A stretch of 64,000 nt of DNA from a virus: positions 1-64,000 of IMG/VR virus record IMGVR_UViG_3300040856_003274. One strand, 5' to 3'. Shown here in pieces: positions 1-64,000 of the stretch (position 1 is the stretch's first letter; the number at the start of each line of letters is the position of its first letter). A program made the position numbers and the translations under genes. Under the pieces are notes generated by a model. It was given only the letters and a program-made list of their open reading frames with translations, was not told the DNA's origin and ran no database searches.

Positions 1-304
1 CGGTCGCGTCTTTACTTCAAAGCTCTTGAAGAGTTTCGGAGATAATCCCTTCGCGCATAAAAATAAAAGCATGGACTGGTACATAAGGGAACAACTCAGC
101 GAGGTCGATGTTCCTGTCGATAGCAGGCTTGTTAGACTGTCTGACTTAAGTTATCTCCCGTTAGGGCTCAAGACAGAGGAAAACATTTGGGCTTATGACA
201 AGTATAAGATTACGGTGCTAGACCCGCAAGATAGTCTTGTAAACTGGTTGCCTCCTACGTTGAGGGCTAGGTATCTCTCTATTTCTTTTGATCAGAAAAC
301 TTAG
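1..304 (+). CDS. 3' part of a hypothetical protein entering from the left edge
   Basis: ORF track 26..304; converges on the glycosyltransferase gene; the real start is probably outside the window. Confidence 0.45.
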   Translation, partial: GRVFTSKLLKSFGDNPFAHKNKSMDWYIREQLSEVDVPVDSRLVRLSDLSYLPLGLKTEENIWAYDKYKITVLDPQDSLVNWLPPTLRARYLSISFDQKT

Positions 305-2522
305 AGAACATCTTAACATCGTGGTTTAGATTAACCGCGCTTAAAATCTTGTTTAACAAATATTCTCTAGCTTTATTAGTCGTAAACAGGTTCTCCCCCT
401 CTAAGTTTTGGTCGAAGATTAGAGGACGCTCTCTCGCGACATTAACGGCTTTAACTCCTTTAGCGGATAAGATAAAACCGAAAACAAGGTCTACCATACC
501 TGTCTGTGTTGCTTCAGGTATGCGCTCTAGGTCTTTTTTTATCTGAGAGCCCTCTGTCAGCCACATACAGGTAGTCCCTGTTCCTGCGATGGTGTTTTCT
601 TTATCTTCTGTTAGTATTTGGTTGAAATGCGTTAAGTCTCGGTTTTTAAACCCTGTAGTCTCGCTTCCGTTATAGCCATGTAAGCAGAGTGGAGTCTCTT
701 TAGGGTAATCTAACAGCTTAGAGAGCATATGTTCAAAGTAGTTTAAGGGGTAAACGAGATCGTCGTCCGTCCAAAAATTGACCCCCTCAAAGACATTAAG
801 AAACTTCCCATTGTCTTTTAAGTCTCTAACTGGAGTATAGAGATGGACGTTATCCTTGTCTTTGAAGGCTTCTCTAAAAGACTCAGGCACGCTTTGAGGT
901 GTCTCATTAAGGCAGATGTGTAAGTGTGCATTAAGACTCTCGCATACCTCCATTATGCTCTTTGCGGTTTTGAGAGCTTCTTCAAATCTCTTAGGGTATG
1001 TTGCCATGTGTACGTGAATAGGAGGGAGCGCCTTTATGTTTGAGGGCGTATTTCTTTGACAAGAGAAGGGTTGTTGAAACTCTTTTCTGTGTGTGAATAG
1101 GCTTGCATAAGAAGCTCTAAGAGGGCTCATAGTTTCCTTAGTGTTGTCTAGAGACATCTTAACCTTGTTTGTTAAGCTGTCAGGCAACACCTCAGCTTTG
1201 TATAGCGAGCTTTTGTTTACAGCAATCGTTTTACTGCCCAACATATTTTTTTGTCGGTTGAAAAACTCATCGTCAGCGCCGAAGCGTACAGGTTCGTAGT
1301 AGCCTATCTCATCTAAAAGTGCGTCTTTAAATAGGACACCTGCGTATATTCTTCTCGCATCTAACCCTCTATTACTGAGGATTTCGCCATTTTTGCGTAT
1401 GCGATTTCCGAAGGTGTACGAGCACAGTATATTATCATTAGAGCTTAAGTCTTCTAGCTGTACTTCTATTTTCTCACTGAGCACAAAGTCATCTGCATCT
1501 AACATAGTCCAATATTCATATAAGCCTTTGTATTTTTGTAGAACTCTGTTCTTTGATGCGTAAGGGCCTATATTGGTGTGGTTAGACAAGACTTCGATGT
1601 AGGTTACTGCGCTTGACAACGTGTCTCTAATGTTAAGAGCTGTCTCTAAAGTCTTGTCCGTAGAGCAGTCATCGACAAGAAAGATTGTGTGTGGGGGCTT
1701 TGTTTGATTTAGCAGACTTAATACTGCGCGTCTTAGAGTGTTCTCTGCATTGAAGCAGGGTATGATACATCCTATCCGCTTGTCGGCGGTTTTCCCCTTT
1801 TCTTTATATATCCGTACCCTCTCGATGAAGCCTCTACCACAGAGGCTCACAGCCACGGATTTTTTAGAGGTGACTTTTAGAGTCAGTTTGTGCTCACTGT
1901 GCCTCTCTTCTAATATTACGTTATCCCCTGTGCTCAGAGCGATGTGGCCAACCCCTGACCCTAAGACATAGAAGTTATAAGTACCTTTAAGTAGGCTTTT
2001 TTCAAACAGCGTGATTTGAGGGTTTTCGTATTCAATCGGCAAGTTAAAGGGGGTGAGGTATTGCTTCTCGTAGACCGCACTTACCTCTAGTAACTCTCTT
2101 GAGGGGGAGGTTTTCTTGGTACTAAGAGACGCATCCTTAATCGCAACCTTGTGTGCGTTGAGAATGGATTTTTGTATTACGAGCTTCACAAGAACGGGCA
2201 AAGGAGCAGAGTGTTTGAAAGAGACTCGGCACTCATAATCCCCTGATATATCTATAGCGTAGATTAGGGGATCGGAGAAATACTTTAACTTTGCTCCTAT
2301 CGTGTGAGCCTCAAGTGTTATTTCCGCGCTCTTTTCAGTCCTTGACTGTCCGAGGCTTAAAATAACACTAAAAGTGTGGTCACCTGGGTCTAGCATCCCT
2401 CTGTAAATCTCGACTTCTACGGTATGCTTCGTTGTTCTAGGGGGGACTTTTGGTGTTATGTTTTCTTTGTTTTCAAGCCTACAGTTTGTTAAGGCTTTTA
2501 AGCTAGATTTAAGATTAGTCAC
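279..2522 (-). CDS. multidomain glycosyltransferase (GT2 domain plus a second GT-A-like C-terminal domain)
   Basis: IIPCFNAE...VDDCSTD...LDADD GT2 motifs; second region HMATYPKR...DNGKF...TDDDLVYP with DxD. Confidence 0.85.
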   Translation of the reverse strand: MTNLKSSLKALTNCRLENKENITPKVPPRTTKHTVEVEIYRGMLDPGDHTFSVILSLGQSRTEKSAEITLEAHTIGAKLKYFSDPLIYAIDISGDYECRVSFKHSAPLPVLVKLVIQKSILNAHKVAIKDASLSTKKTSPSRELLEVSAVYEKQYLTPFNLPIEYENPQITLFEKSLLKGTYNFYVLGSGVGHIALSTGDNVILEERHSEHKLTLKVTSKKSVAVSLCGRGFIERVRIYKEKGKTADKRIGCIIPCFNAENTLRRAVLSLLNQTKPPHTIFLVDDCSTDKTLETALNIRDTLSSAVTYIEVLSNHTNIGPYASKNRVLQKYKGLYEYWTMLDADDFVLSEKIEVQLEDLSSNDNILCSYTFGNRIRKNGEILSNRGLDARRIYAGVLFKDALLDEIGYYEPVRFGADDEFFNRQKNMLGSKTIAVNKSSLYKAEVLPDSLTNKVKMSLDNTKETMSPLRASYASLFTHRKEFQQPFSCQRNTPSNIKALPPIHVHMATYPKRFEEALKTAKSIMEVCESLNAHLHICLNETPQSVPESFREAFKDKDNVHLYTPVRDLKDNGKFLNVFEGVNFWTDDDLVYPLNYFEHMLSKLLDYPKETPLCLHGYNGSETTGFKNRDLTHFNQILTEDKENTIAGTGTTCMWLTEGSQIKKDLERIPEATQTGMVDLVFGFILSAKGVKAVNVARERPLIFDQNLEGENLFTTNKAREYLLNKILSAVNLNHDVKMFSKFSDQKK

Positions 2523-2565
2523 AAGCGTTTCCTCTCTTGGCGCGTCGTTACATTAAGGACATAAG

Positions 2566-3792
2566 ATGGGTAATAATAAAGTCGGAATAGTAGGGCTCGG
2601 CTACGTCGGTCTACCTCTCGCAACTCTTTTCGCGGAAAGAGGGTTTAACGTAATCGCGTATGATAGAGATGAGTCTAAGGTAAGTCATCTAAAAAACAGC
2701 GTCAGCTACATCGAAGACATCTCCACCGAGAGGCTGTCTAAGATTATCTCTAAGATTAGCCCTACCCTAGATCCCTCAGACCTCTCTGAGGCAGATTGCA
2801 TCTCTGTGTGTGTCCCCACACCTGTAACATGGGATAAGAAACCTGACCTCAAACCAATCATGGGGGCTCTTGAAGACATTAAGGATCATGTCAAAGAGGG
2901 CGCGGTTGTCATTATCGAGTCTACGGTCTACCCTAACTTCACCAAAGAGATGGCTAGACCCCTCTTCCCCCAAGCTCATGTGGTCTTCTCATCCGAGAGA
3001 GTTGATCCTAATAATCAGCAGTTTGAGATTAAAGACATTCCTAAAGTCTTGGGTGCTGACAGCGAAGAAGCCCTAATCAAAGCTAGAGGCTTCTACTCAG
3101 AGCTGTTCACTTTGAAAGAGGTTTCTTCTACTGCGGTCGCGGAGTCAAGCAAGCTCCTTGAGAACACTTATCGAGCTGTAAACATCGCGCTCGCTAATGA
3201 CTTCTCCCGTATGTGTAAAGAGCTAGATATAGATGTGTGGGAGGTCATCGAAGCGGCTAAGACTAAGCCTTTTGGTTTTCAAGCCTTTTACCCGTCTTTA
3301 GGTGTCGGGGGACACTGCATCCCCGTAGACCCTTTCTACTTACTCCACAAGTCAGATAGTCGCCTTGTTCGCGAAGCCATGATGATTAATCAAGACATGG
3401 TTAAGCGGTGTGTCCGTATGGCTCAAAGTAATCTCTTAGGCAAGGTTTTGCTGTTAGGTGTTGCTTACAAGCCTGATATTTCAGATTACAGGGAGTCTCC
3501 GTCAATAAGACTTCTCGAAAGCCTTTTCCTCCTGAAGCACGACGATCTTAATCCTACAGGTGCTGGTTGTGAGGACATTTCTTATTATGATCCTCATGTG
3601 CCTAGCATCTCGGAGCATGGGCTAGAGATGGTGAGCCAGCCCTCTTTAGAAGAAGCTCTAGGCTGGGCTGATACAGTGCTGGTATGTACAGCGCACAAGG
3701 CTTTCGATAAAGATTACATTAAGTCTAACTCGAACGTCTTGTATGACTTCTGTGGGCTCTTTAGGGAAGACTCTAATGTTGAGGGTATTTGA
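2566..3792 (+). CDS. nucleotide-sugar 6-dehydrogenase (UDP-GlcNAc/ManNAc dehydrogenase family, WecC/WbpA-like)
   Basis: GLGYVG Rossmann motif, ESTVYP, KLLENTYRAVNIA, catalytic GGHCIPVDP, AYKPD..DYRESP. Confidence 0.92.
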   Translation: MGNNKVGIVGLGYVGLPLATLFAERGFNVIAYDRDESKVSHLKNSVSYIEDISTERLSKIISKISPTLDPSDLSEADCISVCVPTPVTWDKKPDLKPIMGALEDIKDHVKEGAVVIIESTVYPNFTKEMARPLFPQAHVVFSSERVDPNNQQFEIKDIPKVLGADSEEALIKARGFYSELFTLKEVSSTAVAESSKLLENTYRAVNIALANDFSRMCKELDIDVWEVIEAAKTKPFGFQAFYPSLGVGGHCIPVDPFYLLHKSDSRLVREAMMINQDMVKRCVRMAQSNLLGKVLLLGVAYKPDISDYRESPSIRLLESLFLLKHDDLNPTGAGCEDISYYDPHVPSISEHGLEMVSQPSLEEALGWADTVLVCTAHKAFDKDYIKSNSNVLYDFCGLFREDSNVEGI

Positions 3793-3872
3793 TAAAAAGT
3801 GCTTGCAAAGTCAGTTAGAGTGGTTAAGGATATGGCTTCCTAATCCTCTTTCCTCTCTACAGGAGAACCTAC

Positions 3873-4151
3873 ATGACAAGAAATGAACTGTCATCTAACA
3901 TCGCGGGCTCGTTCTCAGGGCTCGACAAGCAAATCGTCAAGGACATCGTGGCGCGTACTTTTGAGGAAATCTCAACCGCGCTCGCTAATGGTGAGAACGT
4001 ACAGCTCACAGGCTTTGGTACATTCGAGCTTCGCCAGCGTTCAGAGCGTCAAGGTGTTAACCCGCGCACTAAAGAGTCTATCACGATCCCTGCGTCTAAG
4101 ACGGTAGGGTTTAAGCCAGGCAAGGCTCTCAAGGAGAGCGTTAACGGCTAA
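3873..4151 (+). CDS. hup: HU/IHF family DNA-binding protein
   Basis: 92 aa, GFGTFE...R.GVNPRTKESITIPA...FKPGKALK signature; AGGAG RBS. Confidence 0.95.
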   Translation: MTRNELSSNIAGSFSGLDKQIVKDIVARTFEEISTALANGENVQLTGFGTFELRQRSERQGVNPRTKESITIPASKTVGFKPGKALKESVNG

Positions 4152-4176
4152 TCTTCTATCAGGGTTGATTGCTTAC

Positions 4177-4235
4177 CGATTGAGGGGGGTGTCGCTCTAG
4201 GCTAAGAAAGTCTAGTGAGGCATCTCCCTCAGTCG
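4177..4235. terminator. hairpin between convergent genes, probable bidirectional terminator
   Basis: GATTGAGGGGGGTGTC ... GGCATCTCCCTCAGTC imperfect inverted repeat. Confidence 0.55.
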
Positions 4236-4237
4236 TA

Positions 4238-4765
4238 TTAGGGCTTGTATCGGTTGACTACGTTTTCGATTAGAGTGGCTTTCTTCTTTAACCGTTTGCT
4301 CCAATAAAACTTTTGATACGCGTTATTAGCCTTGGGGTCTTTACTGAGTTTGGTGGGAGGAGCGCCTTCTAAATCTTCGTGCTTTCCAGGTGCAAACTCG
4401 TCTTTATGGTAACAGAGGCTATCCGCTCTATCGTCTACGGTTTCCTCTTTAAAGTATGCGTTGAAGTTTTTGTAGTTACGCCTGTCCTCGCTAGAGAGCT
4501 CTTTCCACTTAGCGTAATATTTCTTCAGGAGCGCAGGTCTTTTCTCAGACCAACACTTCCGTATCTTTTTCCGAGTCCATTTGTAACGCTTCTTATTTAT
4601 GCCACCGCCCCTATTTCCGTAGTTGCCCATGCTCTCTTTGCCTTTAGGACGTTCGCTTTTCGAGCTCGCAGGTATCCTCGCGCCGAGCACGTCCATATCG
4701 TCATCCTCATGAGCAGAAGCGGTGATTAACCACCGATCAACGATGTCGCTAGCCATCTTGTTCAT
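4238..4765 (-). CDS. basic hypothetical protein, paralog of 4782-5390; KxAS-signature protein
   Basis: N-terminus MNKMASDIVDRWLITAS, shared LGARIP/KRYxWT/LCYHK/DLEG blocks. Confidence 0.8.
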   Translation of the reverse strand: MNKMASDIVDRWLITASAHEDDDMDVLGARIPASSKSERPKGKESMGNYGNRGGGINKKRYKWTRKKIRKCWSEKRPALLKKYYAKWKELSSEDRRNYKNFNAYFKEETVDDRADSLCYHKDEFAPGKHEDLEGAPPTKLSKDPKANNAYQKFYWSKRLKKKATLIENVVNRYKP

Positions 4766-4781
4766 GGTGGGACTCCTAATC

Positions 4782-5390
4782 TTAGGGCTCGTATCGGTCT
4801 ATAATGTTAGCGACCATCTCTTCGTTCGCCGTTTTCTTGTTAGACTTGAGGCGAGCCTTCCAATATTTTTTATTGTAAGCGGGCTTGTTCCCACCGTTAA
4901 CGTCTTTGGTTTTCTTTACTTTAGGCATACCTTCGAGGTCAGGGTGTCTACCTGGCTTCGCAGGGTTTTTATGGTAGCAGAGGTGCTGCTGCCTAAGGCT
5001 AGCAGTTTCCTTGTTAAAATACGCAGTGAAGTTGTCGTACTTATCTTTTATATTATCCTCGTTTGCTTTCCATTTTTTCCAATGCTCTTTCAGCGCTTTT
5101 TCGCGAGGGCCGTCTTTCTTTTTCCCTTTAGCCGTTGTATATTTACCGCCTCCCCAACATTTGGGTTTCTTTTTCGGAGTCCAGTTATAACGCTTCTTGT
5201 CTACACTCTTACCATACAGAGGGTTACTCTCTTTACCTTTAGGTTTATCTGTGGTGGACTTATTTGGAATCCTTGCGCCGAGGACACCAACATCTCCATC
5301 TTCACTGAAATCGGCGCTGAGGATGTCCCCCTCTTCCTCTGAAGCGGTGAGGAGCCACCGATCTACAATGTTGCTAGCCATCTTGTTCAT
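4782..5390 (-). CDS. basic hypothetical protein, paralog of 4238-4765; KxAS-signature protein
   Basis: N-terminus MNKMASNIVDRWLLTAS, shared blocks with the downstream gene. Confidence 0.8.
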   Translation of the reverse strand: MNKMASNIVDRWLLTASEEEGDILSADFSEDGDVGVLGARIPNKSTTDKPKGKESNPLYGKSVDKKRYNWTPKKKPKCWGGGKYTTAKGKKKDGPREKALKEHWKKWKANEDNIKDKYDNFTAYFNKETASLRQQHLCYHKNPAKPGRHPDLEGMPKVKKTKDVNGGNKPAYNKKYWKARLKSNKKTANEEMVANIIDRYEP

Positions 5391-5536
5391 AGTAAGACCT
5401 CTACTTTAATCTTTAACTGTTTGTGAGTGTATGTTTATAGTCAACCTACCGAACTTGTATTTTTCTTGCATCGGTCTTACTTTCGGCTATCCTAAGCCAA
5501 ACTTCTAACCACCCTAATGACGGGAGACTTAATCTT

Positions 5537-6766
5537 ATGAGCGAGTTTAAGACATATCGCGCAGTCACCAAAATCCACCTCGGACAGATCGAGAGAGACT
5601 TGTACGAGGGAGACATCGTTGAGTTTAACGGCACTACCCTCAAGATTGGGGGCGAGTCTTTTCAGCTAGGTTCTCTACGAGCCGCTGTGTCTAAGAATTG
5701 GCTCGTAGACGCTAATGACTCTACTTCTAAATATGTGCCTCAATCCGCAAACATCGGTGTTCGTAAAGCTGCCGACGCTGGCTCAGAGAGCACTGAGAAG
5801 ACCGTCATTAAGACCGTTAATGATGAAGAGAAGGTTGTCGGCTCTTCTACCCGTATGAGCGTAGAGAACAAAGACACTAACGAAGACGCGGTTGAGATCG
5901 GTAAGGTTAAGACCGCAACGAAGCAAAAGTCTATCCTCAAGGACGGGGCAAGCGTAGACGCTGAGATTAACCGACTCGACAATACGACTCTTAAGTCAAC
6001 CGTGATTAAGCGTGAGGATCAAGAAATTGCTAAATCTCTCAGCGTAGACGAGGCTCAACAGGCTTTTGCTGAGGCTGAGCCCGTAGCTAATCAAGAGCTT
6101 GAGAGCGTTAAAGGTGAGGTCAATGAGATTAAGGGTCAGCTAGCGAGCATGATGGAGATGATGTCTCAGATGATGACCGCACAGCAGACTTTACTGATCC
6201 CCCCCGCGCCTGTACCCGCGCCCGTGATCGAAGAAGACGCATCGGCTAATGTTAGCGTAGATGACGCTAATGAGTTTCAAGACCTCCTCCCTGAGGCTGA
6301 GGTGCTCGGCTCTAATCTCCTAAAGACAGCTTCTGAAAAGCTTTCTTTCGATGACGGGTTTGACGACGAAGACTTTGATGAGAGCCTTGATCTCGACGGG
6401 AGTCTCAGTGACGACTTTGACTTCTTTGGCGACTTCGACGAGGGCGACTTAGTAGAGGTGGATGAAGAGTTTGAAGAAGAGCCTGCTTTCATAAATGAGG
6501 ACATGGAGCCTATCGACCTTCAAGAAACTCTCGATCCTTTAGAGGAAAACGAGGAAACCTCTGCTCCTGTCCCTAATTCTATATCTGACCGTATGATTAA
6601 GCTCAGTAACGGTGATGTTTGGGATATGACTCGCCATTACAACACTCGCGCTTCCGATTTGATTAACAACTATCTCGACAATCCGATCCTCGATGAGATC
6701 CTTTCTCTTGAGGTTAATGGTGTCCGTAAGCGCGTAGCTAATGCGATGAGTAGCGCCGTCTCTTAA
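5537..6766 (+). CDS. acidic hypothetical protein
   Basis: 409-aa ORF, GGGAG RBS, very D/E-rich C-terminal half. Confidence 0.75.
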   Translation: MSEFKTYRAVTKIHLGQIERDLYEGDIVEFNGTTLKIGGESFQLGSLRAAVSKNWLVDANDSTSKYVPQSANIGVRKAADAGSESTEKTVIKTVNDEEKVVGSSTRMSVENKDTNEDAVEIGKVKTATKQKSILKDGASVDAEINRLDNTTLKSTVIKREDQEIAKSLSVDEAQQAFAEAEPVANQELESVKGEVNEIKGQLASMMEMMSQMMTAQQTLLIPPAPVPAPVIEEDASANVSVDDANEFQDLLPEAEVLGSNLLKTASEKLSFDDGFDDEDFDESLDLDGSLSDDFDFFGDFDEGDLVEVDEEFEEEPAFINEDMEPIDLQETLDPLEENEETSAPVPNSISDRMIKLSNGDVWDMTRHYNTRASDLINNYLDNPILDEILSLEVNGVRKRVANAMSSAVS

Positions 6767-6818
6767 TCTCTTTATAATGCCTCTCTCATAAAGTCTAATA
6801 TGAGAGAGGTTAAGGATT

Positions 6819-7202
6819 ATGGACAAGAAAGCAAGCTCACAAGCAAGCTGGGCGCTCTTAGCTCAAGGTGTGACTACTGCTAGAGTTGAGGCGCATCGTC
6901 TTAGACATTTAGTCAACCGCGCTATGAAGATGATTGAGGCTTCTCCTCATAAAGATGCGTTTTATGAGTACGGCGGTGACATTATCGAGGGGATGCCTCG
7001 CAGACTAGATAACATCGAGTCTGAGCTTGACCGTACAAGTTACGCGCTCACGCAGATGGGCGACAAGTTTCTTAGAGGTCGTTTGAGCATAGATGACAGA
7101 GAGCTTGTTAAAGAGACTGTCACGACTCACCGTAACCGAGTCCGTATTAAGAAGATGGCTCAACAGGTTTGTGACCGTTATCTTGAAAACGATATGGAGT
7201 AA
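6819..7202 (+). CDS. hypothetical protein (KxAS signature)
   Basis: MDKKASS start, RBS, upstream TAATCTCTTTATA motif. Confidence 0.75.
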   Translation: MDKKASSQASWALLAQGVTTARVEAHRLRHLVNRAMKMIEASPHKDAFYEYGGDIIEGMPRRLDNIESELDRTSYALTQMGDKFLRGRLSIDDRELVKETVTTHRNRVRIKKMAQQVCDRYLENDME

Positions 7203-7208
7203 GCCGTT

Positions 7209-9071
7209 ATGTCATATCGCCCTGAGTTATTTGGTGTAAAAACTTATGTTGATGAGGGCTCTCAGAAGGGGATTGACACGCTTAATGCAGGAGGCGCGTC
7301 AGCCCTCCCTAACGGAGAGAGCCCTTACCATGAGTCTTACAGATCATCTCCCTCTTCGGTGCGGAGACGAGAGCAGGCTTTACCTATTACTAACGAGGGG
7401 CATCCTGAGGGTAGGGATCGTAAATCCATCCCCGCTCCAGGTGTTTTCTTGACTCCCTCAGACTCTTCTAATAACGGAGATCGACCTGTTCATCAGAGAG
7501 CGCGTATACAGCCGATGGAAGGCGAGCAGTATGGGCATCCTTACATTGATCAGGGGACACACCTTCATAAGAGGCGCACTATGACAGCTAGCGAGCACGA
7601 TATAATCTTAGCTAATATTATGGCTAGAGTCGCTTCTGATCTTGAGGCAGAGGATTTGGAAGCGGATTGGAAGAGCCCAGTTAAGCCTACGTTCAGAGAG
7701 AGACAGCAACCCCAAGCTGGCCCTGCGAAACTCTACCATCAGAGGTACTACCGCCGTCATCGAAATAAGAAAAAGCGCATGGCTAAGGTTAGGCATCGCC
7801 GTAATAAAAACAAAGGCGTTTACAAGCTAGACCGTAAAAGGCGCAACGAACACCCTGAATGGTACATTCGCAGGAAAGCGATTGGCTACCGTTCTAATGC
7901 AGAGCGTTCGAGAGATGATCGCCAAAAGAAGAAAGCCTCTGAGGAGGTTGTGAACAGGTGGCTCATTAAGACCGCAGACTTCTTGATTGAGAGAGGCCCT
8001 GCACATCGCCGTGAGAGTTTATTAGATTACGATTACCAAGACAGCTTACCTAGTGGGGAGCACACTGACTATGGGCTACCTTCACAGTATGCGCCTGTTG
8101 TTAAAGGTACTGCTCCTTTTAATAGGGAAGAGGATGTGATGCCGACTCAAGGGTTTACTCAGCCGACTGTGCGAGATAACCCGGGCTCTGCGAAGGTGAT
8201 CCCTAGCGGTAAGGGCTTTGTAAATAAGCTCGCGAGCAAGAAGGGCTCTAATCTTTTCCTTGAGTACAAGAAAGAGTTTATGAAGCTCCAAAAGGGCAAG
8301 CAACGCTACCGCTCTGAGGCAGGTAATAAAGTCACTTGGATCACTGCTTATAATCAAAAGAACCCTAAAGCGATTGAAGATTTTAAGAGGTTTGCTCAGG
8401 ATAAGGCTCAGAGGGAGCTGAAAGGGATCAAGGGTGCGGCTACGAGACTGAAGACGAAGGCAGGTCGAGTAGCAAGCGCCATTGTCAGCGCCACTAAGAA
8501 AGTTGCTAGTGTTGCTAAGTCTGAAGTCATGGGGATGGTAAAGACCCCTAAAGTCTTATTCGATATGGCGACAGGTAACTATGATTTTGATGACAAGAAG
8601 CAACTCAAAGAAGACTCTAAGATGATTTGGGGCTCTTTAGTTTATTACGGCGGTATCGCGCTTGCCTTATCTACAGGAGGCTTAGGGTCTACTGCGGTGG
8701 CTCTAGGTAAGAGCGTTGCGACCCATGCGACTTTAGGTGCAGTTTCTTCTGATCTCGACTTCTTTGGTTTTTTGAGTGTAGAAGCCGCCGAGACTGTTGC
8801 AGGCGCTGTAGGCAAAGGGAGTGATCTTCAAGAAGCATTGGGAGGGTTTGTCTCCACGGACTTATTTGACGCAGTGGCTTCAGGAGTCTCTACAGCTCTC
8901 TCCGCAGTTGTTGCTTCTTCAGGCGGTTCGGGTAAAGCTAAACCTGAGAGCCCTGATGCAGTTATGCAAGCGGTCTTGACTAAATATTTAGAGCGTATAG
9001 CAGATACGGCTTCGTCTCTAAGTAAGAAAGATGAGATTAAAGTCTTAAAAGGAGCCTTTAATGAAAGGTAA
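7209..9071 (+). CDS. hypothetical protein with basic segments, several KxAS motifs and a hydrophobic G/A-rich C-terminus (possible virion internal protein)
   Basis: 620-aa ORF; RVAS, KKAS, KTAD, KLAS, KVAS motifs; R/K-rich stretch. Confidence 0.75.
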   Translation: MSYRPELFGVKTYVDEGSQKGIDTLNAGGASALPNGESPYHESYRSSPSSVRRREQALPITNEGHPEGRDRKSIPAPGVFLTPSDSSNNGDRPVHQRARIQPMEGEQYGHPYIDQGTHLHKRRTMTASEHDIILANIMARVASDLEAEDLEADWKSPVKPTFRERQQPQAGPAKLYHQRYYRRHRNKKKRMAKVRHRRNKNKGVYKLDRKRRNEHPEWYIRRKAIGYRSNAERSRDDRQKKKASEEVVNRWLIKTADFLIERGPAHRRESLLDYDYQDSLPSGEHTDYGLPSQYAPVVKGTAPFNREEDVMPTQGFTQPTVRDNPGSAKVIPSGKGFVNKLASKKGSNLFLEYKKEFMKLQKGKQRYRSEAGNKVTWITAYNQKNPKAIEDFKRFAQDKAQRELKGIKGAATRLKTKAGRVASAIVSATKKVASVAKSEVMGMVKTPKVLFDMATGNYDFDDKKQLKEDSKMIWGSLVYYGGIALALSTGGLGSTAVALGKSVATHATLGAVSSDLDFFGFLSVEAAETVAGAVGKGSDLQEALGGFVSTDLFDAVASGVSTALSAVVASSGGSGKAKPESPDAVMQAVLTKYLERIADTASSLSKKDEIKVLKGAFNER

Positions 9072-9477
9072 TGTTAAGAGGTGGTGCTCAGACCTAATCA
9101 AAAAAACTGACCCCTCTGTCGTAGAAAAATCTAACTCTCTAAAGCCCATTCAAAGAGGTGAGACTCTTTTCAAAGTAGGTGAATATGAGATCAATGCTGT
9201 AGAGGGTGAAGACCTCGTACAGCTCAACTGCACCTGTAAGTATTGGCGGTGGCAAGGCCCTGAGTATTGGGCGAAGAAGGGCGGTTATCTGCTCGGAGCG
9301 CCTACGGGATCAGCATCTAAACCTAATGTTAGGGATACTAAAAGTAATCATTTTCTTTGTAAGCACACTGTAGCGGTGCTTAACGACCTAAAGTCTAGGC
9401 AGGAAGCCACTAGGACTAAGCGAGCTTCTATGGTAGAGAGGGTACTCAAATCTTTTGAGAAGAGGGAGATAAAATAA
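9061..9477 (+). CDS. SWIM-type zinc-finger protein
   Basis: CTCKYW ... LCKH (CxC...CxH) pattern. Confidence 0.65.
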   Translation: MKGNVKRWCSDLIKKTDPSVVEKSNSLKPIQRGETLFKVGEYEINAVEGEDLVQLNCTCKYWRWQGPEYWAKKGGYLLGAPTGSASKPNVRDTKSNHFLCKHTVAVLNDLKSRQEATRTKRASMVERVLKSFEKREIK

Positions 9478-9860
9478 TGCCTCAATACCCTTACCGATGT
9501 GATCAATGTGACGTGGACGAGATTCGTATTTTGCCTATGTCAGAGTGCAAGACTGAGCAGATGTGCGCCGTATGCGGCAACACTCTTCGCAAACTTTTGA
9601 CCGCCCCTAACGTGATCTTCAAAGGAGATGGGTGGTCTACTAAAAATGAGCGCATTAAGCGCCAAATGAGAGACAAGAATAAGAAGCTCACCGCTAAACA
9701 AAATGAAATGAAGCGCGATGCGCCTAATGTTGACCTAGCGCCTAATGTTGACGGGCAAAGAGTGGACTCATGGTCTGATGCGCAGAAGCTCGCCAAATCA
9801 AAAGGCAAAGATACTAAGAGCTACGAGCCCCTTATCGCCAAAGAGAAGTCTAACAAGTAA
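9477..9860 (+). CDS. FmdB-family zinc-ribbon protein
   Basis: MPQYPYRCDQC...CAVCG...FKGDGW. Confidence 0.85.
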   Translation: MPQYPYRCDQCDVDEIRILPMSECKTEQMCAVCGNTLRKLLTAPNVIFKGDGWSTKNERIKRQMRDKNKKLTAKQNEMKRDAPNVDLAPNVDGQRVDSWSDAQKLAKSKGKDTKSYEPLIAKEKSNK

Positions 9861-9871
9861 GGAGATCGCTT

Positions 9872-10648
9872 ATGAGACTGCCTAGAGACATGATGAGTCT
9901 AATCCAAAGGTCTAAGAACCTTGTCCATTTGAGTATCGCTCGGCGCGAGGGTGTCCTCAAGTACCGCCTCAGCGTAGCAGACACGCTTAACAATGCCTTT
10001 GGCGACCCTACCATTAGAGGAGTCGCTACGGACGTTGGCGGTCTAGGCTCTACGGTGCTCTTTGAAGTGGACGCAGGGGGTGAATACAAGAGCCGATCTG
10101 TGCGTCAAAAGAGGACAGGTTACACAGAAGAGAAGCAAGGCACTAGCACCCGTATCTTCTTTGACATAGATGACTTTGTTGACCCAGCGCCAGTGGGCGG
10201 CACGTCTCCTGTCACGGACGACACTAAAGCCTTTTACTTAAGATTAGAGGCTTTTGAGCAAGCCTCTAACAGCTATGTACTCCAAGAGCAGATACTGGTA
10301 GTGCCTCCGTATGATTTCTTCAATACGAAGTCACCTACGTTCACGATGTGGGGGTACGCTCCTATTTACGGGAAGCCTGCGGATTTCGCTAATGTGCCTG
10401 CTCATTTCCCTACGGAGATGATGAATGTGCATTTGCCCAACTACACCCACACGATTAGCCTTGAGCACTTACATGAGAACGGCAACCCTGTTTTCTTTAC
10501 AACCGCTAGAGGTTCGAGTCCTTCTATCCTGATGCCAGGTAAGACTGTGTTTGTATATTCGGCAGGAGTCCCTGAGCTTCATATTGCATCACTCGGAAAC
10601 GCCGCTGAGCCCTTCTCTCTGACTGCAAGTATTCAGTATTTGGGCTAA
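9872..10648 (+). CDS. hypothetical, probably virion structural protein
   Basis: 258-aa ORF with AGGAG RBS in a structural gene run. Confidence 0.65.
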   Translation: MRLPRDMMSLIQRSKNLVHLSIARREGVLKYRLSVADTLNNAFGDPTIRGVATDVGGLGSTVLFEVDAGGEYKSRSVRQKRTGYTEEKQGTSTRIFFDIDDFVDPAPVGGTSPVTDDTKAFYLRLEAFEQASNSYVLQEQILVVPPYDFFNTKSPTFTMWGYAPIYGKPADFANVPAHFPTEMMNVHLPNYTHTISLEHLHENGNPVFFTTARGSSPSILMPGKTVFVYSAGVPELHIASLGNAAEPFSLTASIQYLG

Positions 10649-10718
10649 TCTTTCTTTTCGTTAAAGGCTTTATTAACCTTATCTGTAGGTTATAACCAAA
10701 TTTCAACAGGAGTATCCC

Positions 10719-11315
10719 ATGCAAGGTCTTGCTATTAAGGTTACACATCTCGGACTCACCACTGAGTCACTTCTTCTCGCTGACATCTTCGACGGTACTG
10801 ACGGCCCTGATCACAACCGCCGTAAGCCAGGTGCTGTCTATGTGCCTGCAAACAGCTCAGTTGAGCTCGCTTACACAGATAGCGTAGCGCACTCTTTTGA
10901 GAGTGGCACTATCCGTGGGCTCATCAGCCAAGGTTACGTCTCAGCACGTTTTGTCCTCGGTGATGCTTTCCCTGCTCGCTCACTTAATGTTACGATCCCT
11001 GTCGTTGCAGGCGATGACTCTATCGCGGCAATCGCAGTCCCTGCTGACGGCACTGTTTCTTCAATCACCGCAAGCGTGAACGTTGTCGCTGACGCAGGTA
11101 CGGTTGTTGTTGCTCTCACGGGTGACGGTAACAACCTCCTCGATGCGGCTAACACAGGTGACCTCGCCGCAGGTACTAACACCGCTTCACTCACCGCAAC
11201 CTCTGCTGACCTCGACCTCAGCGCAGGCGACTCTATCGTAGCGACTGTCACCTCTGATAATGGTGGTCTTACTGAGCCTACTCTCGTCACTCTTCAGATT
11301 GAGATTGCAGGCTAA
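10719..11315 (+). CDS. putative virion structural/decoration protein
   Basis: A/G/T/V/D-rich beta-type composition, strong RBS, followed by a terminator. Confidence 0.6.
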   Translation: MQGLAIKVTHLGLTTESLLLADIFDGTDGPDHNRRKPGAVYVPANSSVELAYTDSVAHSFESGTIRGLISQGYVSARFVLGDAFPARSLNVTIPVVAGDDSIAAIAVPADGTVSSITASVNVVADAGTVVVALTGDGNNLLDAANTGDLAAGTNTASLTATSADLDLSAGDSIVATVTSDNGGLTEPTLVTLQIEIAG

Positions 11316-11365
11316 TCTTACAGAGTGAGAGTGGCTTGAGCCTCCTTTAGGGCTCTGCTAAGATT

Positions 11366-11400
11366 AAGGGGAGTTTCTTCAATAGAAGGACTCCCCTTTC
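11366..11400 (+). terminator. rho-independent terminator
   Basis: AAGGGGAGTTTCTTC-AATA-GAAGGACTCCCCTT hairpin followed by a pyrimidine run. Confidence 0.7.
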
Positions 11401-11420
11401 TCGTATTAGGAGACACTGCT

Positions 11421-11651
11421 TTGCGAACCTCCGACTTATATCTCAGCGCGTTCCTCATTACATCAGGTATGAGGCTTCAAGGCAGTCTTCTTGAAGAGGG
11501 CAAAGTAGTATTTGAGTTTGAGGCGCACCGAGATATGAGTCTGTTAAAGCGTGTATATTATAATAAGACAGGAAAGATCCCTGCACGCGAGTACGCAGAG
11601 AATATTAGGCTTCTTAAGAAGAGAGTACATGAGGAGATGAGAAATGGCTGA
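11421..11651 (+). CDS. small hypothetical protein (DUF5659-like)
   Basis: TSDLYLSAFL...KVVFEF pattern, AGGAG RBS, TTG start. Confidence 0.55.
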   Translation: MRTSDLYLSAFLITSGMRLQGSLLEEGKVVFEFEAHRDMSLLKRVYYNKTGKIPAREYAENIRLLKKRVHEEMRNG

Positions 11652-12939
11652 CTTTACTGGCAACCCGTTATTTCTTGTCGGGGGTTCTATCACCGCTCCC
11701 GACACGGGCGATAATATTGTTTTTGATGCTAACAACTTTTCGCTCGACGTAAGCGGTAATGTGACGGTGACGGGTAACCTCGTCGTACAAGGCACGACGG
11801 TTACCGCCAACGCTCAGGATTTAATCGTTGGTGATGATTACCTGACTCTTAACTCAGGCTATACGAGCATGATGGACGCTCAGAGCGGTATCGTGAGCGT
11901 TCTAAGGGCGGGTAACATTTCCTTTAATATTTCTCAGCTAGAGAGCCAAGCTACCACAGGAGGTTTGGCTAAGATTACGCTCACTACAAACAACAGTGCG
12001 GATTTAAGCTTCACCTTTGACGTTGACTATGTGATCCAAATCTCAGGCACAGAGAGTAATGACGGACTTTACATGGTGAATACCGTCACGGGTGGCACTC
12101 CTGATACGTTAGAGATCAGTAGCTCCCCTGCTAACGATTTTGCAGGCGGGGACTTCACAGATGAGACTCCAGCTTCAGGCACTGTTAATGTGGTAGATGT
12201 GAGCGTTCTTAGAACAGCTATGGGCGCGGGTAGCGGTTATGAATATGGGTCTTTAGCAAGTGCGTCAGCGAGTCAGACGGGTTCGATTAGCTACACTTCT
12301 CTTAGCGGGGGAGGGGGCTCTACGCCTACCTTTGACACGGTGTTCTTAGCAGGTCTTTCGGAGTCAGATCGAAACGGCTTAACCGCTCGCGATTATTATG
12401 CTGGGACAGGGATTACTTTCCCTCTTAATCTTGAGTTTAGTAACGGGGATACAGGCTGGGGTGTCGCCCTTAAAATGAAGACAGGTTCTTCTATCTCGAC
12501 ACGAATGAGCAACTCCAACAATGACACCGCGACCTATTACCTTGTAGCAGGTGAGAACATCTCCAAAGGTGACGTTGTTGCGATTAAGAATGACGGGTCG
12601 GGCAACGCTAAGCTCTACGTCGCAGACAATACTACTTCAAACGGCAAAACAGAGGTTGTCGGTATGGCGGTAGAGGATGCTTCTAGCGGTGGCTTCGTCC
12701 ATATGATTTGTATTCAAGGTCAGCTCGCATACTCTAACACAGACACAAGCGCTTTCCTCGCCACTACAGTAGGCGCTCCGCTCTATTTGGGTGCTACAGG
12801 GGACGTGACCTCAACTGCGCCTACAGTGTCGGGCTCAACGGTTGTGAGAGTAGGGTATCTTGTTCAGCGTTATGACGTAGCAAACTCGATTGAGACTACC
12901 TTATTCTTCTCACCTCAGACCATCGGTGTGAACAACTAA
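11644..12939 (+). CDS. putative virion fibre/decoration protein
   Basis: G/S/T-rich; VTGNLVVQGTT motif; C-terminal AGENISKGDVV...VGMA cement-like domain. Confidence 0.6.
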   Translation: MADFTGNPLFLVGGSITAPDTGDNIVFDANNFSLDVSGNVTVTGNLVVQGTTVTANAQDLIVGDDYLTLNSGYTSMMDAQSGIVSVLRAGNISFNISQLESQATTGGLAKITLTTNNSADLSFTFDVDYVIQISGTESNDGLYMVNTVTGGTPDTLEISSSPANDFAGGDFTDETPASGTVNVVDVSVLRTAMGAGSGYEYGSLASASASQTGSISYTSLSGGGGSTPTFDTVFLAGLSESDRNGLTARDYYAGTGITFPLNLEFSNGDTGWGVALKMKTGSSISTRMSNSNNDTATYYLVAGENISKGDVVAIKNDGSGNAKLYVADNTTSNGKTEVVGMAVEDASSGGFVHMICIQGQLAYSNTDTSAFLATTVGAPLYLGATGDVTSTAPTVSGSTVVRVGYLVQRYDVANSIETTLFFSPQTIGVNN

Positions 12940-13835
12940 TGGCTACGTCTTTTCACCCTACACAAGAACTAAGCAGGGGCGACCTTGATATTTACTTAGT
13001 GGATAATCAAGACGCGCCCGTAAACGCTTACGAGATTTCTTTTGCGCTCTACTTCGTAGACCCTGCAACCCAGCAAGAGGTCTTAATCGGTGGAGCACAA
13101 CGAGTACCAGCTAACCCTTCGATAGGTGAATATTACGCGCCTTTGCTTATACCGCCCTCGGCGCAGTTTGGCTCTTACAGGATCAGGTGGGTTTTTAAAC
13201 AGCTCGCTAACACTCCTGAGCAAACCGTGGTTCAGGAGTTTACGGTTGTAGATAAGGGGCTCAGGAACATCTCTAATGTTATGTCGGCTAATCAACGTAG
13301 CATGGTTGATAAGCTGAGGCTTTTGATTAGAGATCAGAACCCTGACAAATATTATCATTTCCGCCCGCCTACCTCAGAAGAAAACATCTCTCAGTTTAAC
13401 CGAGTGTTCGGTCAGATATGGGAAGATGAGGAGCTACTAGAGTATCTTGAGCGGTCTTTAGATTGGTTCAATATGTTTCCTCCTGAGACTGAGACACTCA
13501 ATACGATAGACAAGCTCGTACAGAACAAACCTGCGTGGCGCACTGCAATCTTATGGGGCGCGATTAGCCATGCTATGTATGCCTTAAGCGCTAACTGGAC
13601 TGCCGATGAGTTTGACTACTCCATCGGAGGGATTTCTTTGAACCTAGAGAAGTCTTCTAAATATGAGAGCCTCAAACAGAGCGCGGAGACGTATTTTGAT
13701 AAGGCTACCGAGGCTAAGGCTCGCACCACTAAGATTATACGAGGTCTTCAGCAACCTAAGTACGGGATCGGTGTGAGAAGCGCCTTCGGCCCGAACGTGG
13801 GGCGCGGTGTTCTTTCTCCCCGTAACTTTATTTGA
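12939..13835 (+). CDS. putative head-tail connector/neck protein
   Basis: Ig-like N-part then LRLLIRD...DEEL helical part; translationally coupled in a structural operon. Confidence 0.5.
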   Translation: MATSFHPTQELSRGDLDIYLVDNQDAPVNAYEISFALYFVDPATQQEVLIGGAQRVPANPSIGEYYAPLLIPPSAQFGSYRIRWVFKQLANTPEQTVVQEFTVVDKGLRNISNVMSANQRSMVDKLRLLIRDQNPDKYYHFRPPTSEENISQFNRVFGQIWEDEELLEYLERSLDWFNMFPPETETLNTIDKLVQNKPAWRTAILWGAISHAMYALSANWTADEFDYSIGGISLNLEKSSKYESLKQSAETYFDKATEAKARTTKIIRGLQQPKYGIGVRSAFGPNVGRGVLSPRNFI

Positions 13836-13877
13836 TGCCGCTACGCCAGGTGGTTAAATTCTATAAGGATTGACGTA

Positions 13878-14318
13878 ATGACTCTCGTAATCTTATTCGA
13901 CAAGCTCCCTAAGAAAAGACAACGCATATCTCCAGCCGACTTAATCGGCGCGGGCTCTCTGCGTAGGAGGCGCAAGCGTGCGTCTTCTACAGGAGGGGAC
14001 TGTTATGAAGCCAACGGCAAATACTTTATGGAGCATTGCCATAAAAACCCTAATCTTAGGCTTGTGCATGGCGAGGTGAGCGGGCAAGGTGAGCTCCACG
14101 ACACGACTTTCGGACATTGTTGGGTAGTAGAGGGCAATCAAGTGCTTGACTTTTCTAATGGAAGAGAAGTTAAACTACCTAAGATGATCTATTACGCGAT
14201 AGGTAACGTCGAGTGGATCAACAACTTTTACGAATATGACGCTCAGTCTTTCCACGATAACATTAGCCGTTATGGTCATTGGGGGCCTTGGGACTTGAAG
14301 ACTCGTAGCGGGCTCTAA
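13878..14318 (+). CDS. hypothetical protein (RKRASS motif followed by a Cys/His-containing domain)
   Basis: GDCYEAN...LVHG...HCWV; possible transglutaminase-like triad, unverified. Confidence 0.6.
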   Translation: MTLVILFDKLPKKRQRISPADLIGAGSLRRRRKRASSTGGDCYEANGKYFMEHCHKNPNLRLVHGEVSGQGELHDTTFGHCWVVEGNQVLDFSNGREVKLPKMIYYAIGNVEWINNFYEYDAQSFHDNISRYGHWGPWDLKTRSGL

Positions 14319-14331
14319 GAAAGGTAATCTA

Positions 14332-14529
14332 ATGCCGACTTATCCTTACAAATGCCATGAGTGCGGGAAACGCTTTGAGGTAATCCAAAAGATCAGTGCT
14401 GAGAAGCACACTCAGTGCGCTCAAGTGAACCCTTCCTGTGAAAAAAAGACAGCTCCTGTTGAGCGTATGATCGCTAACCCTAGCTTCGTCTTAAAAGGCG
14501 GAGGCTGGTATAAAGATGGGTACAGCTAA
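14332..14529 (+). CDS. FmdB-family zinc-ribbon protein
   Basis: MPTYPYKCHECG...FVLKGGGWYKDGY. Confidence 0.9.
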   Translation: MPTYPYKCHECGKRFEVIQKISAEKHTQCAQVNPSCEKKTAPVERMIANPSFVLKGGGWYKDGYS

Positions 14530-14809
14530 GAAAGCGCCCAAAAAGAAGAGCACTGATAGTAGACAGCAGGTAAAAAAATATCGGCTTTGTGTTGTCTGTA
14601 ATGAGCTGTTCTTCTCCGTTAAGGTGGATAACCTTACATGCTCTAGGGAGTGCCTTAAAAGAGGCAGGCTTTATAAAGAGGCGCGAGAGAGGGTAGAGGG
14701 GAAGCGTGACAGCGGTGAGCTAGATGTAAGGTTTGAGAACACCCCTAGCACATCTATTATGCTCTCAGCTATCAGCCACCTCATCCCCGCCGAAGAGGAA
14801 AAAAAATAA
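14516..14809 (+). CDS. hypothetical zinc-binding protein
   Basis: CVVC...TCSREC. Confidence 0.6.
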   Translation: MGTAKKAPKKKSTDSRQQVKKYRLCVVCNELFFSVKVDNLTCSRECLKRGRLYKEARERVEGKRDSGELDVRFENTPSTSIMLSAISHLIPAEEEKK

Positions 14810-14902
14810 AAAAATGGCTTCCCTATCCCATTTTTTAGTGTAGATTGGTTGCAAGGGCGCTATTGGAGCACCCTACAACACTATCCACGCTAAGGGGATA
14901 AC

Positions 14903-15469
14903 ATGAGCACATATGCAGAGATTAACAGGGCTGATTTAGAGGGCTTTCTCGACTCTACAGGCTTGTCTTGGTACAGGAAGGAAGATACCGCAGGTGTCTA
15001 TCTCTTGTGCGTGAGCCCAAAGGTCGCGATCCGACTCTCTTCCACACTCAAAGGTGACGGTTCGGAGTGCGGTGTCGCCTGTGGAGGCGCGTCAATGAAG
15101 CTAGACTTAGTGTCGCGTCTTGACGGCACTTGTCTTAACCGTAAGGCGAGCAAGCAGTCTCGTTACCATCGGACTCTCCAATGGGAGAAAAACTGGGGTC
15201 GAGGGGTCAAGCATTGGGAGAAGGTTTACGCTGAGAAAGCTGACTTTTATGATCGTATCGCTCAGAAGCGTAAAGACCTCGCTACGATTGATGCCCAGGC
15301 TCTCCGTGACCTTTACAAGAAAACGAGAGCCTTAGCGCGTCAAGCAGGGGCGCTTAACTCAGTGCAGGTGTCTGAGACGCTTAGTTTCATCACTCAGATT
15401 GGGAGGGCGCGTGTCGCAGGCAATCCTCTCAAGCCTTGGGAGTGTGTGAAGCTGAGCTATCTTGTTTGA
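14903..15469 (+). CDS. hypothetical protein
   Basis: 188-aa ORF with RBS; first gene of a run of small accessory genes. Confidence 0.7.
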   Translation: MSTYAEINRADLEGFLDSTGLSWYRKEDTAGVYLLCVSPKVAIRLSSTLKGDGSECGVACGGASMKLDLVSRLDGTCLNRKASKQSRYHRTLQWEKNWGRGVKHWEKVYAEKADFYDRIAQKRKDLATIDAQALRDLYKKTRALARQAGALNSVQVSETLSFITQIGRARVAGNPLKPWECVKLSYLV

Positions 15470-15489
15470 TTGGTAGAGAGGAGCATAAG

Positions 15490-16254
15490 ATGATCTGTAA
15501 TATTTGTAATGACACTGGTATATATCACGCTAACACAGGCTCAGGCACATTTGATGAAATATTATACAACATTTTCGCATCGCCTTCGTCTATATTCCAT
15601 GAGCAGTTTGTTGGTCACAATTATACCTGTTCTCACTGTACTAAAGGTGCTCAAGTGCGCAGAGATCGTGATCGACGTGTACAAGCTGAGAAGAGGCGCA
15701 AGGCTCAGGCGGAAGAAAAGGCTCAGGAGGAAAAAAGACGGAGGCGGGAGGCTGAAGCTAAGTGGAGACGTGAGATTTGGAAAGTAATACAGGATTTAGT
15801 AGCACCTTGTGAGGAAGCCTTAAAATACGGAAACCTTGATCACATTGACCATCTACATAAGCGAAACCACCTTGTGAGATTAAAGGATAAGGTGCATTTA
15901 GCTCAGGAGTGGGCGCTTAATGAAGCTCTTGATATACCTGATGACGGTACTGCTTGGTCGAGGTCACACCCTAATATGCTAGGGGTTAAGATTGTGAGCC
16001 TTGATGACCGAGAGGAGAGGCTTAAGTGGGTCAAAGAGAAAGTGCCTTTCGCATTGAAAGCGCATGAGGACTATTACCATGCTCTTGATAACTACCCTGC
16101 TCTTTATCAGATCGAAGATATTCTTGTTCCTCTTCGTATGTATGTGCTCAAAAGCCTTCCTGCTTACGCTAATGACGACATTTATATTAACCAAGAGTAT
16201 CAGAAGCTCTCGTCTCTCGTAGAGGCTTACAAGAGCGGAGAGGTTGAAAAATGA
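15490..16254 (+). CDS. hypothetical protein, N-terminal Zn finger and coiled coil
   Basis: CNIC...CSHC; GAGGAG RBS before the ATG at 15490. Confidence 0.7.
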   Translation: MICNICNDTGIYHANTGSGTFDEILYNIFASPSSIFHEQFVGHNYTCSHCTKGAQVRRDRDRRVQAEKRRKAQAEEKAQEEKRRRREAEAKWRREIWKVIQDLVAPCEEALKYGNLDHIDHLHKRNHLVRLKDKVHLAQEWALNEALDIPDDGTAWSRSHPNMLGVKIVSLDDREERLKWVKEKVPFALKAHEDYYHALDNYPALYQIEDILVPLRMYVLKSLPAYANDDIYINQEYQKLSSLVEAYKSGEVEK

Positions 16255-16619
16255 TCCATTTCTCTAAAGTACATAAGTCGGACGATTTTGGTGGTCGCGA
16301 TTGGACAATCTACTATTCTCACAACAACAATCCCGTAGGGGCTATTAAAAAGACCGTAACGAGCACATCTACCTTTTACACGATAGAGGCGATGGACACA
16401 GTGCTCACTGAGCGAGAACACGTTTTCCGATTTAACTACAGCGACGGGACGGAGGGAGTCCATTTTGTCAGGCTAGAGGATAGCTATAGGACTCTCCGTA
16501 TCGCGAAAGAGAAGGCTAGAGAAGTTTTCAACAAGGATAGAGACTTTCTCATCTACGTCTTAACTAACCAAATGACTCATAAAATAACCCGCAGGGTCAA
16601 CCGAGCGTGGTCTAAGTGA
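16251..16619 (+). CDS. hypothetical protein
   Basis: ATGA overlap with the previous gene, RBS. Confidence 0.65.
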   Translation: MIHFSKVHKSDDFGGRDWTIYYSHNNNPVGAIKKTVTSTSTFYTIEAMDTVLTEREHVFRFNYSDGTEGVHFVRLEDSYRTLRIAKEKAREVFNKDRDFLIYVLTNQMTHKITRRVNRAWSK

Positions 16620-16635
16620 GAGGGAAGGTAAACGA

Positions 16636-16989
16636 ATGAGCGCAACGGCTACTGTTATAACTCCGATACAGATAAGCTCAAACTCAAAAGAGTTTTTGAG
16701 AACGAGAAAAATCCCTAGGACAGACTACGGTCAAATCATTGAGGTAACCTGGGTCGAGGAGTGGGTGAAGGGAGAAGACTCCAAGACTGAGGTTGCGTTT
16801 ACGAGACTATTCGACGGTTATAAGACTGTGAAGTGGGATCGCGCAACGAGCTTCGCTTTTAAGTTAGCGGTAGGTAACTGCTCTAGTTTAGACAGAAGAA
16901 AGGCATGGGAGATGACAAAGGATAACGCTTTAGACGGCGGGGCTTTCCTCAAGGTTATCAGTGTAGAGCTATCCGTGAGGTTTACATGA
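16636..16989 (+). CDS. hypothetical protein
   Basis: ORF with RBS in the operon. Confidence 0.65.
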   Translation: MSATATVITPIQISSNSKEFLRTRKIPRTDYGQIIEVTWVEEWVKGEDSKTEVAFTRLFDGYKTVKWDRATSFAFKLAVGNCSSLDRRKAWEMTKDNALDGGAFLKVISVELSVRFT

Positions 16990-17291
16990 GTACAATGACA
17001 GGACTCTCTTTGATGCTTATGGTCGTAACCTTCTTGGCGACTGTCTGCTACTACCGTAGAGAGATTATGTTAAAAGAAAGGCTCAGACGAGAGTGTATCT
17101 TTCTTCATAAGGACATCCTTGAGCTCCAGCTCCAGCTAGGAGAGCCTTTGTACGGAGCTAACCTTTTCGACACAGAGTTAGAGCAATACTCCAAGAGCGT
17201 GACTAACTTATCGTGGTTTAAAGATAGACTAAAGAGGCACGAAGCAACCTTGCTAGACAAGATAGATAGCAAGGAGTGCAATGTGCTCTAG
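16986..17291 (+). CDS. hypothetical membrane-anchored protein
   Basis: N-terminal hydrophobic helix, ATGA overlap. Confidence 0.6.
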   Translation: MSTMTGLSLMLMVVTFLATVCYYRREIMLKERLRRECIFLHKDILELQLQLGEPLYGANLFDTELEQYSKSVTNLSWFKDRLKRHEATLLDKIDSKECNVL

Positions 17292-17399
17292 GACGAGATT
17301 TAGTGATGACCCGTGAGAACGTAGAGACACTATCATCTAGAGGTAGGGAACAATACTTTCAAATGCTCCACTGACCATATCGTTAGACTTTAGTGACTC

Positions 17400-17777
17400 T
17401 TAGCCCTCTCGCCAGTCTTGGATTTCTAGGGTCTGCCCTTTTCTCTCAACAAACTTTTTTACGTAGAGAGCAAGAGACATTCCATCTTTCGTCATGACTC
17501 TTAGATTACCAATACTCCCACCACCAAAGAAATGAGTATTATGAAACATAGCCTCATCATCCTCTACTGTCACACGATTAAATTTCGACTCAAGAACCAA
17601 GTTAACGATTTGCCTGTGAGAGAGTAGTTTATTAGTGTATGTAGGTCTTTCTCTCGCTCCTAGAGGGTATTCAGTGTGGATGACTTGTTCTTTAGCGGAA
17701 GCGGTTCTTTTAAGACGAGCGACTCTCATCTCAAGATCGTTAAGATCGTTAAGGATTTCTGAAGCTGTTCTTCTCAT
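17400..17777 (-). CDS. hypothetical protein with MRRTASEIL leader (KxAS signature)
   Basis: GGAGA RBS before the ATG at 17777; leader shared with 39685-40170. Confidence 0.7.
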   Translation of the reverse strand: MRRTASEILNDLNDLEMRVARLKRTASAKEQVIHTEYPLGARERPTYTNKLLSHRQIVNLVLESKFNRVTVEDDEAMFHNTHFFGGGSIGNLRVMTKDGMSLALYVKKFVERKGQTLEIQDWREG

Positions 17778-17950
17778 GGTCTTTCTCCGTTCATGAGTGG
17801 TTATGGACACCTAACCTATAGGCATATAACCTATAGGCATATAAAGAGAATAAAAAAATAAATTACTATGATTGACACCAATAGCTCAGTCGGGAGAGCA
17901 GGGTCGCTCCCATATGATCTCCCGACTTTCCCAAGAAAGGGGTTAAACAG

Positions 17951-18394
17951 ATGATACTGAAAGTTGAGCTAGTCCCTGCAACCTCATGGGGCAATAACCT
18001 CAGAAGTGAGGCTAATCTCTCAAAGGCTCAGTGGGATAAGCTGAGAAAACAGTGTTACCGAGACGCTAACTACAAGTGTGAGGTGTGTAACGGCAAGGGC
18101 GACAAGTGGCCCGTAGAGTGCCATGAGATATGGCATTACGATGACGTTAATAAAGTGCAGACTCTAAGAGGGCTCATCGCCCTTTGCCCGACTTGCCACA
18201 AAGCGAAGCATCTAGGGCGCACCTTGTCTGTTGAGAGTCAAGAGGTTCAAGACAAGGTGCTCCGTCAACTGATGAAGATCAACGACATCGACGTTGATGA
18301 GTTGGAAGAATATATCGTTGAGGTCTTTCAGAAACACGCGGAGAGATCGCAACATAGGTGGTCATTAGACTTAAGCTGGCTTAAGGCTCTCTGA
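17951..18394 (+). CDS. HNH endonuclease family protein
   Basis: W..LR...CEVC...ECHEIW...LCPTCHKAKH. Confidence 0.8.
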   Translation: MILKVELVPATSWGNNLRSEANLSKAQWDKLRKQCYRDANYKCEVCNGKGDKWPVECHEIWHYDDVNKVQTLRGLIALCPTCHKAKHLGRTLSVESQEVQDKVLRQLMKINDIDVDELEEYIVEVFQKHAERSQHRWSLDLSWLKAL

Positions 18395-18920
18395 GTATCG
18401 CTAAACAGTCACCCGATGAAGGAAAAGTGCGTGCTAAGGAAGCCCAAACCCTGCGAGCTTCTGTAGAAGTGCTTCCCATGTTGCAGTAGTTGGGGATGAA
18501 GATGAAAGGTTTATTCCCATTTACACTCCACATTCTTTTAGCAAAATTTAGATACATGGAGAGCCCTACACCCTGATTGTGGAAGTCTTTTTTTAGCATA
18601 GTAGCTTCAACTTCAACTACACTAAAGAAGCTGTCCTTAACGATGAGATCGGAGTAGGTTTCAGCGAGTGTTCTCATGTCTTCTCTACAGTCATCGTAAT
18701 TGTAATCTTCATAATCGTACAAGACGAAATCATTTACACTTTTAAGAGTCCCTAAAATCTTGCCTACAGGCTCTAAGTCTTCGTTCATATTAGAGCGGTG
18801 TTGTACGATGAGTTGGTAAGCCTCTTTCCAATATTTGAACTTAGAGTAGTCGAAGAGGGGGGATGAAGCATGGCGACTAGTCCATGCCTTTAATACGTTG
18901 TTAACCATGTCTCTTTTCAT
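18381..18920 (-). CDS. GNAT-like domain protein behind a short KxAS-type leader
   Basis: FHNQGVGLSMY (acetyl-CoA motif A-like) and TSTEARRVW; leader VNNVLKAWTSRHASS. Confidence 0.55.
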   Translation of the reverse strand: MKRDMVNNVLKAWTSRHASSPLFDYSKFKYWKEAYQLIVQHRSNMNEDLEPVGKILGTLKSVNDFVLYDYEDYNYDDCREDMRTLAETYSDLIVKDSFFSVVEVEATMLKKDFHNQGVGLSMYLNFAKRMWSVNGNKPFIFIPNYCNMGSTSTEARRVWASLARTFPSSGDCLAILREP

Positions 18921-18996
18921 AAGGTGTTCCTTAAGTCGTGATCAATAGGTTCTTTATAGACCATATCTAATAAACTCTTTAGAGGGGGCTTTAGAC

Positions 18997-19626
18997 ATGG
19001 AAGATACAGCTAAGAAGATCGCTAGTTTATATGCTGAGCGCATGGGTGAAGATGACCATTTTGCAGGGCGAGATTGGGGCATCAACAACGTGCAAGGTCA
19101 GTACAACGCTAAGCCTGGGTACAAGCAAGAATACGGCTCAAAGGTCAAAGAGTTTCTGAAAGACCTCGGTAAAGATGAGATTTCATGGACAGAGCGCGAC
19201 CGTAAAAACTACCGAATGTTTTGGGGCGCGAAACACTCAAACCCGCCTCGTTACATTAAGTACAGGAACATGAGCAACCCTTGGGTAGAGGACTACTGCA
19301 AACGCTCAGGGCGCACTAACGGTATTTGCGGCAAAGAGGGGAAGAAAGCTAGCAGTGTTCTCCCTGCGGATACCCTGTCTCCCGATGTCGCTGTGCTCCT
19401 CAACAGAGAGCTAGCTCGCACTTGTACCCATTTAAGGTGTAGCAAAGGTGAGGTGCTCAACGCAGTCAACAGCGTGTTGAGTCCTTTCGGTTTGCGTGTT
19501 GTACCTACTCAAAACCCTCACGTCTTTAATGTGGGGGCTATGTGCTCTGTTGGTTGTATGCCTCTTAAGGGCGCAGAGCTTATTTTGAAGAATAGTGCGG
19601 AAGGCTGGGGTGCGCGAGTTGAGTAA
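18997..19626 (+). CDS. hypothetical protein (KIAS/KKAS motifs)
   Basis: 209-aa ORF, upstream TAGGTTCTTTATA motif. Confidence 0.7.
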   Translation: MEDTAKKIASLYAERMGEDDHFAGRDWGINNVQGQYNAKPGYKQEYGSKVKEFLKDLGKDEISWTERDRKNYRMFWGAKHSNPPRYIKYRNMSNPWVEDYCKRSGRTNGICGKEGKKASSVLPADTLSPDVAVLLNRELARTCTHLRCSKGEVLNAVNSVLSPFGLRVVPTQNPHVFNVGAMCSVGCMPLKGAELILKNSAEGWGARVE

Positions 19627-19924
19627 CAACACTAATGAGACTAACAACACGGTAGATAAGTTTAAGGTTACCGATATACTTTTGAAGGTGCTCTCTGCGC
19701 TGGTAGTCCCTATCCTTTTGTGGGCGGCAGGAGTCAACACTGAAATCGCTCTGCTTAAGAAAGAGGTAGCGAGATTAGAGCAACAGGCTAACACCTTTAA
19801 TGATAAAGAACAGAAGCTCATCGAAAAACTCTCTAAGCAAGCGCAAGACCTTGCTCTCCTAACTCAAAAAATCGGTCAAATTAAGGAGGACTCTGATGAG
19901 CTCAGAAAAACACTTGGGAAGTAA
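19595..19924 (+). CDS. membrane protein with coiled coil
   Basis: one TM helix (ILLKVLSALVVPILLWAAGV) then heptad repeats; start uncertain. Confidence 0.6.
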   Translation: MRKAGVRELSNNTNETNNTVDKFKVTDILLKVLSALVVPILLWAAGVNTEIALLKKEVARLEQQANTFNDKEQKLIEKLSKQAQDLALLTQKIGQIKEDSDELRKTLGK

Positions 19925-20129
19925 AGCACTCTTGATAGTTGTTTCAATATCCGTTCTTCTGAGCGGAGGGTCTTACGCAGAGAAGCAAAAGCCAGTCTCT
20001 GCGGGCAGTCGTAAAGACCCTCTCCTAGAGTGTCTCAACACAATAGACGCACGTTACAAGATCGCGATTAAAGAAGTTACTCAGGTAGAGGAAAACTTTA
20101 AGGCGCTCTTAGGTAAAGAAACGCCTTAA
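19896..20129 (+). CDS. small exported/membrane hypothetical protein
   Basis: signal-peptide-like N-terminus, AGGAGG RBS. Confidence 0.55.
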   Translation: MSSEKHLGSKALLIVVSISVLLSGGSYAEKQKPVSAGSRKDPLLECLNTIDARYKIAIKEVTQVEENFKALLGKETP

Positions 20130-20206
20130 CGGTCTTGACGGTTGTCTTTAGCTAGTGCTATCTCTGATTACCCTTTGTAACCTCCAATCTTAAAGGAAAT
20201 AAGATT

Positions 20207-20449
20207 ATGTCAGAGATGAAACTTACCGCTGAAGAGATGGCTCAAATCCAAGAATATCGAAGCCGCATCAACTCCTTGTTGGCTGAGGTGGGCTCTCTCG
20301 AAATGCGTAAGGCGCAAACGCTCGACCTCGTAAATCAAAACGACAAGCTCGCTTCAGAGTACGTCCGTAATGTTCGAGCTCGCCTCGGCATTGCTGAGAA
20401 CGCCCGTATGGAGATCAATCCTGAGGGTAATGTTACGGTTACTGAGTAA
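20207..20449 (+). CDS. hypothetical protein
   Basis: 80 aa helical, AAGGA RBS. Confidence 0.7.
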   Translation: MSEMKLTAEEMAQIQEYRSRINSLLAEVGSLEMRKAQTLDLVNQNDKLASEYVRNVRARLGIAENARMEINPEGNVTVTE

Positions 20450-20823
20450 TGAGACACCTCAAGCCTCTATTCTTTGAGCACTCCAAGATACCTGTGTGGT
20501 TATCGAAGGTGTCTCCGATAGAGATAGAGGCGATCACGCTCTTTTGCTTTGTATTCTCTAGGGGTGAAGCAGAAGAGCGCCTGAGAAGGCATGAGACGAT
20601 CCATTTCCAGCAATACCTAGAGACGTTCGTAATAGGCTTCCTCTTAATCTACCTGTTCGAGTTTCTCTACCTCGCGATCATTAAGCGCATGGGCTTCACA
20701 AAAGAGGCTTACAGAGCGATCCGCTTCGAGCAAGAAGCGTATGACTGCGATGTGTATATAAACTATTTAGAATGTAGAAACCGCTATGCGTGGAAAAGTG
20801 TATATAAGCTAGGCGGAGAGTAG
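20449..20823 (+). CDS. hypothetical membrane protein with HExxH motif
   Basis: RHETIHFQQ...FEQEAY zincin-like pattern. Confidence 0.65.
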   Translation: MRHLKPLFFEHSKIPVWLSKVSPIEIEAITLFCFVFSRGEAEERLRRHETIHFQQYLETFVIGFLLIYLFEFLYLAIIKRMGFTKEAYRAIRFEQEAYDCDVYINYLECRNRYAWKSVYKLGGE

Positions 20824-20824
20824 C

Positions 20825-20947
20825 TTGACCTCTCACCCTGCGCTATACGCTTTCTTTAGCGAGGTATCTCCTGAAGACTTCATCGCCCTTGTCTTCATAG
20901 CGTTAATATTTTGGGCTTTTTACATTATCCTTGAGAGGAAGATATGA
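20825..20947 (+). CDS. 40-aa single-TM protein (below the ORF-track cutoff)
   Basis: TTG start after GGAGAG, MTSHPALYAFFSEVSPEDFIALVFIALIFWAFYIILERKI, ATGA overlap with the next gene. Confidence 0.55.
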   Translation: MTSHPALYAFFSEVSPEDFIALVFIALIFWAFYIILERKI

Positions 20948-21222
20948 GCGTTTACGGTCAAAAGCTGAATACAAGGCTGTATTGTAAGGATGGTTTCAGT
21001 TTCTCTATCCAGGCATCTGCGAGTCACTACTGCAAACCTCGTGAAGATAACCCAGCCCCGTACCCCTACATTCAGTATGAGATTGGTGATCCGACTAAGT
21101 ATGAGCCGTTGCTTGCACCTTACCACAGTAAGAATGATGGGAGTGGTATTTATGCGTGGGTTCCCGTTGATGTGATCAATGACATGATTGACAAGCATGG
21201 AGGTTTGCGGGAATGGGTATAG
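20944..21222 (+). CDS. conserved phage-type hypothetical protein
   Basis: CKDGFSFSIQAS..HYC.PR...YAWVP...I.KHGG. Confidence 0.7.
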   Translation: MSVYGQKLNTRLYCKDGFSFSIQASASHYCKPREDNPAPYPYIQYEIGDPTKYEPLLAPYHSKNDGSGIYAWVPVDVINDMIDKHGGLREWV

Positions 21223-22199
21223 TTAAGAAACTAGGCACTCTAGCCACTACATTCAAAAAAGAAGATCACAATGAGTTTGAGCTGAATAAAATCAGAGCCT
21301 CTCTTGAGGTGCTTTTAGAGAAGATTGAGGGGGAAGCCCCTGCTCCCAGTGATGGTGAGAAAGAGCAGGCTCAACGTGAACGCTCTTTCAACTCTTTAAC
21401 TGCTAAAGAGTGGGCTCGCCTCAGCAGAAATGTATGGCGAGACTTGTCTCCCCTTAGGTCAAGAGAGAAGAAGTTACACGGGGCGACTTTCCCCAAGCCT
21501 TTGTCAGACCGCCTAATTAAAATGTATAGCAAAGAGGGTGATCTTGTTTTCGACCCTTTCTTAGGTACTGGTACTACCCTTATCTCGGCTAAACAGCTAA
21601 ATCGTCATGGTGTAGGGATTGAGCTAAATGAGACATACTTCAGTTATGCTTCTAACTTGATCGGTATGCCTGACTTGTTCTCTACCTCTAATATTTGCGC
21701 CCATAATGACGACTGTCGGCATCTTGAAAAGTATTTAGAGGATGGGTCGGTTCAACTGACGGTGACCTCTCCCCCATACGCTGACTTCATCCAAAAGTCA
21801 TTAGAAGATAGGGAAAAGGTGCATAAGACCTCTTTAATCAAAACTAAAAACAACTCCACAGTGAGGCAGTATTCAGACTCCGAAAACGACTTCGGTAACC
21901 TATCTTACCAAGACTTTTTGTGTCAGATAGAGGGTGTCTTAAGCTCCCTTTATAAGAAAACAAAAACAGGTGGGTACGGCGCATGGGTGGTGAAGGATTA
22001 TAGGGACACAAAAAATGGTATCTCCTACATCGACTTCCACTCAGATTTGGCGAGGGTGGGTCAGTCTGTGGGGTTTGAGTACCACGACCTTATTGTTTGG
22101 GATCAAAACGAAAATAGGAGCTTGGTGCTCTTAGGGTATCCCTCTACTTTTTATACCAATCAAAACTGTAGTTTCATCGTAGTGTTCAGGAAGAAATAA
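21213..22199 (+). CDS. amino-DNA methyltransferase (N4-C/N6-A family, SPPY type)
   Basis: H.ATFP...DPFLGTGTT (motif I), GIELN, TSPPY (motif IV). Confidence 0.88.
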   Translation: MGIVKKLGTLATTFKKEDHNEFELNKIRASLEVLLEKIEGEAPAPSDGEKEQAQRERSFNSLTAKEWARLSRNVWRDLSPLRSREKKLHGATFPKPLSDRLIKMYSKEGDLVFDPFLGTGTTLISAKQLNRHGVGIELNETYFSYASNLIGMPDLFSTSNICAHNDDCRHLEKYLEDGSVQLTVTSPPYADFIQKSLEDREKVHKTSLIKTKNNSTVRQYSDSENDFGNLSYQDFLCQIEGVLSSLYKKTKTGGYGAWVVKDYRDTKNGISYIDFHSDLARVGQSVGFEYHDLIVWDQNENRSLVLLGYPSTFYTNQNCSFIVVFRKK

Positions 22200-22512
22200 T
22201 CTCCCTCCCTCTACACCACTGCGAGTCCTCAAGCGTCCAATGTAACCTTTGGCGACCTCTTTTGCGCTTCAGGGCTCTCTCAGCTTTCATCGCCTCAGAG
22301 CGGTCTGCATATGTGCCATAAGTACACATGAGCTTCCAGGGACGGTGCTTTGCCGTATAGCGCCCACCTCCTTTGATCTCACCGTTGTGTTGCCTCAAGC
22401 GTCGATGCACATCTGTGGTACAGCCCACATAGAAGAAACCTTCGGCAGGCTTCCCGCTTGCGGTTTTTCTCATCTGCTGGCTCTGTATTACGTAGACAAC
22501 CCATTCGCTCAT
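22186..22512 (-). CDS. GIY-YIG nuclease (SLX1-like)
   Basis: VYVIQS...YVGCTTD..RRLRQHNGEIKGG..YT...RPW. Confidence 0.88.
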   Translation of the reverse strand: MSEWVVYVIQSQQMRKTASGKPAEGFFYVGCTTDVHRRLRQHNGEIKGGGRYTAKHRPWKLMCTYGTYADRSEAMKAERALKRKRGRQRLHWTLEDSQWCRGREIISS

Positions 22513-22568
22513 ACCTTTTCCTCCTATAAGCCACACTTATTTGAACCCTCTATAAGTGGAGTGCTCTT

Positions 22569-23984
22569 ATGGCAGATCATGGTTGGACTAGTGACAGTGC
22601 GGGCTACGTAGGTCTTTCTTACCCTTTGCCCCCTCAGAACGTAAACCTAATCAATCCTCTCATCAAGGGAGCTTTTGATTTGAGGTGGGATGACCCTAAT
22701 CTTATCTCCTCTAATACTTCTTTTGAGGTTATCGGTGTTAACATCTATCGTTCAGTTGCCAGCGACAGAGGCCCCTATGATATTGTTAACGCTCTTCCCG
22801 TAGGCGGTAACTACTACCGAGATCAGACAGAGGAGTTTCTTGTCGAAGATGAGGAGATCATTTGGGACAGTAGTTACGTCTCGAAAGGGGAGGCGAAAGA
22901 CCACCACGTCTATAAGATTAGGACAGCACATAAGATTAGTAAGCGAGGCTTTAATGAAGTCTACGCTAACTCACCTGACGATGTAGTCTTGAAGATAGAC
23001 GGGCGCGTCGTCCCTGTCCATGCGGTGTTTGGTGTTACTTGTGAGATTACGCTCATCAACACAACCTTCCTCGATCCGATCACCCAAAAGCATATAGGGC
23101 CTTTCTTACCTGATGAGAATACTTCGGTTACGGTCACTTATTACGCTAAAGGTAATATTATCAGTACGGTGCTCGACAGGAAGACCTTTTACCGCATCTC
23201 TACCGTGGCGCGTGACCCTAATGACCAGCAAAGCACCGTCGAGACTCCTTTAGAGCTATGCCAGCCTGTCAACAATATGGACGTGGAGAAGGTTGATTGG
23301 ATATGGAGAGAGGCGATTAGGCGCAACGCTTATATTCTTGACCAAGGCGGGGAAAGAGCGATGCTGTTTGTCCGTAAGACTTCAGGCACAAAGTGCTATT
23401 GTGGTTGGGATGAGGAGACTGTTGAATACTCCAAACAACCTTCTCAAAGGTGCATGATATGTTTTGGGACAGGGATTGAAGGAGGCTACGAAGGGCCTTA
23501 TGAGATACTCATCGCACCCGATGACACTGAGCGTAGGATTAGTCAAAGCGACAGAGGGAGGCGTAAAGAGCACACTTATGAAGTATGGATCGGCCCCACT
23601 CCTGTGGTGAGTCAGCGCGACTTTATCGTGAAGCAGACCAATGAGAGGTACTCCATTGGCCCTGTCCGTAGACCATCTAATCGTGGTGTTTTCTTACAAC
23701 AACATTTCAATATTGCTTATCTTGATGAGCAGGACATACGCTACTCTATCCCAATAGACTTGAGCGCCCTCAAGTTTCCTCAGACAAGGACAATGGACAC
23801 ACCTGAGGGTGTAGAGGGTTATTACGCGACACCGCTTAGACCTGATGGTTATGAGTACCCTCCTGTAGTTGGTATAGGAGAGAACATTGTCGCTCCTATG
23901 ATTACAGATGATAGTAAGCAGAGCATTGAGAACGCCAAGCGCGGGCGCACGCCCGCGTGGGCGCACACGAATAAGAATAACTGA
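22569..23984 (+). CDS. putative virion neck/head-completion protein
   Basis: 471 aa, FN3-like N-terminus, CxC...CxxC motif; first gene of the morphogenesis cluster. Confidence 0.5.
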   Translation: MADHGWTSDSAGYVGLSYPLPPQNVNLINPLIKGAFDLRWDDPNLISSNTSFEVIGVNIYRSVASDRGPYDIVNALPVGGNYYRDQTEEFLVEDEEIIWDSSYVSKGEAKDHHVYKIRTAHKISKRGFNEVYANSPDDVVLKIDGRVVPVHAVFGVTCEITLINTTFLDPITQKHIGPFLPDENTSVTVTYYAKGNIISTVLDRKTFYRISTVARDPNDQQSTVETPLELCQPVNNMDVEKVDWIWREAIRRNAYILDQGGERAMLFVRKTSGTKCYCGWDEETVEYSKQPSQRCMICFGTGIEGGYEGPYEILIAPDDTERRISQSDRGRRKEHTYEVWIGPTPVVSQRDFIVKQTNERYSIGPVRRPSNRGVFLQQHFNIAYLDEQDIRYSIPIDLSALKFPQTRTMDTPEGVEGYYATPLRPDGYEYPPVVGIGENIVAPMITDDSKQSIENAKRGRTPAWAHTNKNN

Positions 23985-23994
23985 GGTTAATATT

Positions 23995-24600
23995 ATGGGG
24001 TCGTCGTATAAGATTATACGCAAGAAGATTAACTTTTATGAGGTGCTCTTAGACTTCGAGAATGAAGCGGAGCGCGATAAAACCTTTCTGTACATCCTCA
24101 GAGAGACTTTAGATCAGGTGATCAGTATTGACCAAGTGAAGGGGAAGCTCCCTAGAGATAAAAACTTTAAGTTTGTCACTTATATGAGAGACGGCACTTT
24201 CCTATTTGAAAGCTCCGACGAGTCTCTGAATGCGTACCTAAGTGACGGTGGGGGGCAGAGAACAGGGTCTTGGGAGATCGGCCCCAAGACAGGTCGGGTC
24301 ATGCGTAGGAGGCGAGCTTTTAAGGATAAGAAAAGTGGAAAGTGGCGCATGGTAGATGGCCCGACTCGGATGAACCGTGTGCCTATTAGGATTAAGGCTC
24401 GCGACGGTAGGATGATATGGCGCATGGCTCCTCTTCAGATTGGGGAAGGGAAGAGGAAGCGATGGGTACATCCAGGCATTAACAAAAACAATTTTATCGA
24501 CCGATCAATCGACCTTGCCACAAGAATATTTTACACTAACCCGATTGCGAGGCGGAAGGCTTTAGGTCAAGTTAGAGGCTCTTCTATTACAATGAGGTAA
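23995..24600 (+). CDS. basic hypothetical (possible neck) protein
   Basis: GAGG RBS before the ATG at 23995; WVHPG motif. Confidence 0.6.
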   Translation: MGSSYKIIRKKINFYEVLLDFENEAERDKTFLYILRETLDQVISIDQVKGKLPRDKNFKFVTYMRDGTFLFESSDESLNAYLSDGGGQRTGSWEIGPKTGRVMRRRRAFKDKKSGKWRMVDGPTRMNRVPIRIKARDGRMIWRMAPLQIGEGKRKRWVHPGINKNNFIDRSIDLATRIFYTNPIARRKALGQVRGSSITMR

Positions 24601-24604
24601 GATT

Positions 24605-25309
24605 ATGAAAGTTAAGATTAGGTGTGAGTGTGTCTCTCTAAGAATACCTGACTTAGGTATCATTATGATTAGAGGCGAAGACAGAATAGTAGACAGCCAC
24701 TCGTTTACGACCTCTAAGTTTTTATCTAGGGCTTTAGACAGCGGGGCGGTGAGAGTCTTAGACGGCTCGAAACCAATAGAGAAGATACAAAACACTAAAG
24801 ACCTGATGGAGTACCTAAACTTGAGTAAAGATATGAGAGCACAGAGGTTAAATGAAGCTCCTACGCTTAGAGAGTTAGGGCGCTTACAGGACACCGTAAA
24901 GATGTTGTCTGATAAGCTAGACCAGCTACAACAAGCTCCAGCAACCGTTGAGGTTAGGGAGAAGGTTGTTGTTAAAGAAGTCCCTGCACCTCAGCAAGAG
25001 AGCGCATTAAGTATAGAATTACTACAGGCGCTGATGGATAAGGTGGATAAGATTAGCTCAGCCCCCCCTCAAGTGGTAACTCAGTATGTGACAGCACAAG
25101 AAACACAAGCCTCCCTCAGTCCTGATGTGGTAGACGAAGGTGATATGGTTTTTATACCTAAAACTATAAGCAATAGTAGTCTTGAGGCTGACGTTAAGGT
25201 ATCTTCTAACAAGTCTGAGGCAAGCTCATCTTTTGAAGAGGCTTCTAAGGCTCTGAAATCTCGACCCAAGCGTAGTAAACGCAAGAAAAATACAGGAGAC
25301 TCTAAATGA
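24605..25309 (+). CDS. hypothetical protein with coiled coil and basic tail
   Basis: 234-aa ORF coupled (ATGA) to the actin-like gene. Confidence 0.7.
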   Translation: MKVKIRCECVSLRIPDLGIIMIRGEDRIVDSHSFTTSKFLSRALDSGAVRVLDGSKPIEKIQNTKDLMEYLNLSKDMRAQRLNEAPTLRELGRLQDTVKMLSDKLDQLQQAPATVEVREKVVVKEVPAPQQESALSIELLQALMDKVDKISSAPPQVVTQYVTAQETQASLSPDVVDEGDMVFIPKTISNSSLEADVKVSSNKSEASSSFEEASKALKSRPKRSKRKKNTGDSK

Positions 25310-26343
25310 GTGACGACAACAGCAACAGCAAGGGTAAAACCCGTAAGTTTTCTTTAGGTGTTGGACTCGATGTAGGAACGATGAACCTTGTGTCTGCAAG
25401 GAAATACGCGTCAGGCATTGAGACTAAGCGCATCCGAGACGCTTTTCTCGATCTCCCTCCAACCTCTAAGAAGATGCTCAAGCTCTCAGGCGTGAGCTAC
25501 GTAGAGCGAGAGGATGAGCTTCTAATCTTAGGAGATGCGGCTCTCGACACCGCTAATATATTTGGTAAAGAGGCTCGTCGCCCTCTCCAAGACGGGCTTG
25601 TTTCTTCTAACGAGGTAGACTCACTTGAGGTACTTGCCCTTCTCGTTAAGAATGTGCTTGGCGACCCGATGGATGAGGATGAAGTTTGCTACTTCTCAGT
25701 ACCAGCCGCACCTATTGACCAACCTAATCGCGACGTAATCTACCACCAAGGTGTGTTTGAGCGTATCATTAGCGAGTGTGGATTTGAGCCGATTGCATCT
25801 AATGAGGCAATGGCGGTAATCTTTGCCGAGACTGCAAAAGAAAACTTCAGCGGTATTGGCATCTCGTTTGGTAGCGGTATGACTAATGTGGCGCTTGCGG
25901 TAAACTCTATTGAGGGGCTCAGCTTCTCAGTAGCTCGCGGTGGCGATTGGATTGACAAGGGCGCAAGCTCATCTATCGGCTCAACAGCGGCGCGTATTTG
26001 TTCAATCAAGGAGAGCGGGATTGACTTGAGCAATCCTCAAAACCGCGAGGAAGAGGCGATTGCGTTTTATTACCGTAATCTTATCTCTTACGCGATTGAT
26101 AACATCGCCAAGCAGTTTAATCTTATAAAGAACCAGTTTGCTTTGCCCAAGCCGATCCCCATCGTCGTATCAGGCGGTACGAGCTTGGCAGGGGGCTTCA
26201 TGGAGCTCTTTGAGGAAGTGTTTAATAAGAAAAAGAAACGCTTCCCTATTGAGATCACTGAGGTGCGCCATGCGTCTGATCCTTTCAACGCGGTGGCTCA
26301 CGGTATGCTTATCCAAGCTGTGCAAGAGTACGACGAGGATTAA
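25306..26343 (+). CDS. actin-like ATPase (MreB/FtsA/ParM superfamily)
   Basis: phosphate-1 GLDVGT, FSVPA, NEAMA, phosphate-2-like SFGSGMT, GGD, adenosine VVSGGTS, AVAHG. Confidence 0.8.
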   Translation: MSDDNSNSKGKTRKFSLGVGLDVGTMNLVSARKYASGIETKRIRDAFLDLPPTSKKMLKLSGVSYVEREDELLILGDAALDTANIFGKEARRPLQDGLVSSNEVDSLEVLALLVKNVLGDPMDEDEVCYFSVPAAPIDQPNRDVIYHQGVFERIISECGFEPIASNEAMAVIFAETAKENFSGIGISFGSGMTNVALAVNSIEGLSFSVARGGDWIDKGASSSIGSTAARICSIKESGIDLSNPQNREEEAIAFYYRNLISYAIDNIAKQFNLIKNQFALPKPIPIVVSGGTSLAGGFMELFEEVFNKKKKRFPIEITEVRHASDPFNAVAHGMLIQAVQEYDED

Positions 26344-26346
26344 GAT

Positions 26347-27462
26347 ATGTATTATCAGCTAACAGGGGCGGTTAAGCGTAGGTTTATTGAGGAGCTTCGC
26401 AACTATTGGAAGCACCATCCGAAGTACCCTGATCTAGCTGATAACATACAGGGGAAGTACAGTTTTAACGAGCGCCCTCAACATGGGATGATTATTAAGA
26501 CTGGGAGCGCGAGCCGTAATAGTTTATCTGCGGATAACTTTATGGGTAGCGTCCACTCTTATGTGACTCTAGCCGCTTTACAGGGCTCTAAAAGCCAATT
26601 CTTAGAGTGGGTGAGAGAGAACACTCAGATGCTTGCGAAGGGCGCTCCTTTCCCGTCTCCTCCAGGTGTCTACTATCTTGAAATCGCGGATAACTACGAG
26701 TTTTATGTAGACCCTTTGCTGTCTGTGTATGACGAGTCCGTGTTAATGTCTTCGCCTACTGAGGGGGTGTTGTTAAACACTCCTATAGATGGGACTTTGA
26801 GAGTCTTTGAGCTACCCTCTAACCAACCTGTCGAGTTTACTAGAGACGGTGATAAGATTACGTTGGCTCAGCCTTTGACTGCTGGCACGTCTATCTCAGC
26901 GGATTACCGCTACGCAGGTGAGTCTAGAGGGCCGTTCAAATATAAAGAAAACTACTCTAATGTTGATGCGATCCCTGGAGCTATCCTTGTCTTTGGGCGC
27001 AGGGTAGAGGTCGGAGATAAAATGGCTGTGATTGTACAGCCTAAGCGCGACCTCGCTTATCAGGAGTATGGTGGTAAGTGGGAAATGTCTGTAGATATTG
27101 AGGTGCTTGCAAGAGATGTTTATGCTCAGCAAGAAATCTCAGACCAGTCTCTTGTTTATTTGTGGGCGATCTTAAGGACGCTCTTATCTAAAGAGGGGAT
27201 CGAGATCACGGACGTGAGTCTCGGAGGGGAGTCCGAAGAGGTATATGACGAGAACGGAGATGACTACTTTTATAACGGCAGTCTCTCCATCAGCTTGACA
27301 ACGGAATGGGCGATACAGTTACCTGTTTACGCTGAGATTAAGTCTGTCAGTGAGACGTACACTCCTTATAAGGACATGCAGGATTTGAGTGCTTTTGGGC
27401 TCAAACCTTTCTCAGACCCTTTCATTAGGACAACTAAGTTTTCACAAGAGACGATTAGATAG
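26347..27462 (+). CDS. putative tail completion/structural protein
   Basis: 371 aa, position upstream of the sheath; no catalytic motif. Confidence 0.5.
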   Translation: MYYQLTGAVKRRFIEELRNYWKHHPKYPDLADNIQGKYSFNERPQHGMIIKTGSASRNSLSADNFMGSVHSYVTLAALQGSKSQFLEWVRENTQMLAKGAPFPSPPGVYYLEIADNYEFYVDPLLSVYDESVLMSSPTEGVLLNTPIDGTLRVFELPSNQPVEFTRDGDKITLAQPLTAGTSISADYRYAGESRGPFKYKENYSNVDAIPGAILVFGRRVEVGDKMAVIVQPKRDLAYQEYGGKWEMSVDIEVLARDVYAQQEISDQSLVYLWAILRTLLSKEGIEITDVSLGGESEEVYDENGDDYFYNGSLSISLTTEWAIQLPVYAEIKSVSETYTPYKDMQDLSAFGLKPFSDPFIRTTKFSQETIR

Positions 27463-27897
27463 ATGCCGACATATTCTTACTTGTGCCAGCAGTGTGGTTT
27501 ACGATTTAAGAAGAGAGCTCCTAGAGGCTCTAATGAAATGCCGTGTACTAGTTGTAAGTCTAATGCAGAGAGAGAGATGCCTGTTTCCTTTAGTGCTTCT
27601 GTAGAGGTCGCCACTGAAGGCACAGACCCTCAAAACACAGGCAGTAGCTTAGACTATGATTACGACACACTCATTGCGGTAGACAGCAAGAAAAGATGGG
27701 AAGCCGTACATGAGCGCAACATGGCAAAAGAGCAGGTTTTGAGAGATAACCCAAATGCGGATAGGGGAGCACTCTCTCAAAACACTGACGGGTCTTATCG
27801 AGTGATGGACACCTCAGAGAGAGCCTTAAAAGATAAGGTTAGAGAGTCCCATAATCAATTCGTTAAAGATCATCTTCAAAGTCGCAAGCCTCATTAA
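27463..27897 (+). CDS. FmdB-like zinc-ribbon protein with C-terminal extension
   Basis: MPTYSYLCQQCG...CTSC. Confidence 0.75.
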   Translation: MPTYSYLCQQCGLRFKKRAPRGSNEMPCTSCKSNAEREMPVSFSASVEVATEGTDPQNTGSSLDYDYDTLIAVDSKKRWEAVHERNMAKEQVLRDNPNADRGALSQNTDGSYRVMDTSERALKDKVRESHNQFVKDHLQSRKPH

Positions 27898-29170
27898 ACG
27901 CTTCCCTCACTTCTGCGAGGAAGCTACGCTCCTCTGAGGCTTTCTTAGCGACAGGTTTTTTCGATGCCTTTTGAAGGGTCTTCTCAAACTTGTATTGTAG
28001 CTCGATCTCTTTGACTTGCTCAGGAGTGAGGTTTTTGAGGTCATCAAAAGCCTGCTCGACAGCTTCCCCGTATGCTACGTACATCTTTAAGATTAGAGCG
28101 AAAAGCTCAGCTTCATACTTCTCTTGCTCGGTCTTAACACCAGCTTTTTTGAAGCAGTTTTTCTTTTGAAGGTCTGTAATCCCGCTACAGTCTACTCCCA
28201 TTAACTCGTCAATCTTTTGGACTTTCTCTTTAGCATAGCGCCCTACGGCATTTGTAATGAATGCACCTACCGCACCTCCGAGAGGGCCAAAGGCTACAGT
28301 ACAGCCTACACCGACAGCAACGTCAGTATATTTCATCAAAACATCGGAGACTGCCCTAAGAGAAGCTCTTTTCTTCTCTACAGTCTCTTTGTGTTTTTGA
28401 AATTTGTCTCTAGCTTCATCAAGCGTTCGCTTTGCACCTTTAGGCCCCGCTCTCTGAGCTTTCGTCAGCTTCTTGTCCTTCTTTTTAGGTCTAGCCGTGT
28501 TTAATGCCGTGTCTAATAGGAAAGAGGCGAACTGCATCCACTGCTTGCCTTCTTCCTTGACGGCTTTCTTTAGGTCTTTTGCGCTGAAGAGGTTTTTAGC
28601 TTCTTTAGCCGCTTTTTCATATGCCTTAGCGTCCTCAAAGCCTAGTGCTCTACTCGTAGCCTCTTTAGCAAATTGGCTTGCTGTACCTAATCCGCGTCCT
28701 CTAAGCCTTTTGGCGGCATCCCCTTTTAGTTTGTATTTTATACGTTTACCTTTGCCCTTACCTCTACCGCCTACAGTGACCTTTACCTCGCTCTTTTTTC
28801 CTTCGCCCTCCTTTCCTTCGCTCTTCTTTCCTTCACCCTCCTTTCCTTCGCCTCCCTCACCTTCAGAAGATTTACCTTTCTTCTTCTGTTGTTTTTTCCA
28901 CCGATCATACCACTTGTCCATGATCTCTTTGTGTTTCTCGTTCGTATAAGGGTCTAAAGAGGTGATGAGCACTTCGTTACCTGTGTCAGGGTTGCGCTCT
29001 TTAATCTCCATCTTCCTTACGTCTTGAAGAAAGTCTGTAGGGTAAGTGACTCCACTTTTCCCTCTACCCTTGGAGCCTTTAGATTTAGAGCCTTTTCCTA
29101 TATAGTACCGCTTGAGCGATGAGGGTGCTCTCATTCTCTTGGGGGTAGTCTTTGCTGTTCTTTCAAACAT
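27863..29170 (-). CDS. lysine-rich hypothetical protein (possible internal virion protein)
   Basis: K/G-rich, GEGKEGEGKKSE repeats, glycine-zipper-like hydrophobic segment, RTAK/KKAS motifs. Confidence 0.7.
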   Translation of the reverse strand: MFERTAKTTPKRMRAPSSLKRYYIGKGSKSKGSKGRGKSGVTYPTDFLQDVRKMEIKERNPDTGNEVLITSLDPYTNEKHKEIMDKWYDRWKKQQKKKGKSSEGEGGEGKEGEGKKSEGKEGEGKKSEVKVTVGGRGKGKGKRIKYKLKGDAAKRLRGRGLGTASQFAKEATSRALGFEDAKAYEKAAKEAKNLFSAKDLKKAVKEEGKQWMQFASFLLDTALNTARPKKKDKKLTKAQRAGPKGAKRTLDEARDKFQKHKETVEKKRASLRAVSDVLMKYTDVAVGVGCTVAFGPLGGAVGAFITNAVGRYAKEKVQKIDELMGVDCSGITDLQKKNCFKKAGVKTEQEKYEAELFALILKMYVAYGEAVEQAFDDLKNLTPEQVKEIELQYKFEKTLQKASKKPVAKKASEERSFLAEVREAFNEACDFEDDL

Positions 29171-29297
29171 TCCGACCTCTCTTTAAGCTACTTCATTCAC
29201 TATTCGTTATATTCTCACGCCATTATTAAATGACTAAGGCATACTCCTTAGAGAGCATCACCACACCGCGCTTAACCTTACATAATGGAGTCGAAAG

Positions 29298-32200
29298 ATG
29301 GCTAATGTCGGTAATGGGTACGCTTCACCTGGCGTTTACACCCAAACAAACTATGATACGTCGGTGGCAGGTACACCTAGCGTAACGAACCTTCCTGTTC
29401 TTATTGGCACAGGCAATGAGATCCTCACCCGTACAGGGCTAGAGGTTGTCCGTGGTAGCTCTTCGGTAGTGGATCAGCGTGTTCCTCTTGAGAATATCGC
29501 AGATCGAGCCGTAGTGATGACTACACCTGCTGGCGAGATCGTGCTTGGTGCTTTTGAAGGCACTCGTACAAAGTTTCAGGTAAGAAACTTCCCTATTGTT
29601 GACGGGACGGGTCGTGGCTTGACCGCTACAAAGTCCTCTGCCGTAAGTGTCTTCATTAATGATGAGCCTCAAGTGGTTCTCGGCTTGGACAGTGCAAACG
29701 GTATCGTTGAGCTCGCTGTAGCGCCTAAAGCTACAGATGAGGTTCGTTGTACTTACTACTTCAACCGTACTGATACGCTTCAGACTGATAACCTTAGCGA
29801 TCAGGTTACGTCAGGTAATGCTGAGATTAGGTCTTCTCTCGGAGGCTCTTATGACCTTAGCGGGCTCGCTGATGACGGCACTCTTATTCTTACAGTGGAT
29901 GGGGTTGAGCTTACTATTACGATCCCTGCCGACACATGGACTCCTAGTCAGATTGTTGCGTTCATTAACGCTGGCGCAGGGACGACTGACCTTGAGGCAA
30001 GCCTCTTCACCAATAACCTTGGGGACTCAAGCGTTCTTCTCAGCGCTCCTCAAGAGATTATCGTGGGTGCGGGTACGGCGAACACTGCTCTTGGTTTCAT
30101 TACGGGAAGCACTACTGTAAGAAACAGGGTCTTCTACACCTTTAACGGCCCTGTCGTTGATGGCTCTAATGGGGGTATCGTTACGACTGACCCTGCTAAG
30201 GTTACAGTTAAGGTTAACGGAGCGCAGGTTGTCGCAGAGGCTCTTGACGGGCTCAATCGTGCAATCACGCTTCCTCTCCCCCCCGCTTCAGGTTCTGTTG
30301 TTGAGGTTACTTACTTCTACAATACTTGGGAGAACACCTTCGACTACCTCGCTGACGTAGGAGTTACTAACGCGATCCGCGCAGGGCTCACTCCTGAGCG
30401 CGAAGACTACTTCGAGGGCGCTGATTTTGTGATCAGTGAAGATAAGATTTATTGGGGTACGTCTGCGTCTGTATCATCAGGCAACACTGAGCAAGGTACT
30501 CGGTCTTTCGATGAGACTCAGATCAGCCTACAGCTTGCTGATAACCGTCTTTTCTTAGCTCCTTGTACGGCAGGGTCTAACTCAAAGACTTTCAAGCTCC
30601 CTTACGTCCCCACGGTGGGTAATGGGCGCAACAGTCCTCTCGGTTCAGACCTTTATCTTAAGGTGTCTAACGGTAAGTCAGACGTGGTTACCAACCGTCC
30701 TGATCTTGTTATCGCATATGCAGGTTATAACCCACAAGACGCGCTCAACAGAGGTCGCCTAACGGTGACTCGCGTAGGTGGTGATTACAGCGCCGATGCA
30801 CCTGCTGCGGTGGAGTTTACTCTTAAGGAAGCTCCTGCCGTAGGTATGCGTGTTTACGCTACGTTCTACCATAACATTCTTACTGACAACACTTACACGA
30901 TATCGGTTGTCAGCGCAGGAGCTTCTAATGTCGGCTCTTATAATGTTATCGACAAGGACGGAGACGCGGTAATCTACCCAACCTTTACGGGTAAGGGTGA
31001 TCTTCTCGCTAACACGACAATCCAGTTTCCAAGTGGTTCTGAGCTGATCAGCGATGCTAAATATGTGATCCCGACCACGACAGCTAACTACAGAGGCGCG
31101 GTTGAAGAGATCATCACTGTGACTTTCGCTAGCCGTGATCCTGAGCCCGCTGTGTTTGTATTCGGCCCTAATAACTACTTCACTGTAACAGGGCAGAGTG
31201 ACCGCATCAGCATGACCGTAGACGGTTCTGATGCTCAGACCGCAGGTGAAGGTATTTCTTTGACTGATCCTTCAGGGCTCGGCACAGGCTTCCTTGCACA
31301 CCTTGTATCTGAGCCTGTCATCTATGAGGTTGGCTACAGCAGTCAGGCTCTTGATATTGTTGAGGGCATCAACGACGAGCTCCAGCTTAACATTGATGGT
31401 CAAAGCCTTGTTGTTACTGCTACCGCTCAGGATCAAGTCACTGCTCAAGTGTATGTTGACGCAATCAATGCTGAGGCGAGAGCACTTGCACCAAGAATGG
31501 CTTCACCTGCTCGCTTCAACCAAGGGATTGAGATCACTACAGGTTTGTATGATCAAATCACCTTTGGTTACACAGGTGACAAGACAGGGGCTACAGGTGC
31601 TATCGTCGCTACCATCGCAGAAGATGCTTATGTTACGGCAACTACTGTAGCAGAGGCTGTGCAAGAAGCCGTTACCAACGCAGTTACCGACTTCGTGGCG
31701 GATAACTCAAACTTTGAGGGTCTTAATATCGCCGTGACTGCTTCTACAGAGGGTCGCCTTGTATTTACCCTCTCTGAGATCCCTAATGTTGCGCCGTTCA
31801 ACGACAACTCAGGTTTCTTTGAGATGTTGGAGAGCACCTCTGCGACAATCGACGCGACCTCTACGCTTACTGTAGACACTCCTCCTGTAGTAGAGCCAGC
31901 CGCAATCCTGATTGATGAGATTAGACTCTCTGCGAGCACTGAGCGTGTCTCAGGTGAGGATAACTTTAAGGGAGACTTTAACGTGTCTGCTACAGCGGCA
32001 CTTAGAGTCCTTGAAGCACCTCTTACAGATGCCGCAGGTCTTAAGATTACGATTGACGGTGTTGAGCTTACAGGTGTAGACGGAGCACGTACTTCAGGCA
32101 GTGCTGACTTCAACCTTTCTTTGGAGACTCCTTTCGCAGTAGCGCGAGAGATCGCTGAGGCAATCAACGATCCTGCTAACGGCTTCAATGGTATCTGTAC

Positions 32201-34982
32201 GGCAACTGTGGGCTCACAGCCTGTCGTAAGTTTCACATCAACACAGGTAGGCGCTGAAGGTAACGGTATTGCTCTTACGAGCACCTTTACTGATCCCTCA
32301 GGCCCGTCTATCGTTGTCGGTAATGATGAGCTGTTCGAGGACAGCACAGGGTTTACTGACCTCGACGCTTTCTTTGCAGGTGGCTACACTACGTCGGCTG
32401 ATGACGTAGCAGAGAGCATCGTCTCTGCGATCAATGATGCTAATAATAGCTTTGGCGGTGTTGTCACGGCTTCTCTTGGTGAAGGTGCTGGTGAGGTTAT
32501 CCTCACTTCAGTGTTCTCAGGCACTGCGGGTAACGGCACAACTGTTTTCCTTGAGACAGGTGCGATTTCTTCAACAGGTGACCTCAGTGGTGGCGTATCA
32601 GGTTTTGCGCGAGACTTTAACATCCTCACAGGGTTTGACGTGGATGCTCAGGGCGGTGCTCAAACTAAGCTCTTACAAGCACCTATCGCACGTCTCGCTA
32701 GCACTTCTTCAACAGGTACGGCTCGCACTGACCGCGTTGTGTTAAGAAACCGTATTCTCCCAGGCTCTCGCTCACATGGGATCGCTAACCAAACGGGAGT
32801 CCGTGTTGTTGGTGGCAATGCTAATCTTACGCTTGGCTTGGCGACTAACAGCTTTAGAGGTGCGAACACCTCTGCAACTGTTAAGAACCCTAGCCTCTCC
32901 TCTAAGATTGGCTTTACGGAGCTCGTTGATGGTCAGCCTTCGCTCAAATTCTATAATGGAGCAGGGTCAAACTCGGCTAATAACCAACTTGTGTTTACTT
33001 CTTTCGCTTCTCCAGGTGTTACTGTTACAGTTAACTTCAACTCAAGCGCAGAAGGTACGGCAACACCACTTGGCCCTGTAGACGTTCAAGGCACGATCCT
33101 TAATCAGATTGCTGAGGCGATGGTAGATGCGGGTCTTGCAGATAATGTCGCTGAGGTTATCAGTGAGGGTCTTGTTGTACAGGCTGGCGATAGCTTCCTC
33201 GTCTTTAATGCGAGTGCTAGCTCTACGTCTCGCCTTGTTGTTGGTGGCGGTAGCTCAAACACTCTCTTTACTCTCACTGAGAACCAAGAGAGCGTCCGTA
33301 CCCCTACCTCAGCAGACGAGATTTCTTCTGCTCTCCTTAACCACACAGGTACAGGGCTCTCTTACCTCCTCGACCCCTCTGATGTCTCGACAGACTTCTT
33401 TGCTGGTCGGGCGCTCTCGTTTGTTGTCACGGATGATGAGGGTGTGAGACAGCTCGGTTTAGAGTCACTTACCGCAGGTCTTGGCGGCGGCATCCTGCTT
33501 AACAATGCTCCTAATGCTAACGCGCTTAATATTGGCACAGGACTTATCGCTGACGTTAATCAACAGGTAATAGGCGCTGATCCTATCGTTGGTTTCTTCG
33601 TGACCTCTAATGTGGCTAATGGTAGCGGTAGTGTTAATAACTCCGCGCTTAATAACGGTGTGGGTCAAGACGGCATCATCGGTCAAACTTATGTTGATGA
33701 GGTAACAGGCTTCTCATTCACCATTCTTCCTGCGGAGGGTGGGATTGATTATCCTGAGGGAGCGACTGCGACCCTTACCTTTACCTCAAGTAAGACTATT
33801 CTTGCCGATGCTAATGTCCCTGTTCATGTGATCCCAGGTCTTCAGATGGTCGTTACAGACACTCTTCAGACTGCACAGGGTAACACGGCAGAGATTACGA
33901 CTTTTGAGAAGGGTGGCGCTGAGCCTGCTCTTGGAGACAGTTTCTTTATCTCTTACGAGTATGCAAAGCGTGACTTCTCTACGCAGATTTACACTAAGCT
34001 CTCAGCGGTTGAGGCTTCTTTCGGTAGTGCTGATCCTAATCACCCGCTCAGCCTCGCGGCTCGCCTCATGTTCCTTAACGGAGCGAGCGCGATTGCGATT
34101 AAGCAAGTGCCTAAAGCTATAGGGTCTACAGATGGTTCGCTTGAGTCTTACCTTGAGGCGATTGACTCTCTTGAGGGTCAGATCGCACCGAACGTCTACC
34201 CTCGCACGATTGTGCCTCTGACTCCAGCGACGAGTAACTTGCTTAACTACCTCGCTCGCCACTGTGACGTGCAGTCGAGCTTGCGCTTTAAGGCGGAGCG
34301 TACAGCGGTACTTGGCTTTACTGCGGGTACTCAACCGAGTGAGGCGCGGGCTCTCGCTGAGGAAGTTTCTTCTTCACGCGTGCGTGTTGTTTATCCTGAT
34401 ATGGCTCGTATTAATCTTACAGATGCTTTGGGGAACACTCAGGAGTATCTCGTAGACGGACGTTATGTGGCTTCTGCGCTTGTCGGTAACTGCGTAGCTT
34501 CTACTAACGATGTTGCGACTCCTTGGACGGGTAAAGAGATCGTAGGGTTCTCAAGTCTCGCACGTACTCTCGATCTTGTTGAGCAGAATAGAGTGTCTTC
34601 AAGCGGTATCACTGTCCTTGAGGATCGCCCTCCTTTCTTGCGTGTCCGTCATGGGCTCACAACAGACATGAGTAACGTCCTCACGCGTACACCTACTGTG
34701 AACACGATTGCTGACCTCGTACAGGCGCAGGCGCGAGCTGTGCTTGAGCGTTACATTGGCAATAAGTTTATCGCGTCATCGACCTCTCAGATCGAGATCA
34801 GCCTCTCTCGTATGTTTGCTGAGCTTCAGCGTCAGCAGATCATCAATAACTTTACAGGCATCACCGTTGAGGCAGACCCTAACGATCCAACTGCGATTAA
34901 TGTCGAGGCTTATTACCAGCCCGTGTTCCCTCTCCTCTACATCGTGATTAACTTCAACGTGAGAGCGGGTAGCCTGAGCTAA
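29298..34982 (+). CDS. giant contractile tail sheath protein
   Basis: N-terminal YASPGVYT; C-terminal sheath core ER.AVLG...RVRVVYP...VRHGLTT...YQPVFPLLYIVINF. Confidence 0.85.
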   Translation: MANVGNGYASPGVYTQTNYDTSVAGTPSVTNLPVLIGTGNEILTRTGLEVVRGSSSVVDQRVPLENIADRAVVMTTPAGEIVLGAFEGTRTKFQVRNFPIVDGTGRGLTATKSSAVSVFINDEPQVVLGLDSANGIVELAVAPKATDEVRCTYYFNRTDTLQTDNLSDQVTSGNAEIRSSLGGSYDLSGLADDGTLILTVDGVELTITIPADTWTPSQIVAFINAGAGTTDLEASLFTNNLGDSSVLLSAPQEIIVGAGTANTALGFITGSTTVRNRVFYTFNGPVVDGSNGGIVTTDPAKVTVKVNGAQVVAEALDGLNRAITLPLPPASGSVVEVTYFYNTWENTFDYLADVGVTNAIRAGLTPEREDYFEGADFVISEDKIYWGTSASVSSGNTEQGTRSFDETQISLQLADNRLFLAPCTAGSNSKTFKLPYVPTVGNGRNSPLGSDLYLKVSNGKSDVVTNRPDLVIAYAGYNPQDALNRGRLTVTRVGGDYSADAPAAVEFTLKEAPAVGMRVYATFYHNILTDNTYTISVVSAGASNVGSYNVIDKDGDAVIYPTFTGKGDLLANTTIQFPSGSELISDAKYVIPTTTANYRGAVEEIITVTFASRDPEPAVFVFGPNNYFTVTGQSDRISMTVDGSDAQTAGEGISLTDPSGLGTGFLAHLVSEPVIYEVGYSSQALDIVEGINDELQLNIDGQSLVVTATAQDQVTAQVYVDAINAEARALAPRMASPARFNQGIEITTGLYDQITFGYTGDKTGATGAIVATIAEDAYVTATTVAEAVQEAVTNAVTDFVADNSNFEGLNIAVTASTEGRLVFTLSEIPNVAPFNDNSGFFEMLESTSATIDATSTLTVDTPPVVEPAAILIDEIRLSASTERVSGEDNFKGDFNVSATAALRVLEAPLTDAAGLKITIDGVELTGVDGARTSGSADFNLSLETPFAVAREIAEAINDPANGFNGICTATVGSQPVVSFTSTQVGAEGNGIALTSTFTDPSGPSIVVGNDELFEDSTGFTDLDAFFAGGYTTSADDVAESIVSAINDANNSFGGVVTASLGEGAGEVILTSVFSGTAGNGTTVFLETGAISSTGDLSGGVSGFARDFNILTGFDVDAQGGAQTKLLQAPIARLASTSSTGTARTDRVVLRNRILPGSRSHGIANQTGVRVVGGNANLTLGLATNSFRGANTSATVKNPSLSSKIGFTELVDGQPSLKFYNGAGSNSANNQLVFTSFASPGVTVTVNFNSSAEGTATPLGPVDVQGTILNQIAEAMVDAGLADNVAEVISEGLVVQAGDSFLVFNASASSTSRLVVGGGSSNTLFTLTENQESVRTPTSADEISSALLNHTGTGLSYLLDPSDVSTDFFAGRALSFVVTDDEGVRQLGLESLTAGLGGGILLNNAPNANALNIGTGLIADVNQQVIGADPIVGFFVTSNVANGSGSVNNSALNNGVGQDGIIGQTYVDEVTGFSFTILPAEGGIDYPEGATATLTFTSSKTILADANVPVHVIPGLQMVVTDTLQTAQGNTAEITTFEKGGAEPALGDSFFISYEYAKRDFSTQIYTKLSAVEASFGSADPNHPLSLAARLMFLNGASAIAIKQVPKAIGSTDGSLESYLEAIDSLEGQIAPNVYPRTIVPLTPATSNLLNYLARHCDVQSSLRFKAERTAVLGFTAGTQPSEARALAEEVSSSRVRVVYPDMARINLTDALGNTQEYLVDGRYVASALVGNCVASTNDVATPWTGKEIVGFSSLARTLDLVEQNRVSSSGITVLEDRPPFLRVRHGLTTDMSNVLTRTPTVNTIADLVQAQARAVLERYIGNKFIASSTSQIEISLSRMFAELQRQQIINNFTGITVEADPNDPTAINVEAYYQPVFPLLYIVINFNVRAGSLS

Positions 34983-35023
34983 GAAAGCTGAAAAGCATAG
35001 CGCCGATGGTTGAGGCGAGAAGA

Positions 35024-36406
35024 TTAAATAATGAAGCCCTTTGAGATTAGGGTAATCTCACCTAACATTACAGAGTGGATGTCTTCGACAAACTTCGATA
35101 TTAACCGCTCGTCTTCTCCCTCAACCATGATCCGAGCTTTCTGTTCCGTACCAGAGTAACGGATAAGGACTCTCCCTCTGTCGGCTAATCTTTTCTCGAT
35201 GGATGCGATTATAGCGTTCGTCTTTAGGAGGCTCTCAAGGGGAGGCTTGGAAGACACCTTGAAGCTCTTTAGCACCTGAGGGTAACGCACCATCTCAGAC
35301 CCTAAAGCGTTTAGGGTTTTCTTCTCAGTAACCATAATGTTGAGGATAGCGAGGGCGGTGGCAAGACCGTCCCCTGTGGTCGAGAAATCTTTAAGGATGG
35401 TGTGTCCTGATTGCTCGCCTCCAAGATTAAGCCCTTCCTCTATCATCTTTGCCATAACGTGACGATCCCCTACCTGTACCCTCTCTACAGTCACGTTGTG
35501 CTTCCTTAAGGTAGTGTCGAGTCCTAGATTACTCATTACAGTTGCGACAACACGGTTACCTTTTAGCTGTCCGTTAGCATTCATCGTCCTGCCCAAGATT
35601 GCGAGCACTTGATCCCCGTCTAATACGGATTGCGTTTCATCAACAAGAATGACTCGATCTGCATCTCCGTCTAGAGCAATGCCGATATCCGCACCTTCTC
35701 GGCCTACTCTCTCGATTAGCTTCTCGGTGTTTGTAGCTCCACAGGAGTCGTTAATGTTAGACCCGTCAGGCGTAACGCCGATTGCAATTACTTCTGCGCC
35801 GAGGTCTTTTAACAGATTAGGGGCTATGCGGTAAGCCGCGCCGTGGGCGCAGTCCACGACTACTTTAAGACCCTGTAAAGAAAAGCTCTCAGGAAGGCTT
35901 TGTTTTATCTTCTTAGCGTAGAGAGAGATAGCATTGTCTATATGAGAGGTTCTACCGATATTCCTACCTGTGAGGCGAAGCTCCTCGCTACCTAGCTTGA
36001 GAGTATGGATGATGCTTTCAATCTTTCTCTCAGCGCCTTCTGTAAGTTTAAGTCCGTTTTGATCGAAGACTTTCACACCGTTCTCCTCAAAAGGGTTATG
36101 GGAAGCAGTGACCATAAGCCCTGCGTCTGCATAAAGACTTTGAGTGATGGTAGCTACCGCAGGAGTAGGGACGATCCCTGCAAAGAGAACATCCACTCCA
36201 GCCGAACAGAGCCCAGCAACTAGAGCGTGTTCTATGAGACATCCTGATAACCGTGTATCTCTTCCTAAAACAACCTGTGGTCGCCTCTCTTCGATGTGTT
36301 GATAGAGACTAAGCCCTATAGCGCGTCCTAATAAAAGTGCTGCCTCAGGGCTCATTACGCCAACATTAGCGAGCCCTCTAATACCATCTGTACCAAACAA
36401 CCGCAT
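35024..36406 (-). CDS. glmM: phosphoglucosamine mutase
   Basis: FGTDGIRG, GRDTRLSG, TASHNP, DGDADR, GEQSGH, RYSGTE. Confidence 0.95.
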   Translation of the reverse strand: MRLFGTDGIRGLANVGVMSPEAALLLGRAIGLSLYQHIEERRPQVVLGRDTRLSGCLIEHALVAGLCSAGVDVLFAGIVPTPAVATITQSLYADAGLMVTASHNPFEENGVKVFDQNGLKLTEGAERKIESIIHTLKLGSEELRLTGRNIGRTSHIDNAISLYAKKIKQSLPESFSLQGLKVVVDCAHGAAYRIAPNLLKDLGAEVIAIGVTPDGSNINDSCGATNTEKLIERVGREGADIGIALDGDADRVILVDETQSVLDGDQVLAILGRTMNANGQLKGNRVVATVMSNLGLDTTLRKHNVTVERVQVGDRHVMAKMIEEGLNLGGEQSGHTILKDFSTTGDGLATALAILNIMVTEKKTLNALGSEMVRYPQVLKSFKVSSKPPLESLLKTNAIIASIEKRLADRGRVLIRYSGTEQKARIMVEGEDERLISKFVEDIHSVMLGEITLISKGFII

Positions 36407-36410
36407 TGAA

Positions 36411-37478
36411 TCACCTTCTCTTAGAAGCTATTTTCTTAACACCTTTGATTAAGTTATTTTCTAGAAGAGTCGGGCTTATATACCTTTTCCAAAAGTATGG
36501 TGTGAACACTGTCTCGAAGTTAAAAGAGCGGTCATGGTGGCTAATTTGTATTTCCTTAAGGGGACGTTGAAGACCCCAAGGTAAAAAAAGAATTACGTAT
36601 TTGGTTGTATGCTGGGCGAGAGGATCTTCTAAAAGGATTTTTATCTTAAGAGTTTGTTTTAAAACGGGGGATACAATCTCATAAGTACGAGATCGGGTTG
36701 TACTTCTAGAGAGCGTAGCTTTCCACATGTTGGGTTTAGGGGGGTCGCCCCACATCACTTCAATAGGGCTCTCGTCAGAGGCGATTTTTGTGCTACCGCT
36801 CCTTGGCTTTATCCTTATTACGCTACTTATTTCTTTCCAACCCTCACGGCTTTTAACCTTTTCAAACCATGCTTCTGCGGCATGAGTTAAGGTGGCTCCT
36901 GCATTGAACTCAAGCAACTCTGAATAGTAGTAGACCTGTAACTCCCACAGGTAGCTCTCTCTATCCATTGTGTGTATCTGAACCTTTAAGTATTTAGTAC
37001 CGCCTACATTTTTTCGGAAGTCTTTCGCGGTTATCCTTATCGGGCGCTCTATTAGTGGGCTATCTACGGTAAGGCTGAGTTCGTATTCGTCGTAAGAGGC
37101 TTTCCATATATTAGGTTTGGGTGGGTTTCCCCATTGGAGCTCAATCTTAGAAGAAGCGACTTTGTTAGGTGTCTTAAGCTCGTTGTGCTTCACTAGCATT
37201 CTTTTAACGGTGCTCCAAAACGCATGGGAGAGCACCGCTTCTCCATCATCAAGGTCTTCTGTAGGCGCATAGAGACTTTCTTTCCAACTGCCCTGAGCGC
37301 CATAAACAGCAACGAGAGAGATACCCTCTGAGGTACTTTTTTCAAGGGTAATAAAAATAGTCTCATGCCGAAGCGCGGGAGATTGGATGGTATAGGCTTT
37401 CCATCCAGTTTTTAGCTCTCTTACGGTAGCTTTCCACATGTTGGGTTTAGGGGGGTCGCCCCACATCACTCTTAACAT
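36411..37478 (-). CDS. WGxPPKPNxWK-module repeat protein A (3 modules)
   Basis: three motif copies separated by KVAS/KIAS; ends KIASKRR; AGGAG RBS. Confidence 0.85.
   Translation of the reverse strand: MLRVMWGDPPKPNMWKATVRELKTGWKAYTIQSPALRHETIFITLEKSTSEGISLVAVYGAQGSWKESLYAPTEDLDDGEAVLSHAFWSTVKRMLVKHNELKTPNKVASSKIELQWGNPPKPNIWKASYDEYELSLTVDSPLIERPIRITAKDFRKNVGGTKYLKVQIHTMDRESYLWELQVYYYSELLEFNAGATLTHAAEAWFEKVKSREGWKEISSVIRIKPRSGSTKIASDESPIEVMWGDPPKPNMWKATLSRSTTRSRTYEIVSPVLKQTLKIKILLEDPLAQHTTKYVILFLPWGLQRPLKEIQISHHDRSFNFETVFTPYFWKRYISPTLLENNLIKGVKKIASKRR
36715..36759. repeat. 45-bp exact direct repeat (second copy at 37426-37470) encoding VMWGDPPKPNMWKAT
   Basis: GTAGCTTTCCACATGTTGGGTTTAGGGGGGTCGCCCCACATCACT present twice. 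Confidence 0.85.
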
Positions 37479-37535
37479 TAGTATTCTCCTTATGCTTAAG
37501 TAAAGTTAACACTTCTGAGTTATATGGAGATTATC

Positions 37536-38507
37536 ATGTCCCAACTAGCGTTACTAAAAGCCCTCCCAAACATCATCCTGGGGCTTTGGATGTCTTTCTT
37601 AAGTTATAAAGCCTACGTGTATTACGGCGACTTAACAGCCCAAAAAACTATCTTGAGGCAGACTCAAGGGCTCTTGAATGAGAAAGAGCGAGAGATGCAA
37701 AAGGAGCACCGAGAGATAGGAGTGTTAAAGTCTAAACTGGTCAAAGACCTCAAAAGCCTAGAAGAAGATGCTTCCCGTCTTAGGCAAATGTATGGAGAAA
37801 GCTCTGAGAAGCTAGACAAGTTTATTGCGAAGCACAACCTGAGGCTCAAATCCTATCAGCGAGCTAACTTCTCCCTGAGGCAGAGGATTGAGTCTGCTAA
37901 GTCTAAACCAAAGGTGACTGTGGTTACCAAAGCGGGGTCGTGTGAAGAAAACACCGAGGTGTATTATCGTTATGAGGAAGAGAATGGGCGCGTAATCTTA
38001 GAGACTCCCAACTGCCTTAAGAATGGTGAAGAGGTCTTGACTCTTAACCAGTCCTTTGTGGTGTATGGAGAGGTTTTCCAACAAGATGGCGGGGCGCTTG
38101 AGGTATCCAGGTTAGTCTTAAAAGAGGTAGACCCTGACAACCCTAAGATCATTCTCGCAAAACCAAAGTTAGTAACAGGTGATTTTAAGTACCATCCTTT
38201 TACGCCTAAACCTAAGCCTGCTAAGCCCTTCAACATAGTGGCTGGAGTCGGGTTTGATAAAGACGGGTTCGCTAACGTCTCTTTAGGTATCTCTCCGCTC
38301 AGGTATCGCCAAGGGTTCTTATCTCTGTCCTATCAAATGTTTGAGCAAGCTAAGGGGATTGATAGGCACGCGATCTCAGCGCGAGTCGGCTGGCGACCTA
38401 AACTCTTTGAGGGAGATTTAAACTTCGGAGTCTCTTTGGGCGTTGGCACACCTGTAACAAGGCTAATCCCTCAATATACTCTGTCTTTTGATTTCTTTGT
38501 TTGGTGA
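37536..38507 (+). CDS. membrane-anchored coiled-coil protein with beta-strand C-terminus (spanin-like candidate)
   Basis: N-terminal TM, long coiled coil, amphipathic strands ending YTLSFDFFVW. Confidence 0.55.
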   Translation: MSQLALLKALPNIILGLWMSFLSYKAYVYYGDLTAQKTILRQTQGLLNEKEREMQKEHREIGVLKSKLVKDLKSLEEDASRLRQMYGESSEKLDKFIAKHNLRLKSYQRANFSLRQRIESAKSKPKVTVVTKAGSCEENTEVYYRYEEENGRVILETPNCLKNGEEVLTLNQSFVVYGEVFQQDGGALEVSRLVLKEVDPDNPKIILAKPKLVTGDFKYHPFTPKPKPAKPFNIVAGVGFDKDGFANVSLGISPLRYRQGFLSLSYQMFEQAKGIDRHAISARVGWRPKLFEGDLNFGVSLGVGTPVTRLIPQYTLSFDFFVW

Positions 38508-38520
38508 GAGGCAAGTTGTT

Positions 38521-39612
38521 ATGGGTGATCTAAAAGCGCAGTGGGGTAATCCTCCTAAACCTAATATGTGGAAAGTGAGAGAGTACAACCACTCTTCAGA
38601 CAAAGACTACGTGGCTGTTGTCTCTCCTATCTTAAAGAACAACGGTGAGTTTTACGTAATGCGTAACGAAAAGCGAGAGTGGGAAATACGTTACCATGAC
38701 CGCTTCCACATATATATCTCCATTAAGCGTCTGAAAGAAACTCACAGCTTTTTAGAAGTGCGACATTACTTCTTAAGCTCTGTATGCTGGTCAAAAGATA
38801 TCGGGCCGTTCTTAAGAGACAACCGAAACTTCTTCGCAGACGGCTTTTCGACAAAAGTCGCGTCTTCTGTCCTTAAGGCAAAGAAGATTAAGCATCGAGC
38901 TATGTGGGGTGACCCTCCTAAGCCTAACATGTGGAAGGTCGATTTTAGGTGGTATGCTGGAGGTGGCGAGGAGTTTTCTTATTGCTCGGTAGAGTCCCCT
39001 GTCTTAAAAGAGGGGTCTTTTTTCCAGTTGATGTTCGACACCTCAAGTAAAAAATGGACTATTCAATACAGCGGGTCTACTACTTTCCACGTCCACACCT
39101 TTCATAATACAAATAAATTTTTAGAGGCGCGGGATATCTTTTTAAGTCGAAAGGGCTGGAAGATTATCAAGACCTTTGCGCTTATCGCGGGGACAGATTT
39201 CTTCCGCACTAAGGTAGCGTCGTCTTCTTCTAAACTCGAAGCGCATTGGGGTACTCCAGCCAAACCTAATATGTGGAAAGTTGAGGAGTACGAGGAGTTT
39301 GTAGAGGTCACTTCTCCTGTGTTAGGAGACGGTTCTCTTTTGTTAACCTCTCCTGCATATAATGGCACAATCAAATATCACATAGAGTATCACAATAAAA
39401 AACGACATCTTCGGAAACTAGTGATGGAGGTAGACAACTATCCGTATGAGAATGCTTTAAAATGGTTCTTAGGGAGTATGTTTTGGGATAGGAAGTTAAA
39501 AGAGTGGGCGAGTAAGCAACCTTTCCCAGTATTCACAAAAAATAAGATAGCTTCCTCTAACTTGCGGGTGATGTGGGGCAACCCCGTCAAATCTAATCTA
39601 TGGAAGGTCTGA
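38521..39612 (+). CDS. WGxPPKPNxWK-module repeat protein B (3 modules plus terminal stub)
   Basis: motifs at 38542, 38905, 39247, 39574; KVAS/KIAS linkers; GAGAGG RBS. Confidence 0.85.
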   Translation: MGDLKAQWGNPPKPNMWKVREYNHSSDKDYVAVVSPILKNNGEFYVMRNEKREWEIRYHDRFHIYISIKRLKETHSFLEVRHYFLSSVCWSKDIGPFLRDNRNFFADGFSTKVASSVLKAKKIKHRAMWGDPPKPNMWKVDFRWYAGGGEEFSYCSVESPVLKEGSFFQLMFDTSSKKWTIQYSGSTTFHVHTFHNTNKFLEARDIFLSRKGWKIIKTFALIAGTDFFRTKVASSSSKLEAHWGTPAKPNMWKVEEYEEFVEVTSPVLGDGSLLLTSPAYNGTIKYHIEYHNKKRHLRKLVMEVDNYPYENALKWFLGSMFWDRKLKEWASKQPFPVFTKNKIASSNLRVMWGNPVKSNLWKV

Positions 39613-39684
39613 GGACGAGCTTAGGATTTCTTTATTCCACTTATACCCGCCTTTAGGTAGGATCTACCTAACAAGGAGAAAAAA

Positions 39685-40170
39685 ATGAGAAGAACAGCTT
39701 CAGAAATACTATCTGACATTAAGGACCTTAAGATCAGAGTCGCTAACTTAAATTATTCCTCTATGGTTACGATTTCATCGGAAGCGCGGAAGCTCCTCGA
39801 CCATGCGCGTACTATACCTGATCTTGCTGCCTCGAATAAGAGTGATCTAGGGACTCTGATGCACATCGGGTTGCCCCCTATAATAACGAGGTTGCATAGA
39901 GCACTTAAGGCTAAGGCTAAGGGTGGTGAGTCCGTGACAGAAATGGATTTAGAGTTGCTTCAGTTCTGTGTGTATCTACACAACGAGCTGGCAAATGGCG
40001 GGGCGTGGACTCTTGAACCTGCACCTGTCAATCAGCAGTTGAACCCTAGAGCTTTTGATGAGGTTTCAGGGGCTCGGTCAGGTTGGGTAGTTGAGACTAT
40101 CGTTCCTAGCATCCCACAAGTAAGCGCACTTAGGGGGCTAGTCAAAGTGACAGCGCGTCGTCCTCAATAG
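39685..40170 (+). CDS. hypothetical protein with MRRTASEIL leader
   Basis: AGGAG RBS, upstream TATTCCACTTATA, leader shared with 17400-17777. Confidence 0.75.
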   Translation: MRRTASEILSDIKDLKIRVANLNYSSMVTISSEARKLLDHARTIPDLAASNKSDLGTLMHIGLPPIITRLHRALKAKAKGGESVTEMDLELLQFCVYLHNELANGGAWTLEPAPVNQQLNPRAFDEVSGARSGWVVETIVPSIPQVSALRGLVKVTARRPQ

Positions 40171-40214
40171 TTGTTCACCTTTCTATTCGTTCATTAAGAG
40201 CGACACTAGAAAAG

Positions 40215-40508
40215 CTAAAGACTCTTGAGTAGGTGAGGAGGGATCTCTTTCCCATAGATTTTCCTGAGTCTAAAAGATACGTCCTTGTGCGCGTCTTTAT
40301 ACTCAGTAAAGAATAAAGGGGCTCTTTGTTCCCATGCCTTGTAGCCGATTTCTTTGACGAGCTCAGCGATCTTGTAAGCATCTACTTGGTGTATGCAATC
40401 TTTAATCGCCTCAGAGCCTTTTACGGGCTCTAATGTTACAAACAGCATGAAGATTTGATTAGCCTGCTTGTATCTCTTAGCTACTCTGCGTGCTTGCTCT
40501 TTTCGCAT
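40215..40508 (-). CDS. hypothetical protein (RVAKRYKQAN leader)
   Basis: 97-aa ORF with GAGAGG RBS. Confidence 0.6.
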   Translation of the reverse strand: MRKEQARRVAKRYKQANQIFMLFVTLEPVKGSEAIKDCIHQVDAYKIAELVKEIGYKAWEQRAPLFFTEYKDAHKDVSFRLRKIYGKEIPPHLLKSL

Positions 40509-40629
40509 AGACTTCTAGCCTCTCAGTCATGGTGTTTATCAAAAGCTAATATCAGAGGTTTAGTGTTTGACAAGCGTAATCCCTTCCGATGTTATGAGCT
40601 TTATCAAGCCACGTCGGAAAGGAAAAAAA

Positions 40630-41214
40630 ATGGCGCTCACCTTTTATTACTCTACCGTTAATGCGGGTAAGACCGCGAAGCTCATCTTAGACGCGCACGC
40701 GCACAAGAGTCGAGATGTTAAGACTCTTGTCTTGCTACCTGAGATCGCGCTCTCAAGAGAAAACGGTAATACTCTCTCATCAAGAGCAGGGCTTTCTTGT
40801 GAGATTACATCTTTGCCTGACGGTGGTTGCCCTCACAGCCTTGTGAGCGATCTTAATGAGCTACCTGAAGTGGTCTTCATTGACGAGGCGCAGTTTCTCA
40901 CCCCAGCTCAGATTAGAGGTCTTTGTAATATTACAGACCTCCTTAACATCCCTGTATTTGCTTTTGGACTACGTACTAACTTTTACGGTGAGCCTTTTGA
41001 GGGGAGCATTTATCTCATGGCATGGGCAGATAGGATCGTAGAGATACCTACACCGTCAACGAGAGAAAAGCATGTTTTCGCGACAATGAACATTAGAGTG
41101 TGTCCTGAGACTAAAGAGCGCGTATCAGGAGAGAACGGGATTGAGGTAGGCTTTAACTTTGAGCCTGTAAGCAGAAGGTATTTTAATCTTAATGAGAGAT
41201 GGGAAGAAAAATGA
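40630..41214 (+). CDS. tdk: thymidine kinase
   Basis: YSTVNAGKT P-loop, SRAGL, DEAQF, GLRTNF.GEPFEGS. Confidence 0.9.
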   Translation: MALTFYYSTVNAGKTAKLILDAHAHKSRDVKTLVLLPEIALSRENGNTLSSRAGLSCEITSLPDGGCPHSLVSDLNELPEVVFIDEAQFLTPAQIRGLCNITDLLNIPVFAFGLRTNFYGEPFEGSIYLMAWADRIVEIPTPSTREKHVFATMNIRVCPETKERVSGENGIEVGFNFEPVSRRYFNLNERWEEK

Positions 41215-41699
41215 TTGCACTAATCGCCGCTGTCGGCGCAAAACTAGGTATCGGCTTTAATGGTCAGCTCCCTTGGGGGCATATTAAGAAAGACATGTCG
41301 CACTTTAAGCGTGTGACAAAAAACAGCACGCTCATTATGGGACGCGCTACCTACGAGTCGATAGGCAGACCCCTCCCTGATAGAGAGATGTTTATTGTGT
41401 CGAGCACATTAGAGCCTAATGACCATATTCGAGTTTTTAAGGATATACCCACAGCATTAGAGGCTTGTAAGACCGAAGACATATTCTTTGCTGGTGGTGT
41501 CCGTATTTACGAGGAGGGTGCTAAATACGCAGATAGGATATACCTTACTATGCTCTCTTCAGAAGCTGAGGCAGACACTTACTTCCCTAAGCAAATACTT
41601 ACTCCTGAAGAGTGGGTAGTCATAGATCATTCGCATGATTATGACTCCGACTCAGATGTGAGGCTCAGCTTCTTCACATTTGAGCGAGAGGTGGCTTAA
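41211..41699 (+). CDS. folA: dihydrofolate reductase
   Basis: IAAV...IG..GQLPW...DM.HFK..T....IMGRATYESI..PLP.R...GG..IY...DTYFP. Confidence 0.95.
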   Translation: MIALIAAVGAKLGIGFNGQLPWGHIKKDMSHFKRVTKNSTLIMGRATYESIGRPLPDREMFIVSSTLEPNDHIRVFKDIPTALEACKTEDIFFAGGVRIYEEGAKYADRIYLTMLSSEAEADTYFPKQILTPEEWVVIDHSHDYDSDSDVRLSFFTFEREVA

Positions 41700-41702
41700 G
41701 GT

Positions 41703-42497
41703 ATGTCAGAGCAAGGTTACATTAACTTAGCTAAGAAAGTGCTCTCAGAGGGCGAATACCGCGCTGATCGAACAGGTGTGGGTATTTATTCTCTCTTCGG
41801 TGAGCAAGTCAAGTATGATCTCACAGAAGGCTTCCCGTTGCTCACCTCAAAGAAAGTCTACTTTAAAGGTGTAGCATACGAGCTGATTTGGTTTTTGAGC
41901 GGAGATACTAATATTAAATTTCTGCAAGAAAACAAAGTGCGGATATGGGACGAGTGGGCTGACTCCGAAGGTAATTTAGGGCCTGTCTATGGCAAGCAGT
42001 GGAGAGATTGGAGCGGTGTAGATCAGATCGCTAATCTTATAGAAGAGCTTAAGTCTAATCCGACTTCGCGTAGGCATCTAGTGAGCGCATGGAATGTTAG
42101 TGAGTTAGCAGAAATGGCGCTCCCCCCTTGCCACATGACCTTTCAGTTTTATGTGCGCCGAGGAGAGTATTTAGACTGCCAGCTTTATCAGAGGTCTGCT
42201 GATCTTTTCTTAGGCGTACCTTTCAACATCGCCTCCTACGCGCTCTTAACTCATGTGATCGCTAAGCTAACAGGACTTAAAGCTGGCGTGTTTACGCATA
42301 CAATGGGTGACGTACATATCTACTCCAATCACCTAGATCAGATTAAGGAACAGATTAGAAGATTTGAGAACGAGCCTAGACCCCTCCCTCAGATAGAGCT
42401 TCAGCCGATTGATAACATAGACTCATTTTGCTACGGAGACATAAGAATAGCGGGGTATGATCCTCACCCTCCTATCAAAGGTACGGTGGCGGTCTAA
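41703..42497 (+). CDS. thyA: thymidylate synthase
   Basis: [54 protein letters not shown]. Confidence 0.97.
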
Positions 42498-42547
42498 ATT
42501 CTATATACCTTCGATAGTCACAGACTAGTAAAAGACTAGGAGGTACT

Positions 42548-43624
42548 ATGAGACACCTGACAGCTCGACAAAGAAAATCAAAACTTAGGCTTCACTTAGA
42601 CACTCACGTTAGTAGGCTTGTGCGGGAGTTTAGAAGTCATCTTGATATGTACATTATGAGCAACAAGGACGCTCTGATTAAGAGTATAGGGGATAACTTC
42701 GACTCTCGTATCTCTCCCATCATTGACTCGATCCCTAGCCATGAGACAGACAGTGATTTTTTTAGAGGCGGTGTTTATGTGTCTCTCTCTTACTTCAACT
42801 CAAGAGATCCTATCCAATCTTACTTTAAAAACGGTTACGGGGTTGAGGAGACTCTTGCTAATCTAATAGAGCAGACCACAGATCGAGGAGATTTTTCTTT
42901 AAGCGATGCTTACGACAAGTGGTTTTACTATTACAGCCCTCTCTTAGCGCGGGCATTAGGTAAGGTTAAGATACAAACTAACCCTTTCCTTGTAGATGCT
43001 TACAAAGGTAAGGCGCTTAACTTCTTCTCTCATAGCGCACTCTCTGCCTTTTCGATTTTAAGCCACCTGCTGAGATTTTTTAAAGCACCTGGACTTGTGG
43101 TAGAGGCGGCTCTTGTTGCGCTCTTCGCACCTAAGAAGAAAGCTGTAGAGAGACACCTTAATATTAAGACTGCTTCTGTAAAGGTAGCCCAGCGATACCT
43201 AATCGCTAAGGCTCTCGAAGATGACGAGAAGCGAGACATCTATAACAGGTGGCATAAGCTCATCAACATGACACAGAAAGAGCTAGAGGATTGGGGGGAC
43301 AACCCTGAGCGCCTAAAAGCCTCTCTCAACAGGCAGAGAGCCAAAGAGGAAGGGGGCATACAGAGCGGTTATGACTCTTTCCGAAGAATAGTGCGTCGTA
43401 AGTCGAAGCCCTTCAAAGATTGGTCGCCACAAGACTTCCAAAACGCTCAACAAGAGATAAACTTTAACACTCGTATGCTTGGGAACAACCCGGGTCAACC
43501 TGTGAACAAAGACATTATGAAATCTAAGTGGGAGATTAGCCTGCTTAACTGGGGGCATGACCCGTCTAAGAAAAGCTCACCCTCATATGGTAAATGGAAG
43601 GCATGGAAAGATGACCTTGAATGA
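42548..43624 (+). CDS. two-domain protein with C-terminal DUF3140-like domain after a KTAS/KVAQRY linker
   Basis: INMT..ELEDW...SG..S...W.ISLLNWGHDP. Confidence 0.65.
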   Translation: MRHLTARQRKSKLRLHLDTHVSRLVREFRSHLDMYIMSNKDALIKSIGDNFDSRISPIIDSIPSHETDSDFFRGGVYVSLSYFNSRDPIQSYFKNGYGVEETLANLIEQTTDRGDFSLSDAYDKWFYYYSPLLARALGKVKIQTNPFLVDAYKGKALNFFSHSALSAFSILSHLLRFFKAPGLVVEAALVALFAPKKKAVERHLNIKTASVKVAQRYLIAKALEDDEKRDIYNRWHKLINMTQKELEDWGDNPERLKASLNRQRAKEEGGIQSGYDSFRRIVRRKSKPFKDWSPQDFQNAQQEINFNTRMLGNNPGQPVNKDIMKSKWEISLLNWGHDPSKKSSPSYGKWKAWKDDLE

Positions 43625-43994
43625 GTATATCGAAAACTTTTACGAGCCCCGTGTAATCTTATCGCACAGCGAGACGGATTTTCCTGTGACTTATAACTTT
43701 CGAGACATCACGTTAGACCTCCTGAAAGATTACGATAAGATTGTCTTTTCGACAAAGCGTATGCGCACGCTGTCTGATGACGCTGTGTGGCAAGCGCAGG
43801 CTCTTCGTAAAGAGATTGAGGGTACACAAATAATAACTGACCGCTACGGACTTGCGCTTGTTTCTTCAAACCCGCAGAAGGTGGTTATGGGTTTCCTTGA
43901 CCTTATCTCCACAAGAGGGGAGTACGTAGATTACTTAAACAGCCTAAAAGCTCCGACCAAAGCTGTAAACGCCCTATTTTTTGATAAACCTTGA
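43611..43994 (+). CDS. hypothetical protein
   Basis: GGAAAG before the ATG at 43611. Confidence 0.6.
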   Translation: MTLNEYIENFYEPRVILSHSETDFPVTYNFRDITLDLLKDYDKIVFSTKRMRTLSDDAVWQAQALRKEIEGTQIITDRYGLALVSSNPQKVVMGFLDLISTRGEYVDYLNSLKAPTKAVNALFFDKP

Positions 43995-44020
43995 ACCCGC
44001 ATAGCTAGGAGGAAGTAGCT

Positions 44021-44671
44021 TTGATTACCTACAAAAACAAGAATAGACGGTTATTCTCCGCAGATGATAATGAGAATGTGATCCTAATCTCCGCACCTCA
44101 GCAGAGTGGGGGAGGTGAGCCTAAGGCAAGAGAGATTGTGACGGAGGGGACTCACATCTATTTCTTCCAAGACGTGACCACGGAGAGTGTACAAGATTTA
44201 GTGGTGACTCTTAGAAGGATGACCGCGAGCATCTTAGAGTTTACGACGGATTTAGAGCTCCCTGAACCCCCTCCTATCCATCTCCACATCAACACCAACG
44301 GCGGGGACGCTTTCGCTGGTTTTTCAGCATCTTTCTCTATCGCTTCTAACCCGATCCCTGTTTACACCTACGTAGACGGTCAAGTTGCTTCCGCAGGTAC
44401 GTTTATGTCTCTCGCGGGCGCGAAGCGGTTCATGCAACCTCAGTCCTTCATGCTTATCCATCAAGTCTCATCGGGTGTGTGGGGTACTTATGCTGACATT
44501 GTGGACGAGAAGGAGAGCCTTGACCGCATCATGGAGAAGGCTAGAGAGCTCTACAAGAAATACACTAAGATTAGCGATGAGAGGCTCGATGATCTCCTTA
44601 ACGGCAACCTTTGGCTTAACGCAGAAGAGTGCTTAGAGCTGGGCTTCGTTGATGAGGTACAAAAAAGTTAG
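44021..44671 (+). CDS. ClpP-like serine protease
   Basis: HINTNGG, VASAGT (catalytic Ser), MLIHQ (His), WL.AEECLELGFVD. Confidence 0.88.
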   Translation: MITYKNKNRRLFSADDNENVILISAPQQSGGGEPKAREIVTEGTHIYFFQDVTTESVQDLVVTLRRMTASILEFTTDLELPEPPPIHLHINTNGGDAFAGFSASFSIASNPIPVYTYVDGQVASAGTFMSLAGAKRFMQPQSFMLIHQVSSGVWGTYADIVDEKESLDRIMEKARELYKKYTKISDERLDDLLNGNLWLNAEECLELGFVDEVQKS

Positions 44672-44727
44672 TGTAGCTTTTGGGAGAGGTAGTGTATAGG
44701 GGACACTCTTAAGAAAGGAGTCCCAAT

Positions 44728-45321
44728 ATGCTACCGCCTATCGAGGCTATCAAAAACTTTGTCTTAATGACTCAACTCTTGTCTTCAAGCTGGGGTGTAC
44801 CTCCTCAGCAGATTGATGACGCACAATGTTACCTCTTTGAGCTAAGCCATGCTATCGCTCATTACTCTGAGGACAAAAACCAACAACTCATGTATTTGAC
44901 TATTGCGGCTCAGGAGTCAAAGTTTAGCTTTGACCACCCAAACGACGAGCCCTCAGTTAACCCGAAGTCAGGTGCTTGTGGCCCTTATCAAATCGTCCCG
45001 AAGTGGGCTGTACCTAAAGATTTACCTGCTGATTGCAACGAGCTTCACGACCCTTATGACGGCACTTGGAGACTCCGAGAGGCGCTCTCAGCCATAGCAA
45101 AGATGGTGAAGCCTAAGAATGTGATGTGCTATTATGCTACAGGTGACCTTGAGTGTACCCATGAGAAGACTCCTTACTCACGCGTACACTCAAGACTAAA
45201 GGAGAAAATACGCAGAGAACGTGCTAAGATAGATAAATACGGCAAGTACGCTTTAAAGATCGTAAGACTCACGCTTCAAAACAAGTGTTCGCGTGGGCAA
45301 AATTCAGAGCCACTCAGGTAA
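44728..45321 (+). CDS. SLT-type lytic transglycosylase-like protein
   Basis: IAAQESKF (catalytic Glu) and SGACGPYQI motif. Confidence 0.7.
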   Translation: MLPPIEAIKNFVLMTQLLSSSWGVPPQQIDDAQCYLFELSHAIAHYSEDKNQQLMYLTIAAQESKFSFDHPNDEPSVNPKSGACGPYQIVPKWAVPKDLPADCNELHDPYDGTWRLREALSAIAKMVKPKNVMCYYATGDLECTHEKTPYSRVHSRLKEKIRRERAKIDKYGKYALKIVRLTLQNKCSRGQNSEPLR

Positions 45322-46143
45322 TATCTGAGCCTCTAAATCTAAAGCGTAAAGCAAGTCAGCAGTGCGCTTCCCATAGCCTTTATTTAAGACTTTCTTAGGG
45401 TCGTTGACAAAATCATGTGACCCTAGCTTCGACGTGTACTTGTCAAAGCTCCAAATGTTCGTCTGAGTCTTAATGTCTAAAGGTACAAAGTTAAAGTCCT
45501 TACAGACGACTTTCCGCTCTCCTTTAGAGAAGCCTTCAAGTAGCGGATTGAGCTTCCTTGTCATCTTGATGTCCATGTTGCGGTTAATGTCATCAGGCCA
45601 CAGCTTCCAGTCTGCTTTATCAAGAAGAGCTCTACTCACACATCTACCTAGACCTAAAGTTACACCGTAGTTGGAGTGACCTTTAGGGTAATAGAAGTGG
45701 ATCATCTTCTTTGTAGAGGACTCAAAGAAGTAAATGTCTTGTATACCAATGTACGGGTATCCTTGAAATAGGAACCTAGCGTAGAGAGCGATCAGATCAA
45801 CAGGGAGCAAGTCATCGGTGTCTACAAACAGCACCGCGTCTATCTCTACTTGCCAATCTCTAATCTTTTCGAGCGCCTGATTACGTTTAGCAGACACGGG
45901 AGTATTAGGGCGCTCCATATAGTTGTAGTTGTGCCTCGATGCCAAGGAACGACTGTACTCACCTTCAGACCCAACCGCGAAGAGATAGAGCCCTATATTT
46001 TTCTTTAAGAGCTCTTTTTGAACATGGTTAAACCACTTAAATGTAAAGTCCGTCAGCACTTGCCTGCGCCACATCGTGGTAAGTATTGCGATGTTGGTTT
46101 TTTGAGGCGCAGGGTTCTGTTCGGCGTGAGTATATTCAATCAT
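45304..46143 (-). CDS. GT-A fold glycosyltransferase-like protein
   Basis: ILTTMWRR...KRNQAL...VDTDDLL...LGLGR. Confidence 0.65.
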   Translation of the reverse strand: MIEYTHAEQNPAPQKTNIAILTTMWRRQVLTDFTFKWFNHVQKELLKKNIGLYLFAVGSEGEYSRSLASRHNYNYMERPNTPVSAKRNQALEKIRDWQVEIDAVLFVDTDDLLPVDLIALYARFLFQGYPYIGIQDIYFFESSTKKMIHFYYPKGHSNYGVTLGLGRCVSRALLDKADWKLWPDDINRNMDIKMTRKLNPLLEGFSKGERKVVCKDFNFVPLDIKTQTNIWSFDKYTSKLGSHDFVNDPKKVLNKGYGKRTADLLYALDLEAQILPEWL

Positions 46144-46226
46144 GTCTTCGCCTTTATAAAAAATTGGGTGGTTTCTGAGATTTAAAGTGTAGATAGGTTG
46201 ACCCTATCACAATATGGAGAAAAGAA

Positions 46227-46610
46227 ATGGGTAACAACTTCCTCACCATCCAAAGACCTGTCGAGATCACAGAAGAGAGGTTTGAAGACCTTCTTTGCAA
46301 CGCTCTCGAAGGCGGAGTCTCTTACTGGGCTGACATCGACACGTCGATCCACCCTCCTCAAGAAGGCGATGAGAACATCGAGTTTCCTCACCTCGCGTTC
46401 ACTCATCCTAAGTACGTCATTCATGTCGTTGACCGTGAAGATGATGGGAACACCTTTAGGTTGAAGCTCGAAGACCTTAAGAAGGGTTTTGAGATTTGGG
46501 CTAAAGACTGTCCTTATCACTTTGAGAATTTTCTCAAAGAGGAAGATGACGCGATCACCGCAGATACTTTCTTCCAATGTTGTGTTTTTGGAGAGGTCAT
46601 TTACGGGTAG
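46227..46610 (+). CDS. conserved phage-type hypothetical protein
   Basis: ALEGGVSYWA...DAITAD..FQ...FGEVIYG; GGAG RBS. Confidence 0.75.
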   Translation: MGNNFLTIQRPVEITEERFEDLLCNALEGGVSYWADIDTSIHPPQEGDENIEFPHLAFTHPKYVIHVVDREDDGNTFRLKLEDLKKGFEIWAKDCPYHFENFLKEEDDAITADTFFQCCVFGEVIYG

Positions 46611-48168
46611 TCTTAGTCCTCTTAGTCCTCTTAGTGGACTTGGTACGCTTTGTCCTCTTAGTGGACTTGGTACGCTTTGTCCTCTTAGTGGACTTGGTAG
46701 CCTTAGTCCTCTTAGTGGACTTGGTGGACTTGGTAGTCTTAGTCCTCTTGGTGGACTTGGTAGTCTTAGTCCTCTTGGTCGCTTTTGGCGAGCCCCCTGC
46801 GCTCTGCAAGGCTTTTGTCAGAAAGACCTCAGGATCAAACCTAAGCTCAGTTTTCTGTTGAGTAAGTAAATCCTCTAGGTTGTCTTCTACAGCGCCCTCA
46901 GAGAGGAAACGCAAGAGCACCTGAGGGTTGATATAAGAAGAGTAAGTAGTCTTGACGCTCCTATGGCTCAAGTCTTGTTGTGATTTAGCATACGCTCTCT
47001 GTACCGCTTCCAAAACAGCAGTTGTGATCTCTTGCTTCATCTTCTTCTTAGCGAGCGCCTTAAAAGAGCCTACTTTGACATAGAGGTCAGCCTGCTCCTC
47101 TTTAAGGCTTTCCAAGATAGATCGAGTCGCCTTGAGCTTACGGAAGTCGGTCATCCTCAACCTACGGAGTTTCTTCTTTAAATAGGTGTTGACGATGGAC
47201 TGAGTGAGTACCTTTCCGTCATCAAAGACGAAGATAAACTTGCTACCTGCATCGCTACCCCTCTTTGTGCTCACTCTCCCTACCATGTCTTTTAAGACTT
47301 TGACGATCTGAGCGTCTCTCAGCTCAGCGACGTTGACTGTTGTCCTCTTCCCCACAAACTTGAGTTGGGCGACGTTAGCCCTCACAAACTTAATGTGTTT
47401 GGGCATAAGGGTGATCGCACCAAAAGTCTCCTCATACTCATCAGTGTCTGACTTGTAAACTTGGTTACCATGCTCACCTGGGCGGATACCAGTCTCCATA
47501 AGAATTGACACAACAAGCGCCTTAATCTTAAGAGAGCTGTCTGCGCTCCTAAGGTCTTTCAAGACGCTCTTTCTAATCTTAGCGTAGTTAGCTACCAGCT
47601 CCTTCTGCACCTCGATCTTCTCGCCTAAGTTTTCAAACTTCTCCCTAAAGCGATTGTAGAGCTTCGTGATCTTACCCGATCTGTCCGTCTCAACAACAAG
47701 ACTATCAGGAAGAAACTCAAAAAACTCTTCGCCTAGCTTCGCTTTGATATTGCGTGCGCTCTTCTCATTCTCCATGTCCCTATAGTTATTCTTCATGGAC
47801 GGAGCGATGCGCTGGAGCTCATCGTCTATGCTGAGCTCCCTAAAGTGGACGTTCCTGATCACATACGCGCACGCGCTTGTGCGACTAGACGCGCCCTTGT
47901 AGCCCTCACCGATATATCTCTTAGCGAAGTTGAGGAAATCTCTCTGCGTCACAAGATGCTTAGTGAAGATACGCTCTGCTTGACTAGGGGTCTTACCGAT
48001 TTTTTTCGCCGCTTGTAAGGTTTTCTTAGCGACAGGCTTGTACTTGTTAGAGAGCGTCTTCAGCGCCCTTAGCATAGCCTGATGGTGTCTCTCCCGCGCT
48101 TTCTCGTCGCGAGTATACATACGGCTATATTCTGTCTCTTCTCTAGCTAGTAAGTCCATCATTTGCAC
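46597..48168 (-). CDS. DNA topoisomerase IB with basic repetitive tail
   Basis: TGIRPG (R), FGAITL..KH, FVGK (K), DFRK..AT (R), LSH (H), SSYINP (Y) match the topo IB catalytic pentad. Confidence 0.85.
   Translation of the reverse strand: MQMMDLLAREETEYSRMYTRDEKARERHHQAMLRALKTLSNKYKPVAKKTLQAAKKIGKTPSQAERIFTKHLVTQRDFLNFAKRYIGEGYKGASSRTSACAYVIRNVHFRELSIDDELQRIAPSMKNNYRDMENEKSARNIKAKLGEEFFEFLPDSLVVETDRSGKITKLYNRFREKFENLGEKIEVQKELVANYAKIRKSVLKDLRSADSSLKIKALVVSILMETGIRPGEHGNQVYKSDTDEYEETFGAITLMPKHIKFVRANVAQLKFVGKRTTVNVAELRDAQIVKVLKDMVGRVSTKRGSDAGSKFIFVFDDGKVLTQSIVNTYLKKKLRRLRMTDFRKLKATRSILESLKEEQADLYVKVGSFKALAKKKMKQEITTAVLEAVQRAYAKSQQDLSHRSVKTTYSSYINPQVLLRFLSEGAVEDNLEDLLTQQKTELRFDPEVFLTKALQSAGGSPKATKRTKTTKSTKRTKTTKSTKSTKRTKATKSTKRTKRTKSTKRTKRTKSTKRTKRTKTTRK
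46609..46779. repeat. 9-bp-unit coding tandem repeat (TK[R/S/T/A] tripeptides)
   Basis: CTTAGTCCT/CTTAGTGGA/CTTGGTACG/CTTTGTCCT units. Confidence 0.9.
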
Positions 48169-48203
48169 TCTCCTTTTGATGAGAGCACATTAGAGAGAGA
48201 TTA

Positions 48204-49418
48204 TTAAAACAAGCTCCCTTGTATGCCCCCTCCTGCTCTCATCTCGCCCCTGACCTCACTAAAGCGTGGTAAGTAGAAGTCGAGGCGGGGCTTCCACCCC
48301 ATATTGTCCTTGATGTATTGAGGCTCAGTCACTTCTTGCTTAGAGAAAGTCCCCCAAAAACGACATATGCTCATATAACGAACACCTCTGTTAACGTTAA
48401 GAACATAGCCGTTGTCATTTGCCTGCTTCAACACCCACCCTAAGAAATAGTACGGTAGCGTGTCTTGGTAAGGTTTAAACTCTAAGTGGTCTGCATCAAA
48501 ACCGTATCTGTTCCTAATGCTTATTCGGTTACGGAAGAGGGGGGCGTTGAGATATTCACCTCCAAAAGTCAGGAAGAATACACCCTTTTTGCGGAGGCGC
48601 TTCCATATAAGCTGGAGGAGGTCATACGAGTTAGAGAAAGGGTCGAGGTCTATGAAGTCATAAGTGCGCTTTGTGCTCTTAATAAACTCTATGTTGTCTC
48701 CCAAATGCCAAACCGCGCTAGGGCATCTCTGCTTACCTTCGTTATAAAACTCTTCCTTGATCTCTACTACGTCGATGTGAGCTTTAGGGAACGCTTGCCT
48801 GACAATCTCAGCAGAGTGTCCTAATCCTCCATAAGCATCTAAAGCAGACCGTATCTTAATGGGAGTGTCTTTTAGCTCCAGCTCGTTTACAAACCACTTA
48901 TGGTCTGTGGAGACTTGATTTCTCTTCTTGCCATGCCCTCGGTTGATCATCCTCTCCGAGACAAAAGTCAGCTCACAGTTTAGAGCGATAGAGATTTTCC
49001 ACAGAGGTAAGCCTGCTTCGTAGAGCTCATCGGCGCAGTCTTTGTTCCAGTTTTCTTTACTGTCGATACGGGCGCACTTAGTGTTTTTGAAAGTGTCCCC
49101 TCTAACCTTACAGATTGCGCTGATCGCCATTTGTAGGTCTTTAGGGTTACGGTTGTATTTACACACAAGGTCGAAAGAAGACATGCCTGCCTTCCAATCC
49201 GCGTAAGCGCCCTCTCGCTCAGTATTCGTCCACCGTTTTCTTGTCGGCGCGACCTTGAGCAGGTGCTCTTTCCCTGAGTACGGAATTCTATACTTATCGA
49301 GTATCTGTAAGACCAAAACTCGGCTCTCCTCTAAGATTAGGGCGTTTGAGACATCGCTTAAAAGCATAATAAACCAAGACCTGTAGCCTGTATAGCCTTT
49401 TAGAGAGGATGCTACCAT
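48204..49418 (-). CDS. HTH-like N-terminus fused to a SAM-dependent methyltransferase
   Basis: LDAYGGLG (motif I), VVEI, DNIEF, YDFIDLDPF; start uncertain. Confidence 0.7.
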   Translation of the reverse strand: MVASSLKGYTGYRSWFIMLLSDVSNALILEESRVLVLQILDKYRIPYSGKEHLLKVAPTRKRWTNTEREGAYADWKAGMSSFDLVCKYNRNPKDLQMAISAICKVRGDTFKNTKCARIDSKENWNKDCADELYEAGLPLWKISIALNCELTFVSERMINRGHGKKRNQVSTDHKWFVNELELKDTPIKIRSALDAYGGLGHSAEIVRQAFPKAHIDVVEIKEEFYNEGKQRCPSAVWHLGDNIEFIKSTKRTYDFIDLDPFSNSYDLLQLIWKRLRKKGVFFLTFGGEYLNAPLFRNRISIRNRYGFDADHLEFKPYQDTLPYYFLGWVLKQANDNGYVLNVNRGVRYMSICRFWGTFSKQEVTEPQYIKDNMGWKPRLDFYLPRFSEVRGEMRAGGGIQGSLF

Positions 49419-49638
49419 GAAGAGAATAACTCTAATACTCCTAATCTCGTTAGGCGCTTGCGACGAGAGCGCCCAGCTTGAAGAACCTAAGACACTCTGC
49501 GAACAAGTGTCTGATAAACTCTACGAGTGTATCGGAGGCAGAGTACCTATTACCTACTGCTCACAAGAAACTGCGGATTATATACTCAACGCACCCTGTG
49601 AGGATGTGCTTGAGTTTATTAGAGGCTCTCAGCGGTAA
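49417..49638 (+). CDS. small Cys-rich lipoprotein
   Basis: MKR + hydrophobic + LGAC lipobox; GAGGA RBS. Confidence 0.7.
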   Translation: MKRITLILLISLGACDESAQLEEPKTLCEQVSDKLYECIGGRVPITYCSQETADYILNAPCEDVLEFIRGSQR

Positions 49639-52115
49639 TACCAAATATTAGGCTTAGCAGAAGTACCCCACATAGCTTTTAAGCCCTCAGAGGAAGCCAC
49701 CTTACGTCTCAGGTGAATATGAGGCTCTATTTTGCGCCAAAATGCTGTGCTCTTGAGAAGATACTCTATCTTGTGCTGTGGAGCATTTATATCGAACGCA
49801 TAGAGCTTTACATCAGCCTTACCTGGAGCGCCGTGATAGATCACATTGCCGTATTCAGCATAGTAAACAATGACCCCTACCATAAGAGGTGAGGTAATCG
49901 CCCAATTCCCGTAATCGTTAACATTGACTTTCCAAACGTTAGGCTTAGGGGGAGTACCCCATTTGAGCTCAATCTTTTTCTTATTTGGTGACGCTATGCT
50001 AGCAACCTTAGGGATAGTGAGATTAATCTTCCCTGACTGGATAGCAGGCTTAATGACATTCTTCCAAAGTGCAGGATGCGCCATTAGCTCTACGCTAAGC
50101 TTAAGACTATGCTTATCTAAGAGTTTGAGCGTAACTACTTCCCCGCCTCTCTCCATATACTCTAGCTTAGAGTAAGAGCCTTGCTTAAACGTGAGGAAGA
50201 TGCTCCCAACCATCGCAGGTGAGTGTACCACGTAGCCCTCTTCACCTCTACCCGTAAACTGTAGGAGCTTGTTCTCTACCACCTTCCACATATTAGGTTT
50301 AGGAGGGTCGCCCCATTGGAGCTTAATGTCTGTCGGAGGCGCAAGCCAGTCATTCGCGATCTTCATGGATTTCCACCCGCCAGTCATTTTTTCAGGATGC
50401 CTTTTCTTAAACAGTTTTACTAACTCCCAACCCTTAGGGCTCAAATAAAAATCAACGGCGCTCTGAAAGTCATCCTTAGTCCTGTGTCTTGAGAGGACTT
50501 CTCTCCCATAGCGGCTCTGATAACTGAGCTCCCAAGCACCTTGCCACCTGCCGATGCTAAACACGCTCTTATCAAACGCTGAAGAGATGATTAAACCAAT
50601 AGGTTGGCCTGCCTTTTCAGGGTTAGGGCTGTAGACTATCTTAGTCTTCCACATGTTAGGTTTAGGAGGATCGCCCCACTGAACCGTATAACTTCCGCTG
50701 TCAGAAGCTACTTTGGTATTAAACGCTTCTATCGAGAAGTTGCCTAGGGCGCTCTTTATCTGAGCCCAACCCTTTTCGCTCAAGAAGAAGTCTAGCGCCT
50801 CTTCAAAGTTAACACGCTCGCTCAGAAAACTATGTAAATCTTCATATGGGTCGCCGTCGTCTCCTTCAAAAATGATGTACCACCGACCACGAAACTTAGA
50901 CAAAGTAATAGATGTGTGGGGGAGGAGAACAGGAGAAGTTACCACTGCTTGCCCGTCATTCTCGCTAATCTTAATTACAGACACCTTCCACAGGTTAGGC
51001 TTAGGAGGGTCACCCCACATAGCTTTTAAGCCGTTAGAGGAAGCCACCTTGGTTTTAAAGATACCACCCTTCTTTCGCATAAAATCTTTAATCCAACTCC
51101 AGCCCTCTTGACTTAAGAAACGATCTCTCGCCCTCTCAAAAGTGTTAGCTTCAAACTCTATAATATGGTGCTCTTCGTTGTAAGGATTAAAAGATACCTC
51201 CCATGTACCCTCCGCTAGCTCCGTGAGCGTAATGTTCGACATATTTCCGCCGTAAAGATTAGGGCAAGTGACCTCCATCCACTCCCTCTCCCGATAAGCA
51301 CTATCACGATAAGTACCCGTTTTGACTTTCCACATGTTAGGTTTAGGCGGGTCACCCCACATAACTTTTAAGCCACTAGAGGAAGCTACCCTTGTTTTGA
51401 AGACCTGCTTTCCACCTCTCGATGACCTTATCGCTAACCAACGACCTATCATGTCCCAACCCTTTTCGCTTAAGAAAATAGATAACGCTTTCTCAAAGTC
51501 AGGAGCCGAAAACGTACCTATCCTTTCATAAACGTCGTCCATGCTAGGGGAATACTCTATCGACCACTTATCTAATCCTTCGAGCCACCGTAAATAAAAA
51601 GAAGTGTCTTCCCCCTCAAGGAGAGGCGACTCAACAACCGCTTGCCCTCCCCCAAGATCAGATCTGTCTACCCAAACCTTCCACGCATTAGGCTTAGGCG
51701 GATTACCCCAACGAGGCTTAAGATTAGGCGCAATATCCATAGATGCCACCTTCGAGCCCCCATGCGTTAACTTGATCCTCCCGTCAAAAATCTTAGGCTC
51801 GACGTAGGCTTTATAAAACTCATGGGACGTGATCTCGCTAAGAGGCATATTAGGATGGTTTCTAGGCTCTAAAGAGATCACGTCTGAGTAGTAATCCTCA
51901 ACGTATCCGCTACAAGCAGAGGCTCGCACCTTAGGGTCATGTACGATCCTAATGTAACCCTTTATCAAAGGGGAGCTCACTCGAAGCGTCTCGCTAATAA
52001 CAATGTGTCCAGGAGGCTTTAATTCTTGCTCCACTTTCCAAATGTTAGGCTTAGGGGGATCTCCCCATTGAAACTTAATGTCGTGTCTCGGCTTGAGCTT
52101 AGTATCATCCATCAT
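49629..52115 (-). CDS. WGxPPKPNxWK-module repeat protein C (7 modules plus terminal stub)
   Basis: eight motif copies; linkers KVASM, RVASS, KVASS, KVASD, KIAND, KVASI, KVASS; GAGGAG RBS before 52115. Confidence 0.88.
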   Translation of the reverse strand: MMDDTKLKPRHDIKFQWGDPPKPNIWKVEQELKPPGHIVISETLRVSSPLIKGYIRIVHDPKVRASACSGYVEDYYSDVISLEPRNHPNMPLSEITSHEFYKAYVEPKIFDGRIKLTHGGSKVASMDIAPNLKPRWGNPPKPNAWKVWVDRSDLGGGQAVVESPLLEGEDTSFYLRWLEGLDKWSIEYSPSMDDVYERIGTFSAPDFEKALSIFLSEKGWDMIGRWLAIRSSRGGKQVFKTRVASSSGLKVMWGDPPKPNMWKVKTGTYRDSAYREREWMEVTCPNLYGGNMSNITLTELAEGTWEVSFNPYNEEHHIIEFEANTFERARDRFLSQEGWSWIKDFMRKKGGIFKTKVASSNGLKAMWGDPPKPNLWKVSVIKISENDGQAVVTSPVLLPHTSITLSKFRGRWYIIFEGDDGDPYEDLHSFLSERVNFEEALDFFLSEKGWAQIKSALGNFSIEAFNTKVASDSGSYTVQWGDPPKPNMWKTKIVYSPNPEKAGQPIGLIISSAFDKSVFSIGRWQGAWELSYQSRYGREVLSRHRTKDDFQSAVDFYLSPKGWELVKLFKKRHPEKMTGGWKSMKIANDWLAPPTDIKLQWGDPPKPNMWKVVENKLLQFTGRGEEGYVVHSPAMVGSIFLTFKQGSYSKLEYMERGGEVVTLKLLDKHSLKLSVELMAHPALWKNVIKPAIQSGKINLTIPKVASIASPNKKKIELKWGTPPKPNVWKVNVNDYGNWAITSPLMVGVIVYYAEYGNVIYHGAPGKADVKLYAFDINAPQHKIEYLLKSTAFWRKIEPHIHLRRKVASSEGLKAMWGTSAKPNIWYYR

Positions 52116-52461
52116 TAGACTCCTCTTTAGGTTCAGTAGGTTCTTTAGGTTCAGTAGGTATAACACCTGACACTATTAAGACTTTCTTCTTTAACACCTT
52201 CACTAAAAAAGCATTAAGCGCCCCCGCAGAAGCCCCTAACCACAAGTCAAGTACGTCATAGCTCAATGACCAACCCACAAAACCCCCCACAAACACAGCG
52301 GCTAATCTAATCACTGCGTCAGCCTTCTCATTACATGTCCTGAAGATAAAAGGCTTCACTGCCTGAGTCACCGCAAAACTCAACACCGAGGCTATACACA
52401 CTAAGTATACATGCCCCATGTGCGGCTCAACTGGCGCTGCCGATATGCCTGCTAATAACAT
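52105..52461 (-). CDS. small multi-TM membrane protein (holin-like candidate)
   Basis: three hydrophobic helices, charged C-terminus with TEPKEP repeat. Confidence 0.5.
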   Translation of the reverse strand: MLLAGISAAPVEPHMGHVYLVCIASVLSFAVTQAVKPFIFRTCNEKADAVIRLAAVFVGGFVGWSLSYDVLDLWLGASAGALNAFLVKVLKKKVLIVSGVIPTEPKEPTEPKEESNDG

Positions 52462-52566
52462 CTCATTCCCCTTTCTTAACATTAAGGTCGTCTTTAACCC
52501 TTATATAGATATAACACTATTAGAGACACCTACCCCCAACACCACGCTAAGAAAAGACCCTCCCAC

Positions 52567-53268
52567 ATGATTGACAACCTCAAAATATCTATACACGGGT
52601 CATGCGTCACTAGAGATGCCTTCAACTACCCTCCCTTCGGTAAAGAACATATCCATTACTATCAGGCTCGGTCTTCTCTCTGTACAAAACATCTCCCCCC
52701 CGCTCAACCTCCCCAAGCCCTCTTAGACGCGCTCTCTAATAAGTTTAAAACAAAAATGCTCACCTTTGACCTCTCAAGAGCACCTATACCAAACCAATAC
52801 CCTGTCATCTTCGACCTCATAGATGAACGCTTTGAGGTATGTGAGTATCAAGGTGTCTCATACACCCAGTCTGAGAACCCACAAGGGATCACACCCTCCA
52901 TCATACACCCAAAACACTCTCAAGAGAGATTAGACCTCTTCTCTCAAGGTGTCTCTCACATATATCACCGACTCAAAGAAACTCCCGTTCTACTCCATAA
53001 AGCCCATTACGCTACACAATACCGTTGCTCTGTAGACTCTACCCTTAAACCCCTGCCTACAGATAAAGAACACATCAAAGCTATGAACGCATACCTCGAC
53101 ACCCTACACGACGCTTTCTTACAAGCTGTCCCACACGCTATCCCCATAGAGGTAGACCAGTCCCTTAGAGTCGCTAACCCAAACCACATATGGGGACTCG
53201 CACCCTATCACTACATAGATGACTATTACGCGTCCTTACAAAGGCTCATACTCGACGCTCTAAAATAA
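52567..53268 (+). CDS. DUF6270-like protein (polysaccharide-associated SGNH-like)
   Basis: IHGSCVTRD, Y.ARSS, DLIDERF, H.WG.APYHY..DYY. Confidence 0.7.
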   Translation: MIDNLKISIHGSCVTRDAFNYPPFGKEHIHYYQARSSLCTKHLPPAQPPQALLDALSNKFKTKMLTFDLSRAPIPNQYPVIFDLIDERFEVCEYQGVSYTQSENPQGITPSIIHPKHSQERLDLFSQGVSHIYHRLKETPVLLHKAHYATQYRCSVDSTLKPLPTDKEHIKAMNAYLDTLHDAFLQAVPHAIPIEVDQSLRVANPNHIWGLAPYHYIDDYYASLQRLILDALK

Positions 53269-53329
53269 CCCTCCGCCAGCCCCCCCCCTGCTCACTTCTC
53301 GCTTCTGACGAAATGTTTACAGCTAGGGC

Positions 53330-53530
53330 GCAAATTGTTTTCAAATTAATTTGACCCTCCGAGCAAATTAATTTGGGATCAGAGCAAATTGTTTTCAAAT
53401 TAATTTGACCGAGAACCCGCTTTAGTAAGCTATTCTTGCCCAAATTAATTTGGAGTAAGAGCAAATTGTTTTCAAATTAATTTGGGTTTTGGGGCAAATT
53501 AATTTGGGCTTAAGGCAAATTGTTTTCAAA
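53330..53530. repeat. AT-rich iteron array, candidate replication origin
   Basis: 6x palindrome CAAATTAATTTG and 4x GCAAATTGTTTTCAAA in a non-coding gap; G/C skew flips here. Confidence 0.75.
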
Positions 53531-53765
53531 CCCCAGTCAAAATGTTTTTAAAAACCTGTGTCCTGAGAGAGCCTCTTAGGGGGGTTTGTCCTTACCGCGT
53601 CTCAACGAGACGTAGGTCAGACCTTGAAAACCTTAAATCCGCAAGAAAAACGAAAAGGCGAAGAGTCTTGCGGATTTTGGGGTCTAGATTTCTTAGGGGA
53701 GAGCATGGGCTCGAAAAGCGCCGACTCAATTCTATATTTTGAGGTCTAAGGAAGCCTTGCAGGGG

Positions 53766-54320
53766 TCAGCGTTTGCGCCTCTTGTGGTTAGAGGTGAGGT
53801 TAGCGAGCGCCTCATAGGGTATGACGACCATTTGCGGATTTCTTGTGTCCCCTCGCGAGGGCTTTTGCTTAGGTTTATTGCTACGGTGAGGATAGACGTT
53901 GAGCTCCCATGATCTCCTCTTAGAGCTTATGGCTCTCTTGCGCCATCCGTTGAGACTAATCTCCTCAAGCTGGGTGTCATTCATCCCGCCGTCGAACATA
54001 GAGATGACCCTAACAGACGCGCCATGTTTCTCTGCGAGATCGAAGTAGGGTTTACACTCGTATTGGGTAGCGAAGATGTTGTGTACGATGACGGTAGAGA
54101 TTGTGTCGTCTTGTAGGGAGTCCTCAACGCGCTTTAAGCAGTCAGCGTATGCTTCAGGGAGCTTGTTAGGGTCGAAGATCGTTTCCTCACTCTCCTCGTC
54201 GTAGAAGAAATCTTCAATAGCGTGAGCTACGCAGTCATCGTTTCCCTGAACCATGATATCGGCTACCTCAGTTTTGCCTGCGGAGGGTAGCCCTCTTAAT
54301 ATGTAAAGTTGCTTGTCCAT
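53766..54320 (-). CDS. P-loop kinase (AAA_33/N4BP2-like)
   Basis: ILRGLPSAGKT Walker A, VIVHN. Confidence 0.8.
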   Translation of the reverse strand: MDKQLYILRGLPSAGKTEVADIMVQGNDDCVAHAIEDFFYDEESEETIFDPNKLPEAYADCLKRVEDSLQDDTISTVIVHNIFATQYECKPYFDLAEKHGASVRVISMFDGGMNDTQLEEISLNGWRKRAISSKRRSWELNVYPHRSNKPKQKPSRGDTRNPQMVVIPYEALANLTSNHKRRKR

Positions 54321-54376
54321 AATATCGTCCTTGGTTTGTGATTGGAGGGCGATTTTATGGGCGAGCTATCGGTAAG

Positions 54377-54940
54377 TCAAGGGTGCTGTTGCAGGTTACA
54401 GAGGGCTCCGAGCATATCTAAGAGAGTAGGGTCTTGGGAATTGAAGCCGTTGTTACGGACATACGTTTTGAGCTTTTCTTGAACCATTGCGATATTGTCG
54501 GATCGCTCGATTTGCTCCTGAGTGAGGATCTCTTTAATCTCCCATGTACGGAGATTAAAGGTAGCCTCGTTTCCGTGGAAGTCTTTGAGGAGGAAGACAT
54601 TTTCTTCGTCAGTGGCTTCCCAAGAGATTTGGGCTTGCTCTCCGCAGATTGTTGTACGCATGAACCCATTAGATGAGGGTACGAAGGGGTGTTCAGTGAG
54701 AAGGGTTTCCTCTCCGAGGTATGGGTAGGTAGTTGAGGGGTTGTATTTAGGGAGGTTAGCGCCTTCAGTCTCTACCTTAAGGGGCTTGATTGACTTTAGA
54801 GCTTCTTTAAAAGGGTCTTTGGTCGGGTAGGCTTGGAAGACTTTGAAGAAGAAAGGAGCGCCGTGGGTGTTTGGGAGCTCAAGGCTGACTTCAGCCTCAT
54901 AGTTTTTAGAGTTAACGGTGTCGGTGGCGAACAATCGCAT
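54377..54940 (-). CDS. hypothetical protein
   Basis: 187-aa ORF. Confidence 0.65.
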   Translation of the reverse strand: MRLFATDTVNSKNYEAEVSLELPNTHGAPFFFKVFQAYPTKDPFKEALKSIKPLKVETEGANLPKYNPSTTYPYLGEETLLTEHPFVPSSNGFMRTTICGEQAQISWEATDEENVFLLKDFHGNEATFNLRTWEIKEILTQEQIERSDNIAMVQEKLKTYVRNNGFNSQDPTLLDMLGALCNLQQHP

Positions 54941-55035
54941 GGTTTCTCATCTTTCTTGATAAGTGAATGTGCGGTATAGATGGTGTCGAGCTTGTCTTAC
55001 TTGCTCTACACTTACTTAACGGGGGAGAGCCCAAA

Positions 55036-55548
55036 ATGATAACGCTGAATCGTAAAAAATATGTTGAAGACCTGATGGAGCTCTCTTTGAGCTTCGCAGA
55101 AAATTGTATAGGTCAAGTGACTTTACCCTTCGTTTTGTATGTGAACGAGGTGGAAGACCTGGACAACTATATTCTTAGCTCAAGTGTGCGGGTTTTTAAC
55201 TTTGAGGACGACGCGTGCCTCGAAGAGGACTGCCCCGTGTGTAAAGGGGAGGCGCTTCCTCATGCTTATTATGAGAGATTAGAGATTAAAGAGGTGTGTG
55301 AGAGCTCTTACGTGTATGGTTACTTGTTTGGAGCGACAGCTCGCGCTGAGATCGCGGGTCAAGAAGGGGAGATTTTGATTATAATCTACGAGGGGGAGTT
55401 TGAGCCTGCTGTTTTAGCGGTGATTTTAGAGGATGACGGGAGTCTAACCCCCTTACCGCCACTTGTAGGGGAAGAGGCGATCAAGACATCAGGAGAAGTG
55501 ACGAGTTGTTTTCTTGGGACATACACAAAAGACCTGACAGTACACTAA
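55036..55548 (+). CDS. acidic hypothetical protein
   Basis: GGAGAG RBS before the ATG at 55036. Confidence 0.65.
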   Translation: MITLNRKKYVEDLMELSLSFAENCIGQVTLPFVLYVNEVEDLDNYILSSSVRVFNFEDDACLEEDCPVCKGEALPHAYYERLEIKEVCESSYVYGYLFGATARAEIAGQEGEILIIIYEGEFEPAVLAVILEDDGSLTPLPPLVGEEAIKTSGEVTSCFLGTYTKDLTVH

Positions 55549-55561
55549 CAGGAGCACGTAC

Positions 55562-55744
55562 ATGAGCTTTAAGATTAAGACAGAGCACTCAACAGGCCAT
55601 CAAATCGTGACATTCGGCGGTAAGAAAGCCTTAATTCGAGACGAATGGGTGCTTATTTGCGCTTTTGACGAGTCTAAGAAAGCATGGATACCGAAAACTT
55701 ATGATATCCAAGCGATCTTAGACTACTTTAACGGCTTAAGTTAG
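55562..55744 (+). CDS. small hypothetical protein
   Basis: AGGAG RBS, 60 aa. Confidence 0.6.
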   Translation: MSFKIKTEHSTGHQIVTFGGKKALIRDEWVLICAFDESKKAWIPKTYDIQAILDYFNGLS

Positions 55745-56305
55745 GTAGCGGAGGGAGTCGAGGGTTTCAGAGGTAGCTCTCCACACGTTTTTAGGCACTT
55801 TAGATACGAGAGGAAGACCTCCTGCCTCTCTCTCGTTAAGAATACGGTTACGAGCGTGGTATTGAGCCCTTTGATGGGTTCTCTCGCGCTCAACACCTGG
55901 ATCATCGACGAGAGCATTAAATAATACGAACAAGATTAGAGCGATGCCCGCGCCAGGGATGAAATAGGCGAGTGTAGCCGCGACGACTGCAATGCCTAAA
56001 ACAGAGTTGCTGATCCCCAGCTCTTTACGGAAAAAGTGGGTAAAGAACTCCTTAACCTTCTGAAAAGAGCTCCGTGGAGGTACTTTTTCGAGGGATTTCA
56101 TAAACTCAGGGTTTCTTTGGAGCTCTCGGACAGCCTTTTTGATGTCTCGCTCAGGCATGTAGAGAAGAGCTTTCTCAACGCCTTTGCCAAAGGAGCTGAG
56201 CATAGACAGCACCTTTTCTTTAAGCCTTTGGAGGGCGGCTTCTTTCTCAATGTGGGCAACTCTGTGTTGGAGGCTAGCGAGCCTCATCATTTGTTGATTG
56301 TTCAC
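55736..56305 (-). CDS. membrane protein with RLAS leader
   Basis: MRLASLQHRVAHIEKEAA leader, two TM helices; upstream TAATGTCTCTATA. Confidence 0.65.
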   Translation of the reverse strand: MNNQQMMRLASLQHRVAHIEKEAALQRLKEKVLSMLSSFGKGVEKALLYMPERDIKKAVRELQRNPEFMKSLEKVPPRSSFQKVKEFFTHFFRKELGISNSVLGIAVVAATLAYFIPGAGIALILFVLFNALVDDPGVERERTHQRAQYHARNRILNEREAGGLPLVSKVPKNVWRATSETLDSLRYLT

Positions 56306-56355
56306 TATCTTAATCTTTCTTAAGTGGGTGTTTGAGGGGGATACAGCTACTAATC

Positions 56356-57123
56356 TTATAGAGACATTACTAATCTAGCGTAATCTTCTGCTTTAGCGAG
56401 CTCTACGGCGGTATTTACTCCGTGGAGCTCGCGAACGGCTTCTCCTCTCAAGATCGGACAAAGTATTTTAATTTTTTTCCTGTACGCGTATTCGATCATA
56501 TCTGTGAGGTAATACTCCCCCTGCGCGTTGTCTGTCCCTACCGTGTCGAGCGCCTCGAAAAGGAGCTTAGCGTCTACACGGTACAAGCCTGTATTGACCT
56601 CTTTGACTTCCAACTCTTCATGTGAGCAGTCTCTCGCTTCGCGGATAGCGCAGAGGTTACCTTTCTGATCTCTCAGTAACCGCCCACACATATAAGAGTA
56701 TTGGTCCCTCTCAGCGCCCACCACTAACATCTTACAGTCCTCAGAAGGTTTCTTAAGATCGAGCATAAGCTGTGCAGACAGGTTAGGTGTATCTCCTGAG
56801 ATGATCCACACATCGCCGTTAAGATTACCTAGCTCCTTACGAGCACTCATTACAGCATCTGCTGTCCCCCTCTGTTCTTCCTGTAGAGCCCATGAGATTA
56901 CATCGCTCTTAATGTGCTTTTGTACGGTGCGGATTACAGCATCTGCTTCATGTCCTACGACGATGATCACTTTCTCCATACCTGCTTTAAGGGCTGAGCG
57001 GGCAACTCTTACGATCATAGGAACACCGAGGACAGTATGTAAGACTTTAGGTTTGCTTGAGCCCATACGAGTACCTTTACCTGCGGCAAGAATAATCGCG
57101 GTTTGGGGTTGGGTTGTTTTCAT
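56356..57123 (-). CDS. glmU: GlcNAc-1-P uridylyltransferase (GlmU N-terminal domain only)
   Basis: LAAGKGTRM.S.KPKVLH, Q.EQRGTADAV, GDTP, EVNTG, NAQGEYYLTD, GVNT; no hexapeptide domain. Confidence 0.88.
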   Translation of the reverse strand: MKTTQPQTAIILAAGKGTRMGSSKPKVLHTVLGVPMIVRVARSALKAGMEKVIIVVGHEADAVIRTVQKHIKSDVISWALQEEQRGTADAVMSARKELGNLNGDVWIISGDTPNLSAQLMLDLKKPSEDCKMLVVGAERDQYSYMCGRLLRDQKGNLCAIREARDCSHEELEVKEVNTGLYRVDAKLLFEALDTVGTDNAQGEYYLTDMIEYAYRKKIKILCPILRGEAVRELHGVNTAVELAKAEDYARLVMSL

Positions 57124-57183
57124 GCGGTTACTCCAAGATTAGGTTTACTAGAGCCTAAATAAGAAAAGTAGTAAACTCCAGGC

Positions 57184-57236
57184 AGAAAGCCCCCCGCCGT
57201 AGCAATCCTAAGATCACTAGGGCGGGGGGCTTTCCT
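57184..57236 (-). terminator. terminator of the leftward cassette operon
   Basis: GAAAGCCCCCCGCC...GGCGGGGGGCTTTC 14-bp stem. Confidence 0.75.
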
Positions 57237-57237
57237 T

Positions 57238-57480
57238 TTAATCGTCTGACTCTTCCTCGTCCTCACCATCGTGGTCGTGGTCGTTCCACTCTTCGAGTGT
57301 ATCGACCATGCTACAGCCACAGCCACCCATGTAGCCGTGGTCGTTGTCGAGGATCATTTGCAGTTGCGCGACCCAATACGCGTTAGCGCGGGCTTGCGCG
57401 TGGTCAGGTACGAGGCTCGTAGCCTCTGAAGCGAGCTCTCTCATCTCTTGGATGATTTGCTCAAAACGATATGCGCTCAT
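57238..57480 (-). CDS. small acidic hypothetical protein
   Basis: AGGAG RBS directly after a hairpin repeat. Confidence 0.7.
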   Translation of the reverse strand: MSAYRFEQIIQEMRELASEATSLVPDHAQARANAYWVAQLQMILDNDHGYMGGCGCSMVDTLEEWNDHDHDGEDEEESDD

Positions 57481-57502
57481 AGTAGTCTCCTATGTGTGAG
57501 CT

Positions 57503-57590
57503 TTTAAGATTAAGGGAGTCTCTAGGACTCCCGACACCTTATCCCCCCACCGTCTGATCTGCACTAGGGCATCTCAGAGGGTGAGGGTTT
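57503..57590 (-). repeat. intergenic double-hairpin repeat, copy 1
   Basis: 50 bp identical to 58028-58077; GGGAGTC-N5-GACTCCC hairpin plus long CCCTCACC/GGTGGGG stem. Confidence 0.9.
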
Positions 57591-57626
57591 AAGATTAGGG
57601 TGAGGGTTTCCTCGTAGAGGAAAAGG

Positions 57627-58010
57627 TTAAGGCTGTGTCGCCAACCTAACCTTGTCGATCTCTACGAGTATGGAAAAGCCTTCCTCAGCGATCTCCTCAA
57701 CGCTCTTGACTTGCTTGAGCGCGAGGTCTTCACGCTCAAAAGTCACCGTATCTGAAGATTTCGTGACTTTATAACCGACACAGAGCGCACGAACGCGCCC
57801 CATTACGGTTGCGCTCGCCCCGTTCCAACAGTCACCCTTGAAGGTGACTTTGAGTCCACCTTTAAGGGGCTCAATCACCGCCAAACGGCATTGGTAACAG
57901 TTGACGTAGATGACCTTATCAAGAGGTAAAACCTCTAAGTTGCCTTTCGCAAGGGAACCTGAGGTTTTACCCAAGATGTGTCTCCACATCTCTTTTTCCA
58001 CTTTTCGCAT
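57627..58010 (-). CDS. hypothetical protein
   Basis: AAGGAG RBS directly after a hairpin repeat. Confidence 0.7.
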   Translation of the reverse strand: MRKVEKEMWRHILGKTSGSLAKGNLEVLPLDKVIYVNCYQCRLAVIEPLKGGLKVTFKGDCWNGASATVMGRVRALCVGYKVTKSSDTVTFEREDLALKQVKSVEEIAEEGFSILVEIDKVRLATQP

Positions 58011-58027
58011 TTGATCTCCTTAAATGC

Positions 58028-58121
58028 TTTAAGATTAAGGGAGTCTCTAGGACTCCCGACACCTTATCCCCCCACCGCCCAACCTGCTTAGAGCAGATTA
58101 GAGGGTGAGGGTTAAGGTGTT
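58028..58121 (-). repeat. intergenic double-hairpin repeat, copy 2
   Basis: as copy 1, with outer ACACCTTA/TAAGGTGT stem. Confidence 0.9.
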
Positions 58122-58160
58122 TTAGACTCGGTAGCGGGCGCGGGTTAGAGGAGGTGCGTT

Positions 58161-58679
58161 TTACTTAACTTCCTTCACCCATAGGTTACCATCGCGAAGG
58201 TAACCTCGAATTTGAAAAAAATCCGAGGTTACCTTCACTTGGTACGTCCCCCTCTTGGTGAGTTGCTCACCTGGAGGAAGATCCTTCCTCACCATGTGCA
58301 AGACTGTCCCCCCTCGCGGAGTAACAAGCCTTTCACACATCTCTGCTATATCGGAAGCGATAGCTAATGTTGTTGTGTTCAAAACGTAGGTGCTGAACAC
58401 AATCTCAAACGAGTTTACAGGGAGCTTGTTAGAGACTCCCTCCCACCCACTCACATCATCTTCCCCGTTGAACGGGTCATACGCGTAAACGCGATGACCC
58501 ATCTTGCGGAGCGCATCAGCATGGCGACCATGCCCTGCGCCGAAGTCCAAGATGTACATACTGTCATCATAGTCTCCGAAAAACTCTAACAGCTCTTTAT
58601 TGGGCTTCGCATTTTTCATTGCGGTCTTGGCTGATGCCGCTTCAGAGTACAACTCCGAGTCCGTTTTTTGCTCGCTCAT
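58161..58679 (-). CDS. class I SAM-dependent methyltransferase
   Basis: LDFGAGHGR, AYDP, FEIVFSTYVLN, T.RGTYQ. Confidence 0.8.
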   Translation of the reverse strand: MSEQKTDSELYSEAASAKTAMKNAKPNKELLEFFGDYDDSMYILDFGAGHGRHADALRKMGHRVYAYDPFNGEDDVSGWEGVSNKLPVNSFEIVFSTYVLNTTTLAIASDIAEMCERLVTPRGGTVLHMVRKDLPPGEQLTKRGTYQVKVTSDFFQIRGYLRDGNLWVKEVK

Positions 58680-58706
58680 AGTAACTCCTATTAATGTGAG
58701 CGTTTT

Positions 58707-58734
58707 AGATTAAGGGAGTCACTAGGACTCCCGA
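58707..58734 (-). repeat. partial hairpin repeat, copy 3
   Basis: AGATTAAGGGAGTCACTAGGACTCCCGA. Confidence 0.85.
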
Positions 58735-58760
58735 AAACGATGGGGAGCGACCGCCCCCCT

Positions 58761-59029
58761 TTACTAACATTACGGATTACTTTTTTCCCCCGACATTACA
58801 GTTTCTCGCCACGGCCCACGCGCATACGCGCACGCGTGTACATGTGTGCGTCATGTACGCGAACGCACGCCAGCGACATGACGCTCAAGCGCGAGCGCGA
58901 GCCCCCCACGACGTATAGAATTCAGACAGGCAATCCGTTTTAGAATTCTATACGCGGTATAGCAGGCGCACCTACGCGTACACGCGTGTGGTTTTGTCGG
59001 GGGAAAAAAGTAATCCGTAATGTTAGTAA
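58761..59029. repeat. 35-bp perfect inverted repeat (58761-58795 / 58995-59029) between divergent genes
   Basis: TTACTAACATTACGGATTACTTTTTTCCCCCGACA and its reverse complement; inner IR CGTATAGAATTC/GAATTCTATACG. Confidence 0.92.
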
Positions 59030-59093
59030 GGGGAGGCACTGAGCTTCCCATAACTTTAATGGCTCTCTGAGCCCATTTATGAAAGGTATTCGC

Positions 59094-60140
<1,047 letters not shown>

Positions 60141-60182
60141 GAGCGGAGCTGAGCTGAGCTAAGGTCGCGTGTGTTTGAGTGA

Positions 60183-60274
60183 GACACCTTAACCCTCACC
60201 TTCTGAGATGTCCTAGACAGATCAGACGGTGAGGGCTTGAGGTGTCGGGAGTCCTAGAGACTCCCTTAATCTTA
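60183..60274 (+). repeat. intergenic double-hairpin repeat, copy 4 (inverted relative to copies 1-3)
   Basis: GACACCTTAACCCTCACC...GGTGAGGG...GGTGTCGGGAGTCCTAGAGACTCCCTTAATCTTA. Confidence 0.9.
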
Positions 60275-60315
60275 GCTGAGGCGCGTGCTTACGATTACTG
60301 AACCTCCCACGAAAA

Positions 60316-60365
60316 CAGAAAGCCCCTCACCCTCTAATCTGCTCTAAGCAGGTCAGAGCGGTGAG
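60316..60365 (+). terminator. terminator built on a partial copy of the hairpin repeat
   Basis: CAGAAAGCCCCTCACC...GGTGAGGGGCTTTCTG; its interior is the reverse complement of 58082-58110. Confidence 0.75.
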
Positions 60366-60481
60366 GGGCTTTCTGTCGGGACTCGTTGCTTTTCTTACGT
60401 TACCGCGCCCCAATAATCTTTTGACTTTAATATTAAGAGTATGACCGCGAGGGGGATAGACTAGCTGAAAAGAGTGCTCTA

Positions 60482-61288
60482 ATGAAACCGACCTTTGTTA
60501 TTCTTGTGCTTATCGACATAGTAGACTCGACCAAGTTTATTGAGCGAGTAGGGGATATGCACGCCTCTGAGGTGATGAGAGTATATGACCGTATCTTTAG
60601 AGGTCTTCTTATCAAGTACGAGGGGCTAGAGATTGACAAGACGGACGGGGCGCTGTTGCTATTTGAGACAATGAAAGATGCGCTTAACTACATCCAAGCC
60701 TACCACAGTATGGTGGAGAGACATCTAGGGCTAAAGTCTAGGGCAGGTATTCATTGTGGTTATGTCATCATGCACTCTAACTCACAGTTGTTTGTATCTA
60801 GGGGAGCTAAGCCCATTGAGGTTGAGGGGATACAGAAGGCTATCGCGGCTCGGATTATGAGCTTAGCTGGGGGAGGTCAGACCTTTCTTAGCAAGCGTGC
60901 AGGTGAGTATGCCGCATCGGTGCGCGGTAAGCTCTTAATGAGGGATTTAGGTATGTGGAAGCTCAAGGGAGTTAAAGACCCTATGCAGTTGTACGCTATA
61001 GGTGATGATATCAACCGCCTCGCCCGCCCCAAAGAGACAGAGAAGGTTAAGCTAGTGAAACCTCCTAAGCTAACCCCTAGAGAGCGCCGTGATAGGTTTC
61101 TTAGGCGCTACGTATACTTCCCTATCGCCGTCTTTTCTTTTTACGTTTGGGTGTCGTGGTTAGCTTTCTTAGAGTATTTCGGCGCTTTCGGCTACGGGTG
61201 TGAAGTGTTCAAGACCACGAAGCTCGTTATGGACTATATGACGCTACCATTTTACAAAGCCTTTTGGGTGTGGCTGTTCAACCTGTAG
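60482..61288 (+). CDS. class III adenylate/guanylate cyclase-like protein with C-terminal membrane anchor
   Basis: DIVDST, EIDKTDG, RAGIHCG, EVEG...AARIMSLA..GQ, LKGV..P; hydrophobic C-terminus. Confidence 0.85.
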   Translation: MKPTFVILVLIDIVDSTKFIERVGDMHASEVMRVYDRIFRGLLIKYEGLEIDKTDGALLLFETMKDALNYIQAYHSMVERHLGLKSRAGIHCGYVIMHSNSQLFVSRGAKPIEVEGIQKAIAARIMSLAGGGQTFLSKRAGEYAASVRGKLLMRDLGMWKLKGVKDPMQLYAIGDDINRLARPKETEKVKLVKPPKLTPRERRDRFLRRYVYFPIAVFSFYVWVSWLAFLEYFGAFGYGCEVFKTTKLVMDYMTLPFYKAFWVWLFNL

Positions 61289-61334
61289 GCTCGTATTCTT
61301 TTTATAAGATTAGAGTGATAAAAGGAGTCTTTAG

Positions 61335-61856
61335 ATGAATAACAAGCAGTTTACTCAGAGCGAGAAAGCCAAGAGAGGCTGGTGGGCTAGTGTGGTGTTC
61401 ATGCTACTCATAGTCGTACTGATCGTTTTCTTATCTTACGTGGAGATACAGAAAGAGAACCGTGACATACTTATAGGTATTATTGGTATGTTGACGGGTT
61501 CGATTAGTTCAATGTTAGCCATCGCATCAGGCCGTGACCCGTCTGAGGTAGAGGAGCTAAAAGACAAGCTCGCGAGCGCCAATGCAGACAGGGAAGCCCT
61601 CATCGCGAGGCTCAGGGACGCTCAGATACAGATGCAACTCCTAAGAAGTCAGATTTTCGAGCTTCAAAACGCGGTAATCGAGAAGCTTTCTGTCTTCATG
61701 GGTAACTCCCCTATAAAAACAAAAGATGTTGGTGATGTGGAAGTCCCTGAAGTGGTTAAGGAGTGGCTACCGAAACCCACAAAAGAAACACCTCCTCCCC
61801 CTAAAAAGGAACAATCTAAGGAACAACCTAAGGAACCTGCTAAGAAAGGTAAGTAA
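61335..61856 (+). CDS. two-TM coiled-coil membrane protein
   Basis: two TM helices, coiled coil, P/K-rich tail; upstream TATTCTTTTTATA. Confidence 0.7.
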   Translation: MNNKQFTQSEKAKRGWWASVVFMLLIVVLIVFLSYVEIQKENRDILIGIIGMLTGSISSMLAIASGRDPSEVEELKDKLASANADREALIARLRDAQIQMQLLRSQIFELQNAVIEKLSVFMGNSPIKTKDVGDVEVPEVVKEWLPKPTKETPPPPKKEQSKEQPKEPAKKGK

Positions 61857-61859
61857 GAC

Positions 61860-62843
61860 ATGGATCGCACAGCATATATGATGAAGAGAGCCTCTGCTCA
61901 GAACGAGTTAGCCTTTAAGATAGCCAACGGGCTATTTCTTACAGAGGCTGACAAGGCTTCTAATGAGATTTCCGACGAAGCTAAACAGGGCTTGGCTCTT
62001 ATCCGTAAGGGCGCTGGGTGCAACTCACTCTCTGCTTTCCTTAAGCAGACTGAAGGTAAGCAAGACATTGACGACACTGACCCAATACAGAAGCTCATAA
62101 AGGCACGTCTTCAAGGAGTCACTTCACCTGAAGAGGCTCAAGAGGTCATTGGCACTTTTGCAGTTGCTTATCAGAAGAAAGACATCGTGAAGATGGCTAA
62201 GATCGTGGAGATTGAAGCCAAGGTAATGTCTCTCATCTTGTTGTGGTACGTAAGAGATGATCAGAGCTTGTGGCAGAACAACTCTCCTATGGCAAGAACC
62301 GCCGCTAGTCGAGGCTATAACCGTCGTTATCGGTCACTTAAGAAAGTGCTCACCCTAATCTTAAAGGTTTCAGAGGGTACGCTTAGCTTTGTAGAGAAGA
62401 TTACAGGCGGTGTATCAGACTGGATCGTGCGTTTTCTTCCTGCTACTGCTGGCAAGTTAATCGGTAAGCCTATCAAGTGGGCTCTCTTGACAGGGATCGC
62501 TCTAAAAGCGTGGCCTACGATTACTCAGCTTGTAGCACTTAGTAAGCCTCTGTTCGCTCTAGCGGTGCTCAAGCTGAAGCTCTTAGTAGGGCCTATCGCT
62601 TTCGGCTCTGTAGTGTCTACCGCAGGGTTCGCTTTGGCGGTCTTGGCGGTCGCTTGGTTTGGTTACCAAGTCAAAGAATACCTCGCATGGGCGAAAGGTA
62701 AGCTCCTAGAGGCTATCAAGCTCCCTTTCGCATCGCTCCTGTTGATCCTTAAGACGGTGTTTAAGGGTGGCTACAGCCTTCTTAGATGGGCTTTTAGGGA
62801 CATTAAGGGCTACATTAGAGAGAACCGCGCTCTACTCACCTAA
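61860..62843 (+). CDS. hypothetical protein with KRAS/RTAAS motifs and a hydrophobic C-terminal half
   Basis: 327-aa ORF, multiple TM-like segments. Confidence 0.7.
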   Translation: MDRTAYMMKRASAQNELAFKIANGLFLTEADKASNEISDEAKQGLALIRKGAGCNSLSAFLKQTEGKQDIDDTDPIQKLIKARLQGVTSPEEAQEVIGTFAVAYQKKDIVKMAKIVEIEAKVMSLILLWYVRDDQSLWQNNSPMARTAASRGYNRRYRSLKKVLTLILKVSEGTLSFVEKITGGVSDWIVRFLPATAGKLIGKPIKWALLTGIALKAWPTITQLVALSKPLFALAVLKLKLLVGPIAFGSVVSTAGFALAVLAVAWFGYQVKEYLAWAKGKLLEAIKLPFASLLLILKTVFKGGYSLLRWAFRDIKGYIRENRALLT

Positions 62844-62864
62844 GAAACTTCAGGAGTCGAGGCT

Positions 62865-64000
62865 ATGGACAAGCGATCAGGCTTAATCAGACCCCCTCAA
62901 GGCTTAGTAGACCGTCTCACCGTTATCGGGCGAGGCGCGACGGCTAAATATTGGCTCGACAGGGAAGAGAGGGAGAGGGGTCAGAAGTGCCTCGATCAAG
63001 AAGATGTAGACGGCTTTGAGTGGGTTATCGAGGACATTGACGACCTCTGTCGTAACATAAGAAAAGGCGAGGTCAGCTTAGATGACGTTAAGTGGACTTT
63101 CCAAGCTAGTTTAAACACCACTAAACTTATCTTAGACAAGTGCGCCAGCATAGGGCTGACAATCCCTGCTCTTACTACAGAGCGCGTAATCTTAGCGCAT
63201 AAGAAACAGGAAGCGGCGCTAATCTTTGAAGACGAGCGGAGCTACCGCAATGAGCTTGCTGGGCTTGTGTCGAGGCTTGAGGCTATTCTTACAAAGACCC
63301 TTAAAACGCTAGTAGGTGAGCCTCTCTTCTCTGAGACTATGAGGGAGCAATACTTAGAGGCGAGTGCTCAAGTCGAACACAACGACCAGCAGTCATGGGT
63401 TGTCTTTGACTCTTTCTTAGGTGAGGTTAGACTTAATCTTATCATTAAGCGCACACCAACCTTAGGGAGCTATGTTTACAGGGGCTCTCAACATACGCTC
63501 CTGCTTTACGTGCATCCAGGTCGTGTAGGGTTTGACTTAGGAGAGATTAGAGACGTAGTGAGGCATGAGCTAGTCCACGCTATGCAAAAGCAGATCAGCC
63601 TTAATAACGAAGTCTCTCAAGCAGGGTTGCCACGCTCTAAGAGTGGCGTTTATCGCCAAGGTATGAGGGAGAAAGAGAAGGAGCTCAAAGTCGAGTACGC
63701 AAGAAAAGGGCTCGACCCTGAGGATGTGTCTATCCATGCGCTCGATGACATTGAGTTTTACTCGCGGCTACTTGATGAGGTGGTCAACTTCCAGCGTATT
63801 ATGGGCAGTAATCCGAGTAACGCCGATATACACAACCACATCTCTCGAAGGCTGTTCTTTAAGAGCCTCAAGCGCCAGCCTAAGAAATGGCGTAAAGCGG
63901 TAGGTATCTTCTCTTCTGAGGTGATGTCTCGTAATGTTAGGCGAGCCTCTGAGTTTAAGACTCCGCGCAAATGGAGTAAGGCTCATTGTGAGTCCAAGAG
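62865..64000 (+). CDS. HExxH-motif protein, runs off the window (absent from the ORF track)
   Basis: AGGAG/GAGG RBS, MDKRSGLIRPP start; in-frame VRHELVHAMQ (His codon at 63564), downstream EF motif and RRASE. Confidence 0.7.
   Translation, partial: MDKRSGLIRPPQGLVDRLTVIGRGATAKYWLDREERERGQKCLDQEDVDGFEWVIEDIDDLCRNIRKGEVSLDDVKWTFQASLNTTKLILDKCASIGLTIPALTTERVILAHKKQEAALIFEDERSYRNELAGLVSRLEAILTKTLKTLVGEPLFSETMREQYLEASAQVEHNDQQSWVVFDSFLGEVRLNLIIKRTPTLGSYVYRGSQHTLLLYVHPGRVGFDLGEIRDVVRHELVHAMQKQISLNNEVSQAGLPRSKSGVYRQGMREKEKELKVEYARKGLDPEDVSIHALDDIEFYSRLLDEVVNFQRIMGSNPSNADIHNHISRRLFFKSLKRQPKKWRKAVGIFSSEVMSRNVRRASEFKTPRKWSKAHCESK

Follow-up and report, generated by a model that had tools for sequence, protein, structure and literature searches.

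The window, a stretch of 64,000 nucleotides from the 168-kb record of a huge phage, contains 15 of the 38 copies of a conserved 12-residue peptide motif, WGxPPKPNxWK, that this record encodes. Each motif forms the N-terminal segment of an alpha/beta domain of ~115 residues (~110–125), and the record holds 36 full domains, here called modules, and two stubs in eight genes, with one to nine domains per gene joined by a flexible K-[VI]-A-S-S linker. The part of the window considered here is arranged as follows.

36411..37478, minus strand: gene A, 355 aa, modules A1-A2-A3
36715..36759, minus strand: 45-bp exact repeat, head of module A3
37104..37133, minus strand: motif of module A2
37426..37470, minus strand: 45-bp exact repeat, head of module A1
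37524..38507, plus strand: gene X, 327 aa, with inverted motif copies on both flanks
38521..39612, plus strand: gene B, 363 aa, modules B1-B2-B3 and a stub
38542-38571, 38905-38934 and 39247-39276, plus strand: gene B motifs
39247..51359: stretch spanning B3 motif to C3 motif, with reversed orientation in a related lineage
39574..39609, plus strand: gene B stub WGNPVKSNLWKV, a motif without a body
39685..40170, plus strand: strain-specific 161-aa open reading frame behind the gene B stub
49629..52115, minus strand: gene C, 828 aa, modules C1-C7 and a stub
49632..49670, minus strand: gene C stub, WGTSAKPNIW-YYR-stop
52038, 51681, 51330, 50988, 50649, 50286 and 49932, minus strand: gene C motifs (low coordinate of the 30-nt core)
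52567..53268, plus strand: DUF6270 gene, an outer flank marker that adjoins C1 in both arrangements described below

Gene A begins directly on a motif (MLRVM-WGDPPKPNMWKA) and ends ...KKIASKRR-stop. The initial annotation described genes A and B as divergent around a single gene and genes B and C as ending just after a motif, and both descriptions hold. The motif copies around gene X are inverted repeats with 76–89% complementarity, gene B ends ...KIASSNLRVM-WGNPVKSNLWKV-stop and gene C ends ...KVASSEGLKAM-WGTSAKPNIWYYR-stop.

An orphan domain family

An alignment of 13 modules has nine invariant columns, all in the motif or linker, and a mean column identity of 34%, which falls to 23% across 72 modules; K-[VI]-A-S is almost invariant at the module junctions of both alignments. 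In an AlphaFold model of C3 with the next linker and the next motif (pLDDT 84.8), the leading motif is predicted to belong to the fold (pLDDT 78), and the trailing linker and following motif are predicted to be disordered (pLDDT 52–60).

Only 41 representatives among 1.84 billion proteins match the family profile, and a scan of IMG/VR with the motif pattern matched a single distant contig (L011). The family had no match in 50,697 GenBank phage records by blastn and tblastn, and Pfam and PHROGs returned no significant family for genes A, B, C, X and their neighbours, including none of the gp37, gp38 or tail-fibre kind. Structural searches gave nothing at E ≤ 0.001 in the PDB (Foldseek), a best Z of 5.5 with VIA-align (wide), which is in the noise range, and only matches with TM < 0.5 in the ESM Atlas. 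Small immunity and inhibitor proteins (TriTu, Acr, UGI) recurred as weak matches, also in the noise range, and were set aside. A diversity-generating retroelement was also sought: the 168-kb record (~40% of the genome) has no RVT_1 (reverse transcriptase) match and no near-identical pair of bodies, the best pair sharing 44% of residues. We treat the modules as an orphan multigene family, carried by a huge phage of estuarine/marine origin, for which these searches gave no convincing family or fold match.

The family occupies a sizeable share of the genome and turns over rapidly between strains, as expected at a phage–host interface. The pattern [KR][VIL]AS occurs 50 times in long open reading frames against 8 expected. 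Next to gene G is a gene for a C39-like peptidase (record positions 159717-160271), and the window itself encodes a ClpP-like protein (44021-44671). Most likely, the domains would serve as a set of small proteins, possibly freed by proteolysis at the KVAS linker, with diversifying selection acting on the make-up of the set.

Conservation of the motif as peptide rather than as DNA

Two observations bear on the initial annotation's view that the motif is a recombination hinge: module order is not fixed among relatives, which agrees with it, and synonymous divergence is as high in the motif as outside it, which does not. Across the 38 motif cores, the same codon is used at same-residue positions with a frequency of 0.47 between genes and 0.54 within genes, where codon usage predicts 0.44. 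Among orthologous modules of three strains, synonymous codon differences affect 31 of 115 positions in the motif and 183 of 950 in the bodies (P = 0.06); divergence between strains is not lower in the motif. Because its synonymous sites are as scrambled as codon usage predicts, the motif is not a maintained DNA site; it is maintained by selection on the protein. No crossover sites conserved as DNA were found, motif synonymous positions varying freely among paralogues and among strains. For the same reason, the suggestion that the stubs serve as docking sites is without support. Perfect-identity runs between most motif pairs extend over only 8–20 nt, which is short for classical homologous recombination.

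A few paralogous pairs depart from this pattern. A1/A3, E2/E3, H3/H4 and B2/C4 share 9–10 of 10–12 motif codons, and the codons of residues shared by their bodies match at only about the chance rate. Three pairs of identical 30-nt cores occur among the 38 copies, all within one gene, whereas a simulation that keeps the peptides of these copies fixed and redraws their codons yields 0.11–0.28 (P ≤ 0.007; within-gene P < 0.0005). Such motif-limited identity, seen foremost in A1/A3, fits short-patch gene conversion.

The A1/A3 pair matches its initial description: 36715-36759 and 37426-37470 are identical over 45 bp without one base of extension on either side, and the bodies, called barely alignable, have 28% of residues in common. 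Where A1 and A3 share a residue, the codon is also the same at 10 of 25 positions in the bodies versus 10 of 11 in and around the motif (codon-usage expectation 0.44 at motif positions). The order A1-A2-A3 recurs in an independent contig of L024, a strain with 89% identity, whose A1 and A3 motifs show four mismatches over 45 nt; the A1 motif here carries the A3 state at all three of its differences from L024. These sequence comparisons fit a short conversion patch between A1 and A3. Alternatively, the two histories might differ by chance, with zero versus four mutations since the L024 split (estimate ~P = 0.05). We rejected a target-site duplication around an inserted A1-A2 cassette because the three-module gene predates the L024 split and the L024 copies differ at four sites. 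Module A2 is the sole gene A module with an orthologue in more distant relatives.

Domain turnover and inversion among related phages

Module content differs at every locus among relatives sharing 84–89% nucleotide identity, through whole-domain indels, duplications and gene fusions.

A locus: one, two or three modules among relatives
C locus: C1-C7-stub here; C1-C7 plus two modules and a C-terminal domain in P0042; C1-C3-C5-C6-C7 and the C-terminal domain in P0043
F locus: F1-F6 here; F1-F3-F4-F6 in a relative
E/F fusion: E5 joined to F1-F5-F6 in a relative
G and H loci: G without G5 and H with one extra module in relatives

The deletion junctions C1/C3 and C3/C5 (L023, L012) fall within overlap zones of 43–81 nt that comprise linker and motif, and natural chimeras between related phages have exchange points in or beside conserved motifs. 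The proposal that modules are gained, lost, duplicated or swapped by crossovers in the motif therefore stands among relatives as to where the DNA-mapped breakpoints lie, all of them in the linker–motif zone; that homology guides them there is only inferred, because selection for in-frame whole domains alone would leave the surviving breakpoints clustered where domains meet. In two events the joint is not between motifs: the one that produced the gene C stub links a motif with the end of the C-terminal domain, and a tail deletion in P0043 links a linker with a point inside a body. Breakpoints of the sister-strain genes P0042 and P0045 were mapped at the protein level and through contig pieces of strain X4 only.

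These comparisons also clarify the stubs, for which the alternative of scars had been offered. At the C locus, relatives have two extra modules followed by a C-terminal domain ending ...DYYR-stop, and strain X4 carries 931 extra nucleotides at 49640/49647, within the stub region. By this alignment, the gene C stub is evidently a deletion scar in which the motif of an eighth module is fused to the last three codons of the lost C-terminal domain. The gene B stub is probably another scar, since its unusual motif WGNPVKSNLWKV looks like WGNPVKTNAWKV, with which a full module begins in gene B of the sister strain (P0045). The 161-aa reading frame behind it is absent in L013, L016 and L019, and the sister strain has a 119-aa reading frame at that place.

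The initial annotation further suggested that the segment between genes A and B could invert. Inversion of 37478-38521 is not borne out: the seven relatives with coverage of this segment all have it in the same orientation, and gene X is conserved. Backbone homology ends at the flanking motifs, stopping at 37475 for L016 and at 37430, inside the A1 motif, for L019, and ending for both at the B1 motif on the other side. Contigs assembled from 31-mers in four runs contained strand-changing, skipping and backward joints within 35000-53500, which we rejected as cross-mapping of paralogues (27–43 nt on one side, and 27–33 nt for the strand-changing joints). Sequence flanking G4 and D1 accounts for their loose ends, and they are evidence of neither inversion nor circles. 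Among these short assembled contigs, no excised circle and no change of module order within a sample came to light.

An inversion is instead found between genes B and C. An 18.9-kb contig, ERZ27284453:k141_173875 (L025 plus L012, exact overlap checked), contains both junctions of an 11.4-kb inversion, in the order DUF6270 – C1/B3'-B3 – 97-aa-TK-DHFR-ThyA...topoIB – C6-C5-C3/B2-B1 – X. Its positions 7064-16558 are collinear with 40214-49639 of the window and both flanks are reversed, so that B1-B2 is joined to C3... and C1 to B3. The inverted segment carries genes for TK, DHFR, ThyA, a ClpP-like protease and topoisomerase IB, among others. The two junctions form an inverted repeat, 11.4 kb apart, with 48 of 54 nt identical over linker and motif, a likeness that takes in synonymous positions of the otherwise variable linker; perfect identity runs to at most 18 nt. 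Three-way alignments place the change of parentage within the motif for one junction and at the KVAS/S codons for the second, and judged against present-day proxies for the parents, the junctions map ~30–40 nt apart.

The chimeric genes recur in independent assemblies, with three full-length genes of the P0002 type and P0061 on six contigs, one of them from JGI, and P0043 and P0045 correspond exactly to the parent types to be expected before inversion. This inverted arrangement (II) is confined to one sublineage, in which the genes have since diverged and modules have been lost; arrangement I is present here, in sister strain X4 and in contigs of L016, L019, L022 and L023. Judged from the junctions, inverted motif copies evidently drove an inversion of about 12 kb, but the pair of genes involved was B and C and not A and B.

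A proposed recombination handle of protein origin

We propose, with a probability of roughly three in four, that the 30–60 bp of DNA encoding this protein-selected motif have been a repeated crossover point for both domain turnover and the B–C inversion. Because the motif is kept by selection on the protein, it would leave an island of 30–60 bp, 70–100% alike, at each boundary of otherwise unalignable domains, and general, homology-tolerant recombination may use these islands. Exchange between direct copies would add, delete or duplicate whole domains and fuse genes, whereas exchange between inverted copies, as in genes B and C, which converge, would invert the 11–12 kb between them and swap the C-terminal arrays of both. 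Strand exchange begun in a motif and blocked by the diverged bodies would leave a patch of conversion confined to the motif, of which the 45-bp identity of A1 and A3 would be an example, and stubs would be remnants of truncated modules rather than functional sites.

Breaks might instead arise illegitimately anywhere, the motif DNA having no guiding part and only in-frame, whole-domain products surviving. The two events with one end outside the motif (the C stub and the P0043 tail), the short perfect identity between most motif copies and the freedom of synonymous sites are all compatible with such a filter. We nonetheless consider it unlikely, since the inversion junctions are alike in the linker's synonymous positions as well, one of them lies inside the motif and not just anywhere in the tolerant linker, and the motif-limited identity of the four paralogous pairs needs pairing of motif DNA. 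Misassembly of metagenomic reads at short repeats could in principle have created the 45-bp repeat and the chimeric genes, as contigs of 31-mers do break at motif copies. This explanation is scarcely credible: unitigs of run X1, probably the sample from which this record came, end and start exactly 30 nt into each 45-bp copy, as a true repeat of at least 31 nt must; L024, whose copies differ at four sites, covers gene A from end to end in a single contig and with unchanged module order; the inversion contig was assembled at k = 141 (judged from its name, k141_), far above the perfect identity of its junction repeat; and both chimeric genes recur in assemblies from different studies.

A programmed, reversible switch, in which a dedicated recombinase flips the B–C or A–B segment at the motif to exchange C-terminal arrays, would suit the topology, with sites inside two genes that keep their own starts. 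The segment also includes a gene for topoisomerase IB, and poxvirus enzymes of this type can promote site-specific recombination. Such a switch is very improbable, given that no serine or tyrosine recombinase (PF00239, PF00589) was found in the window or the 168-kb record (~40% of the genome; positive controls detected), that the motif DNA is free at synonymous sites where a recombinase site would not be, that arrangement II is limited to one diverged sublineage and arrangement I occurs here, in X4 and in four further relatives, that the A–B segment is never inverted in relatives and that inspection of the junctions by eye revealed no vaccinia-type CCCTT site. The recombination we propose acts on evolutionary time, and nothing shows a programmed switch. 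More speculatively, and with rather low probability, the arrays recombine in real time within populations, the motif being kept partly for shuffleability (second-order selection) and a phage enzyme such as topoisomerase IB perhaps driving the process. Inversion polymorphism, unequal exchange and patch conversion would then generate a combinatorial repertoire of small proteins in real time.

If our preferred reading is correct, a peptide motif kept for protein reasons has become a built-in recombination handle, and this phage lineage offers a clean natural example: it combines accordion-like domain changes across eight genes with fusion and fission of genes, with conversion patches and with an 11–12-kb inversion. 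That inversion gives two genes new combinations of their halves and at once reverses genes for nucleotide metabolism and a protease. The mapped junctions are concrete PCR and long-read targets for measuring recombination at diverged homologies of 30–60 bp in uncultured phages, and breaks or mis-joins at motifs are to be expected in short-read assemblies of such phages.

Several known systems resemble parts of this picture. The Mu G segment (Gin), the P1 C segment (Cin) and the R64 shufflon flip within a population through a dedicated recombinase acting on fixed sites of 26–34 bp. They share with the present case inverted repeats inside genes and the exchange of C-terminal parts behind a constant N-terminal part; here, in contrast, no recombinase was found in the record, the 'site' drifts synonymously and the two states appear to be fixed in different lineages. 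In T4 and giant phages, internal and ejection proteins that a protease processes likewise consist of paralogous small domains with an invariant disordered junction, a likeness that bears on the role of the protein and not on recombination, cleavage here being predicted at most.

Specificity subunits of Type I restriction enzymes in Helicobacter pylori undergo 'domain movement' via flanking repeats, and, in the part of that report drawn on here, domains change position within a gene as they do in our arrays (Furuta et al. 2011, PMC3077401). The proteins are different, however, and belong to a cellular genome, with two domain positions rather than long arrays.

Distal tail-fibre and adhesin genes of T-even phages offer another parallel. 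Recombination between conserved motifs has been described for the His boxes of gp37 and the glycine-rich motifs of gp38 (Tetart et al. 1996, 1998, via Trojet et al. 2011, PMC3157838), and the shared features are short conserved peptide motifs interleaved with hypervariable segments, and duplication of small domains. Our family shows no sequence or fold relation to gp37 or gp38, its unit is a globular domain of ~115 aa that occurs 36 times in eight dispersed genes rather than in a single adhesin, and its motif appears also to have mediated an 11–12-kb inversion of core genes. A role in host recognition would be conceivable for our family only by analogy.

For the enzymology of the events, relaxed single-strand-annealing recombination is the most plausible candidate by analogy. 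Phage recombinases of this kind carry out relaxed homologous recombination, which gives mosaicism where homology is short and diverged (De Paepe et al. 2014, PMC3945230), with exchange at short, imperfect islands between unrelated flanks, as here. The 168-kb record (~40% of the genome) yielded no recombinase of any kind, RecA, RecT, Erf and Rad52-type genes included, and, unlike in that system, the islands owe their existence to a peptide motif within genes and not to boundary sequences between them.

The modular genes and their motif

The source record (168,266 bp) is only about 40% complete by estimate, which identifies the virus as a huge phage; the window is its first 64 kb, and the runs that contain this stretch come from estuary, marine and freshwater metagenomes. 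On translation, the motif W-G-x-P-P-K-P-N-x-W-K occurs 15 times in the window and 38 times in the whole record, distributed over eight genes (A–H), with one copy at the head of each module of 97–156 residues (typically 105–128). Conservation of the modules outside the motif is limited to three features: the turn S-P-x-L, the start of a helix (F-L-S-x-x-G-W) and the linker K-[VI]-A-S-(S) at the end. Neither Pfam nor PHROGs contains a match to the family, structure searches gave no convincing neighbor, and it numbers only 41 representatives among 1.84 billion proteins. The genes most relevant here are as follows:

36411-37478, minus strand: gene A
37524-38507, plus strand: gene X, between the divergent genes A and B
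38521-39612, plus strand: gene B (mechanical ORF start, TTG at 38488)
49629-52115, minus strand: gene C

The features stated in the initial annotation were all reproduced. Genes A and B diverge around gene X, so their motif copies form inverted repeats; genes B and C each have a body-less motif (stub) as the last, C-terminal element; and a 45-nt duplicate within gene A (36715-36759 = 37426-37470) is exact, with identity ending immediately on either side. Gene X, which has no Pfam or PHROG match, is conserved beside gene B in all relatives. Judged by eye, the encoded protein comprises a hydrophobic N-terminal stretch, a long charged part that is probably coiled-coil and a glycine- and aromatic-rich C-terminal part, whose end, F-D-F-F-V-W, resembles that of an outer-membrane beta-barrel. 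A phosphoglucosamine-mutase-like gene (35024-36406, minus; four PGM_PMM domains in the relatives' annotation) lies between a 1894-aa sheath-like gene and gene A; it is found only in the window strain, L024 and the sister strain X4 and is absent from contigs L016, L019 and L021.

The motif is conserved as a protein feature. Codon proportions at its degenerate positions approximate those of the genome, and, over all pairs of the 38 copies, codon identity at shared residues is 0.54 for pairs in one gene and 0.47 for pairs from different genes, against 0.44 predicted by codon usage. Synonymous divergence, proposed at the outset as a check, is not lower inside the motif: orthologous modules of three related strains differ at 31 of 115 synonymous codons in the motif and at 183 of 950 in the bodies (Fisher P = 0.06), so the motif's silent sites are not protected. 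Module C3 was modeled together with the next linker and motif in AlphaFold2 (alignment of 72 rows; pLDDT 84.8, pTM 0.75); the predicted domain comprises five strands and two helices and includes the leading motif (pLDDT 78). The trailing linker, which carries K-V-A-S, and the next motif are predicted to be disordered (52–60). On this model, the motif belongs to the body behind it and a body-less motif is an orphan.

The pattern [KR][VIL]AS occurs 50 times in long ORFs (8 expected), almost always in the module family or in ORF 7209-9071 (plus). This ORF encodes a highly basic, low-complexity protein of 620 aa, the sole non-family protein rich in the pattern, with four sites and one degenerate linker-motif-like stretch (R-V-A-S-D-L-E-A-E-D-L-E-A-D-W-K-S-P-V-K-P-T-F). 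On a distant huge-phage contig (L011:5500-9391, IMGVR_UViG_3300046170_000446), the gene for a protein of 462 aa, which combines two family modules with an unrelated C-terminal part, is followed by one whose 817-aa product has at least eight sites of the form K-[VL]-A-S; the linker signature thus has a broader distribution than the domain family. Directly upstream of family gene G, and outside the window, lies a gene (record positions 159717-160271; L010:1218-1772, plus) for a Peptidase_C39_2 protein of 184 aa (E = 8e-10, above the curated cut-off).

Module turnover and stubs

Modules were proposed to be gained, lost or swapped, and among related phages this holds: when each of the relatives' modules was assigned to its best match among the window phage's 36, whole-module differences were present at every locus.

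Module content by locus in the window phage and its relatives (P numbers are family representative proteins)
C: C1-C7-stub in the window; P0042 (85% identical), C1-C7, two modules and a ~125-aa C-terminal domain; P0043, C1-C3-C5-C6-C7 and a ~125-aa C-terminal domain of P0042 type
F: F1-F6 in the window phage; P0013, F1-F3-F4-F6; P0050, F2-F3-F4-F6; P0052, E5 fused to F1-F5-F6
E: P0049, E3 duplicated
G: P0017, without G5
H: P0053, one extra module
A: A1-A2-A3 in the window; relatives, a 148-aa gene (body-less head and A2) or a 244-aa gene (B-like module and A2)

On DNA, the C1-to-C3 and C3-to-C5 junctions in contigs L023 and L012 fall inside the 43–81-nt overlap of both parental alignments, which corresponds to linker plus motif. 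Between the window and L016/L019, backbone homology spans gene X and ends at the A1 motif (37430 or 37475) and the B1 motif (38571 or 38576). The 148-aa A-locus allele (L016:8512-8958, minus) starts with a degenerate motif joined straight to a linker (M-S-K-S-Y-P-P-R-P-N-Q-W-K-T-K-V-A-S), followed by an A2-type module; this head is a third kind of stub, N-terminal in position.

The stubs had been interpreted as scars or docking sites. P0042 and P0043 end in M-M-T-F-D-Y-Y-R-stop and window gene C in W-G-T-S-A-K-P-N-I-W-Y-Y-R-stop, and relatives carry extra DNA at this point (931 nt in X4, exactly between 49640 and 49647; 390 nt in L023). The shared type of end and the extra DNA mark the C stub as a deletion remnant, in which the head of an eighth module is fused to the final three codons of a C-terminal domain that was otherwise lost; only one end of this deletion lies in a motif. 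The B stub (W-G-N-P-V-K-S-N-L-W-K-V) has its unusual P-V-K in common with the third-module head of P0045 (W-G-N-P-V-K-T-N-A-W-K-V) and is most likely a truncated module as well. After it lies a strain-specific 161-aa ORF (39685-40170, plus; N-terminus M-R-R-T-A-S-E-I-L), where relatives have nothing or a 119-aa ORF. Among the 41 representatives, only window B and C and P0022 (260 aa, probably a broken gene call) end in a stub, and nearly all others end a few residues past K-x-A-S. The stubs are accidents, not a designed feature: the scar reading stands for C and most likely for B, and the docking-site reading has no support.

Inversion between genes B and C

Gene X, predicted to invert between A and B, keeps one orientation in all seven relatives that cover it; it was between B and C that an inversion took place across inverted motif copies. 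In contig ERZ27284453:k141_173875 (18,937 nt; L025 and L012 overlap exactly), the order is DUF6270 (minus), a chimeric gene joining C1 to B3'-B3 (plus), a 97-aa gene (minus), TK, DHFR, ThyA and, further on, ClpP; later come topoIB (minus), a 370-aa gene (minus), a chimeric gene joining B1-B2 to C3-C5-C6 (minus) and gene X (minus). Positions 7064-16558 are collinear with window 40214-49639, and the flanks are reversed (left, window 57233-51741; right, window 39281-37963), from which it follows that the stretch from the B3 motif to the C3 motif is inverted (39247-51359 in the window, 11.4 kb in the contig). The C-terminal arrays of genes B and C are thereby swapped. The junctions are mutual inverted repeats, identical at 48 of 54 nt from the linker A-S-S codons through the motif; in three-way alignments, parentage switches inside the motif at the B2-to-C3 junction and at the K-V-A-S/S codons at the C1-to-B3' junction.

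The chimeric genes recur in independent assemblies (L013, L015, L026-L028 and further cluster members). The window, X4, L023, L014/L016 (one 45-kb contig), L019-L021 and L022 have the un-inverted order. P0043 (C1 followed by C3-C5-C6-C7...) and P0045 (B1-B2 followed by B3'-...) match exactly the parents expected if P0002 and P0015/P0061 arose by one reciprocal exchange. Most likely, therefore, it is the inverted order that is derived, through a single event in one sublineage. Apparent strand-changing joints in the runs' 31-mer contigs are cross-hits of paralogues G4 and D1, because their loose ends match the flanks of these modules. The segment inverted in relatives includes a gene conserved in every relative (46597-48168, minus), whose 523-aa product matches the catalytic core of eukaryotic-type topoisomerase IB (PF01028, E = 1e-13).

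Motif-limited identity and mode of recombination

Identical 30-nt cores occur in three pairs, each inside one gene (A1/A3, E2/E3 and H3/H4), against 0.11–0.28 pairs expected from codon-redrawing simulations (P ≤ 0.007; within-gene P < 0.0005). In these pairs and in B2/C4, 9–10 of 10–12 informative motif codons are identical, and body codons match at about the chance rate (10/25, 10/27, 18/34 and 10/28 for A1/A3, E2/E3, H3/H4 and B2/C4). A1 and A3 are mutual nearest paralogues, yet share only 28% identity. Strain L024, 89% identical in nucleotides over gene A, likewise has A1-A2-A3 within one contig, but 4 of the 45 nt distinguish its A1 motif copy from its A3 copy. At each of the three positions where the A1 copy of L024 departs from that of the window, window A1 agrees with A3. 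This is most simply read as a short conversion patch, copied from A3 onto A1 in the window lineage after the split; identity by chance, with 0 versus 4 mutations, has an estimated P of roughly 0.05. If conversion is correct, strand exchange that started in the motif and could not enter the unrelated flanks would abort and leave a motif-only patch. In gene C (49640-51060), the linkers before C3, C4 and the stub are near-identical on DNA for ~30 nt upstream of the motif (V-A-S-S-x-G-L-K-[AV]-M; 28 of 30 nt between C4 and stub), which suggests further within-gene homogenization extending past the motif.

Protein-level motif conservation, whole-module differences, linker-motif breakpoints, the inversion between inverted copies and motif-limited identity in some pairs are all shown. 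The initial interpretation is supported in part: in an evolutionary sense the module boundary is a recombination hinge, one created by the protein motif and not by a dedicated DNA site. Homology-tolerant general recombination at 30–60-bp islands probably produced these events, selection for intact domains probably contributes to the breakpoint pattern, and illegitimate deletions probably occur too. None of the enzymes looked for (serine and tyrosine recombinases, RecA, RecT, Erf and reverse transcriptase) is encoded in the 168 kb, which make up about 40% of the genome by estimate. Phage annealing recombinases are described as acting in this homology-tolerant way (De Paepe 2014, PMC3945230). 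Here an orphan protein family would be subject to a known kind of process, exchange at motifs. The closest described parallel is the T-even tail-fiber adhesins, which exchange at conserved motifs (Trojet 2011, PMC3157838, citing Tetart 1996 and 1998), although the proteins are not homologous.
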